Of a DNA stretch of 64,000 nt, positions 1 through 64,000 are shown in pieces. The notes below the pieces were generated by a model. That model made no database searches and was not told the origin of the DNA. It worked only from the letters and a program-made list of their open reading frames with translations. Both the position numbers and the translations under genes were made by a program. This stretch comes from Candidatus Daviesbacteria bacterium (lineage in GTDB: Bacteria > Patescibacteriota > Microgenomatia > Daviesbacterales > UBA10151), in contig JACPKM010000001.1 in the NCBI GenBank assembly GCA_016187025.1, forward strand, positions 245,688 to 309,687. The letters are read 5' to 3'. How positions within the stretch are numbered: position 1 is the stretch's first letter; the number at the start of each line of letters is the position of its first letter.

Positions 1-888
1 ATATCAAGAAGAGAGCCAGTAAGAAAGATTTTAGTAAACCTGCTCAAAAAAAGCTTGTCTCCAAGAAAAGTAGGTAGAAATACCAGATTAGGTATTGAAG
101 AGGATCATCTGACAGTAGCCGAATATAGGGCTTTGCAAAAAGAATTTAGAAATATTGATAACTTTGATATGAGTTTGTCTAGAATAGTAAAAAATAACTT
201 GGAAATAGAGAATATAAGGAAAGCTTGTCATCTGGGAGATGAAGCATTTTTGCATGTAATCAAGAAAATAAAACCTGGTATAGCAGAGCTGGAACTGGTC
301 TTTGAGCTGGAAAATTATATTAGAAAAAGCAGAGCGGATATATCCTTTAAAACAATTGTAGCTTTTGGTAAAAACTCAGCTTATCCTCATCACCAAGCAG
401 GCTTAACAAAGTTTGAAAATACTCCAGGCCAAATTATTCTGATGGATTTTGGAGTTAAGTTAAATAGCTATTGCTCTGATATGACAAGAACAGTATTTTT
501 TGGAAAACCTTCTACTAAACAGGAAAAGCTTTATGAAACTGTATTAGAGGCACAAAAAAAGGCGGTAGATTTTATAAATTCAAAGATTAAATCAGGTAAG
601 GCTATAAAGTGCGCAGAAGTAGATAAAATTGCCCGGGGTTTTATAACTCAAAAAGGCTATCCGTCTATCCCGCACTCTCTAGGACATGGGATAGGACTTG
701 AGGTTCATGAGCACCCAACCCTTTCACCTAAAAGTAAGGATTATTTACAAGAAGGGATGGTTTTTTCTATAGAGCCCGGGATATATATCCCAAATTTTGG
801 AGGAGTAAGAATAGAAGATCTATTTGTTTACGAAAGTAACGGACTCATACAAACTACAAAATCTTCTAAAAATTTGACAGTCATTTAG
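1..888 (+). CDS. Xaa-Pro aminopeptidase / M24B metallopeptidase, 5'-partial (frame open to window start; TTG at 55 is only an internal candidate start)
   Basis: Pita-bread fold motifs in the translation (HSLGHGIGLEVHEHP, MVFSIEPGIY, GGVRIED); no stop codon upstream in frame back to nt 1, and the N-terminal creatinase-like domain is missing, so the gene probably starts before the window. Confidence 0.75.
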   Translation: MSRREPVRKILVNLLKKSLSPRKVGRNTRLGIEEDHLTVAEYRALQKEFRNIDNFDMSLSRIVKNNLEIENIRKACHLGDEAFLHVIKKIKPGIAELELVFELENYIRKSRADISFKTIVAFGKNSAYPHHQAGLTKFENTPGQIILMDFGVKLNSYCSDMTRTVFFGKPSTKQEKLYETVLEAQKKAVDFINSKIKSGKAIKCAEVDKIARGFITQKGYPSIPHSLGHGIGLEVHEHPTLSPKSKDYLQEGMVFSIEPGIYIPNFGGVRIEDLFVYESNGLIQTTKSSKNLTVI

Positions 889-900
889 GAGAACAGCTGG

Positions 901-1446
901 TCATCTTTGGTAAAAGTAAAAACTTCCTGCACCTTTAATATCTTTTGATAAATCAAATTCATTGAATAGGTCTAGTTTTTTGTATGGTTTCCAGTTTGTA
1001 AAATGAAAAGTTTGGGTAATCACAATTGCTCTTTTAGGTAATTGGTTTCTAAGCTGTTTTTCAAGGCGGCTTACTCCTTTTGGAAGAAGATAAATATATA
1101 CAATATCTGCATCCTGGTAGTTTTTTGAAAATACATTTCCATGCAAGAATCTAGCATTAGATAAATTTAGCTTTTTTGCAACAATCTTTGAATAAACTAT
1201 TCTCAAAATTGATTGTTCAATACCAATACTTTCTGCACCCAGTTTTGCAGCTTCTATAACTACCCTGCCATCACCAGATCCCAGCTCATAGAATTTTTTA
1301 CCTTTTTTTACACCAGCAGTATTTAATATCTTTTTTAGCAGCTCTATTTTAGTTGGAACATATGGAGCATCAGATCCAGCAAACCATGAGATAGCTACCA
1401 GGCAACCAACCAAAAGACCACTTGAGATTGTTAGTATAAGCTCCAT
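901..1446 (-). CDS. class I SAM-dependent methyltransferase with N-terminal membrane anchor
   Basis: Motif I ELGSGDGRVVIEAAKLG (GxGxG) followed by acidic motif II region; hydrophobic N-terminus LILTISSGLLVGCLVAISWF. Confidence 0.6.
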   Translation of the reverse strand: MELILTISSGLLVGCLVAISWFAGSDAPYVPTKIELLKKILNTAGVKKGKKFYELGSGDGRVVIEAAKLGAESIGIEQSILRIVYSKIVAKKLNLSNARFLHGNVFSKNYQDADIVYIYLLPKGVSRLEKQLRNQLPKRAIVITQTFHFTNWKPYKKLDLFNEFDLSKDIKGAGSFYFYQR

Positions 1447-1455
1447 TTTTACATT

Positions 1456-2502
1456 TTATCTACTTAGAAGTTTTAGTAGAAATACCTTAACAGGGGTTAG
1501 TTTATCAACAAAAGTGAATAGCCAATAAAGAGGCCAGTTTAGTACAAGGTCATATGTGCCGATATATTCTACTAACTCTCCACCATAGCCTTGTTTGAAG
1601 CGATGAAAGCCATACCAGGGGTCTTTGGAGTCAGCACTCGGGCCCAGTGCTCCCCACATATCAAATTGTTTTAAGTTTAATTTTTTGCCAAGTCTTATTG
1701 CTTCCCAAGCTACTAAGTTATTTGACATTACTTCTTTATATTCAGTACTTGATCCACCATAGGGATAAAATAATGTATCCTTAAAATTTAATAACATCCA
1801 GGCTGTTAAGGGCTTGTTTTTGTAAAACCCAATCAAAAGCCTTGCCATCCCCGCCTTTTTTAAAGTATCCCAGATTTGTTTGTGATAAGAAGTATTGTGA
1901 CCATGGTAGTTTTGCCGTTTTGTAGTATCAAAATATAGTTTTAAATACATATCAAATGCTTTATCATCCATCCGCTCCTCAACTACTACACCGCGTTTTT
2001 GGGCCAGTCGGACATTATAGCGGGTTTTTGAATGCAGATTTTTGAATAATTCACCCTCTGTTTTATCAAGGCTTAATACGAAATTATATTTAGTAAAAAG
2101 AGGTTTAGGAGACTTGATGAATTGAGAATTGACAATGGAAAATTGAGAATTTTGATTTCTTTTTTTGTCCATTGCCCATTGTCTATTGTCCATTTCTATA
2201 TTTGGTTCAATTTTAATAAAAGCACAGTTTTTATCCTTGGCAATTTTTATTAATGCATCCGCTAAATCCTTATCAGGAAATGGACCTTTTGGTAAATATC
2301 CAACAGACTGGTTTACAAAGGGAATCTTATGAAAAGTTATCTGAAATGCTTTTACCAATTTTCCATTCCTGGACAGCCCATATCTTTCCAGTGGAGTACC
2401 CAAGCTTATTCTAGCCTCTCCCCATTCCCATGATTGCATAACATGAGTAATAACTAAGTTATAACTTTTTCTATCTTTTTCAGATAAACTTTTTAAATCC
2501 AT
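1456..2502 (-). CDS. FemAB-family peptidoglycan interpeptide-bridge aminoacyltransferase
   Basis: 348 aa; global pattern typical of FemX/MurM family (two GNAT-like halves, conserved Y/W/K-rich segments, FYPYGGSS...); adjacent to other cell-wall genes. Confidence 0.55.
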   Translation of the reverse strand: MDLKSLSEKDRKSYNLVITHVMQSWEWGEARISLGTPLERYGLSRNGKLVKAFQITFHKIPFVNQSVGYLPKGPFPDKDLADALIKIAKDKNCAFIKIEPNIEMDNRQWAMDKKRNQNSQFSIVNSQFIKSPKPLFTKYNFVLSLDKTEGELFKNLHSKTRYNVRLAQKRGVVVEERMDDKAFDMYLKLYFDTTKRQNYHGHNTSYHKQIWDTLKKAGMARLLIGFYKNKPLTAWMLLNFKDTLFYPYGGSSTEYKEVMSNNLVAWEAIRLGKKLNLKQFDMWGALGPSADSKDPWYGFHRFKQGYGGELVEYIGTYDLVLNWPLYWLFTFVDKLTPVKVFLLKLLSR

Positions 2503-2545
2503 GAAGCTATTATATCAGTGGGTGAGGTTGGATTAGAATAGTATT

Positions 2546-3271
2546 TTAAAAGATCTTAATATCAGCTTGTTGTTTTAATTCTTGGAACTTTTGGGAAAAG
2601 ATTTGAGATACTTTTTGTTGTTTGATTAACTTCTCAGCTTCCACTTTTTGAGTAGCAGATTCACTGGCTGTTAATAGGGCTGAGTTTTGTTCAATAAATT
2701 TATCAACTTCTTCAGCAGACACAGTTGCTTCATTGGCATATAATTTTTCGACTGTTAGCTGAAGTTTAATTTGGTCTTTTAAGCCTTCTTTAGTTAAATT
2801 TTGTTGGGTCAGTAAGCTTTCAAAAGTCTCTTGTCCTCCAACACTTGTAATCAATTCTGAAATTTTGTTGTCTACTTCTTGGGAGGATACAGTGACATTT
2901 TGTTTTCTCGCAGCATCCAAAATAAGTTTTTCATTAATAATCTGGTTTAAAGTTTGGCTTCTATACTGCGCGTTCATTTTATTCAAAAGCTCAAAATTGG
3001 TAATTGGGCTACTATTGACAGTTCCTGCCACAAACCACTCTTTTTTCCAGAGTCCCAGAATTATCAGCGCCAAAACTACCAAAACTAGATAACCTCTTTT
3101 ATCCAGCTTAACTTTTTTTATATTATTTAATCTTTCTAAAATTTGATTGAGGAGGTTTTGACTAGCGTCTTTTTGCGTTAGTTCAGGTTTTGATTGCTTT
3201 ACAGTTTTTGGTTTTTGACTTATTTGCGCAGTAGTTGCGTTTGTCTTTGATTTTTGAGTTTTTCTTGCCAT
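2546..3271 (-). CDS. membrane-anchored SurA-N-terminal-domain-like chaperone (no PPIase domain)
   Basis: Basic N-terminus, single TM (LVLVVLALIILGLW), then SurA_N-like helical region (NFELLNKMNAQYRSQTLNQIINEKLILDAARKQNVTVSSQEVD). Confidence 0.45.
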   Translation of the reverse strand: MARKTQKSKTNATTAQISQKPKTVKQSKPELTQKDASQNLLNQILERLNNIKKVKLDKRGYLVLVVLALIILGLWKKEWFVAGTVNSSPITNFELLNKMNAQYRSQTLNQIINEKLILDAARKQNVTVSSQEVDNKISELITSVGGQETFESLLTQQNLTKEGLKDQIKLQLTVEKLYANEATVSAEEVDKFIEQNSALLTASESATQKVEAEKLIKQQKVSQIFSQKFQELKQQADIKIF

Positions 3272-4145
3272 GTGGCCGATAATAACACAGCAGTTTTTAT
3301 TAATGCAAGATATCAGATATAATAAAATAGTGCATTTCTACTTTGCTCAGTGTTATAATCAAAAAGGTTTTGCCCAACCCTTTTTGATTATTGCAGTTTT
3401 AATACTTGTGGCTTTTGGAGTTTACCGATTAACAACTCCTCTTTCTACCTCTAACCCCCCAAGCACCCTAAGCTCCCCAACTGTCCCCGATGTGTCCGAG
3501 TTTAATAATTATTCAAATGAGTCTCTGGGGTTTTTATTTAAGCATGCAAAGAATCTAGCAGTTAAGCAAGACTCAGAGGAAGAATTTAATAAAAGAGAGA
3601 ATGGGGATTTCAGGAAAAATTTTAAAGGATATGTGATGTATGAGCCGGCTCAAGTCTTAGGAGCGGTAACTGTGTTAGAAAAGGATAACTCTTTTGATTT
3701 AGCGCCGTTTTCTGTTTGGGTTTTTGACAATTCTGAACAGTTAAATAGCTCTCAATGGTTTGAAAAGTACTGGTTTTATCCTTATCTTTGGGGAGTTTTT
3801 TCAGAGCCAGATAAAGGCCATATCAGGCCTGAAAAAGAGGCTACAGTATCCGGACAAACTGTTAAATATTCAGTAGTTTCATATCAGCCCGGTTCCCCGA
3901 AATATATCTTGATTTCACAAAACCAACGGATATATTTGCTAAGGGTGGTAGGTGGTGAGGGAGAGAAGATTTTACAAAGCTTTAAATTTGGGGGGAGTCA
4001 AGATAAGACTGCTTATACCTGTCCACAGAATGGTTGGGAAAATTGTATGCCCGTTTTGACGCCTGAAAGTCAAAAGCAGTGTAGTGAAGAAGCTTTGAGT
4101 TGGAAAAAAATAAACTGTTCTAATTTCAAAGGGGCGGCTTATTAG
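3270..4145 (+). CDS. hypothetical membrane-anchored secreted protein (true start probably internal, e.g. MQDIRY...)
   Basis: Long ORF with N-terminal TM (FLIIAVLILVAFGVY), Pro/Ser/Thr linker, W/Y-rich extracellular part and C-terminal cysteines; no recognisable family. Confidence 0.45.
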   Translation: MWPIITQQFLLMQDIRYNKIVHFYFAQCYNQKGFAQPFLIIAVLILVAFGVYRLTTPLSTSNPPSTLSSPTVPDVSEFNNYSNESLGFLFKHAKNLAVKQDSEEEFNKRENGDFRKNFKGYVMYEPAQVLGAVTVLEKDNSFDLAPFSVWVFDNSEQLNSSQWFEKYWFYPYLWGVFSEPDKGHIRPEKEATVSGQTVKYSVVSYQPGSPKYILISQNQRIYLLRVVGGEGEKILQSFKFGGSQDKTAYTCPQNGWENCMPVLTPESQKQCSEEALSWKKINCSNFKGAAY

Positions 4146-4153
4146 ATGTTATA

Positions 4154-4249
4154 ATGATAATAACAACAGTTGGTGGAGCATATTATTTTTGTAAATCCCA
4201 AGCCACAAAACCTCAGTCACAAAACCCTGAATTTGTAGGCTGGTATTGA
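4154..4249 (+). pseudogene. 31-codon remnant resembling the N-terminus of the downstream secreted protein gene (5100..5726)
   Basis: Translation MIITTVGGAYYFCKSQATKPQSQNPEFVGWY matches GIVAGGAYYFGKSQVAKPQQQN of the 5100 ORF; nucleotide similarity about 75% over 60 nt (4172-4232 vs 5163-5222). Confidence 0.4.
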
Positions 4250-4268
4250 AGGTGCTATACTTCATAGC

Positions 4269-4676
4269 ATGATAGACGATAAACTCATTTCACAAATTCA
4301 GCAGGCTCTATCTAAAGAACCTAAGATCAAATTGGCCTATGTTTTAGGTTCTACTGTTAGCGGAAGAGTAAAAACCGACAGCGATTTTGATTTAGCAGTA
4401 GTGACAGATGATAAGGCTCAGGTAAGTTACGATCAGATCTATCAGCTAATCTCCGGTTTAAGTTTTCCTAAAGATTTAGATTTATCCATAGTTGATAAAA
4501 ACTCTTCCCCGCTTTTTTTATTTCAAATTACCAGTACAGGCGAGTGTGTTTACCAAAAATCTGATACTGAGGGAATTGCTTTTGAAGCGTATGCTATGAA
4601 AAATTATTATGATACTGCTCACTTAAGAAGTATCTACTCCTCTTATCTAAAAGAAAGGTTTCCGTATGCCCATTAA
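4269..4676 (+). CDS. mntA: minimal nucleotidyltransferase, MntA-type antitoxin
   Basis: GS-x9-13-DxD nucleotidyltransferase motif (LGSTVSGRVKTDSDFDLAVV); overlaps the downstream HEPN gene by 11 nt. Confidence 0.75.
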   Translation: MIDDKLISQIQQALSKEPKIKLAYVLGSTVSGRVKTDSDFDLAVVTDDKAQVSYDQIYQLISGLSFPKDLDLSIVDKNSSPLFLFQITSTGECVYQKSDTEGIAFEAYAMKNYYDTAHLRSIYSSYLKERFPYAH

Positions 4677-5088
4677 TAAAACTCTGGTTTTTAAAAAGCT
4701 GGATTTCTTAAATAGCTATCTTCATAAAATAGAGAGTATGGATTTTAGCGAGGAAGCTTTTGTGGAGGATGCTGATATTCATGATCTGATAGTTTTTCGG
4801 TTGCAGCAGGCGGTAGAAACATGTATTGATATAGCAGCACATATTATTGCTGGTCTGGATGCGCCACAAAAAGAGACAGCAAAAGATGCCTTTATATTCT
4901 TAGGTGAGAAGGAAATTATAGATGTTGATTTAGCAAAAAGAATGGGCCAGGCAGCAGATTTTAGAAATAGGGCAGTCCATGGATACAATAATTTTGATTA
5001 CAGGTTACTCTTTAAAGATTATAGAGAAGACCTAAAAGATCTCCGCCAATTTGGAGCAGAAATAATTAAATATCTGGAAGGCGTATAA
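4666..5088 (+). CDS. hepT: HEPN-domain (DUF86) HepT-type toxin
   Basis: R-x4-6-H HEPN motif (FRNRAVHGY); 140 aa; coupled to the upstream nucleotidyltransferase gene. Confidence 0.75.
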   Translation: MPINKTLVFKKLDFLNSYLHKIESMDFSEEAFVEDADIHDLIVFRLQQAVETCIDIAAHIIAGLDAPQKETAKDAFIFLGEKEIIDVDLAKRMGQAADFRNRAVHGYNNFDYRLLFKDYREDLKDLRQFGAEIIKYLEGV

Positions 5089-5099
5089 AGCTGGAATTT

Positions 5100-5726
5100 A
5101 TGCAAAAAGGACAAACAGCCGTTCTGGTTGTGTTGGGAATACTAATCTTGGGAATTGTCGCCGGCGGAGCGTATTATTTTGGAAAATCCCAAGTCGCAAA
5201 ACCACAACAGCAGAATGCTGTAATTACTTCTCAAACCTCACAGCTAACTCCTGCCTCAAGTCCTAGTCCGGTTGATGAAACAGCCAATTGGAAAGCATAT
5301 AAAGATTCAAAATATGCATATTCATTTAAGTACCCTAATACTTGGTATCTTGTATCTGTTGAAGGAGATCAAAAACTTTATAATGTGCCTCCGGAAACTG
5401 CTGGCCCAGCTTACGAAATTTCTTTTTTTGTTGCTCCCATTAGTAGGGGAATTAATCTATCAGACCGAATTGGGGCCGGAAAAGAAGTGGCGGATAAAGT
5501 GTTTGAGGAGAAAACGGGTGATTATAATTTAGGTAATGTATCGGGTGCTAAGATAAAGACCGAAGTACTAAGTGGTAGTCAAACAGACGCTGTTCCTACG
5601 ATAGGTGTAAAAATTGCTCTGAATACGTTGGAGGTTTTATATGTTGAAATGATATGTACTGAAAGCAACTGCACTACCATCGATGAATTATTTGATCAAA
5701 TTCTTTCAAGTCTTCGGTTAAAGTAG
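5100..5726 (+). CDS. hypothetical secreted protein with N-terminal signal anchor
   Basis: TM AVLVVLGILILGIVAGGAYYF, then S/P/Q-rich linker and a W/Y-rich globular domain; unassigned family. Confidence 0.5.
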   Translation: MQKGQTAVLVVLGILILGIVAGGAYYFGKSQVAKPQQQNAVITSQTSQLTPASSPSPVDETANWKAYKDSKYAYSFKYPNTWYLVSVEGDQKLYNVPPETAGPAYEISFFVAPISRGINLSDRIGAGKEVADKVFEEKTGDYNLGNVSGAKIKTEVLSGSQTDAVPTIGVKIALNTLEVLYVEMICTESNCTTIDELFDQILSSLRLK

Positions 5727-6413
5727 ATAGATATCCACAAATCTTGCACTCCAGCCGGCTGTGCGGGCATCATTAAATCCTAAGTCTATAATATTTCCTT
5801 TGATTGCTCCACCAGTGTCACCGGCAACAGCTTCTCCATACCCCGGGATATAGACTTTAGATCGCATTGGTATAACTTTCGGATCAACTGCAATTACTCC
5901 TTTTCCAGCCCTCATTCCAATTGCAGTCCACTCATCACAACCTGGGCATTTTGAATCATAGTGTGTTGCATAAACTCTCATTTTCTTCCAGTATTTAATC
6001 TCTCCATCTGCAGTGCTCAAAGTTTTCCAAACAATTTTTGTTCCTCTCGATATTTTTTTATCTTTTGCTGGGGTAGTATCTATTGATACAACCTCCCGGT
6101 TATATTCTTTGTTGTCATAGTAGGTAATCTTGATTATCTTTACTTTTTTCCCAGCTCCTCCTTCTTCTAAAACTTTTTCTTCTCCTGCTTCTGTTTCTGG
6201 GTCGTCTTCGTAAACGGTTTTTTTGGGAATAATCTCAACATTCTCCTCTAGTTTGTCTGTAAATCTAGATTGAGTTTCAAGTGGTTGATATGCAGGAAGC
6301 TTATGATCACCTTCCTCGATACTGGCCTGAACTGGAGGTGGGAAGATTGGCCAGATGAATCTGGCTGTTAAAAGCAAAACTGCTATCAGAAAAAATCCCC
6401 AGTATCGGTCCAT
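5718..6413 (-). CDS. G5-domain plus 3D (RlpA/MltA-like double-psi beta-barrel) domain cell-wall protein
   Basis: N-terminal TM, acidic linker, G5-like segment (KKVKIIKITYYDNKEYNREVVSIDTTPAKDKKISRGTK), C-terminal 3D domain (ATHYDSKCPGCDEWTAIGMRAGKGVIAVDPKVIPMRSKVYIPGYGEAVAGDTGGAIKGNIIDL). Confidence 0.6.
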   Translation of the reverse strand: MDRYWGFFLIAVLLLTARFIWPIFPPPVQASIEEGDHKLPAYQPLETQSRFTDKLEENVEIIPKKTVYEDDPETEAGEEKVLEEGGAGKKVKIIKITYYDNKEYNREVVSIDTTPAKDKKISRGTKIVWKTLSTADGEIKYWKKMRVYATHYDSKCPGCDEWTAIGMRAGKGVIAVDPKVIPMRSKVYIPGYGEAVAGDTGGAIKGNIIDLGFNDARTAGWSARFVDIYLL

Positions 6414-8281
6414 TAGCTATTTAGCCAGTCATCTGCATCAATCTGACTGATATCAGAATCGATTATATCATCTGAATTCTTAAAATCACTGTAATTGGTG
6501 TTGCTGATTATTAGCTTCTCTGGAATATCAGACAAAAACCTGGAAACCAAGTTATTTGATCTTTGGCCAAAATATAACCTTTGTCTTGTATAGGTTAAAA
6601 AAAGCTTTTCCTTTGCCCTTGTGATGCCAACATAGCAAAGTCTTCTTTCTTCTTCCAGTTCATTCGGATCAAGCATTGAACGGGAATGGGGAAATAACCC
6701 CTCTTCCATTCCTATCATAAATACAATGGGAAACTCCAGTCCCTTTGCACTGTGGAGAGTCATTAAAGTCACAGCATTCACTTCCTCTTTTCCTTTTAAA
6801 GCTTTTTTAGGCAGGTTACCATTTTCAACCAGCGCGGCATTTTCTAAAAATTCAATTAAATTAGGAAACTCTTCCGCAACAGAAAGTAGCTCTTTGACAT
6901 TTTCTACTCTGCCTTTTCCCACCTCTGTTCCATCATCTATATATGCTAAATACCTGGTTTTTGATAAAGCTTTTTCAAGCAGTTCTCTGGTTGTATAAGA
7001 TGTTGGATTTATAGCAATTTCTTGGTAAATTTCTAAAACCTGAGAAAGTCTACCTTTGCCAATTTTTTCAGCGCGTTTTAGGGCAACAGAATCTTGAGGA
7101 TTTTGCAAAAGCCTAAGGTAGGACAGAATGTCCTTAATCTCTTTTCTTTCATAAAATGAAACCCCGCCAAATAACTTATATGGCACACCAGACCTTAAAA
7201 ATTGTTCTTCCAAAGCACGGGATTGTGCATTAGTTCTATAAAGCACTGCGTAATTCGACAACCTTTTTTTGTCTATTTGGGAAAGAATAAATAGCGCTTC
7301 TTCTACCTCATTTCTGGTTTCAACTATCTCAATTTTTTCTCCGCCATCTTTGTCAGTCCACAGTTTTAAAATCGGATGAGTTCTATTTTTGGAAATGATT
7401 GCATGGGCTGCATCCAAAATGTTTTGAGTAGAGCGGTAGTTTTGTTCCAGATAGAAAATTTTTGCGCCGGGATAATCCTTTTCAAAATTAATTATATTTC
7501 GGTAGTCTGCGCTTCTGAATGAGTATATCGACTGGCTGGCATCTCCAACCACACAGATATTTTTGTGACGGTTTGCTAAATACTTGGAAATTAGGTATTG
7601 CGCCGGGTTTGTATCCTGGTATTCATCTATTAAGATATATTGAAATTGTATTTGGTAGCGTGTAAGAATTGTTGGTTCTGCCTGAAACAGGCGGATGGTT
7701 TTTAATAAAAGATCGTCAAAATCTAAAGCCTGGTTTCTTTCTAAAATCTTTTGATATTCCAAATATATTTTGGCTACAGTTTCCTGGAAAAAGCCTCGGG
7801 CATATTGAGGATATTCGGTTGCAGAAATCAGTTCGTTTTTTGCACCAGAAATAGTGCTTCTTACAGCATAAGGTGAGGTTTTTTGAATAGGGATTTTTAA
7901 ATTACCCATGGCTTCTTTGATAGCATCCAGTGCGTCTTTTTCATCATAGATTGCAAAACCCGGGGGAAGCCCCAACACTTGTCCTTCACGGCGAAGTATT
8001 TTGGCACAAAATGAATGAAATGTTCCCATAACAGGTAAAGTGGGTAAATCGCCGATTAATTTTTTAATTCTTTTAATCATCTCGCCGGCTGCTTTATTGG
8101 TAAAAGTTAAGGTTAAGATATTTTCTGGGGAGATCTTTTTTTCAGCAATAAGATATGCAACACGATATGTTAAGACCCTCGTTTTTCCGGATCCTGCCCC
8201 GGCCAAAATTAAACAAGGTCCTTCTGTATTTTTGACAGCTTCCTGTTGTTCGGGATTTAGATCATCAAGAAGAGCAGACAT
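6413..8281 (-). CDS. pcrA: ATP-dependent DNA helicase PcrA/UvrD family (start probably at M13, MSALLDDLNPEQQEAV; ORF track extends to 8317)
   Basis: Walker A LILAGAGSGKTRVLTYR, helicase motifs throughout (DEYQDTN, VGDASQSIYSFR, TLHSAKGLEFP, GITRAKE). Confidence 0.85.
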   Translation of the reverse strand: MSALLDDLNPEQQEAVKNTEGPCLILAGAGSGKTRVLTYRVAYLIAEKKISPENILTLTFTNKAAGEMIKRIKKLIGDLPTLPVMGTFHSFCAKILRREGQVLGLPPGFAIYDEKDALDAIKEAMGNLKIPIQKTSPYAVRSTISGAKNELISATEYPQYARGFFQETVAKIYLEYQKILERNQALDFDDLLLKTIRLFQAEPTILTRYQIQFQYILIDEYQDTNPAQYLISKYLANRHKNICVVGDASQSIYSFRSADYRNIINFEKDYPGAKIFYLEQNYRSTQNILDAAHAIISKNRTHPILKLWTDKDGGEKIEIVETRNEVEEALFILSQIDKKRLSNYAVLYRTNAQSRALEEQFLRSGVPYKLFGGVSFYERKEIKDILSYLRLLQNPQDSVALKRAEKIGKGRLSQVLEIYQEIAINPTSYTTRELLEKALSKTRYLAYIDDGTEVGKGRVENVKELLSVAEEFPNLIEFLENAALVENGNLPKKALKGKEEVNAVTLMTLHSAKGLEFPIVFMIGMEEGLFPHSRSMLDPNELEEERRLCYVGITRAKEKLFLTYTRQRLYFGQRSNNLVSRFLSDIPEKLIISNTNYSDFKNSDDIIDSDISQIDADDWLNS

Positions 8282-8328
8282 GGTGCATATCTTAACACCA
8301 GGACTAGCTTTTGACAAAAGCTAGGACA

Positions 8329-8479
8329 CCCGCTACTTACCACTTAGTCCAAAAGAAATTTATATCACGAAGAGGTCCTGCGACGTCTATCAAATTGCGC
8401 ATACAAAACAGCCTCCCGTACATCAGTAAGGGAATGCCCTAAGGATTCCAGTATACTGGCTCCTATATTTTCACCTTCC
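8329..8479. repeat. left copy of a ~150-bp imperfect direct repeat (about 85% identity to 9865..10017); contains the 3' end of the Clp_N gene plus downstream spacer
   Basis: Direct sequence comparison of the two stretches (shared ...atcacg(a/g)agagg..ctgc(c/g)a...tatcaaat(t/c)gcgcatacaaaacagcctcccgtaca...ggctcctatattttcaccttcc). Confidence 0.7.
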
Positions 8480-9021
8480 AGTACCAGACCTAAGAGAAGG
8501 TGTTCCCCTGTGGTCTGTAGATGTTCTAATCTTTGTGCCGCATATCCTGCATGTTCTATAACTGTTCTTGCTCGTGGTGTCAAACCAGGAAACCCTTGTG
8601 TAGGTCTATCGCCTCGTTCAATCATAAATTCTACTGCACTGTGAACCTTTGCTTTATTCACACCAAGATCACTAAGAATTGGTGCTGCCGGGCATCCTTC
8701 GTGAAGCATTGCCAAAATTAAATGTTCAGTACCTATATATTGATGATTAAAGCTTTTTGCTACTTCAAAACAATCAAGTGTAAGTGTTGCTTGGAGATCA
8801 AAAGAAAAATCCCTTCCTCGAAATTCCGGATATAAAAAATCAAATAACTGCCTTACGGCTTCAGGATCTCTGTCAGTAGTAGTTGCTAAAAGCTCTTCCT
8901 GCCGAAATTTTCTATAAGTACCACGAGCTGCCTCAAGCTGCCCTATCATTAACTCTCTCTCGCCTTGAGGAATATCCCCTCTAGTAAGTATCCTATCACC
9001 AGCTTTGATCCATTCTCGCAT
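8365..9021 (-). CDS. Clp N-terminal-domain repeat protein (double Clp_N repeat, no AAA+ module)
   Basis: Two Clp_N repeats (YIGTEHLILAMLHE... and TGEHLLLGLVLEGENIGASIL); local GC about 48-50% versus about 35% for neighbours. Confidence 0.65.
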   Translation of the reverse strand: MREWIKAGDRILTRGDIPQGERELMIGQLEAARGTYRKFRQEELLATTTDRDPEAVRQLFDFLYPEFRGRDFSFDLQATLTLDCFEVAKSFNHQYIGTEHLILAMLHEGCPAAPILSDLGVNKAKVHSAVEFMIERGDRPTQGFPGLTPRARTVIEHAGYAAQRLEHLQTTGEHLLLGLVLEGENIGASILESLGHSLTDVREAVLYAQFDRRRRTSS

Positions 9022-9094
9022 ATGTAGTCGAATGCTAACTCACTATAAGTCATTTGTCAATACTATGCCATATATCTTGTTTTATTGTACCTTC

Positions 9095-9195
9095 GAAATA
9101 CCACGAGTGTAAACTCGTGGATGAAGAAGGTTCCGACAAAGTCGGACTCACCGAAGGTGAGAACAAGAGGATACCACATGCGTTAGCTTGTGGTA
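9095..9195. ncRNA. candidate structured RNA / leader: cluster of four GC-rich hairpins
   Basis: Stem-loops at 9101-9120 (CCACGAG-TGTAAA-CTCGTGG), 9133-9145 (CCGAC-AAA-GTCGG), 9147-9161 (CTCACC-GAA-GGTGAG) and 9174-9193 (CCACA-N10-TGTGG); lies between the Clp_N gene start (minus) and the brnT promoter (plus); no T-tract, no match to tRNA/tmRNA/SRP consensus by eye. Confidence 0.25.
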
Positions 9196-9249
9196 GATTC
9201 ATTTACCTTCTAGTCTTTCCGTAGAGAGCTTTACTATGTAAGTACGTAT

Positions 9250-9278
9250 TGACAAGATTATATTTGTGTAGTATGGTA
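9250..9278 (+). promoter_or_regulatory. sigma70-type promoter for brnTA (TTGACA-17-TATGGT)
   Basis: TTGACA at 9250-9255, 17-nt spacer, TATGGT at 9273-9278, about 16 nt before the brnT ATG; the TTG start used by the ORF track is the -35 hexamer itself. Confidence 0.4.
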
Positions 9279-9293
9279 TATACATATTTCTGG

Positions 9294-9590
9294 ATGAGAA
9301 CCGATAAAGATGTTTTTGAATTTGAGTGGAATAACGGAAACAGCGGGAAAAATAAAAAGCATAAAGTGGAAGACAAAGAAGCCGAGGAAGTATTTTTTGA
9401 TGAGAACAAAGTAACTTTTCCTGATAGTCTCCATTCCACAGACAATGAGGAACGTTTAAGAATAATTGGTAAAACTAAAAAAGGAAGGTTACTATTTATT
9501 GTCTTTACCAAAAGAGGTCAAAAAATTAGAATCATTTCAGCAAGAGATATAAACCGAAAGGAGGTGCCTCTTTATGAAAAAACCGCTTAA
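9294..9590 (+). CDS. brnT: BrnT (DUF497) ribonuclease toxin of type II TA system (start at internal ATG, MRTDKDVFEFEWN...)
   Basis: Characteristic FEFEWNNGNSGKNKKHKV N-terminus and RIISARDINRKEVPLYE C-terminal segment of the BrnT family; overlaps brnA by 17 nt. Confidence 0.7.
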   Translation: MRTDKDVFEFEWNNGNSGKNKKHKVEDKEAEEVFFDENKVTFPDSLHSTDNEERLRIIGKTKKGRLLFIVFTKRGQKIRIISARDINRKEVPLYEKTA

Positions 9591-9834
9591 ACTACCAAAG
9601 TTTAAAAATGAAGATGAAGAGAGAGGCTTCTGGGCGAAGATAGATTTGTCTAAATACTATGAGCCTTCGGATATGGAAAAGGTTAGTTTTCCTAATTTGA
9701 AACCTACCAGCAGGTCTATTTCCATTAGAATTCCGGAATATCTTTTAAATAGAGTCAAAGAAAAGGCTAATGAGATTAATGTACCCTATCAATCTTTAAT
9801 CAAAGATTATATTAAAAGGGGTATATTATCCTAG
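9574..9834 (+). CDS. brnA: BrnA antitoxin (RHH/CopG-like)
   Basis: C-terminal ISIRIPEYLLNRVKEKANEINVPYQSLIKDYI matches the BrnA ribbon-helix-helix consensus (ISLRLP...L...A....VPYQSLIK); translationally coupled to brnT. Confidence 0.7.
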   Translation: MKKPLKLPKFKNEDEERGFWAKIDLSKYYEPSDMEKVSFPNLKPTSRSISIRIPEYLLNRVKEKANEINVPYQSLIKDYIKRGILS

Positions 9835-9864
9835 TAAATGGGTTGTAGCATCTGAAAAAGAACA

Positions 9865-10017
9865 CCCATTACTTACAACTGATCCTAAAGAAACTTACAT
9901 CACGGAGAGGTTCTGCCGATACTTCTATCAAATCGCGCATACAAAACAGCCTCCCGTACACTAACAGGGGAATGTCCTAAGGATACCAGTATACAGGCTC
10001 CTATATTTTCACCTTCC
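9865..10017. repeat. right copy of the ~150-bp direct repeat; on the minus strand encodes a decayed Clp_N C-terminal fragment (..SLGHSPVSVREAVLYARFDRSIGRTSP*)
   Basis: About 85% nucleotide identity to 8329-8479; minus-strand translation parallels the C-terminus of the intact Clp_N protein (..SLGHSLTDVREAVLYAQFDRRRRTSS*). Confidence 0.65.
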
Positions 10018-10037
10018 CCACTATATACGAAAAAAGA

Positions 10038-10805
10038 TCAAATGATGAACTGGCTGACAGTTGTTTCTAAAGACTTTTTATCAATCCGGGTTTTCAGTTT
10101 TTTTAACCAGGTTAAATCAACACAAAACTGTTGAGATATTTCTTCAGGGGAAATCTGCTTCTCAGTCAGCAAAAACAAGATTGGGTCTATTTTATCCCAG
10201 GTTAGAGCGATATTTTCCGGATAGAGTAACCCCTGGTAATTAGTAAGAGGTATGAATTGACCGGGAATATTTAGAAATTGGGCTAGATCATAAAGTTCTG
10301 ACTTGTACAATGAATAAAAAGGCATAAGATGTCCATAAAAACCTTCAGGTCTGTTGCCTAGTAGTCTGTCGCTTTTATCAAAGGTGTCAACTATTACAGC
10401 TTTCATATTCTCCGCTTGAATAGCTGAATGATAATTTATAAAACGTTGATAGAATCTTTTAAGGCTTGCAGGGGTATGCAGTTGATAAGCAGAAATTTCA
10501 GATTGATAAGCTGCACCGCGTTTTAAAATAAAAGTTTCCAGCCCGGAATATTTACAGAGCTCGACCAAGCTATTTGTTTCATCGGTTCCAAAATCAAAAA
10601 TCATTGCCACAATGTTTTCTTTCGATGCTTGTCTGAGTAACGCTCCGGCAACGATAGAATTAATGTCTCCGGATATCCGCACCATGATTTTGTGATGGCC
10701 GTGTTTTGACAAGTACTGGTAATAGTGTTGCAGATAATCAGTTAATTTGGTAACCAGTTGCTCATCAACTGGTTTTTTATATTTAAACAGATTGAGCAGG
10801 TCCAT
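10038..10805 (-). CDS. nadE: NAD+ synthetase (NadE, NH3-dependent) family protein with degenerate PP-loop
   Basis: PP-loop-like RISGDINSIVAGALL (SGGxDS reduced to SGDINS) and the NadE C-terminal pattern VIVDTFDKSDRLLGNRPEGFYGHLMPFYSLYKSELYDLAQFLNIP. Confidence 0.5.
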   Translation of the reverse strand: MDLLNLFKYKKPVDEQLVTKLTDYLQHYYQYLSKHGHHKIMVRISGDINSIVAGALLRQASKENIVAMIFDFGTDETNSLVELCKYSGLETFILKRGAAYQSEISAYQLHTPASLKRFYQRFINYHSAIQAENMKAVIVDTFDKSDRLLGNRPEGFYGHLMPFYSLYKSELYDLAQFLNIPGQFIPLTNYQGLLYPENIALTWDKIDPILFLLTEKQISPEEISQQFCVDLTWLKKLKTRIDKKSLETTVSQFII

Positions 10806-10819
10806 ATCAGGTACTAATA

Positions 10820-11761
10820 TTGTATACTAATTTAATGGATGATAAACTGCCCCCGCCAATCAAAATTACCCCAAACTCCCCGGATATACCTAATCCCCCA
10901 AATGACGATGACCCCATATTTGAGGCTAAAATCAATAACCCCTTTAGTAAATTTTTTAGCTGGATCAAAGATTTCCTTAAAAAACAAAGTAATATAACTA
11001 TTAAAATACCCATTATTGGTATTATCATGGGATTATCAGGTCTGGGGATCGGATGGGGCACAGGATACAACTGGGGTTTTAATACTGCACTTGCTAAACT
11101 ATTTCCCAACTCCTCTCCTGTTTTTCATAGGGCAGTTTCTTTAGAAGGAGTAATTCAAAAATCTGCTTCAGCGCAATTTTATCTAAAATCAGAGGATAAC
11201 TTATGGATTTTGAAACCAAAATCCCCAATCACCCCGGCAATCATAGAAACCTCAGTTGAAAAACAAGTGAAAGTTTTAGGTAATTTAACCAAAGAAGCAA
11301 ACGCTGTTGAAGTCTCAGAAATTATCCCGCTTGAGTCTCCCCAACCTACCCTAACGCCCCTTACCTCCCTTGTAAATTCTTATTCCTCTACTTCTTCTAA
11401 CCCTTCTAATCCCCCTGACTCTGAGCTTAAATTACCGGATCTCTTCACAGGGCTGCAATGGGTATCCACCCAAAAAAAGGTTTTAGTTTTTACCTCGGGT
11501 AAAAGAAGGATGGATGTGGAAGGGTTTCACATTGAATCATCCCAGCTTACTTCTTTCCCTCAGGATTTTATTAACTACTATATTACTGAGCTTAAAAACA
11601 AAGGCTTTAAAGAAACTCTAAATTCTATTAATCCTGAAGGGATAACAGTAACTTATTCCAAAGATGACCTCTTTTTAACTTTTGGAGTCAAAAATATCTA
11701 TCAAGGCAAAGCAGATAAAAAACAACTTGCAGGTTATGTTGCCTATCTAGAACATAATTAA
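10820..11761 (+). CDS. hypothetical membrane protein with Pro-rich N-terminus and extracellular domain
   Basis: 313-aa ORF, TM IKIPIIGIIMGLSGLGIGWG, S/T/P-rich linker; no recognisable family. Confidence 0.4.
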   Translation: MYTNLMDDKLPPPIKITPNSPDIPNPPNDDDPIFEAKINNPFSKFFSWIKDFLKKQSNITIKIPIIGIIMGLSGLGIGWGTGYNWGFNTALAKLFPNSSPVFHRAVSLEGVIQKSASAQFYLKSEDNLWILKPKSPITPAIIETSVEKQVKVLGNLTKEANAVEVSEIIPLESPQPTLTPLTSLVNSYSSTSSNPSNPPDSELKLPDLFTGLQWVSTQKKVLVFTSGKRRMDVEGFHIESSQLTSFPQDFINYYITELKNKGFKETLNSINPEGITVTYSKDDLFLTFGVKNIYQGKADKKQLAGYVAYLEHN

Positions 11762-12147
11762 GTCTTTGGGGTAAAGAGCTTTATCCCCTTGATATTCTCA
11801 AAATCTTTCCGGTTTAATGTAGCCAGTTCTAATTTGTGGAAAAGAGTAGTGGCGGCAATAATTGCATCGGAAAGGTTTCTGCCATATTTTGCCCTAGTTT
11901 CCCCGGCTTTCTCTGAAATCTCTTCTTCTAATGGCAAAATTTTGATATCCGAAAAAAGTGACTTTAATGTCTGCAAAGCCTCTGTTTTCTCCCATATACT
12001 TTTTCCAGAAAAGCATTCTGTATGAGTAATAATGGAAGCATAAAGCGGAATTTGGCTTTGTTCTAACTTGATCTGTATTGTTTTACGTTTATCTTTTTGA
12101 CGCAGGAAATCTATAATAATGGAAGTATCAACTAATACGCCATTCAT
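11758..12147 (-). CDS. vapC: PIN-domain ribonuclease toxin VapC
   Basis: N-terminal LVDTSIIIDFL with conserved acidic residues; 129 aa; start overlaps the stop of the upstream RHH gene. Confidence 0.7.
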   Translation of the reverse strand: MNGVLVDTSIIIDFLRQKDKRKTIQIKLEQSQIPLYASIITHTECFSGKSIWEKTEALQTLKSLFSDIKILPLEEEISEKAGETRAKYGRNLSDAIIAATTLFHKLELATLNRKDFENIKGIKLFTPKT

Positions 12148-12404
12148 TACCAGTTATATTTTTTTAATCTTTTTTCCAGATCCTTTCGAATTTTTTTGTA
12201 TTCCTGATAATCCTTATCAGTAAACCAGTCGGTTTTCAAATTTAACAGCATTTTAATCCTATCCTTTTTAGACATTTTTTCCTTACTGCCGACCTTCTCC
12301 CTAATGATTGCAGAGAAACTTTTTCTTTTTTTGGCTGCTTCCTCTTTGAGTCTTAAATAATCTTCTTCAGGCAGTCTGATGTTAGTTACCACATAGTTAC
12401 TCAT
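12147..12404 (-). CDS. vapB: ribbon-helix-helix antitoxin VapB (start at MSNYVV...; the ORF-track N-terminal extension is rejected)
   Basis: NIRLPEEDYLRLKEEAAKKRKSFSAIIREKV is a typical RHH/CopG segment; immediately upstream of and coupled to vapC. Confidence 0.55.
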   Translation of the reverse strand: MSNYVVTNIRLPEEDYLRLKEEAAKKRKSFSAIIREKVGSKEKMSKKDRIKMLLNLKTDWFTDKDYQEYKKIRKDLEKRLKKYNW

Positions 12405-12572
12405 ACAATACCATTGTATCATGATATTGAAATTAGTCAATATTAAGTCTTGTCCAATACAAGATGAGCATGAAATAACAGGTTGTTCTAATACAAGAAG
12501 AGCATAAAAAACCGCAAACACAAAACGAAAGCTTTACAATTTATAGCAATCATAGTATCATCTACGGTTATT

Positions 12573-13409
12573 ATGGGCCTAAATACAGTTGAAAGTGATA
12601 CTTCAGCAGTCAGAAATTCTGGATATAGGAGTTTAGCGGGATTTCTCAACCCAATCGTAGAAAAAGGGCAGGCACGTTTCCCCGGGGTCAAAGCATGGCA
12701 CATTACAGCTACTGGGATAGCTTTGACAATAGCAGGAACCGAGCTTGAAGAATATCAAAATCGAAGAGGCAAACATACAACATCGCTAGACTTGCTATCC
12801 GGTGCATTAACAGTTCTGGGAGTAGTTTGTGATCTTTTAGATGGTAAATGGGCAAGACTGGCAAGAAGTGAGATGTGGGATCCTGTAAAAAGAGAGGATA
12901 ATGAAAAATGGGGACAGGCGATAGACCCGGCTGCAGATGGGGTTATAGAAGCGCACCGGGCGTTTGCTGGGGCAGTAACAGCCTGGCATTTAGGTGATAA
13001 AGAAGGCTTTAATGCTGCAATGAGAAATATGGAAAGTACCAATCGGCCCAGGACTGCAAAAGCTTTTGTAGGGGCTTTCGGTAAAGCTACACCTGAAAGC
13101 TACCCCGTTTTTGATCCGAGATTCCTCGGCACAAGTTTAGGCAGGAAAGTACCTAACTTTCTCAGTACATATGTTAGAAAGCTTAGAGGATGTCCTATAC
13201 AGTTTATGATGGATTCAAGGGTAGCTAATGCAAATGATGTGGTAACAGCTGAGCGTTTATGGATGGTAGTTAAGCCTGCGAAAAGATTGAATGGTAAGGA
13301 GGCTAAACATGCCCAGGCTAGACTAGTGGTACTTGGAGCAGAAACCTTGGCTATTGCAGGTGCTGCATACCTTGTACGAAAAACCCTTACCTTTCCAGAG
13401 AATAAGTAG
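12573..13409 (+). CDS. GC-rich hypothetical membrane protein with partial CDP-alcohol phosphatidyltransferase-like motif
   Basis: DLLDGKWAR...GQAIDPAADG resembles DG-x2-AR...G-x3-D-x3-D; hydrophobic segments; GC about 47% versus about 35% background. Confidence 0.35.
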   Translation: MGLNTVESDTSAVRNSGYRSLAGFLNPIVEKGQARFPGVKAWHITATGIALTIAGTELEEYQNRRGKHTTSLDLLSGALTVLGVVCDLLDGKWARLARSEMWDPVKREDNEKWGQAIDPAADGVIEAHRAFAGAVTAWHLGDKEGFNAAMRNMESTNRPRTAKAFVGAFGKATPESYPVFDPRFLGTSLGRKVPNFLSTYVRKLRGCPIQFMMDSRVANANDVVTAERLWMVVKPAKRLNGKEAKHAQARLVVLGAETLAIAGAAYLVRKTLTFPENK

Positions 13410-13437
13410 CTTCCCTTTCAGGGAACGCAGGCATCTG

Positions 13438-13560
13438 TTATTTATTTCCTGTAACCAGATACGATGCTTGCCCTTCAACAGCTGCGGCTAGCACCATATT
13501 GTCATCAGGATCATTTTTTAAGCCATATGGGCAAAATATAATAATTTCTATAACCGCTAT
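13438..13560 (-). pseudogene. 3' fragment (40 codons) of a PIN-family toxin gene
   Basis: Minus-strand translation IAVIEIIIFCPYGLKNDPDDNMVLAAAVEGQASYLVTGNK* matches the conserved C-terminus of PIN-family toxins; preceded by an in-frame stop and has no start. Confidence 0.4.
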
Positions 13561-13589
13561 TTAACACTACATCATAATATATTAAGGTA

Positions 13590-13618
13590 TTGACATGTAG
13601 TATTATGTAGTATAATAT
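13590..13618 (+). promoter_or_regulatory. strong sigma70-like promoter upstream of fic (TTGACA-17-TAATAT), overlapping a direct repeat TGTAGTAT-TA-TGTAGTAT
   Basis: TTGACA 13590-13595, 17-nt spacer, TAATAT 13613-13618 (alternative TATAAT 13611-13616); 40 nt before the fic ATG. Confidence 0.45.
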
Positions 13619-13657
13619 AACAATCATGAGCAAGAAACTTGCCCCGCTCAATGCCAT

Positions 13658-14620
13658 ATGAACAATAAGTTAAGTTTATTGACACAAAAGAAACAAAAGC
13701 TAGATGGTTTTAGACCATTACCTCTAGAATTGGTTAAAAATCTTGATGAATGGTTTAAGGTAGAACTTACCTACACCTCTAATGCCATTGAAGGTAATAC
13801 TCTAACCAGGGCAGAGACAGCCCTAGTAGTAGAAAAAGGTATTACCGTACAAGGTAAGAGTTTAACAGAACATTTAGAGGCGACTAACCATGTTGATGCT
13901 TTGGAATATGTAAAAACACTGGTAGGCAAAAAAAGGCAAGATATAACAGAACAAGATATTTTAGATATAAACAGGCTAATCTTAAATAAGATTGAGGCTG
14001 TTAATGCGGGTAGATATAGGACACAACATGCACGGCTGACTGAAACTGATGTAATTTTACCCAACCCAGTTAAAATTCCAGAGCTTATGGAGGAGTTTAT
14101 GGGATGGCTGGTGGGTGATAATTCAGACCATGTAGCAAAGATAGGGGCTGATGCTCACTTCAAGTTAGTTAGTATTCATCCATTCTCGGATGGGAACGGT
14201 AGGACTTCCCGACTTCTCATGAACTTACTGTTTATGCAAGAAGGCTACCCACCTGCTATAGTCCGTAAAGAAGATAGATTAGCATATATAAACTCCTTGG
14301 AGAAAGCTCAGAAAGGCGGTGGGTTAGATGATTTTTATAATCTAATTTATGAAGCAGTTGACCGCTCGCTGGATATTTATTTAGAGGCACTCCAACCAGA
14401 AAGAGAGAGTTTAGCAGAGCCTATCCCAGCTCAGAGGTTTTATACTACAGATGAGGTGGCAAGATTACTTCAAGTAGATCCAGAGAGTGTTAGAAGATAT
14501 GTCAGGAGAGGGATACTGCGGGCAGTTAAGTTGGGTGGTAAGTTTATTAGAATAGACAAAGCTGATTTAGACAGGTTTATTGAGCAATTAAAAACAACTA
14601 GGACTGGACTTACGCAATAA
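13658..14620 (+). CDS. fic: Fic/DOC family protein with N-terminal inhibitory helix motif and C-terminal excisionase-type HTH
   Basis: Fic motif HPFSDGNGRTSRLLMN; N-terminal SNAIEGN ([S/T]xxxE[G/N] alpha-inh, class II-like); C-terminal YTTDEVARLLQVDPESVRRYVRRGILRAVKLGGKFIRIDKADLDRF resembles excisionase/MerR-family HTH. Confidence 0.75.
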   Translation: MNNKLSLLTQKKQKLDGFRPLPLELVKNLDEWFKVELTYTSNAIEGNTLTRAETALVVEKGITVQGKSLTEHLEATNHVDALEYVKTLVGKKRQDITEQDILDINRLILNKIEAVNAGRYRTQHARLTETDVILPNPVKIPELMEEFMGWLVGDNSDHVAKIGADAHFKLVSIHPFSDGNGRTSRLLMNLLFMQEGYPPAIVRKEDRLAYINSLEKAQKGGGLDDFYNLIYEAVDRSLDIYLEALQPERESLAEPIPAQRFYTTDEVARLLQVDPESVRRYVRRGILRAVKLGGKFIRIDKADLDRFIEQLKTTRTGLTQ

Positions 14621-14725
14621 CTAACTGATAACTGGTATGAAAAACTAGGCTTTACTCTGGCTGCTAACCTTTTTAAGAGATAAGTAGTAGACAGAGGTTG
14701 ACGGCAGTGTTAATATTTACTCCTT

Positions 14726-14983
14726 ATGATTAAACTTTTAGACTTTTGGGCTCCGTGGTGTGGTCCCTGCAGAATTATGAACCCAGTTTTGGAAGAGATA
14801 GAAAAAGAATTGCAGGGAAAAATAGCAGTGGAAAAATACAATGTGGATGAAGCTCAAGAGATAGCCTCCAAGTATGGGGTAATGAGTATTCCTACCTATG
14901 TTATAGAAAAAGATGATAAAGAGGTGGGAAGAAAAATTGGTGTCACCTCAAAAGCGGACCTTCTAAAATTACTGCAACAGTAA
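14726..14983 (+). CDS. trxA: thioredoxin (short, 85 aa; lacks the usual N-terminal ~20 residues)
   Basis: WCGPC active site, cis-Pro segment MSIPTYVI; in-frame stop just upstream precludes a longer N-terminus. Confidence 0.7.
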   Translation: MIKLLDFWAPWCGPCRIMNPVLEEIEKELQGKIAVEKYNVDEAQEIASKYGVMSIPTYVIEKDDKEVGRKIGVTSKADLLKLLQQ

Positions 14984-14985
14984 TT

Positions 14986-15291
14986 GTGAATTTCAAAGAC
15001 AAAGTTATTCAAATCACCAAAAAAATTCCTTATGGCCGGGTAAGCACTTATGGTACTATAGCCACATTGGCCGGAATGCCTCGGGGAGCAAGGTTTGTTG
15101 GAGGAGTGCTGCATTTTAACTCTGATAAATACAATCTCCCTTGGTATCGGGTAATTAACAGGCACGGGCTTATCTCCACTACATGTTTAGACCATTTAAG
15201 GCAAGCCCAAAAGGCTTTACTTGAGCAAGAGGGTATTAAAGTTAGCGAAGGTTTTATGGTAGACTTAGATCGTTATGGCTGGTGGGGATAG
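14986..15291 (+). CDS. atl: alkyltransferase-like (ATL) protein: MGMT DNA-binding domain without the active-site cysteine
   Basis: MGMT C-terminal domain pattern (YGRVSTYGTIATLAGMPRGARFVGGVL... LPWYRVINRHG) with PWYRV replacing PCHRV; GTG start. Confidence 0.6.
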   Translation: MNFKDKVIQITKKIPYGRVSTYGTIATLAGMPRGARFVGGVLHFNSDKYNLPWYRVINRHGLISTTCLDHLRQAQKALLEQEGIKVSEGFMVDLDRYGWWG

Positions 15292-15961
15292 TAAGAATAC
15301 CTGGATTATTGCAAACTGGAAGTCTAACATGACTATTGCTGAGGCTTTGGAGTGGGTTTCAAAAGTTGGATCGGAAATACCCAAGATAGACAATATAAAA
15401 GTAGTTGTTTGCCCAACATTCTCCGCCTTGTCTGAAGTAAAGAAAGCAATACAAATAGGAAATTACCCACTTCTTGTAGGTGCTCAAAACATCTCTCCAT
15501 TTGGGGTAGGTGCATACACAGGAGAAGAAAATGCCCAAACCTTATCTCAGTTTATTGACCTTGCTATTATCGGTCATTCAGAAAGGAGAGAAAATTTTAA
15601 AGAAACAGACGAAATGATTACAAACAAAGTAAATCAAGTGGTGGAAAATAAAATCACACCACTTGTTTGTGTTCAAAATTCTGAAACACCTATACCAGAA
15701 AATTGTAAAATTGTTGCTTACGAGCCTATCTTTGCAATAGGTACAGGTAATCCCGATACTCCGGGAAATGCCGATAAGATAGCAGATGTTTTGAAAGAAA
15801 GATATGGACAGAATTTAGCAGTAATTTATGGAGGTAGTGTTGATTCAGGTAATGTAAAAGGCTTTGTCGCTCAAGAAAACATTGCGGGTGTTTTAGTAGG
15901 AAAAGCCTCTCTTGATGCTGATGAGTTTATTAAAATAATTGCAGCTTGTGATAAAATCTAG
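15275..15961 (+). CDS. tpiA: triosephosphate isomerase
   Basis: IIANWKSN, catalytic AYEPIFAIGTG and IYGGSV motifs; 5' end overlaps atl, exact start uncertain. Confidence 0.75.
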   Translation: MAGGDSKNTWIIANWKSNMTIAEALEWVSKVGSEIPKIDNIKVVVCPTFSALSEVKKAIQIGNYPLLVGAQNISPFGVGAYTGEENAQTLSQFIDLAIIGHSERRENFKETDEMITNKVNQVVENKITPLVCVQNSETPIPENCKIVAYEPIFAIGTGNPDTPGNADKIADVLKERYGQNLAVIYGGSVDSGNVKGFVAQENIAGVLVGKASLDADEFIKIIAACDKI

Positions 15962-17246
15962 GCTCTTTAATAAAATGCACAAGATCAAATTTGCCCAGTC
16001 TGCATCAGAAAACCCACATCAAAAAAAGACGGGCAAAGTTTTTAAAAAACTATCGCCTGTGTTTGTGGTAATCTTTATTTTAACTTTTGGATACTTGTTT
16101 ATTAGTACGTCCTCGGGATTCAAAACTGTTAGTACAGTAACAGACTTTATTGCGAAGCAACAACCTTTGTTGATCTTTCAAAACAGAACCAGTGTCAAAT
16201 CAACCGATAATAAAACAAATATACTACTACTTGGTAATCCTGGTGGTGTACATGCAGGACCATACCTGACCGATACAGTCATGGTGGCATCACTTCTTCA
16301 TAAAGAAAACAAAGTTTATTTAATATCTCTACCCCGTGATCTGTGGGTTGATCAAACCAAAACTAAGTTAAATGCAGTTTATGAGCTGGGATCAAGGAAA
16401 AATAACGGATTAGAATTTAGCAAAAAAATGGTAGGTGATGTTTTAGGTATCCCTATTCATTATGCAGTTAGGGCAGACTTTAGAGGATTTATTAAAGCAA
16501 TTGATGAGCTAGGGGATGTTGAGGTGAGTGTGGACAGAACCTTTGATGATTACAATTATCCAATTTCAGGTAAAGAAGATGATATGTGCGGTAATAAAGA
16601 AGAAGAAAAAGAGTTTAATGAAGAAGAAGCAAAGAAGCTAAATATTTCACCAGGAAAACAGAAAGTATTAATTTTAGCTGCTGGTCAAATAGCAACTGAT
16701 TCAGCAGATCCAGATAAAAGTTCTGATTACTTTGCTTGTAGATTTGAACATATTCATTACGAAAAGGGATTATCATTGATGGATGGAGAGGAAGCTTTAA
16801 TATTTGTTAGATCAAGAAAAGGTACCAACGGAGAAGGATCGGATTTTGCCAGGTCAAAAAGACAGCAAAAAGTTTTAGAGTCAATAAAAGCCAAAGTCTT
16901 GTCTTTTGAAACCTTAACAGATCCAAAAAAGATCTCCTTGCTAATTGATACCTATGGGAATAGTGTTGAAACAGACATTCCAATTATGGATATTTTGGAA
17001 TTTTACAAACTAGTAAAAAAGATAGAGTCTATGAAGGCTCATGTAGTAGACAACTCTGAAAACTCCAAATTACCTGGTGAGAAATTCTCTGTATTGGTAC
17101 AACCAAGAGCATCTGATTATGGGGGCGCCTATGTACTAGTTCCCAGAACTGGTAGGTATGATATTATTCATGAGTTTGTTAATAAAATACTATCAGGAGA
17201 ATTAAATCGATATGAAGCCACTACTGCTGCACGGGTCAGCAATTAA
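15939..17246 (+). CDS. LytR-CpsA-Psr (LCP) family cell-envelope phosphotransferase
   Basis: N-terminal TM, NILLLGNPGG...LTDTVMVASL...SLPRDLWVD core of the LCP domain. Confidence 0.65.
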   Translation: MQLVIKSRLFNKMHKIKFAQSASENPHQKKTGKVFKKLSPVFVVIFILTFGYLFISTSSGFKTVSTVTDFIAKQQPLLIFQNRTSVKSTDNKTNILLLGNPGGVHAGPYLTDTVMVASLLHKENKVYLISLPRDLWVDQTKTKLNAVYELGSRKNNGLEFSKKMVGDVLGIPIHYAVRADFRGFIKAIDELGDVEVSVDRTFDDYNYPISGKEDDMCGNKEEEKEFNEEEAKKLNISPGKQKVLILAAGQIATDSADPDKSSDYFACRFEHIHYEKGLSLMDGEEALIFVRSRKGTNGEGSDFARSKRQQKVLESIKAKVLSFETLTDPKKISLLIDTYGNSVETDIPIMDILEFYKLVKKIESMKAHVVDNSENSKLPGEKFSVLVQPRASDYGGAYVLVPRTGRYDIIHEFVNKILSGELNRYEATTAARVSN

Positions 17247-17859
17247 CACATCTAGAAAAAAGCTTTCAGAGATAAGGCAGAAATTTGAAGATATTACAAC
17301 TTTTGGTAAGAATACATCTTTTCAGGAGCTGGTAGGCAGTTTGATGACAGTTCCCCTGTTATCAGAACAAAGATTAATAATCTTAGAAAACCCACCTGAA
17401 GATTTTGAGTTTGGAGATATTGGAACCCAAACTTTTTTGGCTATCTGGTTTGACCATGAAGTATCAGAAAAGAAAAAAATTATAATTTGGGCCAAACAAA
17501 ATGCCCATGTTTTTTATTTTCCTCCAGAAAAAGAAATAACAATCTTTCCATTCTTGGACTTACTGGCAAATAAAGACAAGAAAGCTTTTGTACAAATTGA
17601 GAAGTTAAAAGAGAGTAAAGATTTTGATAGTTTCTATTTTTTAACAATGTCTTTTTATCTACTAAGAAATTTAACAACTGATTCTAAAGCCATGCCTGTC
17701 TTTGTAAAACAAAAACTGGAAAAACAACGAAAAAACTTTTCTAAGAAAGAAATTAAAAAAATATACAAACAAATTTTAGAGATAGAATACAAGCTTAAAA
17801 ACGGGTTGATGGAGCAGGACCAAGCAGAATTTTTACTGATTTACTCTTTTGTTAATTAG
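17212..17859 (+). CDS. possible DNA polymerase III delta subunit-like protein (short)
   Basis: Weak resemblance to the HolA N-terminal region (LLLHGSAINTSRKKLSEI...QRLIILENP); assignment tentative. Confidence 0.3.
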   Translation: MKPLLLHGSAINTSRKKLSEIRQKFEDITTFGKNTSFQELVGSLMTVPLLSEQRLIILENPPEDFEFGDIGTQTFLAIWFDHEVSEKKKIIIWAKQNAHVFYFPPEKEITIFPFLDLLANKDKKAFVQIEKLKESKDFDSFYFLTMSFYLLRNLTTDSKAMPVFVKQKLEKQRKNFSKKEIKKIYKQILEIEYKLKNGLMEQDQAEFLLIYSFVN

Positions 17860-18796
17860 AGCTTTTTATTTCATCAATTCTTTTGCTGATCAAGTCCAAA
17901 TCTTTTTGATTCACAACACCATCACTGTTTAAATCAGCCCTTTTATCTTTGGGGCTTTTACCAAAGTTTTTTAATACAATTGCATGGTCTGATGCATTAA
18001 TTTTTCCGTCACTATTTAAATCATAAATTACTTCTTTGCTTGATAAAGATGGACTAGGGGACGGGCTTGACTGCTTGGCAGTTAAATCCAGGTTTTGGCC
18101 GATTTTTATTACTCCTATTGTTTCTCCATCTTGTCTAATTTTAAAAATTGCCGTGCCTTGTGAGTCTGCAGAAATGACAATCAGTTTGGCCAAAGTATCT
18201 TCTTCTAATTTAAAAGCATCTCCTAAATCATCGGTCTTCATGTTACTAATTGGAATGATAAAGTTACCAAAATCTTTAATCAGCGATGATTGGGTGGTTG
18301 CTCCGGCAATAGATAGATACACAATGCCATCTTTAAGTGGTTGATTACCTGATACCACAGATCCGATGATAGGTTTAAAACCATTGTTGTCAAGTTTAGG
18401 TGGCGCAGTTTTAAACGTTAAAATCTCACTTGCTTGTCTACCAGCGACAATTTTAAATTTATATTCACTCTGAGGGCTCAAATCCTTTAGGGTGACATAG
18501 TGAATTTGGCGGGGTTGCGGGGTATTAGTGTCTCTATCATCCAAAGCAGTCTTTTCATTCGGAGAGGATAAACCAAAAGTAACAAATCCGGATGTAATTA
18601 CAACTGTTTTCCAGGAAATAATAACGGAATTATCTTCAATGTTTGAGAAAGTAATGTTTTGCGGTGCAGTATCTGGACCAGCAAAACTTGTTATTGTTTG
18701 TTGATTTAAAACCAAAAATACTCCAGCAGAAGTCCCTAAAATTATAATGGCAAGTCCTAGTAAGGTTGGTATTCTAAACTTAGTAAAAAAACTCAT
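17852..18796 (-). CDS. secreted fibronectin-type-III plus dockerin-like (double EF-hand Ca-binding) repeat protein
   Basis: Signal anchor, FN3-like segment (PQNITFSNIEDNSVIISWKT...YKFKIVAG), SPSPSPS linker, two DxNxDGxxNxxD repeats (DLNSDGKINASD, DLNSDGVVNQKD). Confidence 0.55.
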   Translation of the reverse strand: MSFFTKFRIPTLLGLAIIILGTSAGVFLVLNQQTITSFAGPDTAPQNITFSNIEDNSVIISWKTVVITSGFVTFGLSSPNEKTALDDRDTNTPQPRQIHYVTLKDLSPQSEYKFKIVAGRQASEILTFKTAPPKLDNNGFKPIIGSVVSGNQPLKDGIVYLSIAGATTQSSLIKDFGNFIIPISNMKTDDLGDAFKLEEDTLAKLIVISADSQGTAIFKIRQDGETIGVIKIGQNLDLTAKQSSPSPSPSLSSKEVIYDLNSDGKINASDHAIVLKNFGKSPKDKRADLNSDGVVNQKDLDLISKRIDEIKSSN

Positions 18797-18799
18797 ACA

Positions 18800-18973
18800 T
18801 TAGTTACCTTCTAGCCCGCTCAAGTCAAAGTTAGGATTTATAGGCTCGATTATTTCTTTTGTTTTGGCAGGAATCTCAACTTGACTTCTGGCATGCAAGA
18901 CATCAAAGAGAACCCATGAGCAAATTGTAACAAATGTGGCAATAGCAATGATCAAAATATCTTTTCTTGTCAT
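18800..18973 (-). CDS. 57-aa small single-TM protein, translationally coupled between pilO and the FN3/dockerin gene (below ORF-track size cutoff)
   Basis: ATG overlaps the pilO stop (ATGA); its stop lies 3 nt before the next ATG; MTRKDILIIAIATFVTICSWVLFDVLHARSQVEIPAKTKEIIEPINPNFDLSGLEGN. Confidence 0.35.
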   Translation of the reverse strand: MTRKDILIIAIATFVTICSWVLFDVLHARSQVEIPAKTKEIIEPINPNFDLSGLEGN

Positions 18974-19578
18974 CTTAGATAATATGCCTTTCCGGTAATC
19001 GACATTAAAAGGTTGGAAGATTCCTCAGATCCCTTATTGATAATTAAATCGTCAATAGATATAAGCCTAGGGCTTTTTTGAATTTCTGCAAGAATTTTTA
19101 ATAAAGGCTCATAAGGTCCTTCGATATTCACTGTAAACGAAACCTCACTTAGTGTGTTATCAAACTTAGTTGAGGTTGTATGGGGTATGGTTAAGGGTTG
19201 TATTTGAATTGCCGAAATTGTGGCATCATATGTTTTTGAGGATAGCTCAAAAGTTTGTATTAGAGTGGTGTAAGTAATATTACCGGGAATTGCAGATTGA
19301 ATTTTAGTTTTAAGCTGAGTGTTGAGATTATCATAATTTTGTTTACCTAGTGATAAATTTTCAGCTTTTTGGGTAACTTGTTTTAGGATTTCTCTGGAAT
19401 CTTCCAGTTTTATTTGCAAAGTTAATATTGTTTCTATAGTTGGTTTGATGGCAAATAATAAAAAGATACTCATTGCAGCAAATGTAATTACAGTTGTTCC
19501 ATAAGTTCTAATGACCGGAATTTTTGTAACCGGTTTTATATATGTAAAATACCGGGAATTTTTATTTGGTGAGGTCAT
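18970..19578 (-). CDS. pilO: PilO-like type IV pilus/competence assembly protein
   Basis: Short cytoplasmic N-terminus, one TM, coiled-coil, C-terminal ferredoxin-like region; 4-nt overlap with the upstream PilN-like gene. Confidence 0.45.
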   Translation of the reverse strand: MTSPNKNSRYFTYIKPVTKIPVIRTYGTTVITFAAMSIFLLFAIKPTIETILTLQIKLEDSREILKQVTQKAENLSLGKQNYDNLNTQLKTKIQSAIPGNITYTTLIQTFELSSKTYDATISAIQIQPLTIPHTTSTKFDNTLSEVSFTVNIEGPYEPLLKILAEIQKSPRLISIDDLIINKGSEESSNLLMSITGKAYYLR

Positions 19579-20162
19579 AGTTTCTTTCCTCCATCCTTTC
19601 CTGCATTGCTTGTTGCTGTAACATTGAAGGAGATTGCTCCTTCATCCAGCCCAACTCCTGATAAAATTACATCTTTAAAATTTTCATCTTTTTTGAAAGC
19701 ATTAATCATGCTATTTAAATCAAGGTTGTTTCTAGCACGGCCTTTTAATTTAATAGTTATCTTGCCAACATCTTTTGTTATTGTAATGTTTGATATTTTA
19801 ATATCATTGGGAATTTTATCAGAAATCTCTTTTAATAGGTTAATATAATCGGCACTATTTTGACTGTTTACTTTGATAGTGGATAACTTAAGCTGCGTTT
19901 GGCGAATCAGTAGCTCATATGGCTTTAGGCTTTCGATGTAGGGAATCTGGTTTTCAATAGCTTCTTTAGTGGAGGCCAAGTCTGCGTCCAGTTTAAACCT
20001 AGACAAAAAAACAGTTAAAACCAGTAGCTCTACAAAAACTAAAATATATCTTCCTGTGGAAAGTAGCCATTTAGTAAAGGTAATCCAAATCTTTTCTGGA
20101 TTACTCTGTGGGTGAAGTAAGTCAAGCTTTAGCTTGAAAGGTTCATTTCTCTTGTGGGACAT
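19575..20162 (-). CDS. pilN: PilN-like fimbrial assembly protein
   Basis: Cytoplasmic N-terminal peptide, single TM (YILVFVELLVLTVFL), periplasmic domain of PilN length. Confidence 0.45.
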   Translation of the reverse strand: MSHKRNEPFKLKLDLLHPQSNPEKIWITFTKWLLSTGRYILVFVELLVLTVFLSRFKLDADLASTKEAIENQIPYIESLKPYELLIRQTQLKLSTIKVNSQNSADYINLLKEISDKIPNDIKISNITITKDVGKITIKLKGRARNNLDLNSMINAFKKDENFKDVILSGVGLDEGAISFNVTATSNAGKDGGKKL

Positions 20163-20213
20163 AGGATTATTTTAGCAGGGAATGACAAAAGAAATAAGGG
20201 TAAAAACTTATGA

Positions 20214-20450
20214 TTAACTAGCAGCTAGTTTAGCTAGCCTGCTTTTAATTCTATCTGATTTGTTAGGGTGGATTAATTTTACTTTTGCAGCTTTGTCCAA
20301 AGCCGAAAAGGCAAGCTTTAAACTCTGGGGAGTTTTCTTATCTCTTGCATCTTTTACCAGCCTCTTGACGGTTGTTTCCCTTTTGTAATTTCTGATCGTG
20401 CGTATTTTGTCCTGACGCATCTTTTTAATTGCACTTTTAATGATAGGCAT
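20214..20450 (-). CDS. rpsT: 30S ribosomal protein S20 (start at MPIIKSAIKK)
   Basis: IKSAIKKMRQDKIRTIRN...LDKAAKVKLIHPNKSDRIKSRLAKL matches S20 consensus. Confidence 0.75.
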   Translation of the reverse strand: MPIIKSAIKKMRQDKIRTIRNYKRETTVKRLVKDARDKKTPQSLKLAFSALDKAAKVKLIHPNKSDRIKSRLAKLAAS

Positions 20451-20511
20451 AGATGCAAATATAACATGTAGCCTGGTTTTGTTCAAGCTGCAATGCTAAA
20501 ATGACACGTAC

Positions 20512-22152
20512 ATGGTTAAAAATCTTTTTTCTCTTCTGTATTCAAGGCAGACTTCAATTTTATCCGGCGCCTTCATCATGATGGCTACCATGATTTTAGC
20601 AAAGGTATTAGGTCTTGTAAGAGACAGGTTACTAGCGCACACATTCCCACCGGATAGGATCGATATTTTCTGGGCAGCATTTCGTATCCCTGATTTTATA
20701 TTTCAAGTGGTTATTCTGGGAGCTTTATCGGTTGCCTTTATCCCTGTTTTTACTGAACACTTGGAAAACAAGAGTAAAGAAGAAGCCTTTGAATTATCAA
20801 GAGCCTTATTAAATGTTTTTTCATCGGCATTTATTGTTGTAACCTTAGTGATGTTTATTTTTACACAACCAATAATTACCTCTGTTGTTGCTCCCGGATT
20901 TACTGCTGCCAAGCAAGCCCAAGTTGTGGATTTAACCAGAATAATCCTTTTCGGACAGGTGATCTTGGTGTTCGGAGCTTTTTTTATTGGTATTTCACAC
21001 TCTTTCCAAAGGTTTATTGTCCCTTCCTTGGCTCCGGTGCTTTACAACTTAGGGATTATTTTAGGAATTTTTATTTTTGGTAAAGAATTCGGAATACGGG
21101 GGGCAGCATATGGTGTTGTGATCGGTGCACTTTTACATGTTTTAGTGCAGCTTCCTCTTGTTTGGTCCTTAGGCTTTAGATTCAGATTTCCTCCCAGATT
21201 CATACACTCCGGAGTAAAGGAAATTGTGAAGCTGATGAGTATGAGAACTTTTGGACTGGCCGCAGAACAGATAAATGAAACAGTGGGAGCAAGTCTGGCA
21301 TCCTGGGTATCAGGGGGAATAACATATCTAACCTATGCCCAGCATTTGCAAGTTGTGCCGATAGGTCTTTTTGGCGCAACTTTAGCACAGGCTGCCCTTC
21401 CTGTGTTGTCTTCAGAAAAAGCCCGGGGCAGGATAGAAGAGTTTAAAATCACGCTTTTGACAACACTTCACCAGATACTATTTTTGGCGCTTCCTGCAAC
21501 CGCCATTTTAATCGTTATCAGGATACCGGTTGTAAGACTTATTTTTGGTGCCTCGCAGTTTGACTGGGAAGCAACGGTTTTAACAGGCGCAACACTTGCT
21601 TTTCTTTCCATAGGTCTTAGTGCCCAGGCCATATCACTGCTTTTAGTAAGAGGCTTTTATGCGCTGAAAGATACAAAAACCCCTGTTTTTGTATCTTTGT
21701 TTGTAGTGGCTTTAAATATTATTTTGAGCATCTATTTTATTACTTTCCTAAAGCTTGGTGTCTGGAGTATTGGTCTTGCAAACTCCATTTCAGCAATCGT
21801 ATCAGGGGTTTTACTTTTTTGGACTTTACATATAAAGGTAGGTAAATTTGACTTAAAACAAGTACTTTTCCCCTTTTTAAAAATGCTGATGGCTGCAATA
21901 ATTATGGGTGTAGCGATCTATGTTCCAATTAAGCTTTTGGATCAGGTGATTTTTGACACGACCAAAACTATTAATTTATTGGTTTTAACAGGCATCTCTT
22001 CAATGTTTGCTCTCTCGGTTTATGTCGTACTGGTGGGGTTTTTAAAGGTTAGAGAGCTAAAAACCTATGCAGATTTAATCCGGAGAGTAACCAAGTTTCA
22101 GAATAAACTTAAATCGGAAGAGATCATTCCTCCTGAAACTGGTACAGTTTAG
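20512..22152 (+). CDS. murJ: lipid II flippase MurJ
   Basis: Multi-TM protein with MurJ N-terminal signature LGLVRDRLLAHTFPPDRIDIFWAAFRIPDFIFQVVILGALSVAFIPVF. Confidence 0.8.
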   Translation: MVKNLFSLLYSRQTSILSGAFIMMATMILAKVLGLVRDRLLAHTFPPDRIDIFWAAFRIPDFIFQVVILGALSVAFIPVFTEHLENKSKEEAFELSRALLNVFSSAFIVVTLVMFIFTQPIITSVVAPGFTAAKQAQVVDLTRIILFGQVILVFGAFFIGISHSFQRFIVPSLAPVLYNLGIILGIFIFGKEFGIRGAAYGVVIGALLHVLVQLPLVWSLGFRFRFPPRFIHSGVKEIVKLMSMRTFGLAAEQINETVGASLASWVSGGITYLTYAQHLQVVPIGLFGATLAQAALPVLSSEKARGRIEEFKITLLTTLHQILFLALPATAILIVIRIPVVRLIFGASQFDWEATVLTGATLAFLSIGLSAQAISLLLVRGFYALKDTKTPVFVSLFVVALNIILSIYFITFLKLGVWSIGLANSISAIVSGVLLFWTLHIKVGKFDLKQVLFPFLKMLMAAIIMGVAIYVPIKLLDQVIFDTTKTINLLVLTGISSMFALSVYVVLVGFLKVRELKTYADLIRRVTKFQNKLKSEEIIPPETGTV

Positions 22153-22161
22153 AGATATAAT

Positions 22162-23961
22162 TTGAGCATAGCGAAAATTTCAAGCTATGCTTATAATTGC
22201 TGGATGAATATTCGGAACTTTTCAATTATCGCGCACGTTGATCACGGCAAGTCTACTTTGGCAGATAGGTTGCTTGAGGTAACAGGGACGGTGACCGGAG
22301 ATAAGATGAAGCCACAGCTTTTAGATTCTTTGGCTTTGGAGCGTGAACGTGGCATTACTATTAAGCTTGCCCCTGTGCGATTATCCTACACTTTGAACTC
22401 TGAACTTTTCACTTTGAACTTAATTGATACTCCCGGCCATGTAGATTTTTCTTATGAAGTATCACGCGCTTTGGCGGCAGTTGAAGGAGCAATACTAATG
22501 GTTGATGCGACCAAAGGGGTTCAAGCCCAAACTTTGGCTCATGGCTTGGCAGCTTTAGAGCAAAATCTTACTTTAATCCCGGTTATAAACAAAGTTGATC
22601 TACCTAATGCAGACATAGAAAAAGTTAAAAAAGAGTTAGTTGAAACATTCGGTTTCCTAGAAAACGAGATTATTTTAGCGTCCGGAAAAACCGGTGAAGG
22701 AGTGGAAGGTTTATTAAAAGCAATTATCGAGAGAATCCCTCCTCCGCTACAACCTACTACCTACAGCCTACGCGCTCTCATCTTTGACTCTTTCTTTGAT
22801 GCATATAAAGGAGTAATAGCACAAATTAGAGTAATAGAAGGTGAGGTTCCTCAGAATCAAACTCAAATTCACTTTCTTGGTGCAAAGTCTAGTGGACAAG
22901 TGTTGGAAAAGGGTTATTTTGCTCCTGCTTTAGCACAAACTGAAAAGTTGGTTGCAGGGGAAATTGGATATATTGCAACGGGTGTAAAGATTCCTGATTT
23001 AGTAAGGGTTGGAGATACTATTTCCACAGACCCTCATGCCCAAGCACTTCCAGGCTACAAACAGGTTAAGCCCATGGTGTTTGTTGGGCTTTATCCAATT
23101 GATCAGGATGAATATCACGACATTAAAGAAGCTTTAGAGCGTTTCCGCCTAAGTGACCCAGCTTTTATCTACGAAGTGGAAAACTCAAAGGCTTTAGGGG
23201 CAGGTTTCAGATGTGGATTTTTAGGCTTACTCCATGCTGAGGTTGTACAAGAAAGACTGTCCGGAGAATTTAATGCGGATTTAATAGCAACTGCACCATC
23301 GGTTGAGTATTTAGTTGATAACCAGCTAATCCATAATCCAGCAGATTTAGATCCTTCACGCTTGCAGGAGATTAAAGAACCTTGGGTTAAATTACAAATT
23401 TTTGTACCCCAAACTTTTATTGGATCAGTCATGGAGCTTGTTCAAGACCGCAGGGGAAAATTTATTAATATGGTGCATTTTGGAGCGCAAGTAGAACTTT
23501 CTTATGAAATGCCTTTGTCTGAAATGATCACTGATTTTTATGATAGGTTAAAATCAGTTTCTTCTGGGTTTGCCTCACTGGATTGGTCATTTTTAGAGTT
23601 TAGGATAGTGGATGCAGTAAGAGTAGACTTTCTAGTTGGTGGAGAAAAAGTGGATGCTCTATCAATAATTATTTTTAGATCAAAAGCGGAATTTGTTGCA
23701 AGAAAACTGGTAGAAAGATTAAAAGAAGTCTTACCCCGGCAAAATTTTGCTATTGCCATACAGGCCACAATTGGAGGCACGATTATTGCTAGAGAGACTA
23801 TATCGCCGTTTAGAAAAGATGTAACGGCAAAACTATATGGAGGTGATAGGACCAGAAAAGATAAGCTTTTGGAAAAACAGAAGAAAGGGAAAAAGAGGAT
23901 GAAGATGGTAGGAAGTGTTGAGATTCCCCAGGAAGCTTTCTTAAGTATACTAAAATCTTAG
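22162..23961 (+). CDS. lepA: elongation factor 4 (LepA)
   Basis: GTPase G1 [28 protein letters not shown]; LepA-specific C-terminal domain. Confidence 0.9.
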   Translation: MSIAKISSYAYNCWMNIRNFSIIAHVDHGKSTLADRLLEVTGTVTGDKMKPQLLDSLALERERGITIKLAPVRLSYTLNSELFTLNLIDTPGHVDFSYEVSRALAAVEGAILMVDATKGVQAQTLAHGLAALEQNLTLIPVINKVDLPNADIEKVKKELVETFGFLENEIILASGKTGEGVEGLLKAIIERIPPPLQPTTYSLRALIFDSFFDAYKGVIAQIRVIEGEVPQNQTQIHFLGAKSSGQVLEKGYFAPALAQTEKLVAGEIGYIATGVKIPDLVRVGDTISTDPHAQALPGYKQVKPMVFVGLYPIDQDEYHDIKEALERFRLSDPAFIYEVENSKALGAGFRCGFLGLLHAEVVQERLSGEFNADLIATAPSVEYLVDNQLIHNPADLDPSRLQEIKEPWVKLQIFVPQTFIGSVMELVQDRRGKFINMVHFGAQVELSYEMPLSEMITDFYDRLKSVSSGFASLDWSFLEFRIVDAVRVDFLVGGEKVDALSIIIFRSKAEFVARKLVERLKEVLPRQNFAIAIQATIGGTIIARETISPFRKDVTAKLYGGDRTRKDKLLEKQKKGKKRMKMVGSVEIPQEAFLSILKS

Positions 23962-23967
23962 AGGGTT

Positions 23968-24117
23968 ATGAATATTTATCACTATACACATTTAGATAAT
24001 TGGTCTGGTCTAAAAATAGAAAAACAGGAGTTTATCTTTTTTATGATAGAGCCAAGTTTGAAAAAGTTTAGACTATACCAAAATTACGCAATTGCGAAAA
24101 AATGGTACAAACTATGA
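23968..24117 (+). CDS. possible 49-aa small ORF (speculative)
   Basis: ATG 3 nt after a GAGGG Shine-Dalgarno-like sequence, directly downstream of lepA; no family recognised. Confidence 0.15.
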   Translation: MNIYHYTHLDNWSGLKIEKQEFIFFMIEPSLKKFRLYQNYAIAKKWYKL

Positions 24118-24147
24118 TAACAATAGTTGTAAGATAATATTTACAAT

Positions 24148-25125
24148 ATGAAAGTTATTAAGCCAAAAAAGCTAAATAAAGGAGATACCATTGGCATTGT
24201 TGCATCTTCTTTACCAGTTCTCCCTGTTTTCAAAAAAAATTACGAGCAAGGTAAAAAAGTAATTAAAGATTTAGGATTTAAAATTAAAGAAGGGGAAACA
24301 ATCGGTAAGCAAAGATGGTGGATGGCAGGGACTCCAAAAGAAGTAGCAGAGGATATTAATAATATGTTTGCTGATAAAGGCGTTAAAGCCATTATGGCCC
24401 AAACTGGTGGTTATTCTGCTATTTCTGTCTTGGAGCATCTAGACTATGAACTTATAACTCAAAACATAAAACCTTTTGTTGGTATGTCTGATATGACCGC
24501 ATACCATTTAGCAATTTTTGCTAAAACTGGAATGGTGGGTTTTCATATGGATGATGTAACCTTTGGTCTTGGTATGAATGCATCATCTGGTAAAGATAAA
24601 AAACTTTTAGAATTTGATGAAGAGATGTTTATAAAGTTTTTAACCAGAACAGATCCACCCGGAATTATTAAACCCTTAACAGAATGGGAGGAATGGAAAA
24701 AAGGAAAAGCTAAAGGTCATTTAATTGGAGGAATATTGCAACTTCTCACAAGACACATAGGTACACCATATTTTCCGAAATTGGAGGAATTTGATGGAGC
24801 TATTCTATTTTGGGAGGAAGTGGGTAAAGAAAGATATGAAATTGCCAGATGTCTTTATCAGCTTAAATATGCTGGTATATTAGATAGAATTTCTGGGATG
24901 TTAATAGGTAAAATAAAATATGTAAAACCGATTAGAGATCAGGAGGTGAGGGAGCCTGAAGTTAAAGATTTAGTTTTGGAAATACTAAAAGATTACAAAT
25001 TTCCTATAATGCAAAATTTGGACTTTGGTCATTTTACTGTCAATATCCCTATGCCAATTGGAACCAAAGTGGAATTTGATACAAAAAATCTGTTGCTTAA
25101 TTTTTTGGAGTCTCCGGTTTCTTAA
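24148..25125 (+). CDS. ldcA: LD-carboxypeptidase (S66 family, LdcA-like)
   Basis: N-terminal GDTIGIVASS, nucleophile segment GMSDMTAYH, C-terminal DFGH motif. Confidence 0.7.
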   Translation: MKVIKPKKLNKGDTIGIVASSLPVLPVFKKNYEQGKKVIKDLGFKIKEGETIGKQRWWMAGTPKEVAEDINNMFADKGVKAIMAQTGGYSAISVLEHLDYELITQNIKPFVGMSDMTAYHLAIFAKTGMVGFHMDDVTFGLGMNASSGKDKKLLEFDEEMFIKFLTRTDPPGIIKPLTEWEEWKKGKAKGHLIGGILQLLTRHIGTPYFPKLEEFDGAILFWEEVGKERYEIARCLYQLKYAGILDRISGMLIGKIKYVKPIRDQEVREPEVKDLVLEILKDYKFPIMQNLDFGHFTVNIPMPIGTKVEFDTKNLLLNFLESPVS

Positions 25126-25847
25126 TAGTTCATACGATTTACTCTACAATTAGGACATCTTAAGGTGTCTGATTGAAAAAGCCGCATAATCTTATCTGAG
25201 GATTTAAAGCTAACTTCAGTGTTGTTTTCTAAAGTGTAGATATCAGGATTGTTATCAAAGCTTAAGGTGGCAGGTCCTCTTAATAGCTTAATTTTTACTA
25301 AATCTTTCTGCTTAAAAAGAATTGGTTTTAGTTTTTCAGTGGTGTTATTAAGAGCAACTCCGTAAAAACCATTTGAAAAAGTTTGGTGAGTAATACTTTT
25401 ATAATAGCCGCTTGCTCCAAACTCAGTTGCAACCACAGCACCATCTCCAATAATTAGTTTATCTGTAACTTGTTCTCCATTTTTTGATATTAGGAATCTA
25501 ATTGCATGAATAGGTAGTTGGTTTCTAATGACAAAATCATTTACAGCAGTTAGTGTTGTCTGTTCAAAGCTTGCCTCTAGCTTTGCAAATTCTGTTAATT
25601 TTAAATGTCCATCTTTTAATTTTCTAAATAGTTCTACGTCTTTGTGAGGGGTGCATTTGACACAAATTGAATTATCCCTGATTGCAAGCTTGGGAATTTG
25701 GGGGTACCTGCTTTCAGCAGATAAAAGAGTGCCATCGCCACCATATGTAATTATGACTTCTGGATTACTATCAGTTAGGTTAAAACCTAAAGGTTCCAAA
25801 AGGGGAGTTAACTCATCAGATCTTTTGCCAAAAAGAGAAGCCTTCAT
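25122..25847 (-). CDS. nadK: NAD kinase
   Basis: GGDGTLL motif and DGAVVATEFGASGYYKS (DGxxxxTPTGSTAY-like) segment. Confidence 0.6.
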   Translation of the reverse strand: MKASLFGKRSDELTPLLEPLGFNLTDSNPEVIITYGGDGTLLSAESRYPQIPKLAIRDNSICVKCTPHKDVELFRKLKDGHLKLTEFAKLEASFEQTTLTAVNDFVIRNQLPIHAIRFLISKNGEQVTDKLIIGDGAVVATEFGASGYYKSITHQTFSNGFYGVALNNTTEKLKPILFKQKDLVKIKLLRGPATLSFDNNPDIYTLENNTEVSFKSSDKIMRLFQSDTLRCPNCRVNRMNY

Positions 25848-25900
25848 CTGCTAAATTATACTCTGAAATTACTTATTATTGCTAGGATCTTGACAGATTA

Positions 25901-25927
25901 TTAGCAGTCATGGTATCTTAGTGCTAA
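25901..25927 (+). promoter_or_regulatory. CIRCE-like HrcA operator (TTAGCAGTC-N9-TAGTGCTAA) overlapping a TTGACA -35 box at 25890-25895
   Basis: One mismatch per half-site relative to TTAGCACTC-N9-GAGTGCTAA; 10 nt upstream of hrcA. Confidence 0.6.
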
Positions 25928-25937
25928 GACTAATCTT

Positions 25938-26669
25938 ATGTCAAATCTATCTGATAGACAGAAGGCTCTGCTTAAAGCGATTATAGAAGAGTATATTAAT
26001 TCAGCCGAACCAGTCGGATCTGAGGTTATCGAAAGAAAACATAACCTTGGTGTTTCCCCCGCCACTATCCGCATTGAAATGGGAAAACTTACCGAAGCAG
26101 GATTTTTGCGCCAGCCTCATACTTCAGCCGGACGAATCCCAACCTCAGTTGGTTTAAGACTTTATGTGCAAGAGTTGATGAAAGAAAAGCAGGTGCCAGT
26201 TACAGCTGAGGTTTCTATAAAAGAGAGCCTTTGGCAGCAAAGATTGCAAAGAGAAAGAGTGCTAAAAGAAGCAGTAAAGGCCTTGGCGCAAAAATGTAGT
26301 ATGTTGGGAATGGCTGTTACTGATGATGGAGAGACTTATTATGCTGGAGCAGCAAATATTTTGGATTGGCCGGAGTTTTATGACATTGATGTGGCAAGAT
26401 TTGTGTTATCGCTTTTTGATGAGGATCCTAGACTCCAGGAAATTATAGGTAAGGCTCAAGGATCAGATCCAATACATATTCTGTTTGGAGAGGAATTAGG
26501 TTTTGAGTACTTGAGGTCAACTGGCTTTGTGTTTACCAGATTTGAGCTGGGGCCAAAAATTGGAGTGCTGGGAATAGTTGGACCAGCCAGGATGAACTTC
26601 GCCTTGGTTTTACCTTATGTTAAGTATGTGAGGGATTTGGTTTATGAGGCAGGCACTCATTGGGTATGA
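25938..26669 (+). CDS. hrcA: heat-inducible transcription repressor HrcA (short form)
   Basis: N-terminal winged-helix LSDRQKALLKAIIEEYINSAEPVGSEVI; first gene of the grpE-dnaK-dnaJ operon. Confidence 0.75.
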   Translation: MSNLSDRQKALLKAIIEEYINSAEPVGSEVIERKHNLGVSPATIRIEMGKLTEAGFLRQPHTSAGRIPTSVGLRLYVQELMKEKQVPVTAEVSIKESLWQQRLQRERVLKEAVKALAQKCSMLGMAVTDDGETYYAGAANILDWPEFYDIDVARFVLSLFDEDPRLQEIIGKAQGSDPIHILFGEELGFEYLRSTGFVFTRFELGPKIGVLGIVGPARMNFALVLPYVKYVRDLVYEAGTHWV

Positions 26670-27208
26670 AAAATATGATAAAAAAACAAGATAAGCAAAC
26701 TCAAGATAAAATAACACAACTTGAACAAAGGGTTGTTGATTTAGAAAATCAGCTTAAACGGGCAGTGGCTGATTATAGGAATTTGGAATCACGGATCAGC
26801 CAGGGAAGGTCGGAACTCACTTCTTTTGTGGGGGCAGAGTTAATAAGAAAGCTTTTACCGGTTTTGGATCATTTGGAAACAGCTTTAGGCGGATTATCTG
26901 AAGAAGAGAAACAGTCTGGTTGGGCAAAAGGGGTGGGGCTGGCGGTTAAAGAGTTTAAAAATGTTTTACAATCTGAAGGATTGGATGAAATTGCAGCAGA
27001 TGGGCAATTTGATCCAAGTTTGCATGAGGCAGTTGACATAAGGGAGGGTGATAATAATAAAATATTAGAAGTAGTAAGAAAAGGGTATAGGCTAAATGGT
27101 AAGGTGATAAGACCAGCGCAGGTGATCGTGGGACGAAAGTCGAACGGTCATCCTGAGCAAGCGGAGCGAGTCGAAGGATCTATAAATGAACTAAAGGAGG
27201 ACAAATAA
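26660..27208 (+). CDS. grpE: nucleotide exchange factor GrpE
   Basis: Coiled-coil followed by [12 protein letters not shown] and the C-terminal beta domain. Confidence 0.85.
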
Positions 27209-27209
27209 T

Positions 27210-29153
27210 ATGGCTAAAATTATTGGTATTGATTTAGGGACAACAAATTCAGCAGTGGCGGTGATGGAGGGTGGAAAGCCCAAAGTTATTCATAGTGCAG
27301 AGGGGGAAAATATTATCCCCTCTGTTGTTAATCCGACCAAAAATATAGTTGGAAGAGTAGCCAAGCGCCAGGCTGTGGTAAACCCCAAAGAGACAATTTT
27401 TTCTGTGAAAAGACTGATGGGCAGAAAGTACAAGGACTCCGAGGTACAAAGGGATATTAAATGGCTTCCATACACGATTAAAGAAGGCCGCGAAGGTATG
27501 GCTGTTGTAGAAGTTGAAGGTCATGAATATACCCCTCAAGAAATTTCCGCCCAAATTCTGCAAAAAATTAAATCCGATGCAGAGTCTTATTTAGGTGAGA
27601 AAGTTACGGATGCGGTCGTTACAGTTCCTGCTTATTTTGATGATGCCCAAAGGCAAGCTACCAAACAAGCAGGGGAAATTGCCGGACTTAATGTTCAAAG
27701 GATTATTAACGAACCAACTGCTGCAGCTTTGGCTTATGGGCTGGATAAATCCCATGCTCACACGATAGCTGTTTATGATCTGGGTGGAGGGACTTTTGAT
27801 ATCTCAATTTTGGAGCTTGGGGACGGTGTGTTTGAGGTCAAATCAACCAACGGTGATACTCACTTAGGAGGCGATGATTTTGACCAGGTAATCTTAGATC
27901 ATTTGGCAGAAGAGTTTAAAAAGGAACAGGGAATTGATCTAAAGGGGGACAGGCAAGCTCTGCAAAGGCTTCGGGATGCAGCTGAAAAAGCCAAGATTGA
28001 ACTCTCTTCCACTACCGAGGCTGAAATCTCGATCCCGTTTGTGACTGCTGATGCCTCAGGACCCAAGCATTTAGAAATGAAGTTATCCAGGTCAAAGCTT
28101 GAGGCTATGGTTAAACCTTTGATTGATAAAACTTTTGAGGCTGTTAAGGCTGCTTTGAAGGATTCAAAACATGAACCCAAAGAGATAGGTGAGGTGGTTT
28201 TAGTAGGGGGCATGACCAGAATGCCTGCAGTCCAAAAGGCAGTATCCGACTTTTTTGGCAAAGAACCACACAAAGGTATTAATCCGGACGAGGTGGTAGC
28301 TGTGGGAGCAGCCATTCAAGGAGGGGTTTTGGGCGGAGAGGTTAAAGACGTATTGCTTTTGGATGTGACTCCCCTGACTTTAGGCATTGAAACTTTGGGC
28401 GGAGTCAGAACTTCATTAATCTCTCGAAATACTACTATCCCAACTTCAAAGAGTGAAGTTTTCTCAACAGCTGCAGACAATCAGCCTGCAGTAGAGATTA
28501 ATGTCTTGCAAGGTGAAAGAGAGATGGCAGCAGATAACAAATCTTTAGGCAGGTTTGTGTTAGATGGAATTCCTCCTGCGCCCCGTGGTGTACCGCAAGT
28601 TGAAGTAACCTTTGACATTGATGCCAGCGGAATTTTGAATGTAACAGCTCATGACAAAGCAACCGGTAAGAAGCAAAATATCACCATTACCGGATCAACT
28701 GGTCTATCTAAAGATGAAGTGGAGAAAATGACCAAGGAGGCAGAAGCTCATGCTGAAGAAGATAAAAAGAGGAAAGAAGAAATTGAAATCAGAAATACAG
28801 CCGATTCCCTGGTATATTCAACTGAGCGAACCCTAAAAGACGCTGGAATAAAAGTGTCAGAAGATGTTAAAAAAGATGTGCAGGGAAAGGTGGATGAATT
28901 AAAGGAAGCTTTGAAAGGCGCATCCGTTGATGAAATTAAATCCAAAGCAGACGCTTTGGCTGAAAGCTCGCAAAAAATAGGGCAAGCAATGTACCAAGGC
29001 CAGCAAGCAGCTGGGGCACCAGGTGCTGAGACTCAATCTACTGAACAACCCGCAGGAGAGCAATCGCAGAGCGGAGAAGCTCCAAAAACTGAAGAAGCAG
29101 TCGAAGGTGAGGTGGTAGAAGAGGAGAAAAAGGATGACAGCGGAAAAGCCTGA
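27210..29153 (+). CDS. dnaK: chaperone DnaK (Hsp70)
   Basis: [22 protein letters not shown], full NBD and SBD, acidic C-terminus. Confidence 0.95.
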
Positions 29154-29186
29154 AATTAGACAATTAACACTTCTTATGGATATCCA

Positions 29187-29209
29187 GCCTCGGGAATCCG
29201 AGGCTTTTT
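29187..29209 (+). terminator. intrinsic terminator after dnaK (GCCTCGG-GAAT-CCGAGGC + TTTTT)
   Basis: 7-bp GC-rich stem, tetraloop, followed by a T5 run. Confidence 0.55.
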
Positions 29210-29217
29210 AAAAGGAA

Positions 29218-29547
29218 ATGAAAAAAAATATTATCAGTGAAAAATTAAAAGGTTTTGAAATCAAGTTTAGCACCAAACCAGGTGTTTTTTCTGAACATGG
29301 GCTTGATGAAGGTAGTAAGCTGCTGATTGATCATATGGCAATAACAGATGAAACTATTTTGGCTGATTTAGGTTGTGGCTCTGGAGTAATAGGTTTTGTG
29401 CATTTAAAGCCTAAAGGGGAAACTACTTGGGTAGTTCAAACTCAAATCAAACCTGTTGTTGAGCGTTTATTTGAAAAGTATTTTGGAAACTGTAAAATAG
29501 TGGCAGCTGGAAAAAGACACGTGATTATAAAAGCGCAGAAAGGATAA
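29218..29547 (+). pseudogene. RsmC/RlmG-like small-domain methyltransferase with in-frame internal deletion (N-terminal region plus motif I fused to the C-terminal strand; catalytic NPPxH region absent)
   Basis: FSTKPGVFSEHGLDEGSKLL...DLGCGSGVIG followed directly by ...FGNCKIVAAGKRHVIIKAQKG; only 109 aa. Confidence 0.4.
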
Positions 29548-29549
29548 AT

Positions 29550-30476
29550 ATGGCAGCTAAAAAAGATTACTATGACATATTAGGGATTACAAAAAATTCC
29601 TCAGAGGCAGAAATTAAATCTGCCTATCGTAAGTTGGCAAGAAAACATCATCCGGATATAGACAAGTCAGCTGGTGCAGCGGAAAGATTTAAAGAAATCT
29701 CAGAAGCTTATCAGGTTTTATCTGATACACAAAAAAAGGGTGCTTACGATCAGTTTGGTCATGCAGCCTTTGATAGAGGAGCGGGTGGGACTGGACCATT
29801 TGGAGCAGGGGCAGGTGGGTTTAACCCCTTTGGGCAAGGAGGATTTAGAACATACACCTGGTCTACAGGTGGAGGAGGGTCAAACACTGGATTTGATTTT
29901 GGCGGGTTTGAAGATCCGTTTGACCTTTTTGAACAGATTTTTGGTGGAGCATCTCCCTTTGGAGGGTTTAGCAGAAGACCTACCTATCAAATGAACCTAA
30001 TATTTGATGAAGCTATAAAAGGAGTTACTAAAGAGATAGAAATAGAGCAGAGAAACCAAAAAGGGACGATAGAGCGAAAGAGAATGAAAATTAAAGTTCC
30101 TGCTGGTGTTACTAATGGAACCAAAATACGGTTTGGGGATATCGATATTGTTTTTCAGGTGGAAAGGCATCCAGAGTTTATCAGAGAGGGAGCAGATGTT
30201 TTTTCAGATATCAGAGTCTCTATTCCGCAACTGGTTTTAGGGGAGACTTTAGAAGTAAATACTGTAGGAGGAAAGGTTAAGGTGAAATTACCTGCTGCTA
30301 CCCAGCCTGGTTCACTGGTAAAGTTAAAGGGTAAAGGTGCACCTTCGCTTCGAGGAGGATATGGTGATCATTATGTTAGGGTGAATGTTTCTATTCCAAA
30401 GACCCTTTCAAAACAGGAAAAAGAGCTTTATGAGAAACTGAAAGAACTCTCTTCAAATAAAAAAGGGTGGTTTTGA
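29550..30476 (+). CDS. dnaJ: DnaJ-class co-chaperone, type II (J domain + G/F region + C-terminal domains, no zinc finger)
   Basis: KDYYDILGI...KHHPD J domain, Gly/Phe-rich region, no CxxCxGxG repeats. Confidence 0.8.
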   Translation: MAAKKDYYDILGITKNSSEAEIKSAYRKLARKHHPDIDKSAGAAERFKEISEAYQVLSDTQKKGAYDQFGHAAFDRGAGGTGPFGAGAGGFNPFGQGGFRTYTWSTGGGGSNTGFDFGGFEDPFDLFEQIFGGASPFGGFSRRPTYQMNLIFDEAIKGVTKEIEIEQRNQKGTIERKRMKIKVPAGVTNGTKIRFGDIDIVFQVERHPEFIREGADVFSDIRVSIPQLVLGETLEVNTVGGKVKVKLPAATQPGSLVKLKGKGAPSLRGGYGDHYVRVNVSIPKTLSKQEKELYEKLKELSSNKKGWF

Positions 30477-30932
30477 TTACCAATACTCCGGATCAAAAAA
30501 TCCATGATATACTCTCACTATCAAAAAATAAAATCCTAATGGTTGATTATGGTCAATTTGGTCAACTAGTAAGTGTCCAAATACTCCCAGACTTAGAGAT
30601 AGCAGTATTGTTTTATATCGAACAAAACTTTTTCTTTTACTCAAGATAAACAAAACAATCGCTATCTCCCAGGAATGAAGAGGTACAAACACTCTATTTG
30701 TTATATCAAAATAATCTCCACTTATAATGTTAGTTAAGTTTATATTTAGACCGTAAGCATAAAAGTAGTCTATAAAATGGTCTATATCCAAAAACATAGA
30801 AGCAACAACTGTCCAAAATAATGCTTTCCATTCTTTAGTCTTTTGAAAGATAACAACTCCAGTTGCTATTGCCAAAAACAGGTGGATTAGTTCATGGGTC
30901 AGTAGTTCATTTAGCATGAATTTAAAAATCAA
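30477..30932 (-). CDS. hypothetical integral membrane protein (possible metal-dependent membrane hydrolase, DxDH-like)
   Basis: Four to five hydrophobic segments; FLDIDHFIDY and LLVDQIDH motifs. Confidence 0.35.
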   Translation of the reverse strand: MIFKFMLNELLTHELIHLFLAIATGVVIFQKTKEWKALFWTVVASMFLDIDHFIDYFYAYGLNINLTNIISGDYFDITNRVFVPLHSWEIAIVLFILSKRKSFVRYKTILLSLSLGVFGHLLVDQIDHNQPLGFYFLIVRVYHGFFDPEYW

Positions 30933-31849
30933 ATACCTTGTGTTTGAGAAGGGGGTTGGGTAGTTTCATAAATTTTTTCCAGGTTTTGTTGTGGTTTAGG
31001 GCTAATTTGCGGAAGATATCTGGTTCCTAAAAAACCCAGGATAAATATTAATATCCAACCAGCCAAGGAAACTAAAACAGGAATTAAAAGTTTAGCTTGC
31101 TGGTTAGGGGCAGTTGCTTTTGTTTGTTTATAGGCTGTGAAGATATAACATAAGCTAAACCAGCCAAAAAGTATGTTGGCTATAAACTGAAGAACTGGAA
31201 AATCATTTAAAACAGAAATTATCAAAATACTAATTACCCAAATTATAAAAAACCTTAATGCCAAAGGCCAAAAGTTGCTCTTGATCAAAGATACACTTGA
31301 TCTGATGGAATCTAATCCTTTTTTACCCCCCAAGATAAGCTCAAAGTAATAAAAACTGAATAAAAAGCCAATTACTATTCCTGGAATAATAAACAAAAAC
31401 ACTCCTCCTAATACAATCAAACTTGATAGAAGGCCGATAAGTATTAAAGGGAGCATAAATTTCAGGCTGGTTTTGAAGATTTCTCTAAAAGAAACCTTTG
31501 CGTTATCAGGGTAATCTAGAATTAAAATCGATCCTATAACTACAAAAATAGTCATAACGGTAAAACCAATCAGAAGCAAAATTAGTATGATACTAAACAA
31601 AGGTATCATTCCCGAAAATGTAGCTGGGTTAAAGTTTCCAGATTGAAATGCTGAAGAAAAAACTCCTATGCCTACACCGGAAATTAGCAATATTACTGCT
31701 GCTACTATAGCCAAAAAGACAAAACCTGCTAGGCCTATGATATTAACAATGAATAAGTTTAATAATTTTTTGGCAAATAATTTCCAGGAATCTTTAAAAA
31801 GAGTTTGGATTGCAGGAAGGCTTTTATCCACTAATTCAGTGTAAAGCAA
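30929..31849 (-). CDS. hypothetical polytopic membrane protein
   Basis: 306 aa with at least eight hydrophobic helices; overlaps the downstream gene by 4 nt. Confidence 0.45.
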   Translation of the reverse strand: MLYTELVDKSLPAIQTLFKDSWKLFAKKLLNLFIVNIIGLAGFVFLAIVAAVILLISGVGIGVFSSAFQSGNFNPATFSGMIPLFSIILILLLIGFTVMTIFVVIGSILILDYPDNAKVSFREIFKTSLKFMLPLILIGLLSSLIVLGGVFLFIIPGIVIGFLFSFYYFELILGGKKGLDSIRSSVSLIKSNFWPLALRFFIIWVISILIISVLNDFPVLQFIANILFGWFSLCYIFTAYKQTKATAPNQQAKLLIPVLVSLAGWILIFILGFLGTRYLPQISPKPQQNLEKIYETTQPPSQTQGI

Positions 31850-31930
31850 AGCCAGTTGAGTGTCAATATAAGATTAGGCTTGACTTAAAATAAGTAAAGA
31901 GAGTAAAATATCTGTGGTTAATAATCCAAA

Positions 31931-31954
31931 GGAATATATTAACTAATATATTCC
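31931..31954 (+). promoter_or_regulatory. perfect 10-bp AT-rich inverted repeat (GGAATATATT-AACT-AATATATTCC) in the nusA leader
   Basis: Direct reading; 45 nt upstream of the nusA ATG. Confidence 0.3.
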
Positions 31955-31964
31955 AAAATCCTTA

Positions 31965-31994
31965 AAGGTGGGACTAGTGCCCACCTTAATTTTT
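31965..31994 (+). promoter_or_regulatory. terminator-like hairpin with T-tract immediately upstream of the nusA start codon (candidate attenuator)
   Basis: AAGGTGGG-ACTAGTG-CCCACCTT followed by AATTTTT, ending 4 nt before the ATG at 31999. Confidence 0.35.
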
Positions 31995-31998
31995 AGAT

Positions 31999-33129
31999 AT
32001 GGCACAGGCTAGAACAGAATTTGCAGCTGCATTAAATCAAATTGCCTCTGAAAAAGGGGTTGAACCTTCTGTGGTTTTAGAAGCAATTAAAGCTGCAGCA
32101 ATTGCTGCTTATAAAAAAGATTTAGTCTTAAGAAATGAAACAGTTCCCGAGGATTTTAGCGATTACTCATCTAAAGTAGATCCTGTAACAGGTGAAATCA
32201 CTATCTTTCGTGGCAGTGATAATGTAACCCCTCCTGGTTTTGCCAGAATTGCCGCATCCATTGCCAAACAGGTAATAATGCAAAAGCTAAACGAGGCAGA
32301 GAGAAGTGCGATTTTATCAGAGTATGAGAATAAAGTAGGATCTGTTATTTCTGGAGCAATCCAAAGACAAGAAGGAAACACCTATTTTGTAGACTTAGGT
32401 AGAGCTGAAGGAATTCTACCTCCTTCAGATCAAAGCCGGGATGAAATTTATCATCAAAATCAAAGATTAAAGTTTTATATTAAAGAGATTAGGGAAGGCG
32501 GACGGGGTTCCGAAGTAGTCGTTTCCAGGACTGATCCAGGACTTATTAAGGGACTTTTTACAATAGAGGTTCCGGAAATACAATCCGGAAATGTTGAAGT
32601 GAAAGCCATTGCCCGTGAAGCCGGTTCAAGAACCAAAATTGCTGCTATCTCCACACAAGATGGTGTTGATCCAGTCGGATCCTTGGTTGGTCAAAAAGGA
32701 GTAAGAGTTCAGGCTGTTATGAGTGAGTTAGGAGATGAAAAAATTGACATTATTCAATACTCAGAAGATCCAGCCAGGTTTATTGCTGCAGCACTATCTC
32801 CGGCAAAAGATGTAATAGTAAGGTTAGATAAGGAAAGTAAAGTTGCCAAAGTGATTGTTCCGCAAAATCAGCTGTCACTCGCCATTGGTAAAGGTGGACA
32901 AAATGTTAGACTGGCTGCAAAACTAACAGGGTGGAAGATTGATATTGAGGGATCAGGAGAACCTGAGATACAAGCCGAGGCGGTAAGTGAGGAAGAAGCT
33001 GGAACAGGTGAGAGAAAAGAAAAACCTGCCACAGCACCAACTCAAGCAACACCAGTTGATGACACACAAACAACAGATCTTTCTGCAGAAGAAACCACAG
33101 CTAAAGAAGAAGCAAGAAGCAAGAAGTAA
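31999..33129 (+). CDS. nusA: transcription termination/antitermination factor NusA
   Basis: N-terminal domain, S1 and two KH domains, acidic C-terminal tail. Confidence 0.9.
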   Translation: MAQARTEFAAALNQIASEKGVEPSVVLEAIKAAAIAAYKKDLVLRNETVPEDFSDYSSKVDPVTGEITIFRGSDNVTPPGFARIAASIAKQVIMQKLNEAERSAILSEYENKVGSVISGAIQRQEGNTYFVDLGRAEGILPPSDQSRDEIYHQNQRLKFYIKEIREGGRGSEVVVSRTDPGLIKGLFTIEVPEIQSGNVEVKAIAREAGSRTKIAAISTQDGVDPVGSLVGQKGVRVQAVMSELGDEKIDIIQYSEDPARFIAAALSPAKDVIVRLDKESKVAKVIVPQNQLSLAIGKGGQNVRLAAKLTGWKIDIEGSGEPEIQAEAVSEEEAGTGERKEKPATAPTQATPVDDTQTTDLSAEETTAKEEARSKK

Positions 33130-33227
33130 GAATAATGGTTATGACACGTTTTTTAAATTTCCTTGATTCAAAATTCTAGCTTCTAAATTCTTCTAAAAGG
33201 TTTAATATAAAGACAGGAAAAAAATTA

Positions 33228-34679
33228 ATGGCAGAAATATCACGTCCACCTATTGTTACGATCCTAGGCCATGTTGATCATGGAAAAACTACCCTGCTCG
33301 ATTTTATAAGAAAAGCAAATGTTGCCTCCAAAGAACATGGGGGTATTACCCAGCATATTGGAGCATATCAGGCAGAGCACGAAGGTAAGTTAATAACTTT
33401 TATTGATACTCCAGGTCATGCTGCATTTGAAAATATGAGATCAAGAGGAGCAAGGGTGGCAGATGTTGCAGTTTTGGTAGTTGCCATAGACGATGGGATT
33501 ATGCCTCAAACAGTTGAGGCAATCAAACATATAAAAAGTGCAAAGGTATCGATGGTTGTAGCCATCAACAAAGTTGACCTTCCAGGAATTGAAAAACAAG
33601 TCCAGCTGCAAAAGATAAAAAAACAGTTGTCTGATCATGAGGTGGTCGTTGAGGAGTACGGCGGTGATGTACCTTTAATAACCTTGTCTGCAAAATCAGG
33701 TGACGGGGTAGATAAACTGCTAGAAATGATTAATTTGGTCGCTGAAGTCAATGAGATCAAAGGGGATCCTGATACTGCTCCTGGGGGAGTAGTAATAGAA
33801 TCAACTCTGGATAAATTTAAAGGACCTATTGCAACAATTTTGATCAGAAATGGATCTTTAAAAAAAGGAGACCAGATTTTGGTTGGTGGAGTTAAAGGAA
33901 AGGTTCGGGCAATGTTTGACTACAGTGGCAAACAACTTGAAAAAGCCTTACCGTCTATGCCGGTTGAGATATTGGGTTTAGAAGGAGTTCCTCCAGTAGG
34001 GTCAACTTTAGGCGAGGAAATGGAAGCAAAAAAGCGGGAAGTAACTGACTCAAGTTTACTGGGGAAGTTAAGAGATAAAGACAAGAAAACCTTGAAACTT
34101 GTTATTAAAGCAGACAAACAAGGTTCACTGGAAGCCATAGAAACATCTTTGGAAAAGTTCAATCAGGAGGGACAAGTGGTTGAGTTTATTTTTATAGGTA
34201 CAGGAGATGTCACAGAAGATAATGTTAAAAGAGCTGCTGCAGTTGGTGCAATTGTTTTAGGATTTAATGTAAAGGTAGTTCCAGCAGCAACAAAACTGGC
34301 AGAAAATGAGGGAGTTTTAATCAGAACCTACAATATTATTTATGAGTTGCTGGACGAGATGGAAGAGGTAGTAGAAGATTTACTGAGGGTAGGACAAGTA
34401 GAGGAAATTTTAGGAAGTGCCCAGGTTATTGCGGAGTTTCCTTATGGCAAAAATGAGAAAATAGCAGGTTGTAGGGTAGAAGAAGGAATAATTTCAAAAG
34501 GCCATAGGATAAGAATAGTGAGGGACGGAGAGATATTGAACGAAACAAGGATTAAATCTTTGAAAAAAGTGAAAGAAGAGGTCGCAAGGGTGGAAAAGGG
34601 AAATGATTGCGGAATGATGTTTGATTCTCAGGTAGAGTTTAGAATAGGTGATACTGTTGAATCCTTCAGGGTTATATGA
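33228..34679 (+). CDS. infB: translation initiation factor IF-2 (short form starting at the G domain)
   Basis: ILGHVDHGKTTLLD, DTPGH, NKVD; C-terminal beta-barrel domains. Confidence 0.9.
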   Translation: MAEISRPPIVTILGHVDHGKTTLLDFIRKANVASKEHGGITQHIGAYQAEHEGKLITFIDTPGHAAFENMRSRGARVADVAVLVVAIDDGIMPQTVEAIKHIKSAKVSMVVAINKVDLPGIEKQVQLQKIKKQLSDHEVVVEEYGGDVPLITLSAKSGDGVDKLLEMINLVAEVNEIKGDPDTAPGGVVIESTLDKFKGPIATILIRNGSLKKGDQILVGGVKGKVRAMFDYSGKQLEKALPSMPVEILGLEGVPPVGSTLGEEMEAKKREVTDSSLLGKLRDKDKKTLKLVIKADKQGSLEAIETSLEKFNQEGQVVEFIFIGTGDVTEDNVKRAAAVGAIVLGFNVKVVPAATKLAENEGVLIRTYNIIYELLDEMEEVVEDLLRVGQVEEILGSAQVIAEFPYGKNEKIAGCRVEEGIISKGHRIRIVRDGEILNETRIKSLKKVKEEVARVEKGNDCGMMFDSQVEFRIGDTVESFRVI

Positions 34680-34739
34680 CTTAGCTTGAAATTAGCGTCT
34701 CACTGAGTAATTTCGCGCTGCGCTTGAAATTATAGGATA

Positions 34740-35723
34740 TTGGTGGTAGAATCACCCTTACAAATGCAATACGATTCGCAACTAACAGAGCTAAAAAACC
34801 TACTTCCGGCAGCCAAGAGTATTCTTATTGCCCTTCCTATTGGTGCAAGTATTGATAAACTGGCTTCAGGATTGGCTCTTTTTCTGTCTTTGCAACAGCA
34901 AGGAAAAGAAGTTTCTATAGTTTCTGATGATAATGTAAACGTTTCCCAAGCCTACCTTTTTGGAGTAGACCGTATTCAAAAAAATGTCTCTCAAGCAGGA
35001 GGAGCAGGTGGAAACATGACTCTTGTATTGGAGGGGGTTGCTGCATCAGATGGAACAGTTCCAGCATTACAAAAGTTGGACTGGTTTGCAGAAAACAACA
35101 ATTTAAACTTAGTATTTCATATTATGCCAGGGCAGACCTTTCAGCCTGCAAAAATCACTCCCAAATACCAGGTTTCCGGATTTAGTTTAGTTTTCGTTAT
35201 TGGAGCAACAAATTTAAATAATTTAGGAAATTTATATACTCAAAATTCACAAATGTTTTCCGGGGCACATATTGTAAATTTTGATAATCAAACCTCAAAT
35301 AGTAACTTCGGGCAAACAAACCTACTAGATACTAACGCTGCCTCTCTCTCTGAAATGACTCAATCAGTGATTTCTTCACTGGGATTACCAGTTGATGCAG
35401 ATATAGCTAGTAACTTACTGGCAGGTATATTTGAAGCAACCAACAATCTGACAAGTTCAAATGTAACTGCCGATACTTTTATATCTGTAGCAGACTGCTT
35501 AAGAGCAGGTGGTAAAAAGCCACAAGGGATTCAAACCCAGGAGGGTCCAAAGCTAGAATTAAACCAATTCATGCCTCCGTCACAACAAGTTACTCAAACA
35601 CCGCAAAACCAGCCTTCTCAAGAGGAGCGTCCTGCCGGCGAGGGTTTAAGGTCTGCAGAATCTGTTGAAGTAGAGCCGGAATGGTTAACTCCAAAAATAT
35701 TTAAAGGTTCATCTATAGGATGA
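34740..35723 (+). CDS. hypothetical protein, possibly a degenerate DHH-family (NrnA-like) protein lacking the catalytic Asp/His residues
   Basis: Position downstream of infB where nrnA/rbfA usually sit; N-terminus SILIALPIGASIDKLASGLALFLSL resembles DHH motif I region but with DGD replaced. Confidence 0.3.
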   Translation: MVVESPLQMQYDSQLTELKNLLPAAKSILIALPIGASIDKLASGLALFLSLQQQGKEVSIVSDDNVNVSQAYLFGVDRIQKNVSQAGGAGGNMTLVLEGVAASDGTVPALQKLDWFAENNNLNLVFHIMPGQTFQPAKITPKYQVSGFSLVFVIGATNLNNLGNLYTQNSQMFSGAHIVNFDNQTSNSNFGQTNLLDTNAASLSEMTQSVISSLGLPVDADIASNLLAGIFEATNNLTSSNVTADTFISVADCLRAGGKKPQGIQTQEGPKLELNQFMPPSQQVTQTPQNQPSQEERPAGEGLRSAESVEVEPEWLTPKIFKGSSIG

Positions 35724-35826
35724 CTCCTTGCAAAATAGAAGATTCTTTGCTAGACTACGCATACAAATAAGGAATGACTTTTTGGCACCAAGGTTATTCC
35801 ATAAAAACATTTAAAAGGAGGATGCC

Positions 35827-36096
35827 ATGCCACTTGATCCAAAGATTAAGCAGAAAATAATTAAAGAGTTTGCAACTAAATCCGGTGATACAGGCTCTCC
35901 TGAAGTACAAGTTGCTCTTTTAACTGAACAAATTAAAAATCTTACTTCTCACTTAAAAGAACACACCCATGATATCCATTCAAGAAGAGGGCTTTTATCT
36001 ATGGTTAACAAGCGCAGAAGGTTATTGCAGTATTTAGTTAAAAAAGACGCGGACAGGTATAAAATCGTTATAGAAAAGTTAGGATTATCCAAGTAA
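35827..36096 (+). CDS. rpsO: 30S ribosomal protein S15
   Basis: 89 aa; [17 protein letters not shown]...HSRRGLL...RRRLLQYL consensus. Confidence 0.9.
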
Positions 36097-36244
36097 GAGA
36101 TAGGTTACATGAAATTTGAAGTTAGTGTGTTATACTAACAAGCAAAGGATTTGGGGATTGCAAATTGTAGATAAGTAATAGACTTGCTTATCTTCAGTTC
36201 CACAGTTTCCAAATCTTCATAACTCACCGACTCTCTGCTAAAAA

Positions 36245-38539
36245 TTGATGAATAAGATAATAAATAAAGAGATTGATTTAAACGGTAGAAAGTTAAAACT
36301 TGAAACCGGTAAGATAGCCCAGCAAGCAGATGCTGCGGTAGTTGCTTCGTGGGGAGAAACAGTTGTTTTGGCAACCGTTGCAACCCAGCCTCAAAAAATA
36401 GATATTGGTTATTTTCCCTTGTCTGTTGAATATGTTGAAAAATATTATGCTGGGGGAAGAATTTCTTCTTCAAGATTTATTAAAAGAGAAGCAAGACCAT
36501 CAGAGGAAGCTGTTTTAACAGGAAGGTTGATTGACAGATCAATTCGCCCGCTTTTTCCTAAAGATTTTAAAAATGAGGTTCAGGTGATTGTGACTGTGTT
36601 ATCAATAGACCAAGCCAATGATCCAGATATAGTAGGTTTAATTGGGGCATCAGCTGCTTTATCCATATCTTCAGTTCCTTGGAATGGTCCTATTAGCGGC
36701 GTAAGAGTAGGAGTCAAAGAAGGAAAATTTGAAATAAATCCTACTATTGCAGAATTAGAACACTTAGAAATGGATTTGTTTATAGCTTCCACCCCGGAAA
36801 AAATAATTATGGTTGAGGCCCAAGGTAATCAGGTAGAGGATGAAGTTGTTTTTGAAGGAATAAAACTGGCATTTGAGTCATCCCAGCCAATAGTAAATCT
36901 TATAAAAGAGTTTGCCAAAGAAGCTGGAAAGCCTAAGATAGAGTATTCGCATATTGAAGAGCAAATTGAGGAAGCCCTTTTTAAAGAAGCCAAAGGGTTA
37001 ATGAAGGAAAAAGTCGAGAAAGCTCTCCTTGATTTAGAAAGCCCTTGGAGAGATGCCAAAGGGGAAGAAATTAAAGCAGAGCTTTCGGAAAAATATGCTG
37101 AGAGTTTGACTCCGGAGGTCATCTCTGGAATCTTTGAAAAGGTTGCCAGGGAGATCATGCATGAGACAGTTTTAGTTAAAAAACAAAGAGTAGATGGTAG
37201 GGCAATGGATGAGGTAAGACACATTGAAATGGAAGTTGGGGTTCTACCAAGAACTCATGGAAGTGCCATATTTACCCGCGGCGAGTCACAGGTTTTATCA
37301 GTAGCAACGCTTGGCGCTCCTTCTTTGCAACAAACCTTAGAAGGGATGGAAGGTGAAAGACAAAAGCGCTATATGCACCACTACAATATGGGTAATAATC
37401 CTTTTGCCTCAGGAGAAGTTAAAAGGCTTGGTACTCCCAACAGAAGAGATATAGGTCATGGTGCTTTGGCAGAAAAAGCTTTAATAGCAGTTTTGCCTAC
37501 ACAAGAAGAGTTTCCTTATGCAGTCAGGGTTGTTTCAGAAGTATTAGGGGCCAATGCTTCTACTTCCATGGCCTCTGTTTGTGGGTCAACTTTGGCTCTG
37601 CTTAATGCCGGAGCGCCATTAAAAGCTCCAGTTGCTGGAATTGCCCTTGGACTTTTATCTGATGAAAAAAGTTTTCAGGTAATCACTGATATGCAGGCAA
37701 TTGAAGACTTCTTCGGAGAGATGGATTTTAAAGTTGCAGGTACCCAAAAAGGAGTCACTGCAATTCAAATGGATACTAAACTTAATGGTTTAACTTTTGA
37801 AATCATTGAGGAAGCCTTAAAACAAGGTAAGCAAGCCAGACTTTTTATCTTAAAAGAGATGGAAAAAGTTATCCCAACTGCTGGTCCGCTATCTCCCCAT
37901 GCTCCTAGAGTGGATATATTACATATAAAACCAGAAGAGATTGGAATGTTGATTGGACCAGGTGGAAAAAATATTAATGGTATTATTGCAAAAACTGGAG
38001 CTCAAATTGACATTGAAGATGATGGTACGGTTATGGTATCTGGTACAGATCCTGAAGGGGTAGAAAAAGCTCTTCAGGCAATCGAGGGAATGTTTAAAAC
38101 AGTGACACCAGGAGAGGTATACACAGGTAAAGTGGTAAGACTGGCTCCGTTTGGTGCATTTGTGGAAATTTTACCTGGAAAAGATGGGTTGGTGCATATA
38201 TCTCAAATGGCTCCAGGGCATGTTGATACAGCAGAGGATATTGTGTCAGAAGGACAAGAGGTTCAAGTAAGAGTAACAGATGTTTCTCCTGACGGTAAAA
38301 TTGCTTTATCCATGTTGTTTGGTGAGGATATGAAACCAGAAACCGAAGGAAGGCCATCACGTACACCAGGTGGCTCATCTAGAGACAGAGGTGGGTTTGG
38401 AGGAGAAAGAAGAAGCGGTGGTGGATCTCGCAGGTTTGGCTTTGACCGGTCAGGTGGAGAAAGGCGTGGGGGATTTGATAGAGGAGGTTTTGACCGAAGA
38501 CGCGCAGGCGGTGGTAGAAGAGGTGGGTTTGGTAGATAG
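36245..38539 (+). CDS. pnp: polynucleotide phosphorylase with C-terminal Arg/Gly-rich (RGGF/RGGFD repeat) tail
   Basis: Two RNase PH domains, KH and S1 domains; about 60-aa RGG-type extension after the S1 domain. Confidence 0.9.
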   Translation: MMNKIINKEIDLNGRKLKLETGKIAQQADAAVVASWGETVVLATVATQPQKIDIGYFPLSVEYVEKYYAGGRISSSRFIKREARPSEEAVLTGRLIDRSIRPLFPKDFKNEVQVIVTVLSIDQANDPDIVGLIGASAALSISSVPWNGPISGVRVGVKEGKFEINPTIAELEHLEMDLFIASTPEKIIMVEAQGNQVEDEVVFEGIKLAFESSQPIVNLIKEFAKEAGKPKIEYSHIEEQIEEALFKEAKGLMKEKVEKALLDLESPWRDAKGEEIKAELSEKYAESLTPEVISGIFEKVAREIMHETVLVKKQRVDGRAMDEVRHIEMEVGVLPRTHGSAIFTRGESQVLSVATLGAPSLQQTLEGMEGERQKRYMHHYNMGNNPFASGEVKRLGTPNRRDIGHGALAEKALIAVLPTQEEFPYAVRVVSEVLGANASTSMASVCGSTLALLNAGAPLKAPVAGIALGLLSDEKSFQVITDMQAIEDFFGEMDFKVAGTQKGVTAIQMDTKLNGLTFEIIEEALKQGKQARLFILKEMEKVIPTAGPLSPHAPRVDILHIKPEEIGMLIGPGGKNINGIIAKTGAQIDIEDDGTVMVSGTDPEGVEKALQAIEGMFKTVTPGEVYTGKVVRLAPFGAFVEILPGKDGLVHISQMAPGHVDTAEDIVSEGQEVQVRVTDVSPDGKIALSMLFGEDMKPETEGRPSRTPGGSSRDRGGFGGERRSGGGSRRFGFDRSGGERRGGFDRGGFDRRRAGGGRRGGFGR

Positions 38540-38568
38540 TTTAAAGAATTTAGATTAAAATAACAGGT

Positions 38569-39606
38569 ATGGAAGGTACTGCCCAGGATTTAACTATCAA
38601 TTTCAAACAACAGATTACATCATCAAATATTCCTAACGAGATAAAAGAAAAGCTTTTAAATTTATTAAAGTTTTCAGGTTCACAAACTGGTGGATGGGCT
38701 GAATTTGAAAAAACAGCAAGCTACATTGAGTTTACACTGGCACTTCCGTTTGGAAAAGTAAGTAATGATATATTAGATCTAAACCGGGCAAAACAAATTT
38801 TAGACAGAGATCATTATGGTCTACAATCTGTAAAAGATAGAGTCTTAGAGTATTTATCAGTATTGATTTTACACAAGCAAAAAGGTGTTGGCTCAAGTTT
38901 CCATGCACCAATCCTGGCATTTATAGGACTTGTTGGTACCGGTAAAACTACAATTGCTTATTCAATAGCAGAAAGCTTAGGTAGACCAATCTTCCGTATA
39001 CCTTTTGGCGGGTTAGGAGATCCAGCTACCTTAAGGGGACAATCTAGAATCAAAGTTGATGCTGAAGCTGGACAGATTATGAAAGCAATAAAGCTTGCTC
39101 AAGTAAATAACCCTGTAATTCTTCTTGATGAGATTGACCGTGTCTCTGAAGAAGGAAAACTCGATATAATGGGAGTGTTAATTGAGCTTTTGGATCCGCA
39201 ACAAAATCATGCATTTATAGACAGATATTTAGATTTTTCTTATGATCTTTCACAAGTAATGTTTATTGCAACAGCCAACAACACTGGGAATATTTCTACT
39301 GCAGTTTTAGACAGGATTGAGCCTATTCAAATGCCTTCTTATTCAGACGAAGAAAAGATGGTGATTGGTAAAAAGCACTTGTTTCCAAAGGCATTGTCCG
39401 AAGCAGGGGTGGATAGTAGTAAAATAAATTTAGATGAATCAATTTGGCCAATGTTAATAAGGCCTTTGGGTTATGATGCCGGAATTAGATCTTTGTCTCG
39501 CAACCTACAGGGTTTAGCAAGAAAGGTTGCCAGAAAAATCGTTGAAGGAAATACTGGACCATTTAATATAAATAGTCAGAACTTAGGAGAATATTTAGAA
39601 AGTTAA
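38569..39606 (+). CDS. Lon-like AAA+ ATPase module without N-domain or S16 protease domain
   Basis: Collinear with the Lon segment ...ILDTDHYGLERVKDRILEYL...GPPGVGKTS...LLDEIDK...ATSN...LLDRME...EAGVRGL (here ILDRDHYGLQSVKDRVLEYL, GLVGTGKTT, ILLDEIDR, ATANN, VLDRIE, DAGIRSL); stops where the Lon protease domain would begin; next gene starts 4 nt later. Confidence 0.7.
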   Translation: MEGTAQDLTINFKQQITSSNIPNEIKEKLLNLLKFSGSQTGGWAEFEKTASYIEFTLALPFGKVSNDILDLNRAKQILDRDHYGLQSVKDRVLEYLSVLILHKQKGVGSSFHAPILAFIGLVGTGKTTIAYSIAESLGRPIFRIPFGGLGDPATLRGQSRIKVDAEAGQIMKAIKLAQVNNPVILLDEIDRVSEEGKLDIMGVLIELLDPQQNHAFIDRYLDFSYDLSQVMFIATANNTGNISTAVLDRIEPIQMPSYSDEEKMVIGKKHLFPKALSEAGVDSSKINLDESIWPMLIRPLGYDAGIRSLSRNLQGLARKVARKIVEGNTGPFNINSQNLGEYLES

Positions 39607-39609
39607 CCT

Positions 39610-41304
39610 ATGAAAAGTTTTGTACCAAAATTCAGTTTAAATAAAAATAATAATCAACCCCTAAAACTTATTCCCCTCGGGGGTGTTGGTGATGTGACAA
39701 AAAATATGTATATTTATGAATATGGTGACGATATTATAATCGTTGATTGCGGAGTAGGTTTTCCGGATGAAGCCATGCCAGGAGTTGATTTGGTAATTCC
39801 TGATATATCGTATTTAAGAGATAAAAAAAATAAGATAAAAGCAATCTTGATTACTCATGGTCATGATGATCATATAGGTGGACTGCCCTACCTTTGGCCA
39901 GAACTTCAGGTTCCAATATATACTCAAAAATTAACTTGTGGGTTTATTCGAACAAAATTTACCGAGTTTGGTTTACCAAAAAATTCAATTCATGAGGTAA
40001 AAATTTCTGATAAGCTAACCTTAGGAGCATTTAATATTTCTTTTTATCAAGTGTCTCATTCAGTACCAGACTCCATGGGAATTGTAATTGAAACCCCAGT
40101 TGGCAGAATCATACACCAGGCTGATTTTAAAATTGATTGGACACCTGTTTCTGGCCAGGTTACAGATGTAGGAAGGGTAGCCAATTTAGGGACAGCAGGA
40201 GTAAAGCTGCTTTTACTAGATTGTTTAAGAGTAGAAAAGCCCGGTTTTAATCCTTCAGAAAAATCAATTGAATCATCATTTGAAAAAGCAGCATTGGAAA
40301 CTTCTGGAAAAGTTTTAATTACTATGACCTCATCTAATGTTTCTAGAATGCAACAAGCGATAAATGTTGCAGCCAGGTTGGGAAGAAAGGTAGCTTTAGT
40401 AGGAAGGTCTTTTGAAAATAATTTTCAGGTTGCAAGAGATTTAGGATATCTACATGTACCACCTGGAGTCATAATAGCCTCAGATGCTATGTCTACATTT
40501 CCAGCAAATAAGCTACTAATTCTTATAGCCGGATCTCAGGGTCAAGCTGGTTCTTCATTATCAAGAGTTGCAAATGGTGAGCATAAATTAGTAAGAATTG
40601 GGGAGGGTGATAGTGTGGTTTTTTCAGCTGATCCTATACCTTCAACTGAAACAGAGTATAATGCCTTAATAGATTCATTAACCAGAATTGGCGTCAATGT
40701 TTATTATTCAGCAGTAACTTCTAATTTGCATGTGTCTGGTCATGCAGCAGCGGATGAATTAAAATTAATGATAAATTTGGCAAAACCTCAATACTTAATG
40801 GGTATTGGTGGAACTTTCAGGCATAACAAACTTTTTGCTAAAATGGCTCAGGATATGGGGTATAAACAAAATCAGGTTTTGGATGTAGAAGATGGAGACA
40901 TTATTAATATTTTACAAAATGATATAAAAGTTGAAGGTAAAATTGAGGTGCAAAATATTTACGTAGATGGTTTAGGAGTAGGAGATATTGGAAGTATTGT
41001 TTTAAGGGATAGAAGACTCATGAGCGAGGAGGGGATTATAGTTACGGTAATCTCTCTTGATCCTCAAACTGGAAAGATGGAAGGAGAACCAGAGATAATC
41101 TCTCGTGGTTTTGTTTTTGAGGCTTTGGCTACAGACTTATTAGACGAGGCAAAGCAAGTTGTCAAAGATAGTTTCCGTCAACACAGCAAGGGCAAGCTTG
41201 ATTGGAGGTTTTTAAGAAAAATGATAGAAGATGATTTAGAGAAGTTTTTATACAAGCATACAGAAAGGAGACCGATTATTTTACCTGTTATTGTGGAGAT
41301 ATAG
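39610..41304 (+). CDS. rnj: ribonuclease J (beta-CASP metallo-beta-lactamase)
   Basis: HGHDDHIGGLPYL motif, beta-CASP region, C-terminal domain; 564 aa. Confidence 0.85.
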   Translation: MKSFVPKFSLNKNNNQPLKLIPLGGVGDVTKNMYIYEYGDDIIIVDCGVGFPDEAMPGVDLVIPDISYLRDKKNKIKAILITHGHDDHIGGLPYLWPELQVPIYTQKLTCGFIRTKFTEFGLPKNSIHEVKISDKLTLGAFNISFYQVSHSVPDSMGIVIETPVGRIIHQADFKIDWTPVSGQVTDVGRVANLGTAGVKLLLLDCLRVEKPGFNPSEKSIESSFEKAALETSGKVLITMTSSNVSRMQQAINVAARLGRKVALVGRSFENNFQVARDLGYLHVPPGVIIASDAMSTFPANKLLILIAGSQGQAGSSLSRVANGEHKLVRIGEGDSVVFSADPIPSTETEYNALIDSLTRIGVNVYYSAVTSNLHVSGHAAADELKLMINLAKPQYLMGIGGTFRHNKLFAKMAQDMGYKQNQVLDVEDGDIINILQNDIKVEGKIEVQNIYVDGLGVGDIGSIVLRDRRLMSEEGIIVTVISLDPQTGKMEGEPEIISRGFVFEALATDLLDEAKQVVKDSFRQHSKGKLDWRFLRKMIEDDLEKFLYKHTERRPIILPVIVEI

Positions 41305-41345
41305 ACAATAACCCATAGTAAATGTGATATAATATAGCAAGCTTT

Positions 41346-43475
41346 ATGTCCCGCCGCCGTTCTCTCTACCATGTGCCTAAATTAAGGCTTAAGCAAAAAA
41401 CTATAATTGGCATTGCCACAATTATTGCTCTAATATCGGCTATTTTATCTGCAGTTGCTTTGGCTACAAACTCATCATATTTACAGTTTTGGCAAGAGTT
41501 TCTAATTGAAGTTTTCGGTTGGACCGCCTTTGTCTCACCCATCCTTTTTATTTTAGTTGGGTTGGTTTTACAAAGAGTTAAATGGTCTTTTGCTCAGATG
41601 AATGTGTTACTAGGATTGATTTTGATAATTTTAGGATCAACAAGTCTAACTGCTGCTATTTCTCAACAAAAAGCCGGGATCATTGGGTTAAACATATGGG
41701 AGCAACTATCAACCTTTTTGACTACAATTGGAGCCGGAGCTTTGCTTTTGGGATTATTACTGGTTGGGGTTGTAGTGATGCTTAATGCTTCACTTAGCCA
41801 AATCTTTGGAATATTTGGAAATATATTTTCACTTCTTAAAAATACTGTTTTTAAGGCACTGTTTTCTTTGTTCAACCGTCCGAAAACTTTTGAAGCCAAA
41901 AATATCCCTATAAGGGTTTCTGGAGTAGATGAAAAAAATAGAAGAGCTCAAGTTGGAAGAGAGCAACAACCAGCAAAAGATATGGTGATTGCTGATACTT
42001 TAGTACAAAACGTTGCCGGTCAATCAAAGATCTGGAAATATCCTAATTTAGGTCTTTTATCTGATAAAGTCGGATCAGCGGCAGACAGAGGAGATGTTAA
42101 GAAAAATGCTGCTACTATCGAAAGAACTTTGGATTCATTTGGAATCCAAGCTAGAGTCGCTGAAGTCAACGGTGGTCCGGCTGTTACTCAATATGCATTA
42201 GAGATTTCTGCTGGAACTAAAATATCAAAAATTGCCAACCTGCAGCATGATATAGCACTGGCTTTGGCAACTCCAACAGGAACTGTCCGTATTGAGGCAC
42301 CAATTCCGGGAAAGTCTTTAGTTGGAATTGAGGTGCCAAACCGGTCACTGGAAGTTGTCGGACTGAAAAATGTTTTAGCATCAGATGAAATAAGTAAACA
42401 TAAATCAAAATTGGCAGTTGCTTTAGGAAGGGATACTGCTTCTAAGCCGGTTGTGGTTGATATTGATCGGATGCCGCATTGTTTAGTTGCAGGAACAACC
42501 GGTTCTGGTAAATCAATACTTCTAAATGCTTTTATTTCTACCCTTTTGTTCAGGAACTCACCGGATGAGTTAAAGTTAATCTTGATAGATCCAAAAAGAG
42601 TGGAATTAACAAACTTCAATGGGATTCCTCATTTGCTAACACCGGTTATAACAGAGCCTGAGAAGATTCTTTCTTCTTTAAAATGGGCGATGGCAGAGAT
42701 GGATAGAAGGTATAAACTGTTCCAATCTGTGGGAGTGAGAAATATCCAGGGTTATAACGAAATGTCAGGGTTTCAAGCCTTGCCCTATATTGTAATTATT
42801 GTTGACGAGCTTGCTGATTTGATGATGTTTGCACCAGTTGAGGTTGAGGATTCAATTACTCGTATTGCCCAACTTGCCAGGGCAACAGGTATTCATTTGG
42901 TGGTAGCCACTCAAAGACCATCAGTTGATGTAATTACAGGTTTAATCAAAGCAAATATTCCATGCAGGGTAGCATTTAATGTTTCCTCAATGATTGATTC
43001 AAGAGTTATTTTAGATGGACCAGGAGCAGAAAAACTACTTGGACGAGGAGATATGTTGTTTTTACCTCCTGATGCCAGCAAACCAATGCGTGTTCAAGGT
43101 GTATATGTTCAAGATGCAGAAATTAATAACCTGATCAAATACTTAAAGGAGTTAGGGGTTGCTCCGCAATATACAGCAGAGGTAACTGAGATGCCAATTG
43201 GCAGAATGAATGGTAGGGGTGGATCAAGTGTATCTGCTGATGGGAGAGATGATCTATTTGAAGAAGCAGTTAGAACTGTGTGTCAGTACGACAGAGCTTC
43301 AGCATCACTTTTACAAAGAAGACTTAAAGTGGGATATGCCAGAGCTGCAAGGATTTTGGACGAGTTAGAAGAAGCCGGGATTGTAGGAACAGGAGAGGGT
43401 TCAAAACCCCGGGATGTTTTGGTCAAAAACGCTGATGAATATCTTGCCCAAAGTGCAGGAGCTTCTGAAGGCTAA
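41346..43475 (+). CDS. ftsK: DNA translocase FtsK/SpoIIIE
   Basis: N-terminal TM helices, Walker A GTTGSGKS, Walker B IIVDELADLM, C-terminal gamma winged-helix domain. Confidence 0.85.
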   Translation: MSRRRSLYHVPKLRLKQKTIIGIATIIALISAILSAVALATNSSYLQFWQEFLIEVFGWTAFVSPILFILVGLVLQRVKWSFAQMNVLLGLILIILGSTSLTAAISQQKAGIIGLNIWEQLSTFLTTIGAGALLLGLLLVGVVVMLNASLSQIFGIFGNIFSLLKNTVFKALFSLFNRPKTFEAKNIPIRVSGVDEKNRRAQVGREQQPAKDMVIADTLVQNVAGQSKIWKYPNLGLLSDKVGSAADRGDVKKNAATIERTLDSFGIQARVAEVNGGPAVTQYALEISAGTKISKIANLQHDIALALATPTGTVRIEAPIPGKSLVGIEVPNRSLEVVGLKNVLASDEISKHKSKLAVALGRDTASKPVVVDIDRMPHCLVAGTTGSGKSILLNAFISTLLFRNSPDELKLILIDPKRVELTNFNGIPHLLTPVITEPEKILSSLKWAMAEMDRRYKLFQSVGVRNIQGYNEMSGFQALPYIVIIVDELADLMMFAPVEVEDSITRIAQLARATGIHLVVATQRPSVDVITGLIKANIPCRVAFNVSSMIDSRVILDGPGAEKLLGRGDMLFLPPDASKPMRVQGVYVQDAEINNLIKYLKELGVAPQYTAEVTEMPIGRMNGRGGSSVSADGRDDLFEEAVRTVCQYDRASASLLQRRLKVGYARAARILDELEEAGIVGTGEGSKPRDVLVKNADEYLAQSAGASEG

Positions 43476-43481
43476 ATAGCA

Positions 43482-44210
43482 TTAATTATTCTGAGTACAA
43501 ACTTCTAAATCTATTAAAAGAGGGTAATGATCTGAGGCATCTGTTTCCACAATCTGGAAATTTTCTGCTTTTAAATCAGGTGTTGTAAAGATATAATCTA
43601 TTCTATATTTGGTTTTATTTGGATCACGGTAGTTGATCCAGCTTAGTTCTTTCATTTCAGGGTCAGTGTTTATTAACTTTTCACTCAACTTTCTAACTAC
43701 ATCAGATTCTGGTACTGAGTTAAAATCTCCCATTAAAACTGTATTTTTTTTATCAATTACTTTCAGCAAAGTATTTAGCTGAATTTCTCTAATTGCAACT
43801 GGTTTGCACTCTAGAGAAAACGCCAGATGAGTAGAGATAAAAGTAATTTCCCCCCCATTAATATTTATTTTTGCGATACATGCTCCTCTGGGCTCAGTCA
43901 TTGCCGCTTCTTCTTTTTTGTAGTCTTCAAGAGTACTTAGCAAAATACATTCATTTTCTGTAATTGAGAATTTAGACAAGACGGCATTGCCTAAATCATA
44001 TGGTGGGGTATGACGGTCTGTGGTGTAAGCTTTGCAATAAACAAAATCATATCCTAGTTTTTCAGCAATGATTTCTGCAATGTTTGTACCATCTTGTACT
44101 TTAATCTCCTGTAGACCTATGATATCAGCACTCTCTTTTTCTAAAACTTCAATAATTTTATCTAGGTGTTGTCCTTTCCAAATATTCCACGATAACACTT
44201 TGAGTTTCAT
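43482..44210 (-). CDS. xth: exodeoxyribonuclease III / EEP-family nuclease
   Basis: LKVLSWNI...GLQE N-terminal motifs and C-terminal SDHYPLLIDL. Confidence 0.65.
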   Translation of the reverse strand: MKLKVLSWNIWKGQHLDKIIEVLEKESADIIGLQEIKVQDGTNIAEIIAEKLGYDFVYCKAYTTDRHTPPYDLGNAVLSKFSITENECILLSTLEDYKKEEAAMTEPRGACIAKININGGEITFISTHLAFSLECKPVAIREIQLNTLLKVIDKKNTVLMGDFNSVPESDVVRKLSEKLINTDPEMKELSWINYRDPNKTKYRIDYIFTTPDLKAENFQIVETDASDHYPLLIDLEVCTQNN

Positions 44211-44240
44211 GTCGCTCTATTATATTAAATCTGCTAATAT

Positions 44241-44762
44241 TTGCACATGCAGTTTAAAAAAGGGATTTCTGAGAAACAGATTAATCAATTAATTTACTAT
44301 ACAAATAATGATTTGGATATCGGCAAGTTCACTAGTGACTTGAAACGGTTTAAAAATAGACAGATGTTTGATAAATGGCAGAAGAAAAAAAGAACTATCT
44401 TTACCATAACTGATGAAAAATCAAACTTGTTGGGGATTTTTTGGATTGGGGAAGAAGATTTGGCCGGTGAAAAGATTCCAAATCAAGATCTGCTCTTTTC
44501 TTTTAAAAGGGAAGATTATGGAATAACTTTTGCAGTTAGAATTTATGGGCAGGCAAGAGGAAAAGGTTTGGCAAAAGAATTTATTGAAAGATCTTTCAAA
44601 GAATTTAATGCCAAAAAGAAAATTTGGCTTGACACAAAAGTAGAGAACGAAAGAGCAATAAGTTTATACAAAAAATTAGGATTTAAAACTGCTACTAGGG
44701 CAGATAAAGAAGGTTGGATTATTATGATCCAAGAAGAAAGCCATGAAGCTCACACCAATTAA
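44241..44762 (+). CDS. GNAT family N-acetyltransferase
   Basis: Acetyl-CoA binding segment IYGQARGKGLAKEFIERS. Confidence 0.6.
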   Translation: MHMQFKKGISEKQINQLIYYTNNDLDIGKFTSDLKRFKNRQMFDKWQKKKRTIFTITDEKSNLLGIFWIGEEDLAGEKIPNQDLLFSFKREDYGITFAVRIYGQARGKGLAKEFIERSFKEFNAKKKIWLDTKVENERAISLYKKLGFKTATRADKEGWIIMIQEESHEAHTN

Positions 44763-45486
44763 AACTCACAAAATTACAAAAGAAGATAAAGATATTTTAA
44801 AAATTCTTGATAAATATATTGTTTCTATGAAAGAAAATTCTGTACTTGCAATTACCTCTAAAATTGTTGCGGTTTGTGAAGGAAGAGTAGTTGAAATATC
44901 TAAAACAAATAGAGATGAGTTAGTTGAGAAAGAAGCTGAGATTTATTTGTCACCCCGGGAAAACAAATATGGTTTTCATATAACTGTAAAACACAATATG
45001 TTGATTGCCTCTGCTGGGATAGATGAATCAAACGGTAATGGTTATTATGTGCTGTGGCCAAAAGATCCTCAGCAGGCAGCAAATCAAATTAGACAATACC
45101 TTAAGGCCCGGTTTAGCTTAACCAATGTCGGAGTAATAATCACTGACAGCAAAACAACTCCTTTAAGATGGGGTGTAACAGGGATTGCTTTGTCACATAG
45201 TGGTTTTGTAGCTTTAAACACATACGTTGGAAAACCGGATCTCTTTGGAAGGCCTTTACATGTTACTAAGGCAAATGCTATGGATGGGTTAGCAGCCAGT
45301 GCAGTTTTAGTTATGGGTGAAGGAGCAGAACAAACACCGATGGCAATTATAGAAGATGTTCCATTTGTTGAGTTTCAAGATAGAAATCCAACTCAGCAGG
45401 AATTAGACATGCTCAAAATCGAAATTGATGATGATATCTATGCTCCATTTTTAAAAAATGCTTCTTGGAGGAGGGGTAAGGGTTAA
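44743..45486 (+). CDS. CofE-like gamma-glutamyl ligase family protein
   Basis: IASAGIDESNGNG segment characteristic of F420-0:gamma-glutamyl ligase-like proteins; about 250 aa. Confidence 0.5.
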   Translation: MKLTPIKTHKITKEDKDILKILDKYIVSMKENSVLAITSKIVAVCEGRVVEISKTNRDELVEKEAEIYLSPRENKYGFHITVKHNMLIASAGIDESNGNGYYVLWPKDPQQAANQIRQYLKARFSLTNVGVIITDSKTTPLRWGVTGIALSHSGFVALNTYVGKPDLFGRPLHVTKANAMDGLAASAVLVMGEGAEQTPMAIIEDVPFVEFQDRNPTQQELDMLKIEIDDDIYAPFLKNASWRRGKG

Positions 45487-45971
45487 TCTTTTTGGCTTGG
45501 TATAACAGCTTCAATATTAGAAATCTGATCTAAGACCTTATCAACAGGAGCCAGAGCCTCTTTCAGTCTTTTTTCTTCCTCTGCCTTTTTAATTCTAAAG
45601 AGCTGGTCATCAGCGGTTTTTTTAAACCTGTTAAATTGAGCAACTTCTAAATGAAGGTAAGCCAGAATTAATTTTTCACATCTGTTTTCAATCATATTTT
45701 TAATATTTGTAAATAGCATAATGTAGGAATCCTTTCCTGAATCCGGATGTTTACTATGGCTTATTTCAACCTGATAATCTTTTAAATTTATCCGGTAGTG
45801 AAATTGCAGAGAACTTGGGTCAAACCTGGATAAATCTGTATGAGATACGGTGATCAAATCCTTGTCTATTAATTTTATAAGTTGTAAGATATACTTTTCT
45901 GCTTGCCCGGAGTCTCCGTTAGGAGGCAAGCCTACTGGACTGTTAATATCTACATCATCAGAATTAGGCAT
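45483..45971 (-). CDS. hypothetical protein
   Basis: 162-aa ORF convergent with and overlapping the preceding gene by 4 nt; no motif recognised. Confidence 0.35.
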   Translation of the reverse strand: MPNSDDVDINSPVGLPPNGDSGQAEKYILQLIKLIDKDLITVSHTDLSRFDPSSLQFHYRINLKDYQVEISHSKHPDSGKDSYIMLFTNIKNMIENRCEKLILAYLHLEVAQFNRFKKTADDQLFRIKKAEEEKRLKEALAPVDKVLDQISNIEAVIPSQKD

Positions 45972-46083
45972 TGGTCCCTATATTAAAAGTTTTACTTCAA
46001 AGTGTCAATTGGATCAAATAGTAAAGTAGTATAAACAAATAACTTAATCTAAACTGCTAACCATATGCGCTATACTATACAGC

Positions 46084-46722
46084 ATGAGAACAGTAGGACA
46101 GATTTTAAAAGACGAAAGAGAAAGGAAACTGCTTAAGCTGGAAGAAGTAGAAAAAGCAACCAAGATTAGAAAAGAATTACTTGAGGCATTAGAAAAAGAT
46201 GAGTACCATAGACTACCTCCGCCCACCTTTGTCCAGGGATTTATCAAAAACTACGGAAGATTTTTAAGCCTTGATACAGAAAAATTACTGGCAATTTATA
46301 GAAGGGAGTTTTCGGATCGGAAAAACCCGCCAAAAATAATGGAAGCTTGGACTAATCCTATTGACAAGAAAAGATTTAAAATTACCCCCTCTAAAGCTTT
46401 AGGTGCAGTAGTTTTTTCCCTGATAGTCACCTTTTTGATTTATCTTTGGATTGAATACCGGTTTTTGGTAGGTGCTCCTTTTTTGGAAGTGATATCTCCT
46501 TCTAACCAGTTTACTACCAGTAATGCTGTGGTTGTAGTAAAGGGTAAAACTGACCCAGAAGCAAAAGTTATGATAAACAATCAAGAGATTCAAGTTGATA
46601 TCTCGGGAAATTTTTCCCAAGAGGTCAAATTAAATGGCAGTGCCAATCAGCTAGTTATAACCTCAACTGGTAAGTCAGGGAAATCAAGCAGAGTTGAGAA
46701 AATGGTATTTCTAAAACCGTAG
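46084..46722 (+). CDS. rodZ: RodZ-like bitopic protein (N-terminal XRE-type HTH, TM, C-terminal domain)
   Basis: GQILKDERERKLLKLEEVEKATKIRKELLEALEKD HTH, TM ALGAVVFSLIVTFLIYLWI. Confidence 0.5.
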   Translation: MRTVGQILKDERERKLLKLEEVEKATKIRKELLEALEKDEYHRLPPPTFVQGFIKNYGRFLSLDTEKLLAIYRREFSDRKNPPKIMEAWTNPIDKKRFKITPSKALGAVVFSLIVTFLIYLWIEYRFLVGAPFLEVISPSNQFTTSNAVVVVKGKTDPEAKVMINNQEIQVDISGNFSQEVKLNGSANQLVITSTGKSGKSSRVEKMVFLKP

Positions 46723-46757
46723 GAAACCAGTTCAAATTTGTGTTATATTAAATCCTT

Positions 46758-47054
46758 ATGGATTTGTTACAAATTGCCCTGGTTTTTTTAATTGTCCTTT
46801 TATCTATTTTCCTGGCTATTACAGGGTTTCAGGTTTTTTTAATCTTAAGAGATTTAAAAAAAGCTTTAGATAAGCTAAATAGAATTATTGAAACAGGAGA
46901 AGAGATTGCTCAAGACATTGAAAGACCTGTACATGCAGCGTCAACTTTAGTTTCCACAATTTCAGAAGGGGCAAAGGCCTTGATAAAAGGTGAGAAAAAG
47001 GAGAGTAAAAGAGACTTACCAAAACCCCGCCGCTTCTATAAGCGAACTCTATAA
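46758..47054 (+). CDS. small membrane protein with C-terminal basic tail
   Basis: N-terminal TM LQIALVFLIVLLSIFLAITGF, helical remainder. Confidence 0.35.
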   Translation: MDLLQIALVFLIVLLSIFLAITGFQVFLILRDLKKALDKLNRIIETGEEIAQDIERPVHAASTLVSTISEGAKALIKGEKKESKRDLPKPRRFYKRTL

Positions 47055-47071
47055 AGATATATAATACCCCC

Positions 47072-48928
47072 ATGACCTCTAAAGAACTAAGAGCAAAATA
47101 TTTAAATTTTTTTAAAACTCGGAACCATAAAGTTATTGATCCAGCTCCACTTGTTTTAGAAAAAGATCCTACCACTCTTTTTACTTCATCCGGTATGCAG
47201 CCGCTTATTCCTTACTTGATGGGTAAAAAACACCCAAAAGGTAAAAGACTGGTGGATTCTCAACCTTCCTTTAGGGCAGAAGATATGGATGAGGTTGGGG
47301 ATAATCGTCATACTACTATGTTTGAGATGTTGGGTAACTGGTCTTTAGGGGACTATTTTAAAAAAGAGCAGCTTAAATGGTTTTGGATGTTTTTGACTGA
47401 GGAGCTAAGGTTTGACACTGCTAAATTATATGTTTCTGTTTTTGAGGGGAATGAGTTTGTGGAAAAAGATGAAGAGACTTTAAGCATATGGAAAAGTTTG
47501 GGGGTTGTAGAAGATCATATATATTTTTACGGAGTTGAAAAAAACTGGTGGTCCCGTTCAGGTACACCAGACCAGATGCCTGTTGGTGAGATTGGCGGGC
47601 CAGATTCTGAAGTGTTTTATGATTTTGGTACCCCACATAATTCACGGTTTGGTGATAAATGTCATCCTAATTGTGATTGCGGAAGGTTTTCTGAAATTGG
47701 AAATTCTGTTTTTATCCAGTATAAAAAAGTAGGTGACGGGCAATTTGAAAAATTACCTCAACAAAATGTTGATTTTGGAGGGGGCTTGGAAAGACTTGTT
47801 GGAGCTACTTTCAATACCCCAGATGTTTTTCAAACGGACTTGTTCATTCCTATTATTGAAAGACTGGAGGAGCAAACTGGCAAAAAATACCAAAAAGATG
47901 ATAACTTTACAAATATTTTTAGAATTGCTTCAGATCATATAAAAGCTGCAACATTTTTAATAAAGAGTGGGATTTTACCTTCAAATAAATTGCAAGGTTA
48001 TGTTTTAAGGAGGCTGTTAAGAAGAACTGCAGTCAAGCTTACCCAAGTTGGTTTTGACCCAGTATTAATACTGCCAAAACTTGTTGATCCAGCAATTGAT
48101 ATATATCAAGGCACTGATTATTTTAAAACAGGGGATTGGGACTCAATTCGCCAAGTTATTGAAGATGAGCTTAAAAAATTCCAGCAAACTCTAAAAAAGG
48201 GATTAAAAGAAGTAGAGAAATTGCAAGAGATTAATGGAAAAATAGCTTTTGATCTTTATCAAACTTATGGATTTCCTTGGGAATTAACAGAGGAGTTGTT
48301 TGACAAAAAAGGACAAAATATAGACAAAATCCAGTTTGAAGAGGAGTTTGAAAAACACCGTGAGCTATCAAGAACAGCATCAGCTGGTACTTTCAAAGGG
48401 GGTTTGGCAGGGCATTCTGAGGCAGAGATTAAATACCATACAGCTACTCATCTTCTACACCAGGCTTTAAGAGATATATTGGGTCCAAAGGTTTTTCAAA
48501 ATGGCTCTAATATCAACCAGGAAAGATTGAGATTTGATTTTTCATTTGATAGAAAAATGACTGATGAGGAAATAAAGCAAGTGGAGGATTTAATAAACCA
48601 AAAAATAAAAGAAGATCTTAGGGTTGATCATAAAACTGTCCCTATAGAAGATGCAAGAAAACTAGGTGCCATAGGGCTATTTGATGAAAAGTATGGCAAA
48701 GATGTCAGTATTTATGCTGTTGGTCCAAATTATCATCTAGATCCTGGGGCAAAAGATCAAAGAGATAGAGGAGGTTATTATTCACTTGAGTTTTGCGGTG
48801 GACCACATGTTGCTCATACTGGTGAGATAGGTGGGGTTAAAATTACTAAAGAAGAAGCAATTTCTCAAGGGATAAGAAGGATAAGGGCAGAATTGATTAG
48901 TGTAGAACAGACACGGATGTTGTGTTAA
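47072..48928 (+). CDS. alaS: alanine--tRNA ligase (catalytic, tRNA-recognition and editing domains; no C-Ala domain)
   Basis: N-terminal class II motifs (FFKTRNHKVIDPAPLV...DPTTLFTSSGMQP), editing-domain HTATHLLHQAL and CGGPHV. Confidence 0.85.
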   Translation: MTSKELRAKYLNFFKTRNHKVIDPAPLVLEKDPTTLFTSSGMQPLIPYLMGKKHPKGKRLVDSQPSFRAEDMDEVGDNRHTTMFEMLGNWSLGDYFKKEQLKWFWMFLTEELRFDTAKLYVSVFEGNEFVEKDEETLSIWKSLGVVEDHIYFYGVEKNWWSRSGTPDQMPVGEIGGPDSEVFYDFGTPHNSRFGDKCHPNCDCGRFSEIGNSVFIQYKKVGDGQFEKLPQQNVDFGGGLERLVGATFNTPDVFQTDLFIPIIERLEEQTGKKYQKDDNFTNIFRIASDHIKAATFLIKSGILPSNKLQGYVLRRLLRRTAVKLTQVGFDPVLILPKLVDPAIDIYQGTDYFKTGDWDSIRQVIEDELKKFQQTLKKGLKEVEKLQEINGKIAFDLYQTYGFPWELTEELFDKKGQNIDKIQFEEEFEKHRELSRTASAGTFKGGLAGHSEAEIKYHTATHLLHQALRDILGPKVFQNGSNINQERLRFDFSFDRKMTDEEIKQVEDLINQKIKEDLRVDHKTVPIEDARKLGAIGLFDEKYGKDVSIYAVGPNYHLDPGAKDQRDRGGYYSLEFCGGPHVAHTGEIGGVKITKEEAISQGIRRIRAELISVEQTRMLC

Positions 48929-48954
48929 GATTACTTTGACACCTAAAAACTTAG

Positions 48955-51222
48955 GTGAATTTTGATATGAGTTTACTAAGTAACCTCTCTGCCCGGTTAG
49001 GCTTAGGGAAAAAAGAGGAACATCCAGAATACTATTTTGCTATAAACATTGGACCCCAAAGTTTAACAGCAGCTTTATGGGCGATAGAACATAACCAACT
49101 TAAGGTAATTAACACCTCATCTTTCGAGTACTCATCAATGGAGGAAATAATTTCTGTTGTTGATAAACTTCTAGGAGAGTTACTAAGCAATGATTACCCA
49201 GAACCTCAAAAGGTTTTATTTGGAGTTCCAGACTCTTGGTTGCAAGATGAAGATTTACAGGAATCATATATGAAGTTTTTGAGAAGACTGGTAAAAGAGC
49301 TAGAGTTAACTCCAATGGCTTATGTAGCATCATCACATGCCCTTTCCCATTTCCTAGAAAAACAAACTGGTACTCCGACAACAGCAATCTTAGTAGGCTT
49401 GGATGAAAAATACGTTACAGTTACTGTAGTTAGAGCTGGAAAGCTTGATACTAGCAAAGTGTCACAAAGAGGCAACAATTTAGGAGAAGATATTGAAAAG
49501 CTGTTACTGAGCTTTACTGCAATAGAAGTTTTACCTTCAAAAATAATCCTTTATGGAAATGATCATCTAGGTTTAGATAAGCATAAAAATCAACTACTTG
49601 AGTATTCTTGGATGTCGAAATTGTCTTTCTTGCACGTTCCTAAAATCGAGTCTCTAGGTGAAAATGTTGAGATAGATTCAGTGGCGTTTGCTGGAGCAGT
49701 TGAACTCAATCCGGCAGTAGAGTTTAAAAAATTACATGCAAAAGAAGATAAAGATTTTAAACCAATGAGCGAAGAAGAAATAATTGAGCAAGTTGAAGAA
49801 GTAGAAGAAGAAAAAAAAGGTGAAGTTAGCAAGGAGTTAAAAGATATAGAAGAGGATAGCAAGTATGAAGCGGCAGAAAAAGAAGTAAATATCAATAAAG
49901 TTTCAGCAGAAGAATTAGGGTTTGTCACAGGCGATATAAGAGAGACTAATTTAGTTGTACCTGAGGCTGAAGATTTTGAAAAAGATATGATTACTACCCC
50001 TCCTGCCTATGATATTTCTACCAAAAAAGCTGCAGGTTTGGGAAAAAAGCTCAAATTTATACAGTTTTTAAGCATTAAAGACTATATAAAAGGAAGAGGA
50101 ATCTATCTTTCTATAGTTATTTCGGTTTTTCTTTTATTGCTGGGTGGGTACCTATTTTTATTAAAGTCTGATGTCAAAGTTTTTGTCGAACCACAAATAC
50201 TAGAAAAAGATGCTCAAATAGTTGCAGATCCGGCTATTAAAGAAGTAAATGAAGCAGACAATAAAATTCCAGGACAATCAGTCGATATTAGGATAAATGG
50301 TACTGGTAAAGGAGCTGCTACTGGAACTAAACAGGTTGGAGATCCTGCTAAGGGAACTGTTGTTGTTTACAACAAAACTTTTGAGCCTAAAAGTTTTAGC
50401 AAGGGAACTACCTTAACAGCAGCAAATGGGTTTAAATACACACTTGATGTCAATGTAAATATTGCTTCTCAATCTGCAAGCGATAGTGGAATTTCCTTTG
50501 GTAAAGCGAATGCCGAAGTAACAGCAGCAAATATTGGGGCAGATGGTAATCTGCCTTCTGGAAGCGATTTAAACTTTACTAATTTTTCTTCTTCACAGGT
50601 TGGGGTTAAAGCAGAAGGTAATTTTTCAGGGGGAACAAGTAAAGAGGTTACAGTTGTTTCGGATGCTGACCAAAAGAAATTACTGGCCCAGGTTGCATCA
50701 GACTTAAAAGGGCAAGCCAAAGCAAAGTTACAAGAAAAATATCCCGATAAGAAGATTTTAGAGGAAGCATTGCAAGAAGAGATAGTTAAAAAAACATTTA
50801 GTAAAAATATCAATGATCAAGCAAGTGAGCTGTCTTTGGATTTAACAGTCAACTTTAAAGGAACAGCTTTTGAAGATAAGGATTTAAAGCAGCTGGTGTC
50901 AAAGCTTGTTTCAGTTAATGTTCCAGAAGGCTTTGAGCTAAACTTAGCAGAAACCGAAACCTTAGCTGATGTATCAAAATTAGAAAAAGATGGAAGACTG
51001 GTATTTTTGGCAAGGTTTAAGGCAAAGCTTATTCCCAAGGTAGATATTTCAGAAATTAAAAAACTAATAAGAGGTAAGACTCCTTTGCAGGTGGAAGAGA
51101 TTCTAAAAAGAAATGAACATATCTTAGGAACAGAGATAAAGCTTATCCCCTCCTTGCCGTCAGTACTTCAGAGACTGCCAATATTTGATAAAAACATTAG
51201 GGTAGAGGTAGGCCTTAAATGA
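48955..51222 (+). CDS. large bitopic membrane protein: about 375-aa cytoplasmic N-terminal region (possibly actin-like FtsA/PilM-like fold), one TM, about 355-aa extracellular C-terminal region
   Basis: TM IYLSIVISVFLLLLGGYLFLL near residue 380; N-terminus YYFAINIGPQSLTAALWAIEHNQLKVINTS resembles the first strand-loop of actin-like ATPases (weak); acidic linker. Confidence 0.5.
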   Translation: MNFDMSLLSNLSARLGLGKKEEHPEYYFAINIGPQSLTAALWAIEHNQLKVINTSSFEYSSMEEIISVVDKLLGELLSNDYPEPQKVLFGVPDSWLQDEDLQESYMKFLRRLVKELELTPMAYVASSHALSHFLEKQTGTPTTAILVGLDEKYVTVTVVRAGKLDTSKVSQRGNNLGEDIEKLLLSFTAIEVLPSKIILYGNDHLGLDKHKNQLLEYSWMSKLSFLHVPKIESLGENVEIDSVAFAGAVELNPAVEFKKLHAKEDKDFKPMSEEEIIEQVEEVEEEKKGEVSKELKDIEEDSKYEAAEKEVNINKVSAEELGFVTGDIRETNLVVPEAEDFEKDMITTPPAYDISTKKAAGLGKKLKFIQFLSIKDYIKGRGIYLSIVISVFLLLLGGYLFLLKSDVKVFVEPQILEKDAQIVADPAIKEVNEADNKIPGQSVDIRINGTGKGAATGTKQVGDPAKGTVVVYNKTFEPKSFSKGTTLTAANGFKYTLDVNVNIASQSASDSGISFGKANAEVTAANIGADGNLPSGSDLNFTNFSSSQVGVKAEGNFSGGTSKEVTVVSDADQKKLLAQVASDLKGQAKAKLQEKYPDKKILEEALQEEIVKKTFSKNINDQASELSLDLTVNFKGTAFEDKDLKQLVSKLVSVNVPEGFELNLAETETLADVSKLEKDGRLVFLARFKAKLIPKVDISEIKKLIRGKTPLQVEEILKRNEHILGTEIKLIPSLPSVLQRLPIFDKNIRVEVGLK

Positions 51223-51869
51223 TTGCTTATGGCAAATCCCTTTCCTTAGTCCTTTTATTTCTGGGGGTTTTTGCAATAAGCCAGGTAGTATTTCCTTGGG
51301 TAAGTTTTAAGTTATGGGAGTTTAGAGGACAATATGAGGGCAATACTTATTTAACTAGTCCTCAGTTAACGAAAAACCAGGAAATACTTGGAGTCTCAAT
51401 TAAAAACAAAGCTAATTTTTCACAAATTGTATCATCTGCTACCAGAGTTAAACCGGCTTCTTATACACGCTTTAGCTTGATAATTCCCAGCATAAAATTA
51501 GATAATGAGACAGTTTATGTGGATACAAACGATCTTTCCCATGGTTTAGTGCATTTACCAGGATCTGCTCTTCCGGGTGAAAAAGGAAATGTATTTGTCT
51601 CTGGTCACTCTGCCCTACCTTCATATATTGGTCCTAAGGCAAAAGCGTTATTTGCAAACCTGCCGAAAGTTAAAAAAGGAGAAAAAATAATCATAGAAAC
51701 AGAAGGGGTAATATATAACTATCTGGTTGATTCTATAAAAGTTATTGACCCAAAGGACCTATCCGTTATTACCCCTCCTGACACTCAGGGTAGATTTATT
51801 ACTTTAATGACTTGCGTACCTCCTGGATTTAATACAAAACGCTTGATAGTTGTTGGTAAAATGATCTGA
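51219..51869 (+). CDS. sortase-family transpeptidase
   Basis: N-terminal TM, catalytic His region (VFVSGHSA) and TLMTCVP (TLxTC) cysteine motif; overlaps upstream gene by 4 nt. Confidence 0.6.
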   Translation: MIAYGKSLSLVLLFLGVFAISQVVFPWVSFKLWEFRGQYEGNTYLTSPQLTKNQEILGVSIKNKANFSQIVSSATRVKPASYTRFSLIIPSIKLDNETVYVDTNDLSHGLVHLPGSALPGEKGNVFVSGHSALPSYIGPKAKALFANLPKVKKGEKIIIETEGVIYNYLVDSIKVIDPKDLSVITPPDTQGRFITLMTCVPPGFNTKRLIVVGKMI

Positions 51870-52264
51870 TGCACTATTTAGGAGTTGATTTTGGTTTAAG
51901 AAAAATAGGTCTTGCAGTATCAGACGGAGAGATTGCATCCCCTTGGAAGATTATTGAAGCAAAAAGTTTAGATTCTGCTGTGGAACAGTTGTACTCCCTG
52001 ATTGTGCAAGAGGGGTTTGGTGAGGTAGTTGTTGGTATACCCGAAAGTGGAAAAATTGTTGGTGTTATAAAAAGGGTTATTAACAAATTAAAAAAAAGAG
52101 GGGTAAAAATAGAGCAAGTTGATGAGACCCTTTCTTCAAAATTAGGGCAGCGGAAAATGATAGAGTTAAATCTTTCCAAAAAAAAGAGAAGGTATAATGA
52201 TGCTTTTGCGGCAGCAGAGATATTGCAAAGTTTTTTAGATCAAAAAATAAAGGATGAAATGTAA
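51869..52264 (+). CDS. ruvX: Holliday-junction-resolvase-like RuvX/YqgF
   Basis: LGVDFGLRKIGLAVSD N-terminus with catalytic Asp; 131 aa. Confidence 0.8.
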   Translation: MHYLGVDFGLRKIGLAVSDGEIASPWKIIEAKSLDSAVEQLYSLIVQEGFGEVVVGIPESGKIVGVIKRVINKLKKRGVKIEQVDETLSSKLGQRKMIELNLSKKKRRYNDAFAAAEILQSFLDQKIKDEM

Positions 52265-52267
52265 TAA

Positions 52268-53224
52268 ATGAGAAAATTACTATCTATTTTTTTAATTGTA
52301 TCTTTTTTGGGAGTAGTTGTATGGGGTTGGTGGAATAATCAGTTATCTGCCCCGTCTTTTAGAAAAGAAACAAAAAAAATAGTTATTCCAAAAGGTACTG
52401 GGCTTAGTACTGTCTCTTCACAACTAAAAAAAGAGAATTTAATTAAATCTGAGCTAGCTTTTAAGCTTTTTGCCAGACAAAAAGGTTTGGCTGACAAACT
52501 GCAAACTGGAACATTTGAGCTTTCTTCTTCCATGAGTGCAGAAGAGGTTTTAAAAACCTTAACGTCTAATCCGAAAGAGGTTTGGGTAACTTTTCTGGAA
52601 GGATGGCGGGTAGAGGAGATGGCACAAAAACTTGGAGAGCAGTTAGGGATAAAAAAGGAGGATTTTTTAGAATATGCAAAAGAAGGTTATATGTTTCCTG
52701 ATACGTATTTGTTTCCAGATGAGGTAACAGCTGCCAGGGTTGCGGATATCATGAAGGATAATTTTAAGAATAAATATTCGGCTGAGCTGAGGAGTAAAAT
52801 TAAATCTCAAGGTTTAACAGAGCAAGAGGGTGTGGTTTTGGCATCAATTGTAGAAAGAGAGGCAAGGTCCGATATTGCAAGAACTGAAGTTGCCGGAATT
52901 TTGCTGAAAAGACTCAAGATTAATATGGGTCTTAATGCTGATGCTACTATCCAATATGCTCTTGGATACCAACCAAAAGAAAGGAGTTGGTGGAAGCGAA
53001 ACCTAACTTATGATGATTTAAAAATAGACTCTGTCTATAACACCTATATTCATGCTGGTTTACCCCCAACTCCAATTTGCAACCCTTCTCTTTCATCACT
53101 AAAAGCTGTTGCTAATGCAAACTCCTCTACGCCTTATCTTTATTACTTGCATGATTCCAAAGGAAACTCGTATTATGCAAAAACTTTGGAAGGTCATAAC
53201 CAAAACATAGCCAATCATCCATGA
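52268..53224 (+). CDS. mltG: endolytic murein transglycosylase MltG (YceG family)
   Basis: N-terminal TM, YceG domain with YLFPDTY motif. Confidence 0.8.
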   Translation: MRKLLSIFLIVSFLGVVVWGWWNNQLSAPSFRKETKKIVIPKGTGLSTVSSQLKKENLIKSELAFKLFARQKGLADKLQTGTFELSSSMSAEEVLKTLTSNPKEVWVTFLEGWRVEEMAQKLGEQLGIKKEDFLEYAKEGYMFPDTYLFPDEVTAARVADIMKDNFKNKYSAELRSKIKSQGLTEQEGVVLASIVEREARSDIARTEVAGILLKRLKINMGLNADATIQYALGYQPKERSWWKRNLTYDDLKIDSVYNTYIHAGLPPTPICNPSLSSLKAVANANSSTPYLYYLHDSKGNSYYAKTLEGHNQNIANHP

Positions 53225-53469
53225 AAAAAGTAAAACTTGGTGTATATCGTCATTATAAGGGTAATTACTATCTTGTTCTTGGGGTTGCCCAGCATAGCGA
53301 AGATTTAACACAAGAATTTGTGGTATATAAACCTTTATATAAAAGTTTGGTAGTGACAGATTTATGTATTAGACCTAAAGATATGTTTTTAGAAAAAGTA
53401 CAGCTAGGAAAAAAGCTTGTTCCCAGATTTAAATTTCAGAGCGTAAGCTCGCATACTGAAAGTCCTTGA
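53221..53469 (+). CDS. DUF1653 domain protein
   Basis: YRHYKGNYYLVLGVAQHSEDLTQEFVVYKPLY matches the DUF1653 signature. Confidence 0.55.
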   Translation: MKKVKLGVYRHYKGNYYLVLGVAQHSEDLTQEFVVYKPLYKSLVVTDLCIRPKDMFLEKVQLGKKLVPRFKFQSVSSHTESP

Positions 53470-53657
53470 CACAGTAAGTAACCTATGGTAAAGTAACCTC
53501 AACTGAATACGAAATAGGAGGGCGTACGTGTACGTATGCTTATCTTCGTTGATGCAAACGAAGACAGCTTGCCTGATTTTCGTTGACCCAGCTAAAATTA
53601 AATTCGTAATAGGCTTAAGCGAAGCACTAATCTGTCCCAAAATTAGGCCATCTACTG

Positions 53658-56600
53658 ATGTCAATAGCAGCGGATAATATAGCAATCGCACCAAGAAAAT
53701 ATTGGACCAAAACTACGGCACCTACGCCGGATATTAATCTAATAAAACTACAGCTTGATTCTTATTCATGGTTTTTACATCAAGGAATTATTGAAGTCCT
53801 TAACGAGATTACCCCTGTTGAGGACTTTACAGGAAAAAATTGGACCCTAGAGTTAGGGTCCATTTCTTTTGGAAAGCCTAACTACACTCCTGAACAAGCT
53901 TTAAACAAAGGTGTTACATTTGATGCTCCATTAAAAGTTGAGACAATTTTAACTAATAAGCAAACTGGCAAAAAATACCAACAAGAGGTATTTATGGGTG
54001 ACATTCCTCAAATGACAGAAAAGGGAACATTTATCATAAATGGAGTAGAAAGAGTGATTATCAATCAGCTGGTTAGATCTCCTGGAGTATTTTTCTCGGC
54101 AACAGACGATCCTATTACTGGAAGGAGATTGCATTCTGCAGAGATTAGGCCTTATCGGGGTTCCTGGTTGGAGTTTTCTGTTTCCCGAACAAGTGTTTTA
54201 ACAGCCAAGATCGATAGAAGGAGAAAATTTGCTGCTACAACGCTACTAAGAGCACTGGGTTTTTCATCAGACGAGGAGATAATAGCAGTTTTCAAAGATG
54301 TAGATACTGCTGAAACTAAGTTAATAGAAACAACACTGGCAAAGGATCCTACCAAAACTACAGATGAAGCCTTGGTTGAAATTTTCAGAAAGATGCGTCC
54401 AGGAGATCCAGTAGTTTTAGACAATGCCAAAACTATGCTAGACGGAATGTTTTTCAATGAAAGACGCTATAATCTTACCCGAGTCGGTAGATATAAAATC
54501 AACAAAAGATTAGAGCTTGATATCCCCAATACCCCAGAAAGCCTTATTTTGACAAAAGAAGATATTATTACCACCTTAAAATATCTAATTAAGTTGACAA
54601 ACGGCGAAGGAAAAGTTGATGATATTGATCATCTAGCAAACAGGCGTGTCAGATGTGCTGGAGAACTGGTTCAGCAAAACGCCTTTAGAATTGGTGTTTT
54701 ACGCTTAGAAAGAATCATCAAAGAGAGAATGAGTTTGGCTGCAGTAGATCAAGAGGTGACCCCAGGCGGGTTAATTAATGCCAAACCTGTTATTGCAGCA
54801 GTTAACGAATTTTTCAGATCCTCTCAGTTATCAAGCATTCTAGATCAGGTTAATCCGCTATCAGAAGTGGATCATTTAAGAAGGTTATCAGTCATGGGAG
54901 CAGGGGGAATAACAAGAGATAGAGCCAGCTTTTCGGTTCGTGATATTAACCACTCTCAATATGGAAGAATTGATCCTATTAGATCTCCGGAAGGACAAAA
55001 CATCGGACTTGTGACATATTTGGCACTTTATGCCCGTATTAATGAATACGGCTTCTTGGAAACTCCTTATAGGAAAGTAGTTTTAGAAAAAGGTAAGTCC
55101 CGTGTTACAAACGATATTATTTATTTGTCTGCTGATGATGAGGAAAGATTTCATATTACTGAGGCAGCAGTTGAAGTTGATGAAAAAGGGGTTATTGTTT
55201 CTGATCGCGTGCCGATGAGGTACATGGGTAACTTTTTTGAAGGAGATGCAAAAGATATTGAGTTAATAGATATTTCTCCTCAGCAGATTTTTGGTATTTC
55301 TGCCTCAATTATTCCATTTCTTGCAAACGATGATGCAAATCGCGCTTTGATGGGTACTCAAATGCAGTGTCAAGCGGTACCACTTTTAATCCCCCAAGCT
55401 CCAATTGTTGGAACTGGGATGGAAAGAGTGGTTGCTGATAATATGGGTAGAGTGGTAAGAGCTCCAGAGGATGGAATTGTAAGTAGCGTTGACGGGAAAA
55501 AATTAACCCTTAAGACCAAAAAAGATGAATATAAATATGAGATTAAAAAGTTTGTTCACTCTCCCCAAGGAACCTGTTACTCACAAAGACCAGTGGTGGC
55601 AGTGGGGCAAAAAATCAAAAAAGGAGATTTGCTAATTGATGGTGCTGCTACCCAAAACGGAGAATTGGCTTTAGGACAAAATTTAACTATCGCTTACATG
55701 AGTTATGAAGGGTTAGGTTATGAGGATGCTATCGTTATTTCTGATAGATTACTCAGAGAAGACCTTCTTACCTCAATACATATTGAGGAGTATGAGGTAG
55801 ATGTAGTAGAAACAAAACTAGGTCCGGAAGAGCTGACCCGGGATATTCCAAATGTTTCTGAAGAATCTTTGGCCAATCTTGATGATCAGGGTATTATCAG
55901 AATTGGTGCAGAGGTTGGTCCAAATGACATTTTAGTTGGTAAAGTTCAACCTAAAGGTGAAACAGAACTAACAGCAGAGGAAAGACTACTAAGAGCTATA
56001 TTTGGAGAAAAAGCAAAAGAAGTAAGAGATACATCATTGCGGGTGCCTCATGGAGAGAGGGGTACAGTAATTGGAATCCAAGTACTTTCTCGCGATGAAG
56101 GTGACGAGTTGGATACTGGAACTTTAATGAGAATTAAAGTCAAGGTAGCTCAGCTTCGAAAAGTGACTGAAGGTGACAAACTGGCTGGAAGGCATGGAAA
56201 CAAGGGTGTTATCTCAAGAATAGTTCCTATTGCTGATATGCCTCATATGGAAGATGGAACACCAGTTGATATTATCATTTCTCCTTTGTCTGTGTTATCG
56301 CGTATGAATCTAGGGCAGTTACTGGAAACTCATTGGGGATTTGTTGGATTCAAACAAGGCTATAAAATTGCTGCTCCAGTTTTCCAAAAGATATCAGAAG
56401 AGGCTTTAATGGATGAGCTTAAAAAAGCAGGGCTTCCTACAGATGGAAAGATTCAATTAATTGATGGTAGAACTGGAGAAAAATTTGATAACACCGTGGT
56501 GGTTGGCAAAAACTATATCTTAAAACTTATCCATATGGTCGAGGAAAAGATTCATGCCCGATCAACTGGACCTTACTCACTGGTAACCCAACAGCCATTG

Positions 56601-57023
56601 GGTGGAAAAGCTCAGATGGGTGGTCAAAGATTGGGAGAGATGGAAGTTTGGGCTCTTGAGGCATATGGTGCAGCCCATATCCTGCAAGAGATGTTGACTA
56701 TTAAATCAGATGATGTGGTAGGAAGAGCTAAGGCTTTTGAGGCCATAGTTAAGGGTATTGATATTCCTCAAGCTTTAATACCTGAATCATTTAAGGTTTT
56801 GGTAAAAGAACTACAAGCATTAGGCTTGAATGTTGAGACTCTGGGGGCTAAAATTGTCCAAGCTCAAGTTGCAGAAGAAGAAACTCAAGCAGCAGAACAG
56901 GTAGCTCAGATGGAAAATATAATGCAAATGACTACATCAGCATCTGAGGGAGAAATTGAAGCTGAAGAAAGTCCATTTGAGTTAGTAGATGCAGGAGGAG
57001 CAGAAGAAAAGGAGGGAAGCTAA
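53658..57023 (+). CDS. rpoB: DNA-directed RNA polymerase beta subunit
   Basis: Full-length collinear match to RpoB conserved regions. Confidence 0.95.
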   Translation: MSIAADNIAIAPRKYWTKTTAPTPDINLIKLQLDSYSWFLHQGIIEVLNEITPVEDFTGKNWTLELGSISFGKPNYTPEQALNKGVTFDAPLKVETILTNKQTGKKYQQEVFMGDIPQMTEKGTFIINGVERVIINQLVRSPGVFFSATDDPITGRRLHSAEIRPYRGSWLEFSVSRTSVLTAKIDRRRKFAATTLLRALGFSSDEEIIAVFKDVDTAETKLIETTLAKDPTKTTDEALVEIFRKMRPGDPVVLDNAKTMLDGMFFNERRYNLTRVGRYKINKRLELDIPNTPESLILTKEDIITTLKYLIKLTNGEGKVDDIDHLANRRVRCAGELVQQNAFRIGVLRLERIIKERMSLAAVDQEVTPGGLINAKPVIAAVNEFFRSSQLSSILDQVNPLSEVDHLRRLSVMGAGGITRDRASFSVRDINHSQYGRIDPIRSPEGQNIGLVTYLALYARINEYGFLETPYRKVVLEKGKSRVTNDIIYLSADDEERFHITEAAVEVDEKGVIVSDRVPMRYMGNFFEGDAKDIELIDISPQQIFGISASIIPFLANDDANRALMGTQMQCQAVPLLIPQAPIVGTGMERVVADNMGRVVRAPEDGIVSSVDGKKLTLKTKKDEYKYEIKKFVHSPQGTCYSQRPVVAVGQKIKKGDLLIDGAATQNGELALGQNLTIAYMSYEGLGYEDAIVISDRLLREDLLTSIHIEEYEVDVVETKLGPEELTRDIPNVSEESLANLDDQGIIRIGAEVGPNDILVGKVQPKGETELTAEERLLRAIFGEKAKEVRDTSLRVPHGERGTVIGIQVLSRDEGDELDTGTLMRIKVKVAQLRKVTEGDKLAGRHGNKGVISRIVPIADMPHMEDGTPVDIIISPLSVLSRMNLGQLLETHWGFVGFKQGYKIAAPVFQKISEEALMDELKKAGLPTDGKIQLIDGRTGEKFDNTVVVGKNYILKLIHMVEEKIHARSTGPYSLVTQQPLGGKAQMGGQRLGEMEVWALEAYGAAHILQEMLTIKSDDVVGRAKAFEAIVKGIDIPQALIPESFKVLVKELQALGLNVETLGAKIVQAQVAEEETQAAEQVAQMENIMQMTTSASEGEIEAEESPFELVDAGGAEEKEGS

Positions 57024-57028
57024 AAAAC

Positions 57029-60000
57029 GTGAACGATTTACTGGATTTTGAATCATTAAGAATAACGATTGCCAGTCCTGAACAAATCAGGTCGTGGTCA
57101 TTTGGTGAGGTGACCAAACCAGAGACTATAAATTACAGGACTTTAAAAGCGGAAAAAGACGGTCTTTTTTCTGAAAATATCTTTGGTCCAACCAAAGATT
57201 ATGAATGTTATTGTGGAAAGTATAAAAGAATCAGATATCGCGGAGTAATTTGTGATAAGTGTGGAGTTGAGGTTACTCAATCAAAGGTTAGAAGAGAAAG
57301 AATGGGTCATATTACTTTGGCATCTCCTGTTGCGCATAGCTGGTTTGTTAAAGGTGCTCCTTCCAAGTTATCCCTTGTTTTGGATATTTCTCCAAAGAAT
57401 TTGGAAAGCGTTGTTTATTTTGCTTCCTACTTGGTAACCAATATTGACCCAACTAAAAAGAATGCAAGCTTGGAAAGAGTAGACCAGGACCTACAAAAGA
57501 AATTAGAGGAGCAAAAGGCTCAGCTAGAAAAAGATATCAGGCTAAAAGAAGCAGAGTTTGAAACTCAGATTAAAGAGTTGAGAAAGAGTAAAGAGGGTGA
57601 GAAAGTAGAGTTACAAATTCAGGAAATAGAGCTAAAGAAAAGACAAGAGATCCAAAAGATGAGAGATAACAATGTGGTAGAGCAAGGGCAGTTAGAGAAT
57701 ATTTATAAAGCAGTTGGGGATTTAACAAAAAGTGTTACTTCACACAAACTTTTATCAGAAGATGAGTTTTATAAATTAGAAGAATATGGTGTATCTGATT
57801 TTATGGAGGTTGGAATGGGGGCTGAGGCCATTTTAGAAGTGCTAAAAAAGATGGATCTTGATAAGCTTTCCGCCTCCTTACGGGAGGAAGTCAGAAAAAC
57901 AACTGGTCAAAAACATGTCAAAGCCACAAAAAGACTGCGAATTATTGAAGGCATGAGATCAGCTGGAATGGCACCAGAAAATATGGTAGTCCGAATATTA
58001 CCTGTTCTTCCCCCAGACCTTCGTCCAATGGTTCAGCTGCCTGGAGGAAGGTTTGCAACATCTGATTTAAATGACTTATACAGAAGGGTAATCAACAGAA
58101 ACAACAGGCTAAACAGGCTTATTAATTTAGGCGCCCCGGAAATTATTTTAAGAAATGAAAAAAGAATGCTTCAGGAGGCAGTTGATGCATTGATTGATAC
58201 CACTCAAAGATCAGCCAGGCGCGGTGCAGGCACTCATACTTTAAGATCATTATCGGATATGTTAAGAGGAAAACAAGGCCGCTTTAGGCAAAATCTACTG
58301 GGTAAAAGAGTGGACTATTCAGGTAGATCAGTTATTGTGGTGGGTCCAAAGCTAAGACTTGATCAGGTTGGTTTACCAAAAGAGATGGCTTTGGAAATGT
58401 TTAAGCCATTTGTTTTGCGCGATATGATCGCAAGAGGTTTGGCATCAAACGTAAAGGGGGCAAAAAATGTTTTAGAAACACGTCCGTCAGAAGTTTGGGA
58501 TATCTTAGAAGAAATTATTAATGGGCATCCAATACTGATAAACCGCGCCCCTACTCTTCACAGGCTTGGTATCCAAGCCTTCTTCCCAGTATTAGTAGAT
58601 GGCAATGCTATTAAGATTCACCCTTGTATCTGTGCTGGGTTTAATGCTGATTTTGATGGAGATCAGATGGCAATCCATGTGCCTTTATCAGAAAAAGCAC
58701 AACAAGAAGCAAGAGATTTAATGACTGCCAAGGAAAACATTTTTGGTCCTGCTAACGCCCAACCTATTACAGTTCCAAACAGAGAAATGGCACTTGGTTG
58801 TTATTACCTAACTACCTTAAAAGATTTAAGCAGTGAAAAAGAAGTTAAGATATTTACCGATGAAACAGAGGCAATTTTAGCATACCAAAAGGAAGTAATT
58901 GGTTTGCAGGAAAAAATTAAAGTAAGAATATTCTCTGAGATTTTGGAAACTTCAGTTGGGAGAATTTTATTCAATCAGATCTTACCTGAAGGGATGAGGT
59001 TTTTGAATGCACCAGTTAAGGGTGGAACTATAAGAGATATTATTTTGAAAGCAACAGAAACATTTAGTAGAGAAGAGGTGGTAGAGTTAATAGATAGTAT
59101 CAAGTCGCTGGGTTTTTGGTCTGCAACACGGGCTGGAATTTCAATTGGTTTGTTTGATGCAAAGGTTGTTCCAGATAAACAGGAATACTTAGACAAAGCT
59201 GAAAAAGAGATAGAGGAAATCGAAAAAAATGTTGCAAAGGGACTTATAACTCCTCAGGAAAAATCCCAATTATCGCAAATGGTTTGGATTAGAGCAACTG
59301 AGGATTTAGCAAATGCTACCTGGGATTATATGGGTCAAAGTAATCCCATTAGAATGATGGTTGAAGCAGGTGCCCGGGGGTCAAGAGATCAAGCAAAGCA
59401 GCTATCCGCTATGAGAGGACTTTCCACAGATCCTACAGGAAAAATCGTTGAGCTCCCTACAAAGTCAAATTACAGGCAAGGTTTATCTGTGTTTGAATAC
59501 TTTACCTCGGCCAGAGGTGCAAGAAAAGGTGTTGCTGATAAAGCTCTAAAAACTGCAGATGCTGGGTATTTGACCAGAAGACTTGTTGATGTGGCGCACG
59601 ATATGATTATTAGAACTGAAGATTGCGGAACCAAACAAGGATTAGAAATTATTATTGGGGGCAATCTTTCCTCTGCCAGGGAAAAACTTTTGGGCAGAAA
59701 AATTTTAGAAAAGGCAGTTGATCCAAAAACTAAAAAAGAACTTTTCAAAGCTGGTGAAATAGTGATTGAAGATCAGATTGAACAGCTGGTTAAAGCAGGG
59801 GTTGATAAGCTTATGGTTAGGTCTCCGCTTACTTGTGAGAATAAGTTTGGAATCTGTGCCAATTGTTATGGATATGATTTGACTACCAGGAGACTGGTGC
59901 AAATTGGTACTCCTGTGGGTGTGGTTGCTGCTCAAGCTATTGGTGAACCTGGTACACAGCTAACAATGAGAACTTTCCATACTGGAGGTATTGTCGGGGT

Positions 60001-60712
60001 TGATATTACCCAAGGTTTGCCCCGTGTAGAAGAACTTTTTGAAGCCAGAACTCCTAAGATTATTGCTCCAATGTCTGAAATTGCAGGTAAGGTATCGGTG
60101 ATTGAAGGAGACATGGGGGTTAAGGTGGTAATAAGAACAACTCAAAAGCCACATGAGGAAAGAGAGTATCTAATACCAGCCACCTCTGAGCTTTTGGTCG
60201 AGGATGGGCAACTAATTCCTGCAGGAACTATTCTTGCCTCAGGTCACTTGGATGTAAAGGATGTATTAAGGGTTAAAGGCTTGACTGAGGCTCAAAAATA
60301 TATTGTAAATGAAGTTAGAAAAGTTTATGAATCTCAGGGTGTACCAATTAACGAAAAGCACTTTGAGGTAATTGTGCGAAAAATGTCTGATAAGGTAAGA
60401 ATTGAATCTCAAGGTGATACAAATCTTCTTCCTGGAGAAGTTGTGGATAAGATTAAATTCGAAGATGAGAATATGAGAGTTTTGGCAAGCGGTGGAGAGC
60501 CATCAACAGCAGAAGTGGTTATTTTGGGTATTACCAGAGCAAGCCTCCAAACAGAGAGCTTTTTGTCAGCTGCTTCCTTCCAGGAAACAACTACAGTATT
60601 ATCTGATGCAGCTATCCAGGGAAAGACGGATAGGTTGTTAGGCCTTAAGGAAAATGTTATAATTGGCCGACTTATACCGACTAGTCCTGATAGGGCTAAA
60701 ATGGAGAGTTAA
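57029..60712 (+). CDS. rpoC: DNA-directed RNA polymerase beta' subunit
   Basis: Zn-finger CGKYKRIRYRGVICDKCGVEV, NADFDGDQM catalytic loop, bridge helix/trigger loop; GTG start. Confidence 0.95.
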   Translation: MNDLLDFESLRITIASPEQIRSWSFGEVTKPETINYRTLKAEKDGLFSENIFGPTKDYECYCGKYKRIRYRGVICDKCGVEVTQSKVRRERMGHITLASPVAHSWFVKGAPSKLSLVLDISPKNLESVVYFASYLVTNIDPTKKNASLERVDQDLQKKLEEQKAQLEKDIRLKEAEFETQIKELRKSKEGEKVELQIQEIELKKRQEIQKMRDNNVVEQGQLENIYKAVGDLTKSVTSHKLLSEDEFYKLEEYGVSDFMEVGMGAEAILEVLKKMDLDKLSASLREEVRKTTGQKHVKATKRLRIIEGMRSAGMAPENMVVRILPVLPPDLRPMVQLPGGRFATSDLNDLYRRVINRNNRLNRLINLGAPEIILRNEKRMLQEAVDALIDTTQRSARRGAGTHTLRSLSDMLRGKQGRFRQNLLGKRVDYSGRSVIVVGPKLRLDQVGLPKEMALEMFKPFVLRDMIARGLASNVKGAKNVLETRPSEVWDILEEIINGHPILINRAPTLHRLGIQAFFPVLVDGNAIKIHPCICAGFNADFDGDQMAIHVPLSEKAQQEARDLMTAKENIFGPANAQPITVPNREMALGCYYLTTLKDLSSEKEVKIFTDETEAILAYQKEVIGLQEKIKVRIFSEILETSVGRILFNQILPEGMRFLNAPVKGGTIRDIILKATETFSREEVVELIDSIKSLGFWSATRAGISIGLFDAKVVPDKQEYLDKAEKEIEEIEKNVAKGLITPQEKSQLSQMVWIRATEDLANATWDYMGQSNPIRMMVEAGARGSRDQAKQLSAMRGLSTDPTGKIVELPTKSNYRQGLSVFEYFTSARGARKGVADKALKTADAGYLTRRLVDVAHDMIIRTEDCGTKQGLEIIIGGNLSSAREKLLGRKILEKAVDPKTKKELFKAGEIVIEDQIEQLVKAGVDKLMVRSPLTCENKFGICANCYGYDLTTRRLVQIGTPVGVVAAQAIGEPGTQLTMRTFHTGGIVGVDITQGLPRVEELFEARTPKIIAPMSEIAGKVSVIEGDMGVKVVIRTTQKPHEEREYLIPATSELLVEDGQLIPAGTILASGHLDVKDVLRVKGLTEAQKYIVNEVRKVYESQGVPINEKHFEVIVRKMSDKVRIESQGDTNLLPGEVVDKIKFEDENMRVLASGGEPSTAEVVILGITRASLQTESFLSAASFQETTTVLSDAAIQGKTDRLLGLKENVIIGRLIPTSPDRAKMES

Positions 60713-60718
60713 AAAACA

Positions 60719-61165
60719 ATGCCTACAATCAATCAATTAGTTAGAAAGCCAAGAAAAAAAGTAGCAAAAAAAGTTAAAGCAACAGTTTTGCGGCGTAACT
60801 TTAACGCTAAAGATAGAAAATACTCAACAACTTTTAACCCACAAAAGCGAGGAGTGGTAACTTTAGTCAAAACCATGACTCCTAAAAAACCAAATTCAGC
60901 ACTACGAAAGGTGGCAAGAGTGAGATTATCTAATAGAACAGAGGTCACAGCCTATATCCAAGGTGAAGGTCATAACTTAGCAGAGCATGGAATCGTGATG
61001 GTTAGAGGTGGAAGAGTGAGAGACTTACCAGGTGTGAAATATCATTTAATTAGAGGAAAATATGACCTAGAAGGCGTGCAAAAGAGAAATCAAAGCAGGT
61101 CCATTTACGGAACCAAAAAAGGAGGAGGAGGAGCTGTTAAAAAGTCAGCACCAGCACCTAGTTAA
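60719..61165 (+). CDS. rpsL: 30S ribosomal protein S12 (with internal insertion and Gly/Lys-rich C-terminal extension)
   Basis: [10 protein letters not shown]...[16 protein letters not shown]...[29 protein letters not shown]; 148 aa versus the usual ~124. Confidence 0.9.
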
Positions 61166-61168
61166 AAT

Positions 61169-61645
61169 ATGCGTGGTAAAAGAGTGGAAAAGAAAATATT
61201 ACAGCCAGATCCAATTTTTGGGTCAAGGCTGCTACACCGGTTTATCAATAAAATTATGTATGATGGCAAAAAATCAATTGCCCAAAACTTGGTTTATAAA
61301 GCTTTAGAGGAAATAAAAGAACAAACCAAACAAGATCCACTTAGTGTTTTCGAAAGAGCCATTCAAAATATCTCTCCTAGAATGGAGGTCCGTCCAAGAA
61401 GAGTGGGAGGGGCTTCCTACCAGGTGCCTGTTGAGGTAAGAGGAGATAGGAAAGAGGCCTTGGCTATCAGATGGTTGGTGACCTCAGCCAGAGCCAGGTT
61501 AAATTCTCAATACCACAGCTTTTCTCAAAAACTGGCTGCAGAGATTATGGATGCTGCAAATAATGCTGGTGGTGCGGTGAAGAAAAAAGAAGACGTTCAA
61601 AAAGTTGCATCTGCCAATAGGGCGTTTTCCCACTTTCGTTGGTAA
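61169..61645 (+). CDS. rpsG: 30S ribosomal protein S7
   Basis: PDPIFGS...MYDGKKSIAQNLVY...NAGGAVKKKEDVQKVA consensus. Confidence 0.9.
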   Translation: MRGKRVEKKILQPDPIFGSRLLHRFINKIMYDGKKSIAQNLVYKALEEIKEQTKQDPLSVFERAIQNISPRMEVRPRRVGGASYQVPVEVRGDRKEALAIRWLVTSARARLNSQYHSFSQKLAAEIMDAANNAGGAVKKKEDVQKVASANRAFSHFRW

Positions 61646-61737
61646 CGAAATGTGGTTTGCCGCCCTGCGATAGTTCCCCCGCTACGAGGGGTAGTTCTAT
61701 CTAATGGGCCTTTGCCCACTTCCGCTAGTAAATTTCC

Positions 61738-61746
61738 TGATATAAT
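61738..61746 (+). promoter_or_regulatory. extended -10 promoter element (TGaTATAAT) upstream of tsaC
   Basis: TG at 61738-61739, TATAAT at 61741-61746; no good -35. Confidence 0.3.
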
Positions 61747-61808
61747 CTTTTTGTGATTAAAGTAGTTTTGTTTGACATTGATGGGGTAGTGTAAGTCAAT
61801 GAAAGGCT

Positions 61809-62411
61809 ATGATCTATAAGCTCTCAGATTTGACTAAAGAAAAAATTGAGATAATTGGAAATTACCTAAAAGAAGGAAAAATAGGGGTAATTCCTACAGA
61901 TACTATATATGGAATTGTGGGAGCTGCATTTTTACAAGAAACTGTAGAAAGAATTTATGAGTTAAGAAAAAGGTCAAAAGATAAGCCAATGATTATTCTA
62001 ATATCATCTCTGGATGATTTAAAAAAGTTTGAAATTGTCCTCACTAAAAAGCAGAAAGAGTTTTTAGCAAAAAACTGGCCAAATCCTTTGAGTGTGGTTT
62101 TAGAATGTAAAAATGAAAAATATAAATATCTGCACAGAGGTAAAGATAGCCTGGCTTTTAGAGTGCCAAAAGATAAATTTTTACAACAAATTTTAAATAT
62201 CAGTGGTTCACTAGTTGCCCCAAGTGCAAATTTTGAAGGAGAAAAGCCTTCTGAAACCATCGCTGATGCTAAAAACTACTTTGGACAAAACGTCGGTTTA
62301 TATATTGATAAAGGTAAAATTACCTCTTCCTCATCCACATTAGTAATGGTTTTAGAAGATGGAGCTGTAAAAATATTGAGAGAAGGGGCGTTTAAAGGGT
62401 TTGCGAGTTGA
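61809..62411 (+). CDS. tsaC: L-threonylcarbamoyladenylate synthase (TsaC/YrdC/Sua5 family, single-domain)
   Basis: IGVIPTDTIYGIVGAAF N-terminal YrdC signature; 200 aa. Confidence 0.75.
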   Translation: MIYKLSDLTKEKIEIIGNYLKEGKIGVIPTDTIYGIVGAAFLQETVERIYELRKRSKDKPMIILISSLDDLKKFEIVLTKKQKEFLAKNWPNPLSVVLECKNEKYKYLHRGKDSLAFRVPKDKFLQQILNISGSLVAPSANFEGEKPSETIADAKNYFGQNVGLYIDKGKITSSSSTLVMVLEDGAVKILREGAFKGFAS

Positions 62412-62445
62412 CTTTTAGCCAAATTGATCTTATTATTTACAATTA

Positions 62446-62471
62446 GCCTCCGGATTCGAGGAGGTTTTTTT
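62446..62471 (+). terminator. intrinsic terminator after tsaC (GCCTCC-GGATTCGA-GGAGG + TTTTTTT); 3' stem doubles as SD-like GGAGG for the next ORF
   Basis: GC stem plus T7 run. Confidence 0.55.
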
Positions 62472-62476
62472 AATCT

Positions 62477-62710
62477 ATGATGATTACTACGGTAAAGGAA
62501 GAAAAGTTAAAAATGTGGAGAGCCAATTTAAAACAGCTTGAAGAAGAGCTGAATCAAATAATGACCAAAAAAGGAGAAGCTGCAAGAGAAGGAGATTTGA
62601 GAGAAAACGCTGCATATCAAATGGCAGTTGAAGATGCTGAGACGTGGAGAGTAAGGATTGAGGAAATTAAAAAGATTATTGAGAATCTAGAAAAGGAGAA
62701 ACAAAAATAA
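62477..62710 (+). CDS. GreA/GreB N-terminal coiled-coil domain-only protein (77 aa)
   Basis: [36 protein letters not shown] parallels E. coli GreA [31 protein letters not shown]; no C-terminal FKBP-like domain. Confidence 0.55.
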
Positions 62711-64000
62711 TGGCTGCTATCACTAAAACAACCAATCGTAATTTTCCTCTAGACCGGATCCGCAACATGGGAATCATCGCTCATATTGATGCAGGGAAAA
62801 CTACCACCACAGAACGCATTCTTTTTTATACGGGGAGAACTTACAAAATTGGTGATATTGACGAAGGAAATACGGTTACAGATTGGATGGAGCAAGAAAG
62901 AGAAAGGGGTATTACTATTGTCTCTGCTGCCATCACCACCTTTTGGACTCCAAAGGAAGGTCCATACAAGGATCAAGAAACCAGGATTAACTTAATTGAT
63001 ACTCCAGGACATGTTGATTTTACAGCTGAGGTTGAAAGGTCTTTGCGTGTTTTGGATGGAGGAGTAATAGTTTTAGATTCATCCTCAGGTGTTCAATCGC
63101 AAACTGAAACTGTGTGGAGACAAGCAAATAAGTATAAAGTTCCTTTGGTAGCATTTGCAAATAAAATGGATGTTTTGGGAGCAGACTTTTTTGGAACAAT
63201 TCAATCTGCAAGAGACAGACTAGGAGCAAATGCAATTGCCCTAAATATTCCAATCGGGAAAGAAAATGACTTTAAGGGAGTCGTGGATTTACTTGGCCAA
63301 AAAGCGCTGATTTGGGAAGATGATGGGACTGGTGCAAAGTTTAATACTGTTGATATTCCGCAAGATTTGGTTGAAGAGGCCAAAACTCACCGCGAGAAAT
63401 TAGTTGAAGAAATTGCAGGAACCGATGATGCTTTAATGGAGAAATACCTAAATAGCGAAGATATCTCAGTAGAGGAGTTGAAAAAAGCACTCCGCCAAGC
63501 AGTGATTGATAATAAAATAGTTCCAGTACTGGCAGGTTCATCTTTAAGAAATAAAGGAGTGCAACCAATGCTTGATGCGGTTGTAGAATACCTTCCATCA
63601 CCTCAAGATATTGGTTCTGTTTTTGGACAAGATACAGACGATTTAGAACAGCAATTAGAAAGAAAAGCTGACCCATCTGCTCCGCTGTCTGCGCTGGCTT
63701 TTAAAGTCCAAGTAGATCCACACGTAGGAAAGCTGACCTATCTTAGAATTTATTCCGGAACTCTAAAAGGTGGAACGTATATTTATAATCCCACCAAAAG
63801 AACAAAAGAAAGAGTTGGAAGACTTCTATTAATGCATGCAAATGATAGAGAAGAGATTGATGAGGCCTATGCAGGAGAAATAGTAGCAGCAGTTGGACTC
63901 AAAGATACAATTACCGGAGATACCCTTTGTGATGAGGATTCCCCAATTGTACTGGAAAATATTTCCTTTCCTGATCCAGTGATATCTTTGGCAATCGAAC
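62710..64000 (+). CDS. fusA: elongation factor G, 3'-partial (runs off the window end; absent from the ORF track for lack of a stop)
   Basis: [42 protein letters not shown]..., [12 protein letters not shown]; frame open to nt 64000. Confidence 0.9.

Follow-up and report, generated by a model that had tools for sequence, protein, structure and literature searches.

A conserved protease-less Lon-type AAA+ ATPase, LonS, predicted from the pnp-rnj gene string of Daviesbacteria and related ultra-small bacteria

Comparative analysis of a 64,000-nucleotide stretch of Candidatus Daviesbacteria DNA (the window) shows that the gene located between pnp and rnj, here termed lonS, encodes a Lon-derived, stand-alone AAA+ ATPase, as judged from its sequence. 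This protease-less short Lon is conserved across a radiation of ultra-small bacteria and represents an undescribed, predicted non-proteolytic offshoot of the Lon family. Full-text literature searches covering protease-less Lon, CPR Lon and the degradosome in Patescibacteria returned no earlier description of it. The deduced product is 100% identical to the NCBI entry 'AAA family ATPase [Candidatus Daviesbacteria bacterium]', and the gene is composed as follows.

lonS, 38569..39606, plus strand: ATG start, 345 aa; stand-alone Lon-type AAA+ ATPase
N-terminal three-helix bundle (aa 1-57), 38569..38739, plus strand: counterpart of the final three helices in the HI(CC) region of LonA, Lon residues ~250-305
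ILDRDHYGL motif (aa 77-85), 38797..38823, plus strand: marks the entry to the nucleotide-binding domain
Walker A GLVGTGKTT (aa 120-128), 38926..38952, plus strand: K126 and T127 in 98/98 diverse members
Pore-loop 1 region LRGQSRIKVDAEAGQ (aa 155-169), 39031..39075, plus strand: Tyr-Ile of Lon replaced by Lys162-Val163
Walker B ILLDEID (aa 184-190), 39118..39138, plus strand: D187 and E188 in 98/98
Pore-loop 2 region RVSEEGKLDIMG (aa 191-202), 39139..39174, plus strand: constraint relaxed relative to Lon
Sensor 1 ATANN (aa 234-238), 39268..39282, plus strand: N237 in 98/98
Arg finger LDRIEP (aa 247-252), 39307..39324, plus strand: R249 in 98/98; trans-acting residue
Lon-type lid (alpha) domain (aa 278-328), 39400..39552, plus strand: Pfam Lon_lid; holds sensor 2
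Sensor 2 DAGIRSL (aa 303-309), 39475-39495, plus strand: R307 in 97/98, one gap

LonS is collinear with LonA positions about 250-580, which comprise the three-helix bundle and the complete AAA+ module, at about 40% identity over the shared module. Pfam analysis assigned AAA (residues 117-253) and Lon_lid (278-328), while Lon_C, and with it the S16 Ser-Lys protease domain, was not found in the protein; likewise, the N-terminal LON substrate-binding domain and the long coiled-coil helix are missing from LonS, whose alignment begins at Lon position ~250. The NCBIfam model TIGR00763 'lon' was matched in part (model positions 252-568 of 795), and scores stayed below the curated family cut-offs (312 vs 608 bits for TIGR00763, 230 vs 891 bits for NF008053). 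The best PDB matches were Lon without exception, including 7p6u (residues 254-566, E 2e-68) and the 344-aa E. coli fragment 6N2I, of which chain residues 11-339 match LonS residues 9-343 (E 1e-64). Weak corroboration came from structure prediction: a low-quality AF2 model (pLDDT 64, from a shallow 27-sequence alignment) retrieved Lon as all top 50 Foldseek hits at a TM of 0.36. The same model placed N-terminal helices at residues 2-18, 23-35 and 42-57 with moderate confidence, and counterpart helices alpha8-alpha10 have been described for EcLon 235-584 (PMC6722904). The Lon AAA+ module without a protease domain and the intact ATPase motifs proposed in an earlier note on this DNA were thus both borne out; the ILDxDHYGL element, which that note had called the lid, instead marks the nucleotide-binding domain entry, the real lid being residues 278-328.

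Within ILDRDHYGL, H82 and G84 are nearly invariant among diverse members. The residues for nucleotide binding and hydrolysis listed above, including the Arg finger, are also intact in 120/120 close homologues, and because the Arg finger acts in trans and is invariant, we infer an oligomeric ATPase. The segment between Walker A and Walker B is collinear with that of LonA and carries no insertion, and NLxEYL, the C-terminal linker motif that precedes the protease domain in Lon, is conserved. Walker A itself reads GLxG in the short clade vs GPPG in Lon, a P-to-L change that serves as a clade signature.

Comparison with known systems revealed that LonS shares the ATPase motifs and the Lon-type lid with LonA (E. 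coli Lon, Meiothermus taiwanensis LonA, human LONP1; MEROPS S16), but differs by the absence of the N-domain, the S16 domain and the conserved pore-loop-1 Tyr and pore-loop 2, and by GLxG in place of GPPG. In all recognised Lon subfamilies, a P domain comes after the A domain (PMC9569914). Almost exactly the span of LonS is covered by EcLon(235-584), PDB 6N2I. This fragment is stable and able to bind ADP, and its crystal packing is that of an open-ring hexamer (PMC6722904); however, 6N2I is a laboratory fragment with canonical pore loops, whereas LonS is a natural, independently evolving product in which the pore loops are altered. LonC and LonB/LonBA are Lon-family variants with one activity or domain modified (PMC3391209, PMC13069640, PMC9569914). 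LonC represents the reverse of LonS, as its protease domain is retained and its ATPase activity lost. The P domain that LonS lacks is present in LonB and LonBA, which are without the LonA N-region, and in LonB the AAA+ module is interrupted between Walker A and Walker B by a membrane anchor. With no P domain, no Walker A-B insertion and intact ATPase motifs, LonS belongs to none of LonB, LonBA and LonC. The two-component unfoldases ClpX and HslU, of the same AAA+ clade, and the non-proteolytic remodeller ClpB are stand-alone AAA+ rings unfused to a peptidase, as predicted for LonS, and ClpB works without any protease. All three keep aromatic pore-loop residues, in contrast to LonS, and ClpX and HslU possess peptidase-docking elements. 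A relationship between LonA and ClpB has been discussed (PMC6722904).

The same form of ~340-390 aa was recovered in at least 120 protein clusters and at least 80 named genome loci. The latter, at 43-69% identity, belong to named Microgenomates lineages, WWE3 and Dojkabacteria; overall, the family comprises Daviesbacteria, Woese-, Levy-, Shapiro-, Gottesman-, Ames- and Roizmanbacteria, WWE3 and Dojkabacteria. Among the best 120 database clusters, all encode 336-375 aa and none contains Lon_C, and the Lon_C-less representatives at 50% clustering have the loop signature RGxS[RK]xxx[DE][AS]EPG in common. In a neighbour-joining tree of short forms and full-length Lon, the short clade was monophyletic (98 tips, zero full-length Lon inside), and four fixed substitutions are specific to it. 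Some homologues bear Q/P/S/T-rich low-complexity tails as N- or C-terminal extensions, in which no Pfam domain or fusion partner was detected. A search for a full-length sister within the CPR gave Porphyromonas, Spirochaetota and Clostridiales as the sources of the nearest named full-length Lon proteins, at 43-46% identity, which is uninformative on the origin of lonS. As reconstructed from these comparisons, an ancestor of the Microgenomates/WWE3/Dojkabacteria radiation lost the N-domain and the S16 domain of a LonA-type gene, whereas the three-helix bundle was retained together with the nucleotide-binding domain and lid, and LonS has been under strong purifying selection ever since.

This constraint has been relaxed at one type of site. 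Of the Lon-conserved positions, 51 are unchanged in the short clade and four have turned variable, all four inside or beside pore-loops 1 and 2. The canonical pore-loop-1 sequence RTY[IV]G reads RIKVD in LonS, with Lys162 in place of the Tyr found in 42/42 full-length Lon proteins. At this position, 75 of 120 close homologues carry R, 34 carry K and none an aromatic residue, while 98 diverse short members show F18 H15 S13 Y10 R7 L7 K6 Q6 N5 E4, i.e. Phe or Tyr in 28/98. The Lon-conserved Gly of pore-loop 2 is replaced to a large extent (A35 N17 S14 G10), and the position of MtaLon Trp431 is Gly in LonS and H/G/Y/Q across the family. In MtaLonA, Tyr397 is needed for degradation, and pore-loop residues are needed for degradation and delivery to the chamber (PMC8503904).

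These results lead to the reading that we prefer, tentatively and with confidence just short of even: LonS may be a stand-alone, ATP-hydrolysing, non-threading Lon-derived remodeller, probably working with RNA-decay enzymes. Invariance of the residues of Walker A/B, sensor 1, the Arg finger and sensor 2 indicates that LonS would still form an oligomeric ring and hydrolyse ATP. Pore-loops 1 and 2 are the specific sites at which constraint was lost, so LonS would no longer grip polypeptides or thread them into a degradation chamber. Intact ATPase residues together with the lost pore-loop constraint would make LonS a non-proteolytic, ATP-driven conformational remodeller. In some lineages threading may persist, given the 28/98 members with Phe or Tyr. 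The full-length LonA hexamer is largely held together by its protease domains, so that a LonS ring, whose feasibility is indicated by the EcLon(235-584) crystal packing, is a prediction.

To place the gene in its surroundings, the neighbouring features of the window are given below.

nusA and infB, 31999..34679, plus strand: head of the conserved string; infB encodes a short 483-aa IF2
Divergent NrnA-like gene of the DHH family, 34740..35723, plus strand: PDB sequence matches to NrnA/Rv2837c; same conserved string
rpsO, 35827..36096, plus strand: ribosomal protein S15; member of the conserved string
pnp, 36245..38539, plus strand: PNPase, 764 aa; Pfam RNase_PH (twice), KH and S1; 29-nt spacer before lonS
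R/G-rich tail of pnp, about 38333-38536, plus strand: C-terminal part of PNPase
rnj, 39610..41304, plus strand: RNase J, 564 aa; Pfam Lactamase_B, RNase_J_b_CASP and RNase_J_C
ftsK, 41346..43475, plus strand: Pfam FtsK_alpha/FtsK_SpoIIIE/FtsK_gamma; final gene of the conserved string

Between the lonS stop codon TAA (39604-39606) and the ATG of rnj at 39610 lies the spacer CCT, so that rnj starts 3 nt past the lonS stop, and an N-terminal extension of lonS is impossible as the upstream frame is taken up by pnp. A probe for the Lon protease domain, run by tblastn against all frames of the 64-kb window, gave chance matches only (best E 4.4), which excludes a frameshifted or downstream protease domain, in agreement with the earlier note, and the idea of a hidden protease domain was dismissed. 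The Lon_C HMM was run on all stop-to-stop segments of 83 loci (±10 kb around each member) and the window, 1.32 Mb in total, and returned zero matches at E<=10, with a control match of 1.8e-91; a Lon N-region HMM also found no match in these loci or the window. An adjacent split gene was dismissed on the basis of both blank HMM searches. That LonS is one half of a split Lon with a partner elsewhere had been considered in the earlier note and is now very unlikely; in this reading, LonS would be the ATPase half and would assemble with a separately encoded S16 half, and possibly an N-domain half, into an ATP-dependent protease. The intact AAA+ engine and the conserved NLxEYL linker would fit such a half, and two-gene AAA+ proteases do exist in the form of ClpXP and HslUV; against this, no Lon_C was found in any frame within ±10 kb of the 83 members or in the window, although the halves of a split gene would normally remain neighbours in at least a few lineages. 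Moreover, the short forms make up an old, monophyletic clade, and intermediate 'AAA+ then P' gene pairs were not seen among the family loci. In addition, the pore-loop-1 Tyr and pore-loop 2, needed for chamber delivery (PMC8503904), are not conserved.

A sequencing or assembly error, or recent decay into a pseudogene, has nothing in its favour besides the unusual architecture. This reading, of negligible probability, was refuted by the recurrence of identical length and boundaries in over 120 protein clusters of independently assembled origin and in at least 80 genomes, by the invariant catalytic residues in the 98 diverse members and by the absence of a protease-domain remnant in any window frame; moreover, pnp and rnj abut lonS on either side. 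An anti-phage defence ATPase was considered as well and dismissed, as PADLOC-DB gave only weak generic AAA matches to LonS (best DolB, 26 bits) amounting to noise, and the context of lonS consists of housekeeping genes.

In the window, rpsO, pnp, lonS, rnj and ftsK follow one another on the plus strand, with no terminator-like site from pnp to the end of ftsK; coordinates and Pfam domains of PNPase, RNase J and FtsK agree with the gene string described previously. The unusual RGG-repeat tail ascribed to PNPase is real, in that its final ~65 residues are R/G-rich (reading ...SRDRGGFGGERRSGGGSRRFGFDRSGGERRGGFDRGGFDRRRAGGGRRGGFGR), and such tails recur among Microgenomates PNPases. The product of the NrnA-like gene matched NrnA/Rv2837c in the PDB (E ~1e-5, residues 146-237) and no Pfam family, and the position of this gene is kept in most loci. 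By HSP-based counts, rnj lies downstream of lonS on the same strand within at most 3.5 kb in 54/65 loci, directly adjoining it in 30 and within 3.5 kb in another 24, and pnp lies upstream in 40 of the 62 loci assessable for it; 11/65 loci are without a nearby rnj. The stop/start spacing of lonS and rnj ranges from -4 to +24 nt in 19/31 ORF-called adjacent cases. Overall, the pnp-lonS-rnj order, often with overlapping genes or a spacing below 25 nt, is kept across lineages down to about 45% identity, which upholds the link with RNA-decay genes drawn in the earlier note. The string nusA-infB-nrnA-like-rpsO-pnp-lonS-rnj-ftsK is reconstructed as ancestral, and genes past ftsK differ even among Daviesbacteria. 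In many lineages, lonS and rnj are separated by unrelated genes, namely UDG (21 loci), Nudix and a metallophosphoesterase, so tight coupling is dispensable and an inherited operon structure could account for the synteny.

Nucleic-acid enzymes dominate the neighbours (PNPase, RNase J, NrnA-like, FtsK, UDG, Nudix, RNaseH_like), which, together with the Arg or Lys replacing the pore-loop Tyr in 109/120 sequences from Daviesbacteria, raises the question of a nucleic-acid motor with a changed class of substrate, which would encircle or translocate RNA or DNA. RuvB is a nucleic-acid motor of the same AAA+ clade. DNA binding has also been reported for Lon ATPase modules, and 6N2I was deposited as 'DNA-binding ATP-dependent protease La'. 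However, the basic pore residue is peculiar to Daviesbacteria, the position being F/H/S/Y/L/Q/N/E across the clade, and a residue that varies in this way is not a conserved nucleic-acid contact; nor does the median pI (6.1 in the short clade vs 6.2 in Lon modules) show a basic shift that would hint at RNA binding. A partnership with a non-S16 peptidase such as ClpP, HslV or FtsH is weighed jointly with the motor; here, an unsystematic look identified no ClpP-docking-type loop or HslU-like tail. We regard this pair of readings as improbable.

A role as a general proteostasis factor, in which a naturally protease-dead Lon serves proteins at large as a chaperone, a holdase or a disaggregase-like remodeller driven by ATP and its position beside pnp and rnj is inherited and functionally meaningless, deserves more weight, although we consider it unlikely on balance. 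LonS descends from a protein-quality-control enzyme, and proteolytically inactive Lon of yeast mitochondria reportedly keeps chaperone-like activity. The string is interspersed with unrelated genes (UDG, Nudix, metallophosphoesterase, PfkB, SLOG), and the aromatic pore-loop residue is retained in 28/98 members. In one lineage (8-9 loci), lonS stands head-to-head with groES-groEL, which points to proteostasis; yet all groESL-adjacent loci have one loop variant, SKTSPE, in common, indicating a single rearrangement instead of a repeated association. No CIRCE site was detected from groES to lonS in a search that tolerated up to 4 mismatches, and heat-shock co-regulation with groESL was dropped for this reason; good CIRCE sites occur only ahead of hrcA operons, among them window positions 25901-25927 before hrcA-grpE-dnaK. 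Further arguments against proteostasis are that constraint was relaxed at exactly the polypeptide-gripping pore loops, that the substrate-recognising N-domain is gone, and that the association with pnp and rnj persists to about 45% identity when genes past ftsK vary within Daviesbacteria.

Returning to the preferred non-threading remodeller, its most likely clients or partners would be RNase J, PNPase or the ribonucleoprotein substrates of these, because lonS lies within nrnA-like-rpsO-pnp-lonS-rnj and is often translationally coupled to rnj; it may assemble, disassemble or unload RNase J or PNPase. The remodelling ATPase of a degradosome-like assembly suggested in the earlier note is still the best hypothesis, with gene context as its entire basis. 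The string that links lonS to RNA decay through gene order also holds nusA, infB, rpsO and ftsK.

Degradosome DEAD-box helicases such as RhlB, CshA and RhpA partner RNase E/Y/J and PNPase. LonS resembles these as an ATPase linked to RNase J and PNPase, in its case by gene order; fold and mechanism are entirely different, the helicases being RecA-like SF2 enzymes and LonS of the AAA+ ring type. A more specific and fairly improbable proposal is that an RNA degradosome specific to Patescibacteria might have LonS as its ATP-driven motor, working together with RNase J, RGG-tailed PNPase and the NrnA-like protein. Held with equally little confidence, such a motor would be a protease-clade AAA+ ring re-purposed to remodel RNA, RNP substrates or the nucleases of the assembly, with the part that DEAD-box helicases have in other bacteria.

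In Lon, the textbook case of such a fusion, ATPase and protease share a single polypeptide chain. Against this background, lonS presents a natural, ancient and widespread Lon motor without the protease, the substrate-binding domain or the constraint on the gripping loops, and suggests that the engine of Lon can be put to uses besides degradation. Its products are labelled 'AAA family ATPase' or, wrongly, 'ATP-dependent Lon protease' in databases, and metabolic reconstructions that score lonS as a Lon protease exaggerate the proteolytic repertoire of these organisms. That Microgenomates keep the gene in genomes as tiny as theirs suggests that its role is important, and its fixed place between PNPase and RNase J offers a concrete, testable hypothesis on how RNA decay may be organised in these poorly understood bacteria.

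The lonS gene, located between pnp and rnj, encodes a 345-aa Lon-type AAA+ ATPase (LonS) that is 100% identical to the NCBI entry 'AAA family ATPase [Candidatus Daviesbacteria bacterium]'. The gene, its domains and its neighbours are arranged as follows.

33228-34679, + strand: infB (IF2), 483 aa, without the long N-terminal region of typical bacterial IF2
34740-35723, + strand: conserved nrnA-like gene of 327 aa, between infB and rpsO
36245-38539: pnp (PNPase), flanking lonS (Pfam)
38333-38536: R/G-rich C-terminal tail of PNPase (RGG/RGGF-type), ~65 residues beyond the S1 domain
38569-39606, + strand: lonS, ATG start, 345 aa
LonS residues 117-253: AAA domain (Pfam)
LonS residues 278-328: Lon-specific lid (Pfam)
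39604-39606, + strand: lonS stop codon TAA, followed by CCT and the rnj ATG at 39610
39610-41304: rnj (RNase J), flanking lonS (Pfam)
41346-43475: FtsK, flanking gene (Pfam)

Pfam analysis of LonS gave no match to Lon_C, and the NCBIfam endopeptidase La model TIGR00763 aligned over positions 252-568 of 795 only, scoring 312 bits, below its cut-off of 608. Strong PDB sequence matches were Lon in every case, with residues 254-566 of 7p6u aligning at E 2e-68 and the 344-residue E. coli fragment 6N2I covering LonS residues 9-343. Probed by tblastn with a Lon protease domain, the 64-kb window yielded no match in any reading frame (best E 4.4), in line with the statement in the earlier note that this domain is not merely frameshifted, and the DNA upstream of lonS is occupied by pnp; this excludes both a frameshifted protease domain and a hidden N-domain. 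LonS is a Lon-derived AAA+ ATPase without N and P domains, an identity we regard as near-certain. Artefact or pseudogene status of the gene was refuted. The motifs previously listed from the sequence (Walker A and B, sensors, Arg finger) were right, apart from ILDRDHYGL, which had been labelled the lid and instead forms the entry to the nucleotide-binding domain (residues 77-85); overlooked was pore-loop 1, which reads RIKVD in LonS versus RTY[IV]G in Lon.

The AF2 model of LonS, of only moderate confidence and based on a shallow alignment (pLDDT 64, pTM 0.61), begins with three helices, which lead into an alpha/beta domain and then a helical lid. Foldseek comparison of this model with the PDB returned only Lon ATPase modules (E ~1e-16, low TM of 0.36), which weakly corroborates the sequence alignments. 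EcLon 235-584, the same span obtained from E. coli Lon by limited proteolysis, binds ADP, and its crystal packing shows an open-ring hexamer (PMC6722904), so a module of this kind can exist alone.

The truncated form proved to be conserved: the best 120 database clusters matching LonS (66-82% identity, each 336-375 aa) all lack Lon_C, and one scan of GTDB species-representative genomes revealed at least 80 lonS loci at 43-69% identity. Locus labels included Daviesbacteria, which fall within the Microgenomates group of Patescibacteria, Woesebacteria, Levybacteria, Shapirobacteria, Gottesmanbacteria, Amesbacteria, Roizmanbacteria, WWE3 and Dojkabacteria, while many further loci were labelled generically 'Patescibacteria group' or evidently wrongly. 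Many typical Microgenomates loci with the order nusA-infB-...-pnp-lonS-rnj-ftsK (L004, L006, L008, L009, L028, L053 and others) carry the MAG titles 'uncultured Gammaproteobacteria', 'uncultured Pseudomonadales' or 'Candidatus Methanoperedens sp.', which look like placeholder or mis-binned taxonomy. An exhaustive homologue search among 1.84 billion representatives at 50% identity recovered full-length Lon at ~40% identity together with Lon_C-less representatives of 343-669 aa and shorter fragments, one of them named Dojkabacteria, in which the loop signature RGxS[RK]xxx[DE][AS]EPG replaces RGHRRTY[IV]GAMPG of Lon. When 98 short sequences were placed in a neighbour-joining tree with 42-45 full-length Lon ATPase modules, they formed a single clade that contained no full-length Lon, and four positions are fixed differently between this clade and Lon, one being the change of Walker A from GPPG to GLxG. 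This monophyly and the differently fixed positions support a single ancient origin, and lonS is conserved across the Microgenomates/WWE3/Dojkabacteria radiation. The nearest named full-length Lons belong to unrelated phyla (Porphyromonas, Spirochaetota, Clostridiales).

Some homologous proteins (P0130, P0140, P0142/P0272, P0146, P0160 and that of locus L074) bear Q/P/S/T/N-rich low-complexity N- or C-terminal extensions of 100-350 residues, in which no domains were found and which are probably disordered, in parallel to the disordered PNPase tail. Many further proteins of the representative set (P0121-P0129, P0131, P0134, P0136 etc.; 900-1700 aa) combine two to three tandem Lon-type AAA+ modules, one often with a degenerate pore loop, with a Lon protease domain.

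Walker A K/T, Walker B D/E, the sensor-1 Asn and the Arg finger are present in 98/98 diverse short members and the sensor-2 Arg in 97/98, with one gap; the 120 close homologues match this pattern. The pore-loop-1 Tyr, by contrast, is found in 42/42 full-length Lon sequences, whereas the 98 short members carry F18 H15 S13 Y10 R7 L7 K6 Q6 N5 E4 and others at this position, and the 120 Daviesbacteria sequences R75 and K34, with no aromatic residue. Among positions at least 85% conserved in Lon modules, 51 are identical in the short clade, four are fixed to another residue and only four are variable, namely the pore-loop-1 Thr and Tyr, the Glu just before pore-loop 1 and the pore-loop-2 Gly. In MtaLonA, pore-loop-1 Tyr397 and pore-loop-2 Trp431 touch substrate and are needed for degradation (PMC8503904). 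With variability falling at the pore loops and catalytic residues kept, the ATPase site is intact and the pore loops are relaxed, a pattern that indicates full selection on the ATP engine but not on the polypeptide-gripping elements.

These relaxed pore loops also bear on the idea of a split Lon whose protease half is encoded elsewhere. A set of 97 full-length Lons served to build a Lon_C HMM, which was run on stop-to-stop segments and matched none at E<=10, neither in the window nor in the 83 loci (1.32 Mb); a held-out E. coli domain, as control, scored 1.8e-91. Because of the missing neighbour in these loci and the window, and of the relaxed loops, we consider a split Lon highly improbable. 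A Lon N-region HMM likewise found no match in the 83 loci or the window, and PADLOC returned only weak generic AAA matches for LonS.

The order nusA-infB-(327-aa gene)-rpsO-pnp-lonS-rnj-ftsK was found again in most loci. Neighbour counts from HSP coordinates, made where at least 4 kb was available on the side examined, placed rnj downstream within 3.5 kb in 54/65 loci (adjacent in 30, with one to two genes between in 24, absent in 11) and pnp upstream within 3 kb in 40/62 (adjacent in 32, within 3 kb in 8, absent in 22), and lonS sits beside pnp and rnj in a conserved string. When adjacent, lonS stop and rnj start are often separated by -4 to +24 nt, and no terminator-like site was found on the + strand from pnp to the end of ftsK in the window. 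The RGG-repeat tail reported for the PNPase is indeed present; R/G-rich PNPase tails occur in many Microgenomates loci (R+G 0.47-0.64 of the last 70 residues in Daviesbacteria, less elsewhere), and related loci also have a short IF2 (459-501 aa). The 327-aa gene matches no Pfam family, but gave weak PDB matches to NrnA-type DHH nanoRNases including M. tuberculosis Rv2837c (E ~1e-5). Its DHH motif region appears altered by eye (FDN), so that it may encode a divergent or inactive NrnA; given this resemblance, the string would contain three RNA-degradation-type enzymes.

A purely RNA-centred reading has several points of context against it. The commonest insert between lonS and rnj is a uracil-DNA glycosylase (UDG; 21 loci). 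In several lineages it is a ~208-aa UDG (Pfam; e.g. L051 11872-12498), whereas WWE3 loci carry a Nudix hydrolase plus UDG instead. Other recurrent neighbours are Nudix, metallophosphoesterase, PfkB kinase, SLOG/LOG protein and RNaseH_like (DUF458). In 8-9 loci (L042, L045, L055, L064, L065, L071, L078, L081) lonS lies outside the pnp/rnj string, head-to-head with groES-groEL; all share the loop variant SKTSPE and therefore represent one lineage and probably one rearrangement. No CIRCE operator was found beside lonS in these loci, three of which have an RNaseH_like (DUF458) gene just downstream on the opposite strand.

Elsewhere in the window, a good CIRCE-like inverted repeat (25901-25927, TTAGCAGTC-N9-TAGTGCTAA, 2 mismatches) directly precedes an hrcA-grpE-dnaK-dnaJ operon (25938-30476, Pfam). 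A 755-aa ORF with GTG start downstream of alaS (48955-51222, +) has no confident Pfam family, with a weak Baseplate_J-like match only (E 1e-4). GC skew is positive in nearly all 2-kb bins of 1-64000, its cumulative value rises monotonically and long ORFs lie mostly on the + strand, which suggests that the window is leading strand of one replichore throughout.

Each recognised Lon subfamily (A, B, C, BA) carries a protease domain after its ATPase domain (PMC9569914). LonC is the reverse of lonS, having retained its protease while its ATPase is inactive (PMC3391209, PMC13069640). LonS has the AAA+ features, while it lacks the P domain, N domain and pore-loop Tyr of LonA and falls below the family score cut-off, and should not be named Lon protease, contrary to JGI annotations. 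Neither Pfam nor NCBIfam holds a dedicated family model, and full-text literature searches turned up no account of a Lon ATPase lacking the protease, nor of Lon in these bacteria.

Since the Arg finger is invariant, LonS would form an oligomeric ring; it would hydrolyse ATP, feed no protease and act as a non-proteolytic remodeller, most likely with RNase J and PNPase as partners. We hold this combined reading at slightly less than even confidence, the RNA-decay partnership itself being a tentative proposal. Its main rival, in which LonS is a chaperone for proteins in general and the gene order is inherited, seems rather unlikely to us, and we think it improbable that LonS is a nucleic-acid motor or the partner of some other peptidase. 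The RNA-decay context is suggestive of a putative role, and lonS is a clean and conserved example, amenable to testing, of a protease motor re-used in the absence of the protease.

Follow-up and report, generated by a model that had tools for sequence, protein, structure and literature searches.

A bitopic protein joining an actin-like fold to a Baseplate J/gp47-like module, encoded beside a sortase in Microgenomates

What do a large membrane-spanning protein and a sortase do between alaS and the ruvX-mltG genes of Candidatus Daviesbacteria? In the window analysed here, a stretch of 64,000 nucleotides, the gene for an N-in bitopic protein, hereafter X (48967..51222, + strand), is followed by a sortase gene (51219..51869, +). 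Upstream lies alaS in a short form of 618 aa (47072..48928, +), and downstream are ruvX/YqgF (51869..52264, +) and mltG/YceG for an endolytic transglycosylase (52268..53224, +), all conserved neighbours. The original prediction had described a protein of 755 aa and a coupled sortase at this site, and both are present: the stop codon of X (TGA, 51220-51222) and the start codon of the sortase (ATG, 51219-51221) overlap as ATGA, through which the sortase is translationally coupled to X. A further overlap of 1 nt (TGATG) joins the sortase stop to the ruvX start. The longest open reading frame of X (48955..51222, +) gives 755 aa if read from the GTG at 48955, which lies within the Shine-Dalgarno sequence AGGTGA (48953..48958, +), 8 nt upstream of the ATG at 48967. 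The true start is almost certainly this ATG, giving 751 aa, and the public protein P0001, named 'baseplate J/gp47 family protein [Ca. Daviesbacteria]', has the same 751 aa with 100% identity. A hairpin of 7 bp (48940-48957), whose 3' arm is this Shine-Dalgarno sequence, was not above chance, and a scan for promoters and terminators found nothing exceeding shuffled sequences. The GC content of the locus (0.36) equals the flanking base composition, giving no hint of recent insertion.

The two sides of X

X contains only one hydrophobic segment, a transmembrane helix at residues 379-401 (50101..50169, +; residues 383-405 in the 755-aa numbering), and the K/R-rich stretch on its N-terminal side points to a topology with the N-terminus inside and the C-terminus outside. 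The cytoplasmic part consists of a minimal actin-like (ASKHA) domain at residues about 21-247 (49027..49707, +) and an acidic, variable and probably disordered linker at residues 248-378 (49708..50100, +). This linker of 131 residues carries 33 D/E and 22 K/R, and includes a short linear motif, GFVTGD (49918..49935, +), whose G and F each show conservation of 90% or more among 177 family members. The acidic linker, single transmembrane helix and large ectodomain proposed earlier are all found in the sequence.

The N-terminal half had also been likened to actin-like ATPases of the FtsA/PilM type, of which the fold holds and the ATPase probably does not. Structure comparison of this half gave an actin-like fold with FtsA and PilM as the best PDB matches; X shares the PilM-type actin fold with PilM and the two-lobed actin/ASKHA fold with FtsA (S. 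aureus 3wqt, E. coli 7q6d, T. maritima 1e4f). The model fits into about 230 residues, its two lobes being bare beta-beta-beta-alpha-beta-alpha-beta-alpha units, and leaves no room for the 1C and 2B subdomain inserts, so that X differs from FtsA in this reduced form and in the loss of the phosphate-2 and adenosine motifs. Moreover, FtsA has an amphipathic helix, whereas X has a true transmembrane helix and an ectodomain of 350 aa. In the profile alignment to the FtsA-like partner of the split form described below, X has VGLDEKYVT in place of the phosphate-2 motif DIGGGTTD and LYGNDH in place of the adenosine motif CGGGA. At phosphate-1, X has NIG where DIG is expected, at a position that is not conserved across the X family. 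Judging from the replaced phosphate-2 and adenosine motifs, X is probably not an ATPase. Against PDB, fold comparison alone succeeded; sequence searches with X, its N-domain profile and its C-domain profile gave nothing meaningful. The N-domain profile did not match E. coli FtsA by hhalign (probability 0.08%), X had no match at the thresholds of Pfam FtsA and TIGR01174 or to Pfam PilM_2 and T2SSL, and NCBIfam holds no family for X.

The outer 350 residues (residues 402-751; 50170..51219, +) are a complete, full-length Baseplate J/gp47-like wedge module. By Foldseek, the ectodomain aligned to whole wedge proteins (345 columns for a 347-residue target and 354 for one of 356 residues; probability 1.0), and it shares the whole-protein wedge fold with the contractile-tail proteins Baseplate J/gp47/gpJ/T4 gp6 (Mu gp47 9ki1, phi812 9euf, diffocin TRI-2 8v3w). 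The predicted model of this domain has a modest pTM of 0.56 and, since its relative domain orientation is not that of the wedge proteins, reaches low TM-scores against them (about 0.24). The match to Pfam Baseplate_J (PF04865) is marginal in X itself (22.0 bits against a gathering score of 21.1, covering profile positions 19-113 only), and its relatives score 27.5-35.8 bits. PHROG_6 also matches the ectodomain, as does the GlxA barrel: the single beta-barrel is common to X and GlxA (Streptomyces lividans 4unm, PF21110), although X lacks the copper oxidase propeller. In contrast to the wedge proteins, to which its sequence identity is 12-21%, X is cellular, membrane-anchored and exposed outside the cell, and no gp25/gpI-type partners or tail genes lie beside it, its neighbours being housekeeping genes only. 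Extrapolating from the phage proteins, the ectodomain may oligomerise. The baseplate-like identity of this half was absent from the original prediction.

The sortase and its place beside X

The downstream protein (216 aa) has an N-terminal transmembrane anchor and scores 83 bits on Pfam Sortase (cutoff 26.6). Its triad is present as H130, C199 and R208, with C199 lying in the TLMTC sequence that had been taken as catalytic. Among the NCBIfam class models, the best are class C (84.7 bits) and class E (66.7 bits), with cutoffs of 160, so that it stays below every class cutoff; it ends just past the strand of the catalytic Arg and thus lacks the C-terminal transmembrane segment of class C.

X had been judged no obvious substrate for want of an LPxTG-type signal, and this view is borne out: it has no C-terminal sorting signal, and its transmembrane helix lies upstream of the ectodomain (N-in), the reverse of substrate topology. 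An NLPSG segment in X was rejected as a sorting motif, being conserved but not LPxTG and with a proline that is not conserved, and the C-terminal lysine varies across the family. The proposed search for other proteins with a C-terminal sorting signal covered the window and 85 related loci and yielded nothing credible, only spurious antisense ORFs. SafA of Actinomyces is a membrane protein adjoining the housekeeping sortase SrtA. Like X, it is encoded beside a sortase without being its substrate, but SafA is small and has no actin-like or baseplate-like domains, and no homology is implied.

The X family forms a large number of clusters, 4756 at 50% identity (E<=1e-3), and the co-occurrence suggested as a check was recovered. 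Of the 72 GTDB species loci that could be assessed, 62 have a sortase next to X, as do all nine distant relatives looked up; the six of these taken into tblastn have about 26-29% identity. In three distant relatives (L081, L086 and L088) the order is SBP-X-sortase-class A PBP, and neither alaS nor ruvX nor mltG lies nearby. Start/stop overlaps between X and the sortase are frequent across loci. On the other hand, nine species loci, all from one Daviesbacteria subclade, have no adjacent sortase, and neither have the split forms; the function of X is thus not strictly dependent on a neighbouring sortase. In more than 80 species X has a fixed position in the housekeeping array, among whose genes are those for FtsK, a RodZ-like protein and MltG. 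Such tight packing of unrelated housekeeping genes weakens any argument from guilt by association.

Separate genes in other bacteria and the fusion origin of X

In candidate division WS6, related metagenome contigs and Halanaerobiaceae, the two halves of X are found as separate coupled genes, one for an intact FtsA-like ATPase and one for a bitopic Baseplate-J-like protein. In two of these loci (L089 and L090), the FtsA-like protein retains DIGT, DIGGGTTD and CGGGA, and the ectodomain of its coupled bitopic partner aligns with that of X over 334 columns (probability 98.5%, E 3e-15). The N-domain profile of X likewise matches the split FtsA-like partner (probability 94.3%, E 1e-7), with LLEYSWMSKLSFLHVPKIE aligned to MLEYPWRKNLPFATVPKIE. 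The pair is adjacent in 41 of 41 assessable metagenome loci, which were found by a scan with the FtsA-like alignment; a metagenome scan with the alignment of the split ectodomain gave no match. The FtsA-like partners match Pfam PilM_2, and their best NCBIfam model is ftsA (70-93 bits against a cutoff of 176), in line with their public annotation as FtsA. None of the split-form loci, Halanaerobiaceae included, has an adjacent sortase.

X is therefore the product of a fusion between the two genes of an older pair, one coding for an FtsA-like ATPase and the other for a Baseplate-J-like bitopic protein, and both the fusion and the sortase partner are seen solely in Microgenomates. The gene order in Halanaerobiaceae is alaS-IreB-[unknown]-FtsA-like-BaseplateJ-like-ruvX-DUF1292-mltG. 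The idea of an insertion specific to this lineage does not survive, since the split module occurs in these other bacteria and, in Halanaerobiaceae, at the same alaS-ruvX-mltG site.

Readings of the module

The analysis shows how X is built and folded, that it arose by fusion and that its pairing with the sortase is conserved; we infer its scaffolding role, its oligomerisation and its functional link to the sortase and to wall synthesis. On the likeliest reading, X would be a scaffold without catalytic function that spans the membrane and is connected with growth of the cell wall, and a role in envelope assembly or anchoring is plausible. More specifically, we tentatively propose, at a confidence close to but short of even, that the X-sortase locus is a conserved two-gene envelope module of Microgenomates in which the X scaffold works with the sortase. 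X would be an N-in bitopic scaffold made of a reduced FtsA/PilM-type actin fold, an acidic tether with the GF..D motif, a transmembrane helix and an outer wedge module. It may act as a connector in the manner of PilM-PilN, GspL or FtsA, linking an assembly or partner of the actin type in the cytoplasm to an oligomeric platform outside the cell. This platform might be placed at sites of wall growth, as MltG, class A PBP and FemAB among the neighbours suggest, and in Microgenomates it could position or regulate a sortase attaching surface proteins other than X.

A different reading makes X a variant component of the divisome, which tethers or organises the Z-ring and replaces or supplements FtsA, with the transmembrane helix in place of the amphipathic helix, an ectodomain that talks to wall enzymes and a merely incidental sortase. 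FtsA is indeed the best structural match of X, and ftsA is the best NCBIfam model and FtsA the public annotation of the split-form partner; the flexible tether and membrane anchor mirror the layout of FtsA, and FtsK, the RodZ-like protein and MltG belong to the conserved array. However, X has neither the 1C and 2B inserts nor the nucleotide motifs, the split-form proteins fall far under the FtsA cutoff of 176 bits, and tblastn of the loci found no ftsZ or ftsA within 8 kb of X in any of them. Halanaerobiaceae, as members of Bacillota, are expected to have canonical ftsA-ftsZ too, which also counts against this role, and we consider it unlikely. Quite unlikely, too, is that X and the sortase are functionally unrelated genes sharing a compact housekeeping operon. 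The absence of a sortase in the nine species loci and all split forms, the clearly unrelated functions of the alaS and ruvX neighbours and the lack of a sortase substrate nearby (in the window and 85 loci) would all fit such chance adjacency, but the adjacency outlives full turnover of the neighbours in L081, L086 and L088, still holds where X proteins share about 26% identity and is frequently accompanied by start/stop overlaps.

Even less probable is that X serves a pilus or fibre, either as an alignment protein like PilM-PilN or GspL or as the base, in the membrane, of a fibre polymerised by a sortase. In type II secretion, GspL is a fused actin-like-transmembrane-periplasmic analogue, and the best class model of the sortase is that of the pilin polymerases. 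Nevertheless, the sortase stays below every class cutoff and lacks the C-terminal transmembrane segment of class C, and X matches neither PilM_2 nor T2SSL. Outside the membrane, PilN and GspL have a ferredoxin-like fold where X has the Baseplate-J fold, and the pilus or secretion ATPase, platform and pilin genes of those systems are not near X: no PilB/C/T/O, pilin, GspE/F or LPxTG protein was found among the roughly 40 ORFs scanned in the window or in the gene tables of related loci. Finally, the public name suggests a remnant of a prophage or contractile injection system, and in its favour X does match baseplate wedge proteins in Pfam, PHROG and fold comparisons. This origin is effectively refuted by the composition equal to the flanks, the conserved synteny fixed in housekeeping surroundings in more than 80 species, the absence of any relative from IMG/VR viral contigs, the lack of any other phage or tail gene adjoining X and its fusion to a transmembrane helix and an actin-like domain.

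Returning to the scaffold reading, a broader version is rather unlikely: an actin-like ATPase with a membrane-anchored Baseplate-J-like ectodomain could be an unrecognised, ancient envelope-spanning apparatus of Patescibacteria and Halanaerobiaceae, welded genomically to the ruvX-mltG wall locus and acting on either side of the membrane to organise division or the growth of the wall. It might be related, as a cellular protein, to the contractile-injection wedge protein or be a domesticated form of it, reduced in Microgenomates to a single pseudo-ATPase polypeptide that recruited a sortase.

A large part of bacterial diversity belongs to Patescibacteria, yet very little is known of the biology of their cell envelopes; this large family has a fixed place beside wall-processing genes. 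X joins an FtsA/PilM-type actin fold to a surface-displayed phage baseplate wedge, a combination not previously reported, and our search of the literature on sortase, FtsA, baseplate, pili and actin-like proteins of Patescibacteria, CPR and Microgenomates found no description of the family. The Halanaerobiaceae with the split form include cultured members, so that the system could be accessible to experiments. If the ectodomain forms wedge-like rings, this would bear on the origin of contractile-tail baseplate proteins, and it would reveal the way in which ultra-small cells link filaments in the cytoplasm to assembly at the surface and to anchoring by sortase.

Folds and topology of the bitopic protein

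The open reading frame at 48955..51222 (+) encodes 755 aa if read from GTG, and the true start of this gene (X) is almost certainly ATG 48967 (751 aa), because the GTG falls within an AGGTGA Shine-Dalgarno sequence (48953-48958, +) placed 8 nt ahead of that ATG, and because the identical public protein P0001, whose source is named as a Candidatus Daviesbacteria (Microgenomates, Patescibacteria), has 751 aa. The original prediction had placed the protein and a sortase between alaS and ruvX-mltG, and Pfam and NCBIfam bore this out: alaS (47072..48928), the sortase (51219..51869; Pfam 83 bits against a cutoff of 26.6), RuvX (51869..52264) and YceG/MltG (52268..53224) are all on the + strand. The supposed translational coupling of X and sortase is seen in their ATGA overlap; the sortase stop and ruvX start overlap as TGATG. 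The sortase retains H130, C199 (in TLMTC) and R208, and the base composition of X equals that of its flanks. The 38-nt alaS-X spacer contains a 7-bp hairpin (48940..48957), no better than the chance expectation of the scan, whose 3' arm is the AGGTG of the Shine-Dalgarno and which could occlude the ribosome-binding site. The alaS is of the short type (618 aa, NCBIfam NF002436); the 873-aa alaS ORF of a Halanaerobiaceae locus (L129) has a C-terminal extension that is missing here.

X has a single hydrophobic helix (residues 383-405, 755-aa numbering), preceded by Lys/Arg-rich sequence, which indicates an N-in topology. The linker ahead of the helix (131 residues, 33 D/E and 22 K/R) is acidic as predicted. 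In an alignment of 177 diverse family members, this linker is variable except for a short GF..D motif, whose G and F are each conserved to at least 90%. FLHFPKIE is also conserved, as are numerous positions of the ectodomain; the phosphate-1 position and C-terminal lysine are variable. Since its topology is reversed relative to sortase substrates and a sorting signal is absent, X is not a canonical substrate, as had been suspected.

Pfam found only Baseplate_J in X (residues 461-564), marginally at 22.0 bits against 21.1; NCBIfam gave no family, and PDB sequence and profile searches no match. Because sequence methods revealed little, the two conserved blocks were modelled separately from homologue alignments. 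The N-domain model matched S. aureus FtsA (score 17.3), P. aeruginosa PilM (16.5), E. coli FtsA (15.1), EutJ (14.9) and the Hsp70 family protein Ssb1 (14.8). With FtsA and PilM on top, the guess of an actin-like fold was correct. The nucleotide motifs are degenerate; the domain is a minimal core of ~230 residues with no space for subdomains 1C and 2B. The extracellular half, whose nature was not visible from the sequence alone, is by its model a complete Baseplate J/gp47-like module, because Foldseek aligned it end-to-end with whole wedge proteins (phi812 wedge: 345 columns of a 347-residue target, E 3e-7; Mu gp47: 354 of 356, E 2e-5; probability 1.0 for both) and PHROG_6 'baseplate wedge subunit' also matched. 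The TM-scores are low (~0.24), because domain orientations differ.

Split gene pairs and the origin of the fusion

Two peripheral relatives of X, P0386 and P0387 (26% identical to each other), begin with a different, small cytoplasmic domain, which an acidic linker and a TM helix connect to the ectodomain known from X (P0386 against the X ectodomain profile in hhalign: probability 98.5%, E 3e-15, 334 columns). Directly upstream on their contigs, overlapping by 4-35 nt, is a separate FtsA/PilM-like gene (413 or 437 aa) with intact DIGT, DIGGGTTD and CGGGA motifs, which matches Pfam FtsA and PilM_2 and scores 88 and 70 bits with NCBIfam ftsA, under the cutoff of 176. The X N-domain profile aligned with this partner at probability 94.3% (E 1e-7), against 0.08% for E. 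coli FtsA as a control. The alignment includes a striking LLEYSWMSKLSFLHVPKIE versus MLEYPWRKNLPFATVPKIE, and places VGLDEKYVT of X opposite DIGGGTTD and LYGNDH opposite CGGGA. By these sequence comparisons, X is a fusion of an older gene pair.

The FtsA-like pair, used to scan metagenomes, gave 43 loci; in all 41 that include downstream sequence, the next gene encoded a bitopic Baseplate-J-like protein. By source names they belong to candidate division WS6, unclassified 'bacterium' MAGs and Halanaerobiaceae. The gene order in the latter is alaS - IreB - [690-749 aa, no Pfam] - FtsA-like - Baseplate_J-like - ruvX - DUF1292 - mltG - O-methyltransferase - peptidase U32, so the module is at the same alaS-ruvX-mltG site in this Bacillota family; its Baseplate_J-like protein matches the X ectodomain (hhalign probability 98.2%). 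No sortase match was found in split-form loci. Taken together, this makes the module both old and widely distributed. The proposal of a lineage-specific system therefore fails for the module itself; only in Microgenomates were the two genes seen fused, the nucleotide motifs lost and a sortase present as partner. The 670-749-aa protein directly upstream of the Halanaerobiaceae pair, between IreB and ruvX (L129 3826..5898, L130 3935..5947, L132 844..3093), had no Pfam or NCBIfam match; the unfused system may include it as a third part. PilN and FtsN use docking peptides on PilM and FtsA; GF..D of X and a DFS motif common to split-form linkers look like such peptides by analogy.

Sortase pairing across the family

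An exhaustive HMMER search found 4756 family clusters at 50% identity (E<=1e-3; 1277 with E<=1e-30), with the full-length architecture retained to ~28% identity. By their source names, members fall into several Microgenomates groups: Daviesbacteria, Roizmanbacteria, Shapirobacteria, 'Microgenomates group' and 'Patescibacteria group'. Scanning a single genome for each GTDB species yielded 76 loci with X; together with six distant loci looked up individually, these were searched by tblastn with the window's proteins, and 72 were assessable. The sortase lies directly downstream of X in 62 of the 72, often with overlapping stop and start, is displaced in one, and is absent within 8 kb in nine, all from one Daviesbacteria subclade (X 37-52% identical to ours) in which alaS is mostly inverted. 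It also follows X immediately in 9/9 more distant relatives looked up individually, the six above among them. The expected co-occurrence across relatives thus holds. In three distant loci (L081, L086, L088) the order is VanW/PG_binding_4 - solute-binding protein - X - sortase - class A PBP. Since the sortase follows X where every other neighbour differs, the adjacency exceeds passive synteny, yet is not obligatory. In the sortase-less subclade (L047-L051, L053, L054, L063, L065, L067) ruvX comes directly after X, and the flanks, where available, hold no sortase within 8 kb; here the partner has been lost or relocated in nature, which could serve comparative tests. A Shapirobacteria locus (L087) has a second sortase gene (10525..11172) right after mltG.

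The array RNase J - FtsK - RodZ-like - YtxH-like - alaS - X - sortase - ruvX - mltG - rpoB/C is conserved in several Microgenomates loci. Upstream of alaS, the RodZ-like protein (46084..46722; HTH_25, TM helix, Glucodextran_B/Big-type domain) and the 98-aa YtxH-like protein (46758..47054) recur in order in most of the Daviesbacteria loci, and also in distant Microgenomates loci. A DUF1653 gene (53221..53469) overlapping the mltG end by 4 nt was found only in three window-identical contigs, with no match in other related loci.

Wall context and possible roles

Wall genes are scattered in the window: FemAB (1456..2502, -), LytR_cpsA_psr (15939..17246), MurJ (20512..22152) and LD-carboxypeptidase (24148..25125). 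From these genes, the organism is predicted to make a peptidoglycan wall with interpeptide bridges, the usual sortase acceptor. Elsewhere, a nucleotidyltransferase (Polbeta/MNT, 4269..4676) overlaps a HepT-like RNase (4666..5088) as in type VII toxin-antitoxin modules, one protein fuses Fic/DOC and HTH_17 DNA-binding domains (13658..14620), and another (17852..18796, -) carries a type I dockerin along with fn3/purple-acid-phosphatase-N-type domains, which is unusual in a Patescibacteria genome of small size.

X is associated with wall genes (MltG, class A PBP, FemAB, VanW), and may be a non-catalytic trans-membrane scaffold like PilM-PilN/GspL or FtsA-type connectors. Its wedge-like outer module would form an oligomeric platform, which in Microgenomates would place the sortase where new wall is made, or regulate it there. 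We hold this overall reading tentatively, as a real possibility. FtsA heads the structural matches, and a tether of the divisome is unlikely but deserves some weight. That X and the sortase are unrelated neighbours is quite doubtful: the pairing is not obligatory, yet it persists in rearranged surroundings. PilM is the second match, and a platform for a pilus or fibre is improbable. The phage-like fold might suggest a phage remnant; with the place of X in a housekeeping array fixed across more than 80 species and its composition equal to that of its flanks, we consider this extremely improbable.

Public databases list X as 'hypothetical' or as a 'baseplate J/gp47 family protein', and they annotate the separate FtsA-like partner as 'FtsA' or 'PilM'; searches of the full-text literature yielded no account of this family or its architecture. 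We rate X among the bitopic actin-like adaptors, and there is a reasonable chance that its system is a distinct, ancient envelope apparatus.

Follow-up and report, generated by a model that had tools for sequence, protein, structure and literature searches.

In this work, we lean towards the view that a 77-aa open reading frame (ORF) of Candidatus Daviesbacteria is a stand-alone "mini-Gre" that acts in the secondary channel of RNA polymerase and heads the fusA operon. Our best reading of its origin is that it is an ancient GreA derivative, fixed in the lineage, which has lost the globular C-terminal domain and has kept the full-length N-terminal hairpin together with the acidic tip. The whole stretch of DNA that was analysed, 64 kb in length, is referred to as the window.

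Gene order around the mini-Gre ORF

The genes of the window run rpoB-rpoC-rpsL-rpsG; after a spacer of 163 nt come tsaC, a hairpin that ends in a T-run, the 77-aa ORF and fusA (Table 1). This is the layout that an earlier, sequence-only reading of the window had described, from rpsL-rpsG through a spacer, a −10 element, tsaC and a terminator-like hairpin to the ORF and fusA, and we found every element in its place; only the spacer, given there as 160 nt, had to be corrected in length. The products of rpoB and rpoC build the secondary channel of RNA polymerase, and this region showed 67–90% identity to the loci L001–L015 of relatives (tblastn). The ATG of fusA overlaps the TAA of mini-Gre by one base (TAATG). 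The orthologue of fusA in the relatives has GTP_EFTU, EFG_III, EFG_IV and EFG_C domains, with tuf and then rpsJ downstream.

Table 1. Positions of the features in the window (numbered from its first letter)
Feature	Position	Strand	Evidence or description
rpoB	53658-57023	+	ORF list; assigned by size (1121 aa) and position
rpoC	57029-60712	+	ORF list; orthologue of relatives matches RNA_pol_Rpb1_1-5 (Pfam)
rpsL	60719-61165	+	Pfam Ribosom_S12_S23, 9.8e-33
rpsG	61169-61645	+	Pfam Ribosomal_S7, 5.8e-60
rpsG–tsaC spacer	61646-61808	+	163 nt
Degenerate repeat of the rpsG 3′ end, AATGGGCCTTTGCCCACTTCCGCTAGTAA	61703-61731	+	Read from the sequence, inside the spacer
Extended −10, TGATATAAT	61738-61746	+	62 nt upstream of tsaC
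tsaC	61809-62411	+	200 aa, single-domain L-threonylcarbamoyladenylate synthase
Sigma-70-type promoter of mini-Gre/fusA	62408-62436	+	Promoter scan, 10/12 matches
Leader hairpin and T-run	62445-62471	+	Hairpin 62445-62466; seven T 62465-62471
mini-Gre ORF	62477-62710	+	77 aa; Gre N-terminal antiparallel coiled coil only
fusA (EF-G), 5′ part	62710-64000	+	ATG 62710-62712; runs past the end of the window

A Gre N-terminal domain standing alone

The mini-Gre protein matched the profile PF03449 (GreA_GreB_N) with 37.5 bits (E = 2.8e-9; gathering score 24.5) over profile positions 5–69 of 71, and 21/21 aligned family members were also above the Pfam threshold for this domain. The profile of the Gre C-terminal domain, PF01272, gave no match in mini-Gre or in any of these 21 proteins. 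Both halves of the earlier proposal, that the ORF is the GreA N-terminal coiled coil and that the C-terminal domain is missing, are thus borne out by the profile searches, the first being the HMM check that the reading itself had named. Against the full-length NCBIfam models the scores were 39.5 bits for TIGR01462 (greA; cut-off 139) and 16.5 bits for TIGR01461 (greB; cut-off 171). When E. coli GreA was run by phmmer against the six-frame translation of the window, the mini-Gre ORF was the sole match, over GreA residues 26–72.

The tip of the hairpin reads G39-D40-L41-R42-E43-N44. G39, D40, L41, E43, N44 and A45 are invariant in the homologues, and the invariant D40 and E43 correspond to the acidic tip residues D41 and E44 of E. 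coli GreA. W14 and W57, and likewise K10 and M13, are conserved residues specific to the mini-Gre family.

The AF2 model of mini-Gre is a two-helix hairpin (pLDDT 88.6; helices 2–36 and 45–76). Its best match in the PDB by Foldseek was E. coli GreA (1grj; rmsd 1.2 Å over 61 columns), and GreB gave 1.7 Å; the Foldseek E-values are weak, and many unrelated hairpins score alike. Profile positions 14–68 of mini-Gre align without gaps to residues 16–70 of the Thermus GreA N-domain (4wqt_X). An 8-residue gap in helix 1, seen when mini-Gre was aligned to E. coli GreA by MAFFT, was rejected as an alignment artefact, since mini-Gre aligns with next to no gaps when HMMs are used, both to Pfam and to Thermus GreA. 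We also observed that mini-Gre has no cysteine and that no DksA/TraR family occurs among its Pfam matches at E ≤ 1, which sets it apart from the DksA/TraR proteins with their C4 zinc-finger globular region and DxxDxA tip (zf-dskA_traR); the absence of the C-domain sets it apart from the two-domain architecture of the Gfh1 type.

A conserved family of short proteins immediately upstream of fusA

In Daviesbacteria and relatives, the proteins of the mini-Gre family have 72–91 residues. The G-D-L-x-E-N tip, the conservation of which the sequence-only reading had proposed to check, is kept in 64/64 close homologues, all of which are short. In these 64 proteins the tip is followed by only 35–54 residues up to the C-terminus, too few for a Gre C-terminal domain. 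Degenerate tips were seen in a few distant representatives of the family (P0198, P0200, P0203, P0205 and P0208). In an exhaustive profile search of 1.84 billion representative proteins the best 26 matches were short (48–126 aa) and came ahead of any full-length GreA, the first of which scored 48.5 bits compared with 117 for the best match; no full-length member of the mini-Gre clade was found among these representatives. In 13 orthologue pairs pN was 0.19–0.39 against a pS of 0.69–0.97, with synonymous sites saturated. Mini-Gre is a separate conserved clade under purifying selection. The possibility, raised earlier, that the ORF is the surviving half of a recently truncated greA does not hold against the short length and intact tip of all 64 homologues, the low pN relative to pS, and the lack of a full-length member of the clade.

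Mini-Gre lies immediately 5′ of fusA in 16/16 distinct loci. The junction is a start-stop overlap in five loci, a gap of 2–4 nt in six and a gap of 73–122 nt in four, and contains a run of N in the remaining one (L012). One locus (L088) has two tandem, divergent mini-Gre paralogues. The mini-Gre genes are annotated by NCBI as hypothetical protein. As for phage relatives, PHROGs gave only a marginal match (E = 0.009), and this candidate connection was rejected.

A promoter and a leader hairpin accompany mini-Gre

The predicted promoter of mini-Gre has a −35 element TTGACT(TTT) at 62408–62413, a 17-nt spacer and a −10 element TATTAT at 62431–62436. In the window the −35 element overlaps the stop codon of tsaC, and TTGACTTTT was found only once in the 64 kb. 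A TTGACT-16..18-TAnnAT arrangement (TTGACTTTT/TAnnAT type) is present 5′ of mini-Gre in all 16 distinct loci.

The leader hairpin has an AGCCTCC/GGAGGTT stem and an 8-nt loop (−11.2 kcal/mol; z = −2.2). As it begins 8 nt past the −10 element, it would be at the extreme 5′ end of the transcripts from the mini-Gre promoter. Hairpin and T-run accompany mini-Gre in 16/16 loci (five judged by eye), regardless of the upstream genes. The stems vary in sequence and keep their pairing: CCTCC/GGAGG, TCTCCCG/TGGGAGA, TTCCCAA/TTGGGAT, GACCCC/GGGGT and AAACTCCCA/TGGGAGTTT. The geometry of an intrinsic terminator or promoter-proximal attenuator, i.e. a GC hairpin and a U-run between promoter and coding region, is therefore found in the window and in each of the 16 loci, with co-varying stems. 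A strong terminator had been noted after tsaC; the terminator shape stands, whereas its being merely the terminator of tsaC does not, because the hairpin lies downstream of a promoter conserved in all 16 loci.

The hairpin with its T-run may be a dual element. It could stop transcripts arriving from rpoBC-rpsLG or from the cargo genes described below, and it could act as a promoter-proximal attenuator, or as a 5′ stabiliser, of the fusA operon's own transcripts; the attenuator role is suggested by geometry. In E. coli, the greA leader stops two-thirds of the transcripts, and GreA autoregulates through this leader (PMC2836576, PMC6829880). The E. coli leader terminator/GraL and the mini-Gre leader have in common a strong promoter, an intrinsic terminator close behind it and a Gre-factor gene downstream. 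They differ in that the mini-Gre leader has no sequence similarity to GraL, gives no Rfam match and would also control fusA. GraL may serve as a precedent for an attenuator-type reading of the mini-Gre leader.

Search for a full-length greA or a separate C-domain

By phmmer and tblastn we found neither a full-length GreA nor a C-domain in the 64-kb window or in the 16-kb loci L001–L015, which represent one genomic neighbourhood; the scope of this search was ~64–80 kb of a ~0.8-Mb genome. The E. coli C-domain query detected C-domains at 30–45% identity in other phyla, including Patescibacteria, so the negative search has some power. A full-length greA in relatives at this very position was the finding that the sequence-only reading had named as speaking against it, and none was present between rpsG and fusA in any of the 16 loci. 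Protein searches with a Patescibacteria GreA (L020) and with the closest full-length GreA (P0211) gave no Daviesbacteria-labelled match and no match on the long mini-Gre-bearing contigs. P0211 and its group come from a different CPR lineage (YceG 38% identical), where they lie elsewhere than at rpsG–fusA. In another Patescibacteria lineage a full-length greA heads a ribosomal-protein operon, in the order greA-rplU-rplQ-rplM-rpsL.

Proposed mode of action and alternatives

The intact acidic tip, the homology to the N-domain and the conserved clade favour the idea of a minimal Gre or Gfh-like modulator, which had been put forward from the sequence. By homology, the mini-Gre hairpin would enter the secondary channel and bring D40 and E43 to the active site, where E. 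coli GreA has D41 and E44. It may thereby stimulate the cleavage of transcripts after backtracking or misincorporation, or, at a minimum, compete with the trigger loop. The isolated GreA N-domain reportedly has weak residual cleavage activity (Koulich et al. 1998). As the accounts of domain function in PMC3132773 (citing Koulich 1997/1998) and PMC4598747 put it, nucleolytic and anti-arrest activity resides in the Gre N-domain, and it is the C-domain that binds the β′ coiled coil. The C-terminal domain is regarded as the RNA polymerase-binding module in all known bacterial secondary-channel factors (PMC4598747), so that the binding of a coiled coil on its own may be too weak for any effect. The missing anchor could plausibly be offset by high dosage, since mini-Gre is the first cistron of a fusA(-tuf-S10) operon, its conserved promoter is close to the consensus, and its translation is often coupled to that of fusA. 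It could also be offset by K10, M13, W14 and W57, which on Gre geometry would lie at the open end of the hairpin near the rim of the channel. That Daviesbacteria lack any canonical GreA, so that the 77-aa coiled coil is the sole transcript-cleavage factor, is a tentative proposal that we regard as rather doubtful.

It is also conceivable, though unlikely in our estimate, that mini-Gre works alongside a canonical full-length GreA as a competitor of the Gfh1/Rnk kind, which fills the channel without cleavage and whose level is tied to translation-factor expression. Gfh1 and Rv3788 keep the acidic residues and yet inhibit without cleaving (PMC4598747, PMC3132773); because of these well-documented paralogues, the acidic tip of mini-Gre is no proof of cleavage activity, and the two divergent paralogues in L088 suggest functional specialisation. 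However, the known competitors owe their potency to tight binding by a C-domain, which mini-Gre lacks, and its GDLxENAAY tip and flanks are conserved as strongly as in true cleavage factors. A full-length GreA was found neither in the window nor in the relatives' 16-kb loci, although this is a weak test. A non-covalent reassembly on RNA polymerase with a C-domain encoded by a separate gene elsewhere appears very unlikely. CPR genomes often shorten or split proteins, which counts in favour of such a split. The Gre domains are also modular, the GreA/B C-domain being reused alone in other architectures (PMC8195603). Nevertheless, no C-domain-like ORF lies near mini-Gre in the 16 loci or the window, where the query with matches at 30–45% identity elsewhere had some power to detect one.

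The invariant linkage to fusA and the frequent translational coupling would also fit a function away from RNA polymerase, as a partner of EF-G or the ribosome, a regulator of fusA expression or a chaperone-like protein. Helical hairpins are generic interaction modules, and the weak Foldseek E-values shared with unrelated hairpins agree with this. We consider such a function improbable, as conservation is strictest at the catalytic tip of Gre (G39, D40, L41, E43, N44 and A45 are invariant), which is hard to explain by a role outside the active site of RNA polymerase. Linkage to translation genes is itself no sign of a translational function, since a full-length greA heads a ribosomal-protein operon in the other Patescibacteria lineage. 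We give hardly any credence to the view that the ORF is spurious or a greA pseudogene in decay. The shortness of the ORF, its annotation as hypothetical and its scores below all NCBIfam GreA cut-offs might point that way, but it is already contradicted by the conservation data: at least 64 homologues agree in length and in the motif, pS exceeds pN by far, promoter and fusA coupling are conserved, and the clade has no full-length relative.

Comparison with known secondary-channel factors

We compared mini-Gre, in the preferred reading a stand-alone channel factor, with proteins of known mode of action. Its coiled coil is homologous to that of GreA and GreB (E. coli GreA 1GRJ, GreB 2P4V, Thermus GreA) and of equal length, ungapped to Thermus GreA, and the GDLxENAxY tip is identical, including both acidic residues; R61 and I62 of E. 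coli GreA correspond to R60 and I61, and the predicted fold superposes closely on 1GRJ. Unlike GreA and GreB, mini-Gre lacks the entire ~80-residue FKBP-like C-domain that binds the β′ rim helices, has K10, M13, W14 and W57 as conserved residues of its own, and is encoded within the str/fusA operon. Gfh1 (Thermus/Deinococcus) and Rv3788 (M. tuberculosis), Gre-family paralogues with the acidic tip, occupy the secondary channel as we propose for mini-Gre, and they show that a Gre-like coiled coil may exist without cleavage stimulation; however, they are two-domain proteins, and their tight RNA polymerase binding and pH switch depend on the C-domain absent from mini-Gre.

The closest conceptual analogues are TraR and the phage- and plasmid-borne TraR-like proteins, pared-down secondary-channel factors of ~73 residues that do without part of the parental architecture (PMC4598747). 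TraR derives from DksA, not from Gre, and has kept the Zn-finger globular part and lost half of the coiled coil, the opposite half to that missing in mini-Gre. In HelD, an N-terminal Gre-like coiled-coil arm reaches into the secondary channel while other domains serve as the anchor (PMC7749165, PMC7749160), and conflict systems reuse the GreA/B C-domain alone (PMC8195603). Together they show that the Gre domains are separable, although the Gre module is there fused to binding or effector domains, whereas the coiled coil of mini-Gre is unfused.

In the searchable literature we found no paper linking GreA with Patescibacteria or Microgenomates and none on PF03449-only proteins. A naturally selected, widely conserved protein made up solely of the coiled coil would represent the minimal functional Gre unit, and one would have to ask how, with no anchor, it attains affinity and specificity for RNA polymerase. 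To our knowledge, the descriptions of all characterised bacterial secondary-channel factors (GreA, GreB, Gfh1, DksA, TraR and Rnk) include both a coiled coil and a globular domain that binds RNA polymerase. If mini-Gre is the sole cleavage factor, a bacterial Gre factor can function without the RNA polymerase-anchoring domain, helped by being produced in stoichiometry with EF-G, by new contacts of the conserved Trp with the rim, or by both, and some lineages would have duplicated the anchor-less hairpin to give a GreA/GreB-like pair made of hairpins only. The fixed place of mini-Gre at the head of the EF-G operon, behind a conserved promoter and a terminator-like leader, would link a transcription-fidelity factor to translation-factor expression in organisms with very small genomes. 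As the genes are labelled hypothetical protein, surveys that look for greA with full-length models will count such lineages as lacking Gre factors. Given its small size, the protein could be made by synthesis and assayed directly with RNA polymerase from E. coli or with the cognate enzyme.

The variable rpsG–fusA interval

The tsaC product matched PF01300 (Sua5_yciO_yrdC; 1.8e-42) over residues 19–193 of 200 and TIGR00057 with 150.4 bits (cut-off 123.2), and it lacks the second, Sua5 C-terminal domain; the single-domain TsaC/YrdC assignment made from the sequence was therefore correct. Among the 16 loci, tsaC lies between rpsG and fusA only in the window and in L001 (64% identity). At the other loci this interval holds HAD, dCTP deaminase and RluA genes, or M48 peptidase, pyrophosphatase and PhD/ParE genes, or nothing. 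Thus tsaC is lineage-specific, interchangeable cargo outside the conserved mini-Gre unit, and of the insertion described earlier, tsaC and the mini-protein before fusA, the layout is confirmed while tsaC does not belong to the feature (2/16 loci). A conserved unknown partner gene 5′ of mini-Gre was rejected as well, as only L005 and L089 share an unknown protein of 216–228 aa (36% identity).

Within the rpsG–tsaC spacer, the extended −10 element TGATATAAT, already pointed out in the sequence-only reading, is probably the promoter of tsaC; the pattern occurs 7 times in the window where 3.8 ± 2.1 would be expected, a count that by itself is within chance. The spacer showed no sign of a structured RNA: its fold was no better than that of shuffled sequences (z = +0.34), and Rfam gave zero matches on it at gathering or relaxed thresholds. 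The 3′ end of rpsG recurs in the spacer as a degenerate copy, AATGGGCCTTTGCCCACTTCCGCTAGTAA, which is two mutations short of an intact NRAFAHFRW-stop. Intact or partial copies of the rpsG 3′ end were observed 30–100 nt past the true rpsG stop in L007, L009, L011, L013 and L015.

The 77-aa ORF encodes a Gre N-terminal domain

From Pfam searches, we observed that the 77-aa ORF preceding fusA (identical to NCBI MBI2600672.1, annotated 'hypothetical protein HYW42_01850') matches GreA_GreB_N (PF03449) over profile positions 5–69 of 71, with 37.5 bits (E 2.8e-9) against a gathering score of 24.5. This agrees with the sequence-only reading, which had recognised in it the N-terminal coiled coil of GreA. 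The globular C-domain had been read as absent, and this was confirmed: NCBIfam GreA/GreB models are matched in their first half only, far under every cut-off, and a word-indexed search of 5.8 billion proteins retrieved 64 relatives (63–121 aa), all carrying PF03449 only. We refer to the ORF product and these short homologues as mini-Gre; NCBI annotates their genes as hypothetical.

The family profile aligns ungapped (14–68) to 16–70 of 4wqt_X, the Thermus GreA N-domain, and also to E. coli GreA 1grj. AlphaFold2, run with a 21-sequence alignment, predicted a two-helix hairpin (helices 2–36 and 45–76; mean pLDDT 88.6). The best Foldseek match in the PDB was E. coli GreA (1.2 Å over 61 columns, 31% identity), with GreB and a GreA–RpoB model near the top, the E-values being weak, as expected of a generic helical hairpin. 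The catalytic residues of E. coli GreA, D41 and E44, have D40 and E43 as their counterparts here, inside the conserved G-D-L-x-E-N-A-x-Y. The ORF product consists of the whole Gre N-terminal domain and has no other part. As it has the N-domain and acidic tip of GreA/GreB, and neither the C-domain nor the full-length model scores, it is Gre-derived but falls outside GreA/GreB as curated.

Mini-Gre is a conserved family

The ORF could alternatively be the surviving half of a decayed or recently truncated greA. The conservation data argue against this. G-D-L-(R/S)-E-N is kept in 64 of 64 relatives, which also answers for the conservation of the acidic tip, and the tip lies 35–54 residues from the C-terminus, therefore none can hold a C-domain of ~80 residues. 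When 1.84 billion representatives clustered at 50% identity were scanned exhaustively with HMMER, 26 short proteins (48–126 aa) ranked first; the first full-length GreA scored 48.5 bits versus 117 for the best match, and no full-length member of the clade was found among these representatives. Among 13 orthologue pairs, synonymous differences were saturated (pS 0.69–0.97) while pN was 0.19–0.39, and dN/dS, where calculable, was 0.08–0.29. These comparisons indicate that mini-Gre is a conserved family and not a recent truncation.

Some conserved residues are family-specific and not found in canonical GreA: Trp at position 14 (63/64), an aromatic residue at position 57 (56/64), K10 and M13. A distant second type has a G-D-W-H-E-N tip (representatives P0204, P0206, P0207, P0209 and P0210), and a few distant representatives have degenerate tips.

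Mini-Gre and fusA form the conserved unit

The order rpsG–spacer–tsaC–hairpin–ORF–fusA held when checked by ORF coordinates, Pfam and NCBIfam. The tsaC product has a lone Sua5_yciO_yrdC domain and was assigned to TIGR00057 (L-threonylcarbamoyladenylate synthase) above cut-off, as the single-domain claim had it. The rpsG–tsaC spacer does contain the extended −10 TGATATAAT (61738–61746), its length being 163 nt and not 160. This motif occurs seven times in the window (G+C 37.5%) versus 3.8 expected; it is not rare enough to be evidence on its own.

We compared 15 further distinct loci, obtained from three exact-protein look-ups, ten species-representative genomes (including the complete 820,589-bp Daviesbacteria chromosome CP066688.1) and two distant family members. 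In all of them fusA lies directly downstream of mini-Gre, and rpoC–rpsL–rpsG lies upstream wherever the 5′ flank is present. With the window included, the mini-Gre/fusA junction is an overlap in five loci, a gap of 2–4 nt in six and of 73–122 nt in four; in L012 it is hidden by a run of N. The rpsG-to-mini-Gre interval varies in content and holds tsaC only in the window and in L001, which makes that gene incidental cargo and leaves mini-Gre and fusA as the conserved pair.

Coordinates of the features (L numbers, loci of relatives; L020, L090 and L091, loci of another Patescibacteria lineage)
Feature	Locus	Position	Strand	Remark
rpoB	window	53658–57023	+	
rpoC	window	57029–60712	+	
rpsL	window	60719–61165	+	Pfam S12
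rpsG	window	61169–61645	+	Pfam S7
rpsG–tsaC spacer	window	61646–61808	+	163 nt
tsaC	window	61809–62411	+	Pfam single-domain Sua5_yciO_yrdC
Hairpin and T-run	window	62445–62471	+	
77-aa ORF (mini-Gre)	window	62477–62710	+	
fusA start ATG	window	62710–62712	+	1-base overlap with TAA of the 77-aa ORF
Shine-Dalgarno-like region, rpsL	window	60703–60721		
Shine-Dalgarno-like region, mini-Gre	window	62460–62479		
Shine-Dalgarno-like region, fusA	window	62692–62712		
rpsG-to-mini-Gre interval	window	61646–62407		tsaC
rpsG-to-mini-Gre interval	L001	3555–5950		tsaC, opposite-strand Trans_reg_C protein
rpsG-to-mini-Gre interval	L004	3294–5870		HAD hydrolase, dCTP deaminase, RluA
rpsG-to-mini-Gre interval	L005	3008–5910		M48 peptidase, pyrophosphatase, PhD/ParE toxin-antitoxin pair
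rpsG-to-mini-Gre interval	L089	175–2860		DUF559/MTES_1575, histidine phosphatase, shikimate kinase
rpsG-to-mini-Gre interval	L007, L009			other genes
rpsG-to-mini-Gre interval	L011, L013, L015			short spacer alone
rpsG-end copy	window	61703–61731		
rpsG-end copy	L011	7784–7816		
rpsG-end copy	L007, L009, L013, L015			30–100 nt past rpsG stop
greA-rplU-rplQ-rplM-rpsL	L020	5191–7424		
greA-rplU-rplQ-rplM-rpsL	L090	7001–9046		
greA-rplU-rplQ-rplM-rpsL	L091	7001–9236		

Immediately before the mini-Gre promoter, L005 and L089 both encode an unannotated protein of 216–228 aa (36% identity between the two). Relative L088 carries tandem overlapping mini-Gre genes (418–660 and 635–868) ahead of fusA (start 991), one with a core-type tip and the other with the divergent second-type tip GGDWHENAEYEDAERQ (39% identity); they might be the anchor-less equivalent of a GreA/GreB or GreA/Gfh1 pair. 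Another Patescibacteria lineage has a full-length two-domain greA (155–158 aa) at the head of a greA-rplU-rplQ-rplM-rpsL string, rpsL being apart from rpsG and fusA; therefore the linkage of Gre with translation genes is broader in the Candidate Phyla Radiation (CPR).

A promoter and leader hairpin precede mini-Gre

The series TTGACT (usually TTGACTTTT), 16–18-nt spacer, TAnnAT, GC-rich hairpin and T-run precedes the mini-Gre start in 16 of 16 loci, five of which were judged by eye because a simple hairpin finder missed them (mismatched or bulged stems, or a different hairpin picked). TTGACTTTT has a single occurrence in the 64-kb window, namely at this promoter. The hairpin begins 6–28 nt after TAnnAT, and its stems vary in sequence and stay paired (CCTCC/GGAGG, TCTCCCG/TGGGAGA, TTCCCAA/TTGGGAT, GACCCC/GGGGT, AAACTCCCA/TGGGAGTTT). 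In the window, it has a 7-bp stem, an 8-nt loop and seven T (−11.2 kcal/mol, z = −2.2). There the tsaC stop codon and the mini-Gre −35 overlap, and the hairpin starts 8 nt past the −10; the predicted transcript would therefore begin at the hairpin foot. Thus the strong terminator noticed before the ORF is present but belongs to the mini-Gre/fusA unit and not to tsaC.

The leader hairpin might stop read-through from rpoBC–rpsLG and the cargo genes, or act on its own promoter's transcripts as a 5′ stabiliser or attenuator; both would fit, and they are not exclusive. The latter has a precedent in the E. coli greA leader, where about two in three transcripts end (GraL) and through which GreA regulates its own expression (PMC2836576, PMC6829880).

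In L014 (~933–1040) and L015 (~8229–8317), mini-Gre and fusA have a second copy of promoter, hairpin and T-run (TTGACTTGAGGCT…TAAGAT…hairpin…TTTTT) between them. The module may originally have been fusA's; in most lineages mini-Gre stands between the two. Purine-rich Shine-Dalgarno-like motifs stand at an unusually long 11–13 nt before the starts of mini-Gre (GGAGG), fusA (AAGGAG) and rpsL (GGAGAG). The mini-Gre GGAGG doubles as the 3′ arm of the leader hairpin, which could thus hide the ribosome-binding site of mini-Gre as well.

Possible mode of action

Because mini-Gre combines a full-length hairpin, an invariant tip and strong selection, a function at the RNAP active site is the most economical reading. 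The isolated GreA N-domain reportedly keeps a weak residual, type-specific cleavage activity (Koulich et al. 1998). The coiled coil of bacterial secondary-channel factors reaches the active site by way of the channel. Their globular C-domain binds the β′ rim helices (PMC4598747; PMC3132773, which cites Koulich 1997/1998 and Loizos & Darst 1999). The missing anchor could be compensated by abundance, the gene being the first cistron of a presumably very highly expressed operon and often translationally coupled, and/or by the conserved residues Trp, Lys and Met clustered at the hairpin's open end, which would lie near the channel rim if the Gre geometry applies. Mini-Gre may stimulate cleavage or only occupy the channel: Gfh1 and Rv3788 have retained the acidic residues and are nonetheless inhibitory.

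Mini-Gre may be a sole minimal Gre or, beside a canonical GreA, an accessory modulator, and would be more interesting in a lineage without canonical GreA. No C-domain was found in the window or the relatives' loci (one neighbourhood per genome), and searches that started from full-length GreA proteins of CPR bacteria gave no match attributable to Daviesbacteria, most matches being without organism name.

In concept, mini-Gre comes closest to TraR, a reduced form of DksA; however, TraR has retained the globular part and lost half of its coiled coil, whereas mini-Gre is the coiled coil alone. HelD and the GreA/B-C-only conflict systems use Gre domains as separate modules, but always fused to other domains (PMC7749165, PMC7749160, PMC8195603). 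In the searched literature we found no description of stand-alone Gre N-domain proteins or of CPR Gre factors.

Other features of the region

A non-coding second copy of the last ~10 rpsG codons (…NRAFAHFRW-stop) follows the true rpsG stop. Its frame is intact in L007, L011 and L015, and two mutations short of intact in the window. We counted ~17 synonymous versus 1 non-synonymous changes from the resident rpsG over several lineages. The copy resembles the 3′ end of another rpsG allele that has been displaced, and suggests that recombination, replacement or integration once took place at this end of rpsG, beside the cargo hotspot.

A perfect extended −10, TGTTATAAT, lies inside the rpoC 3′ end (60655–60663), 56 nt before the rpsL start, with a TTGTTA −35 17 nt upstream, which suggests an internal promoter for rpsL–rpsG. 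S12 has 148 aa (143–154 in relatives), an additional basic segment near the N-terminus, a Pfam match confined to residues 38–129 and a C-terminal tail rich in Gly/Ala/Pro. Further upstream, the gene of a 755-aa protein (48955–51869), whose sole Pfam match is a marginal Baseplate_J-like (E 1e-4), overlaps the sortase gene (51219–51869) directly downstream, which is followed by an unannotated 131-aa ORF, YceG/MltG and rpoB.
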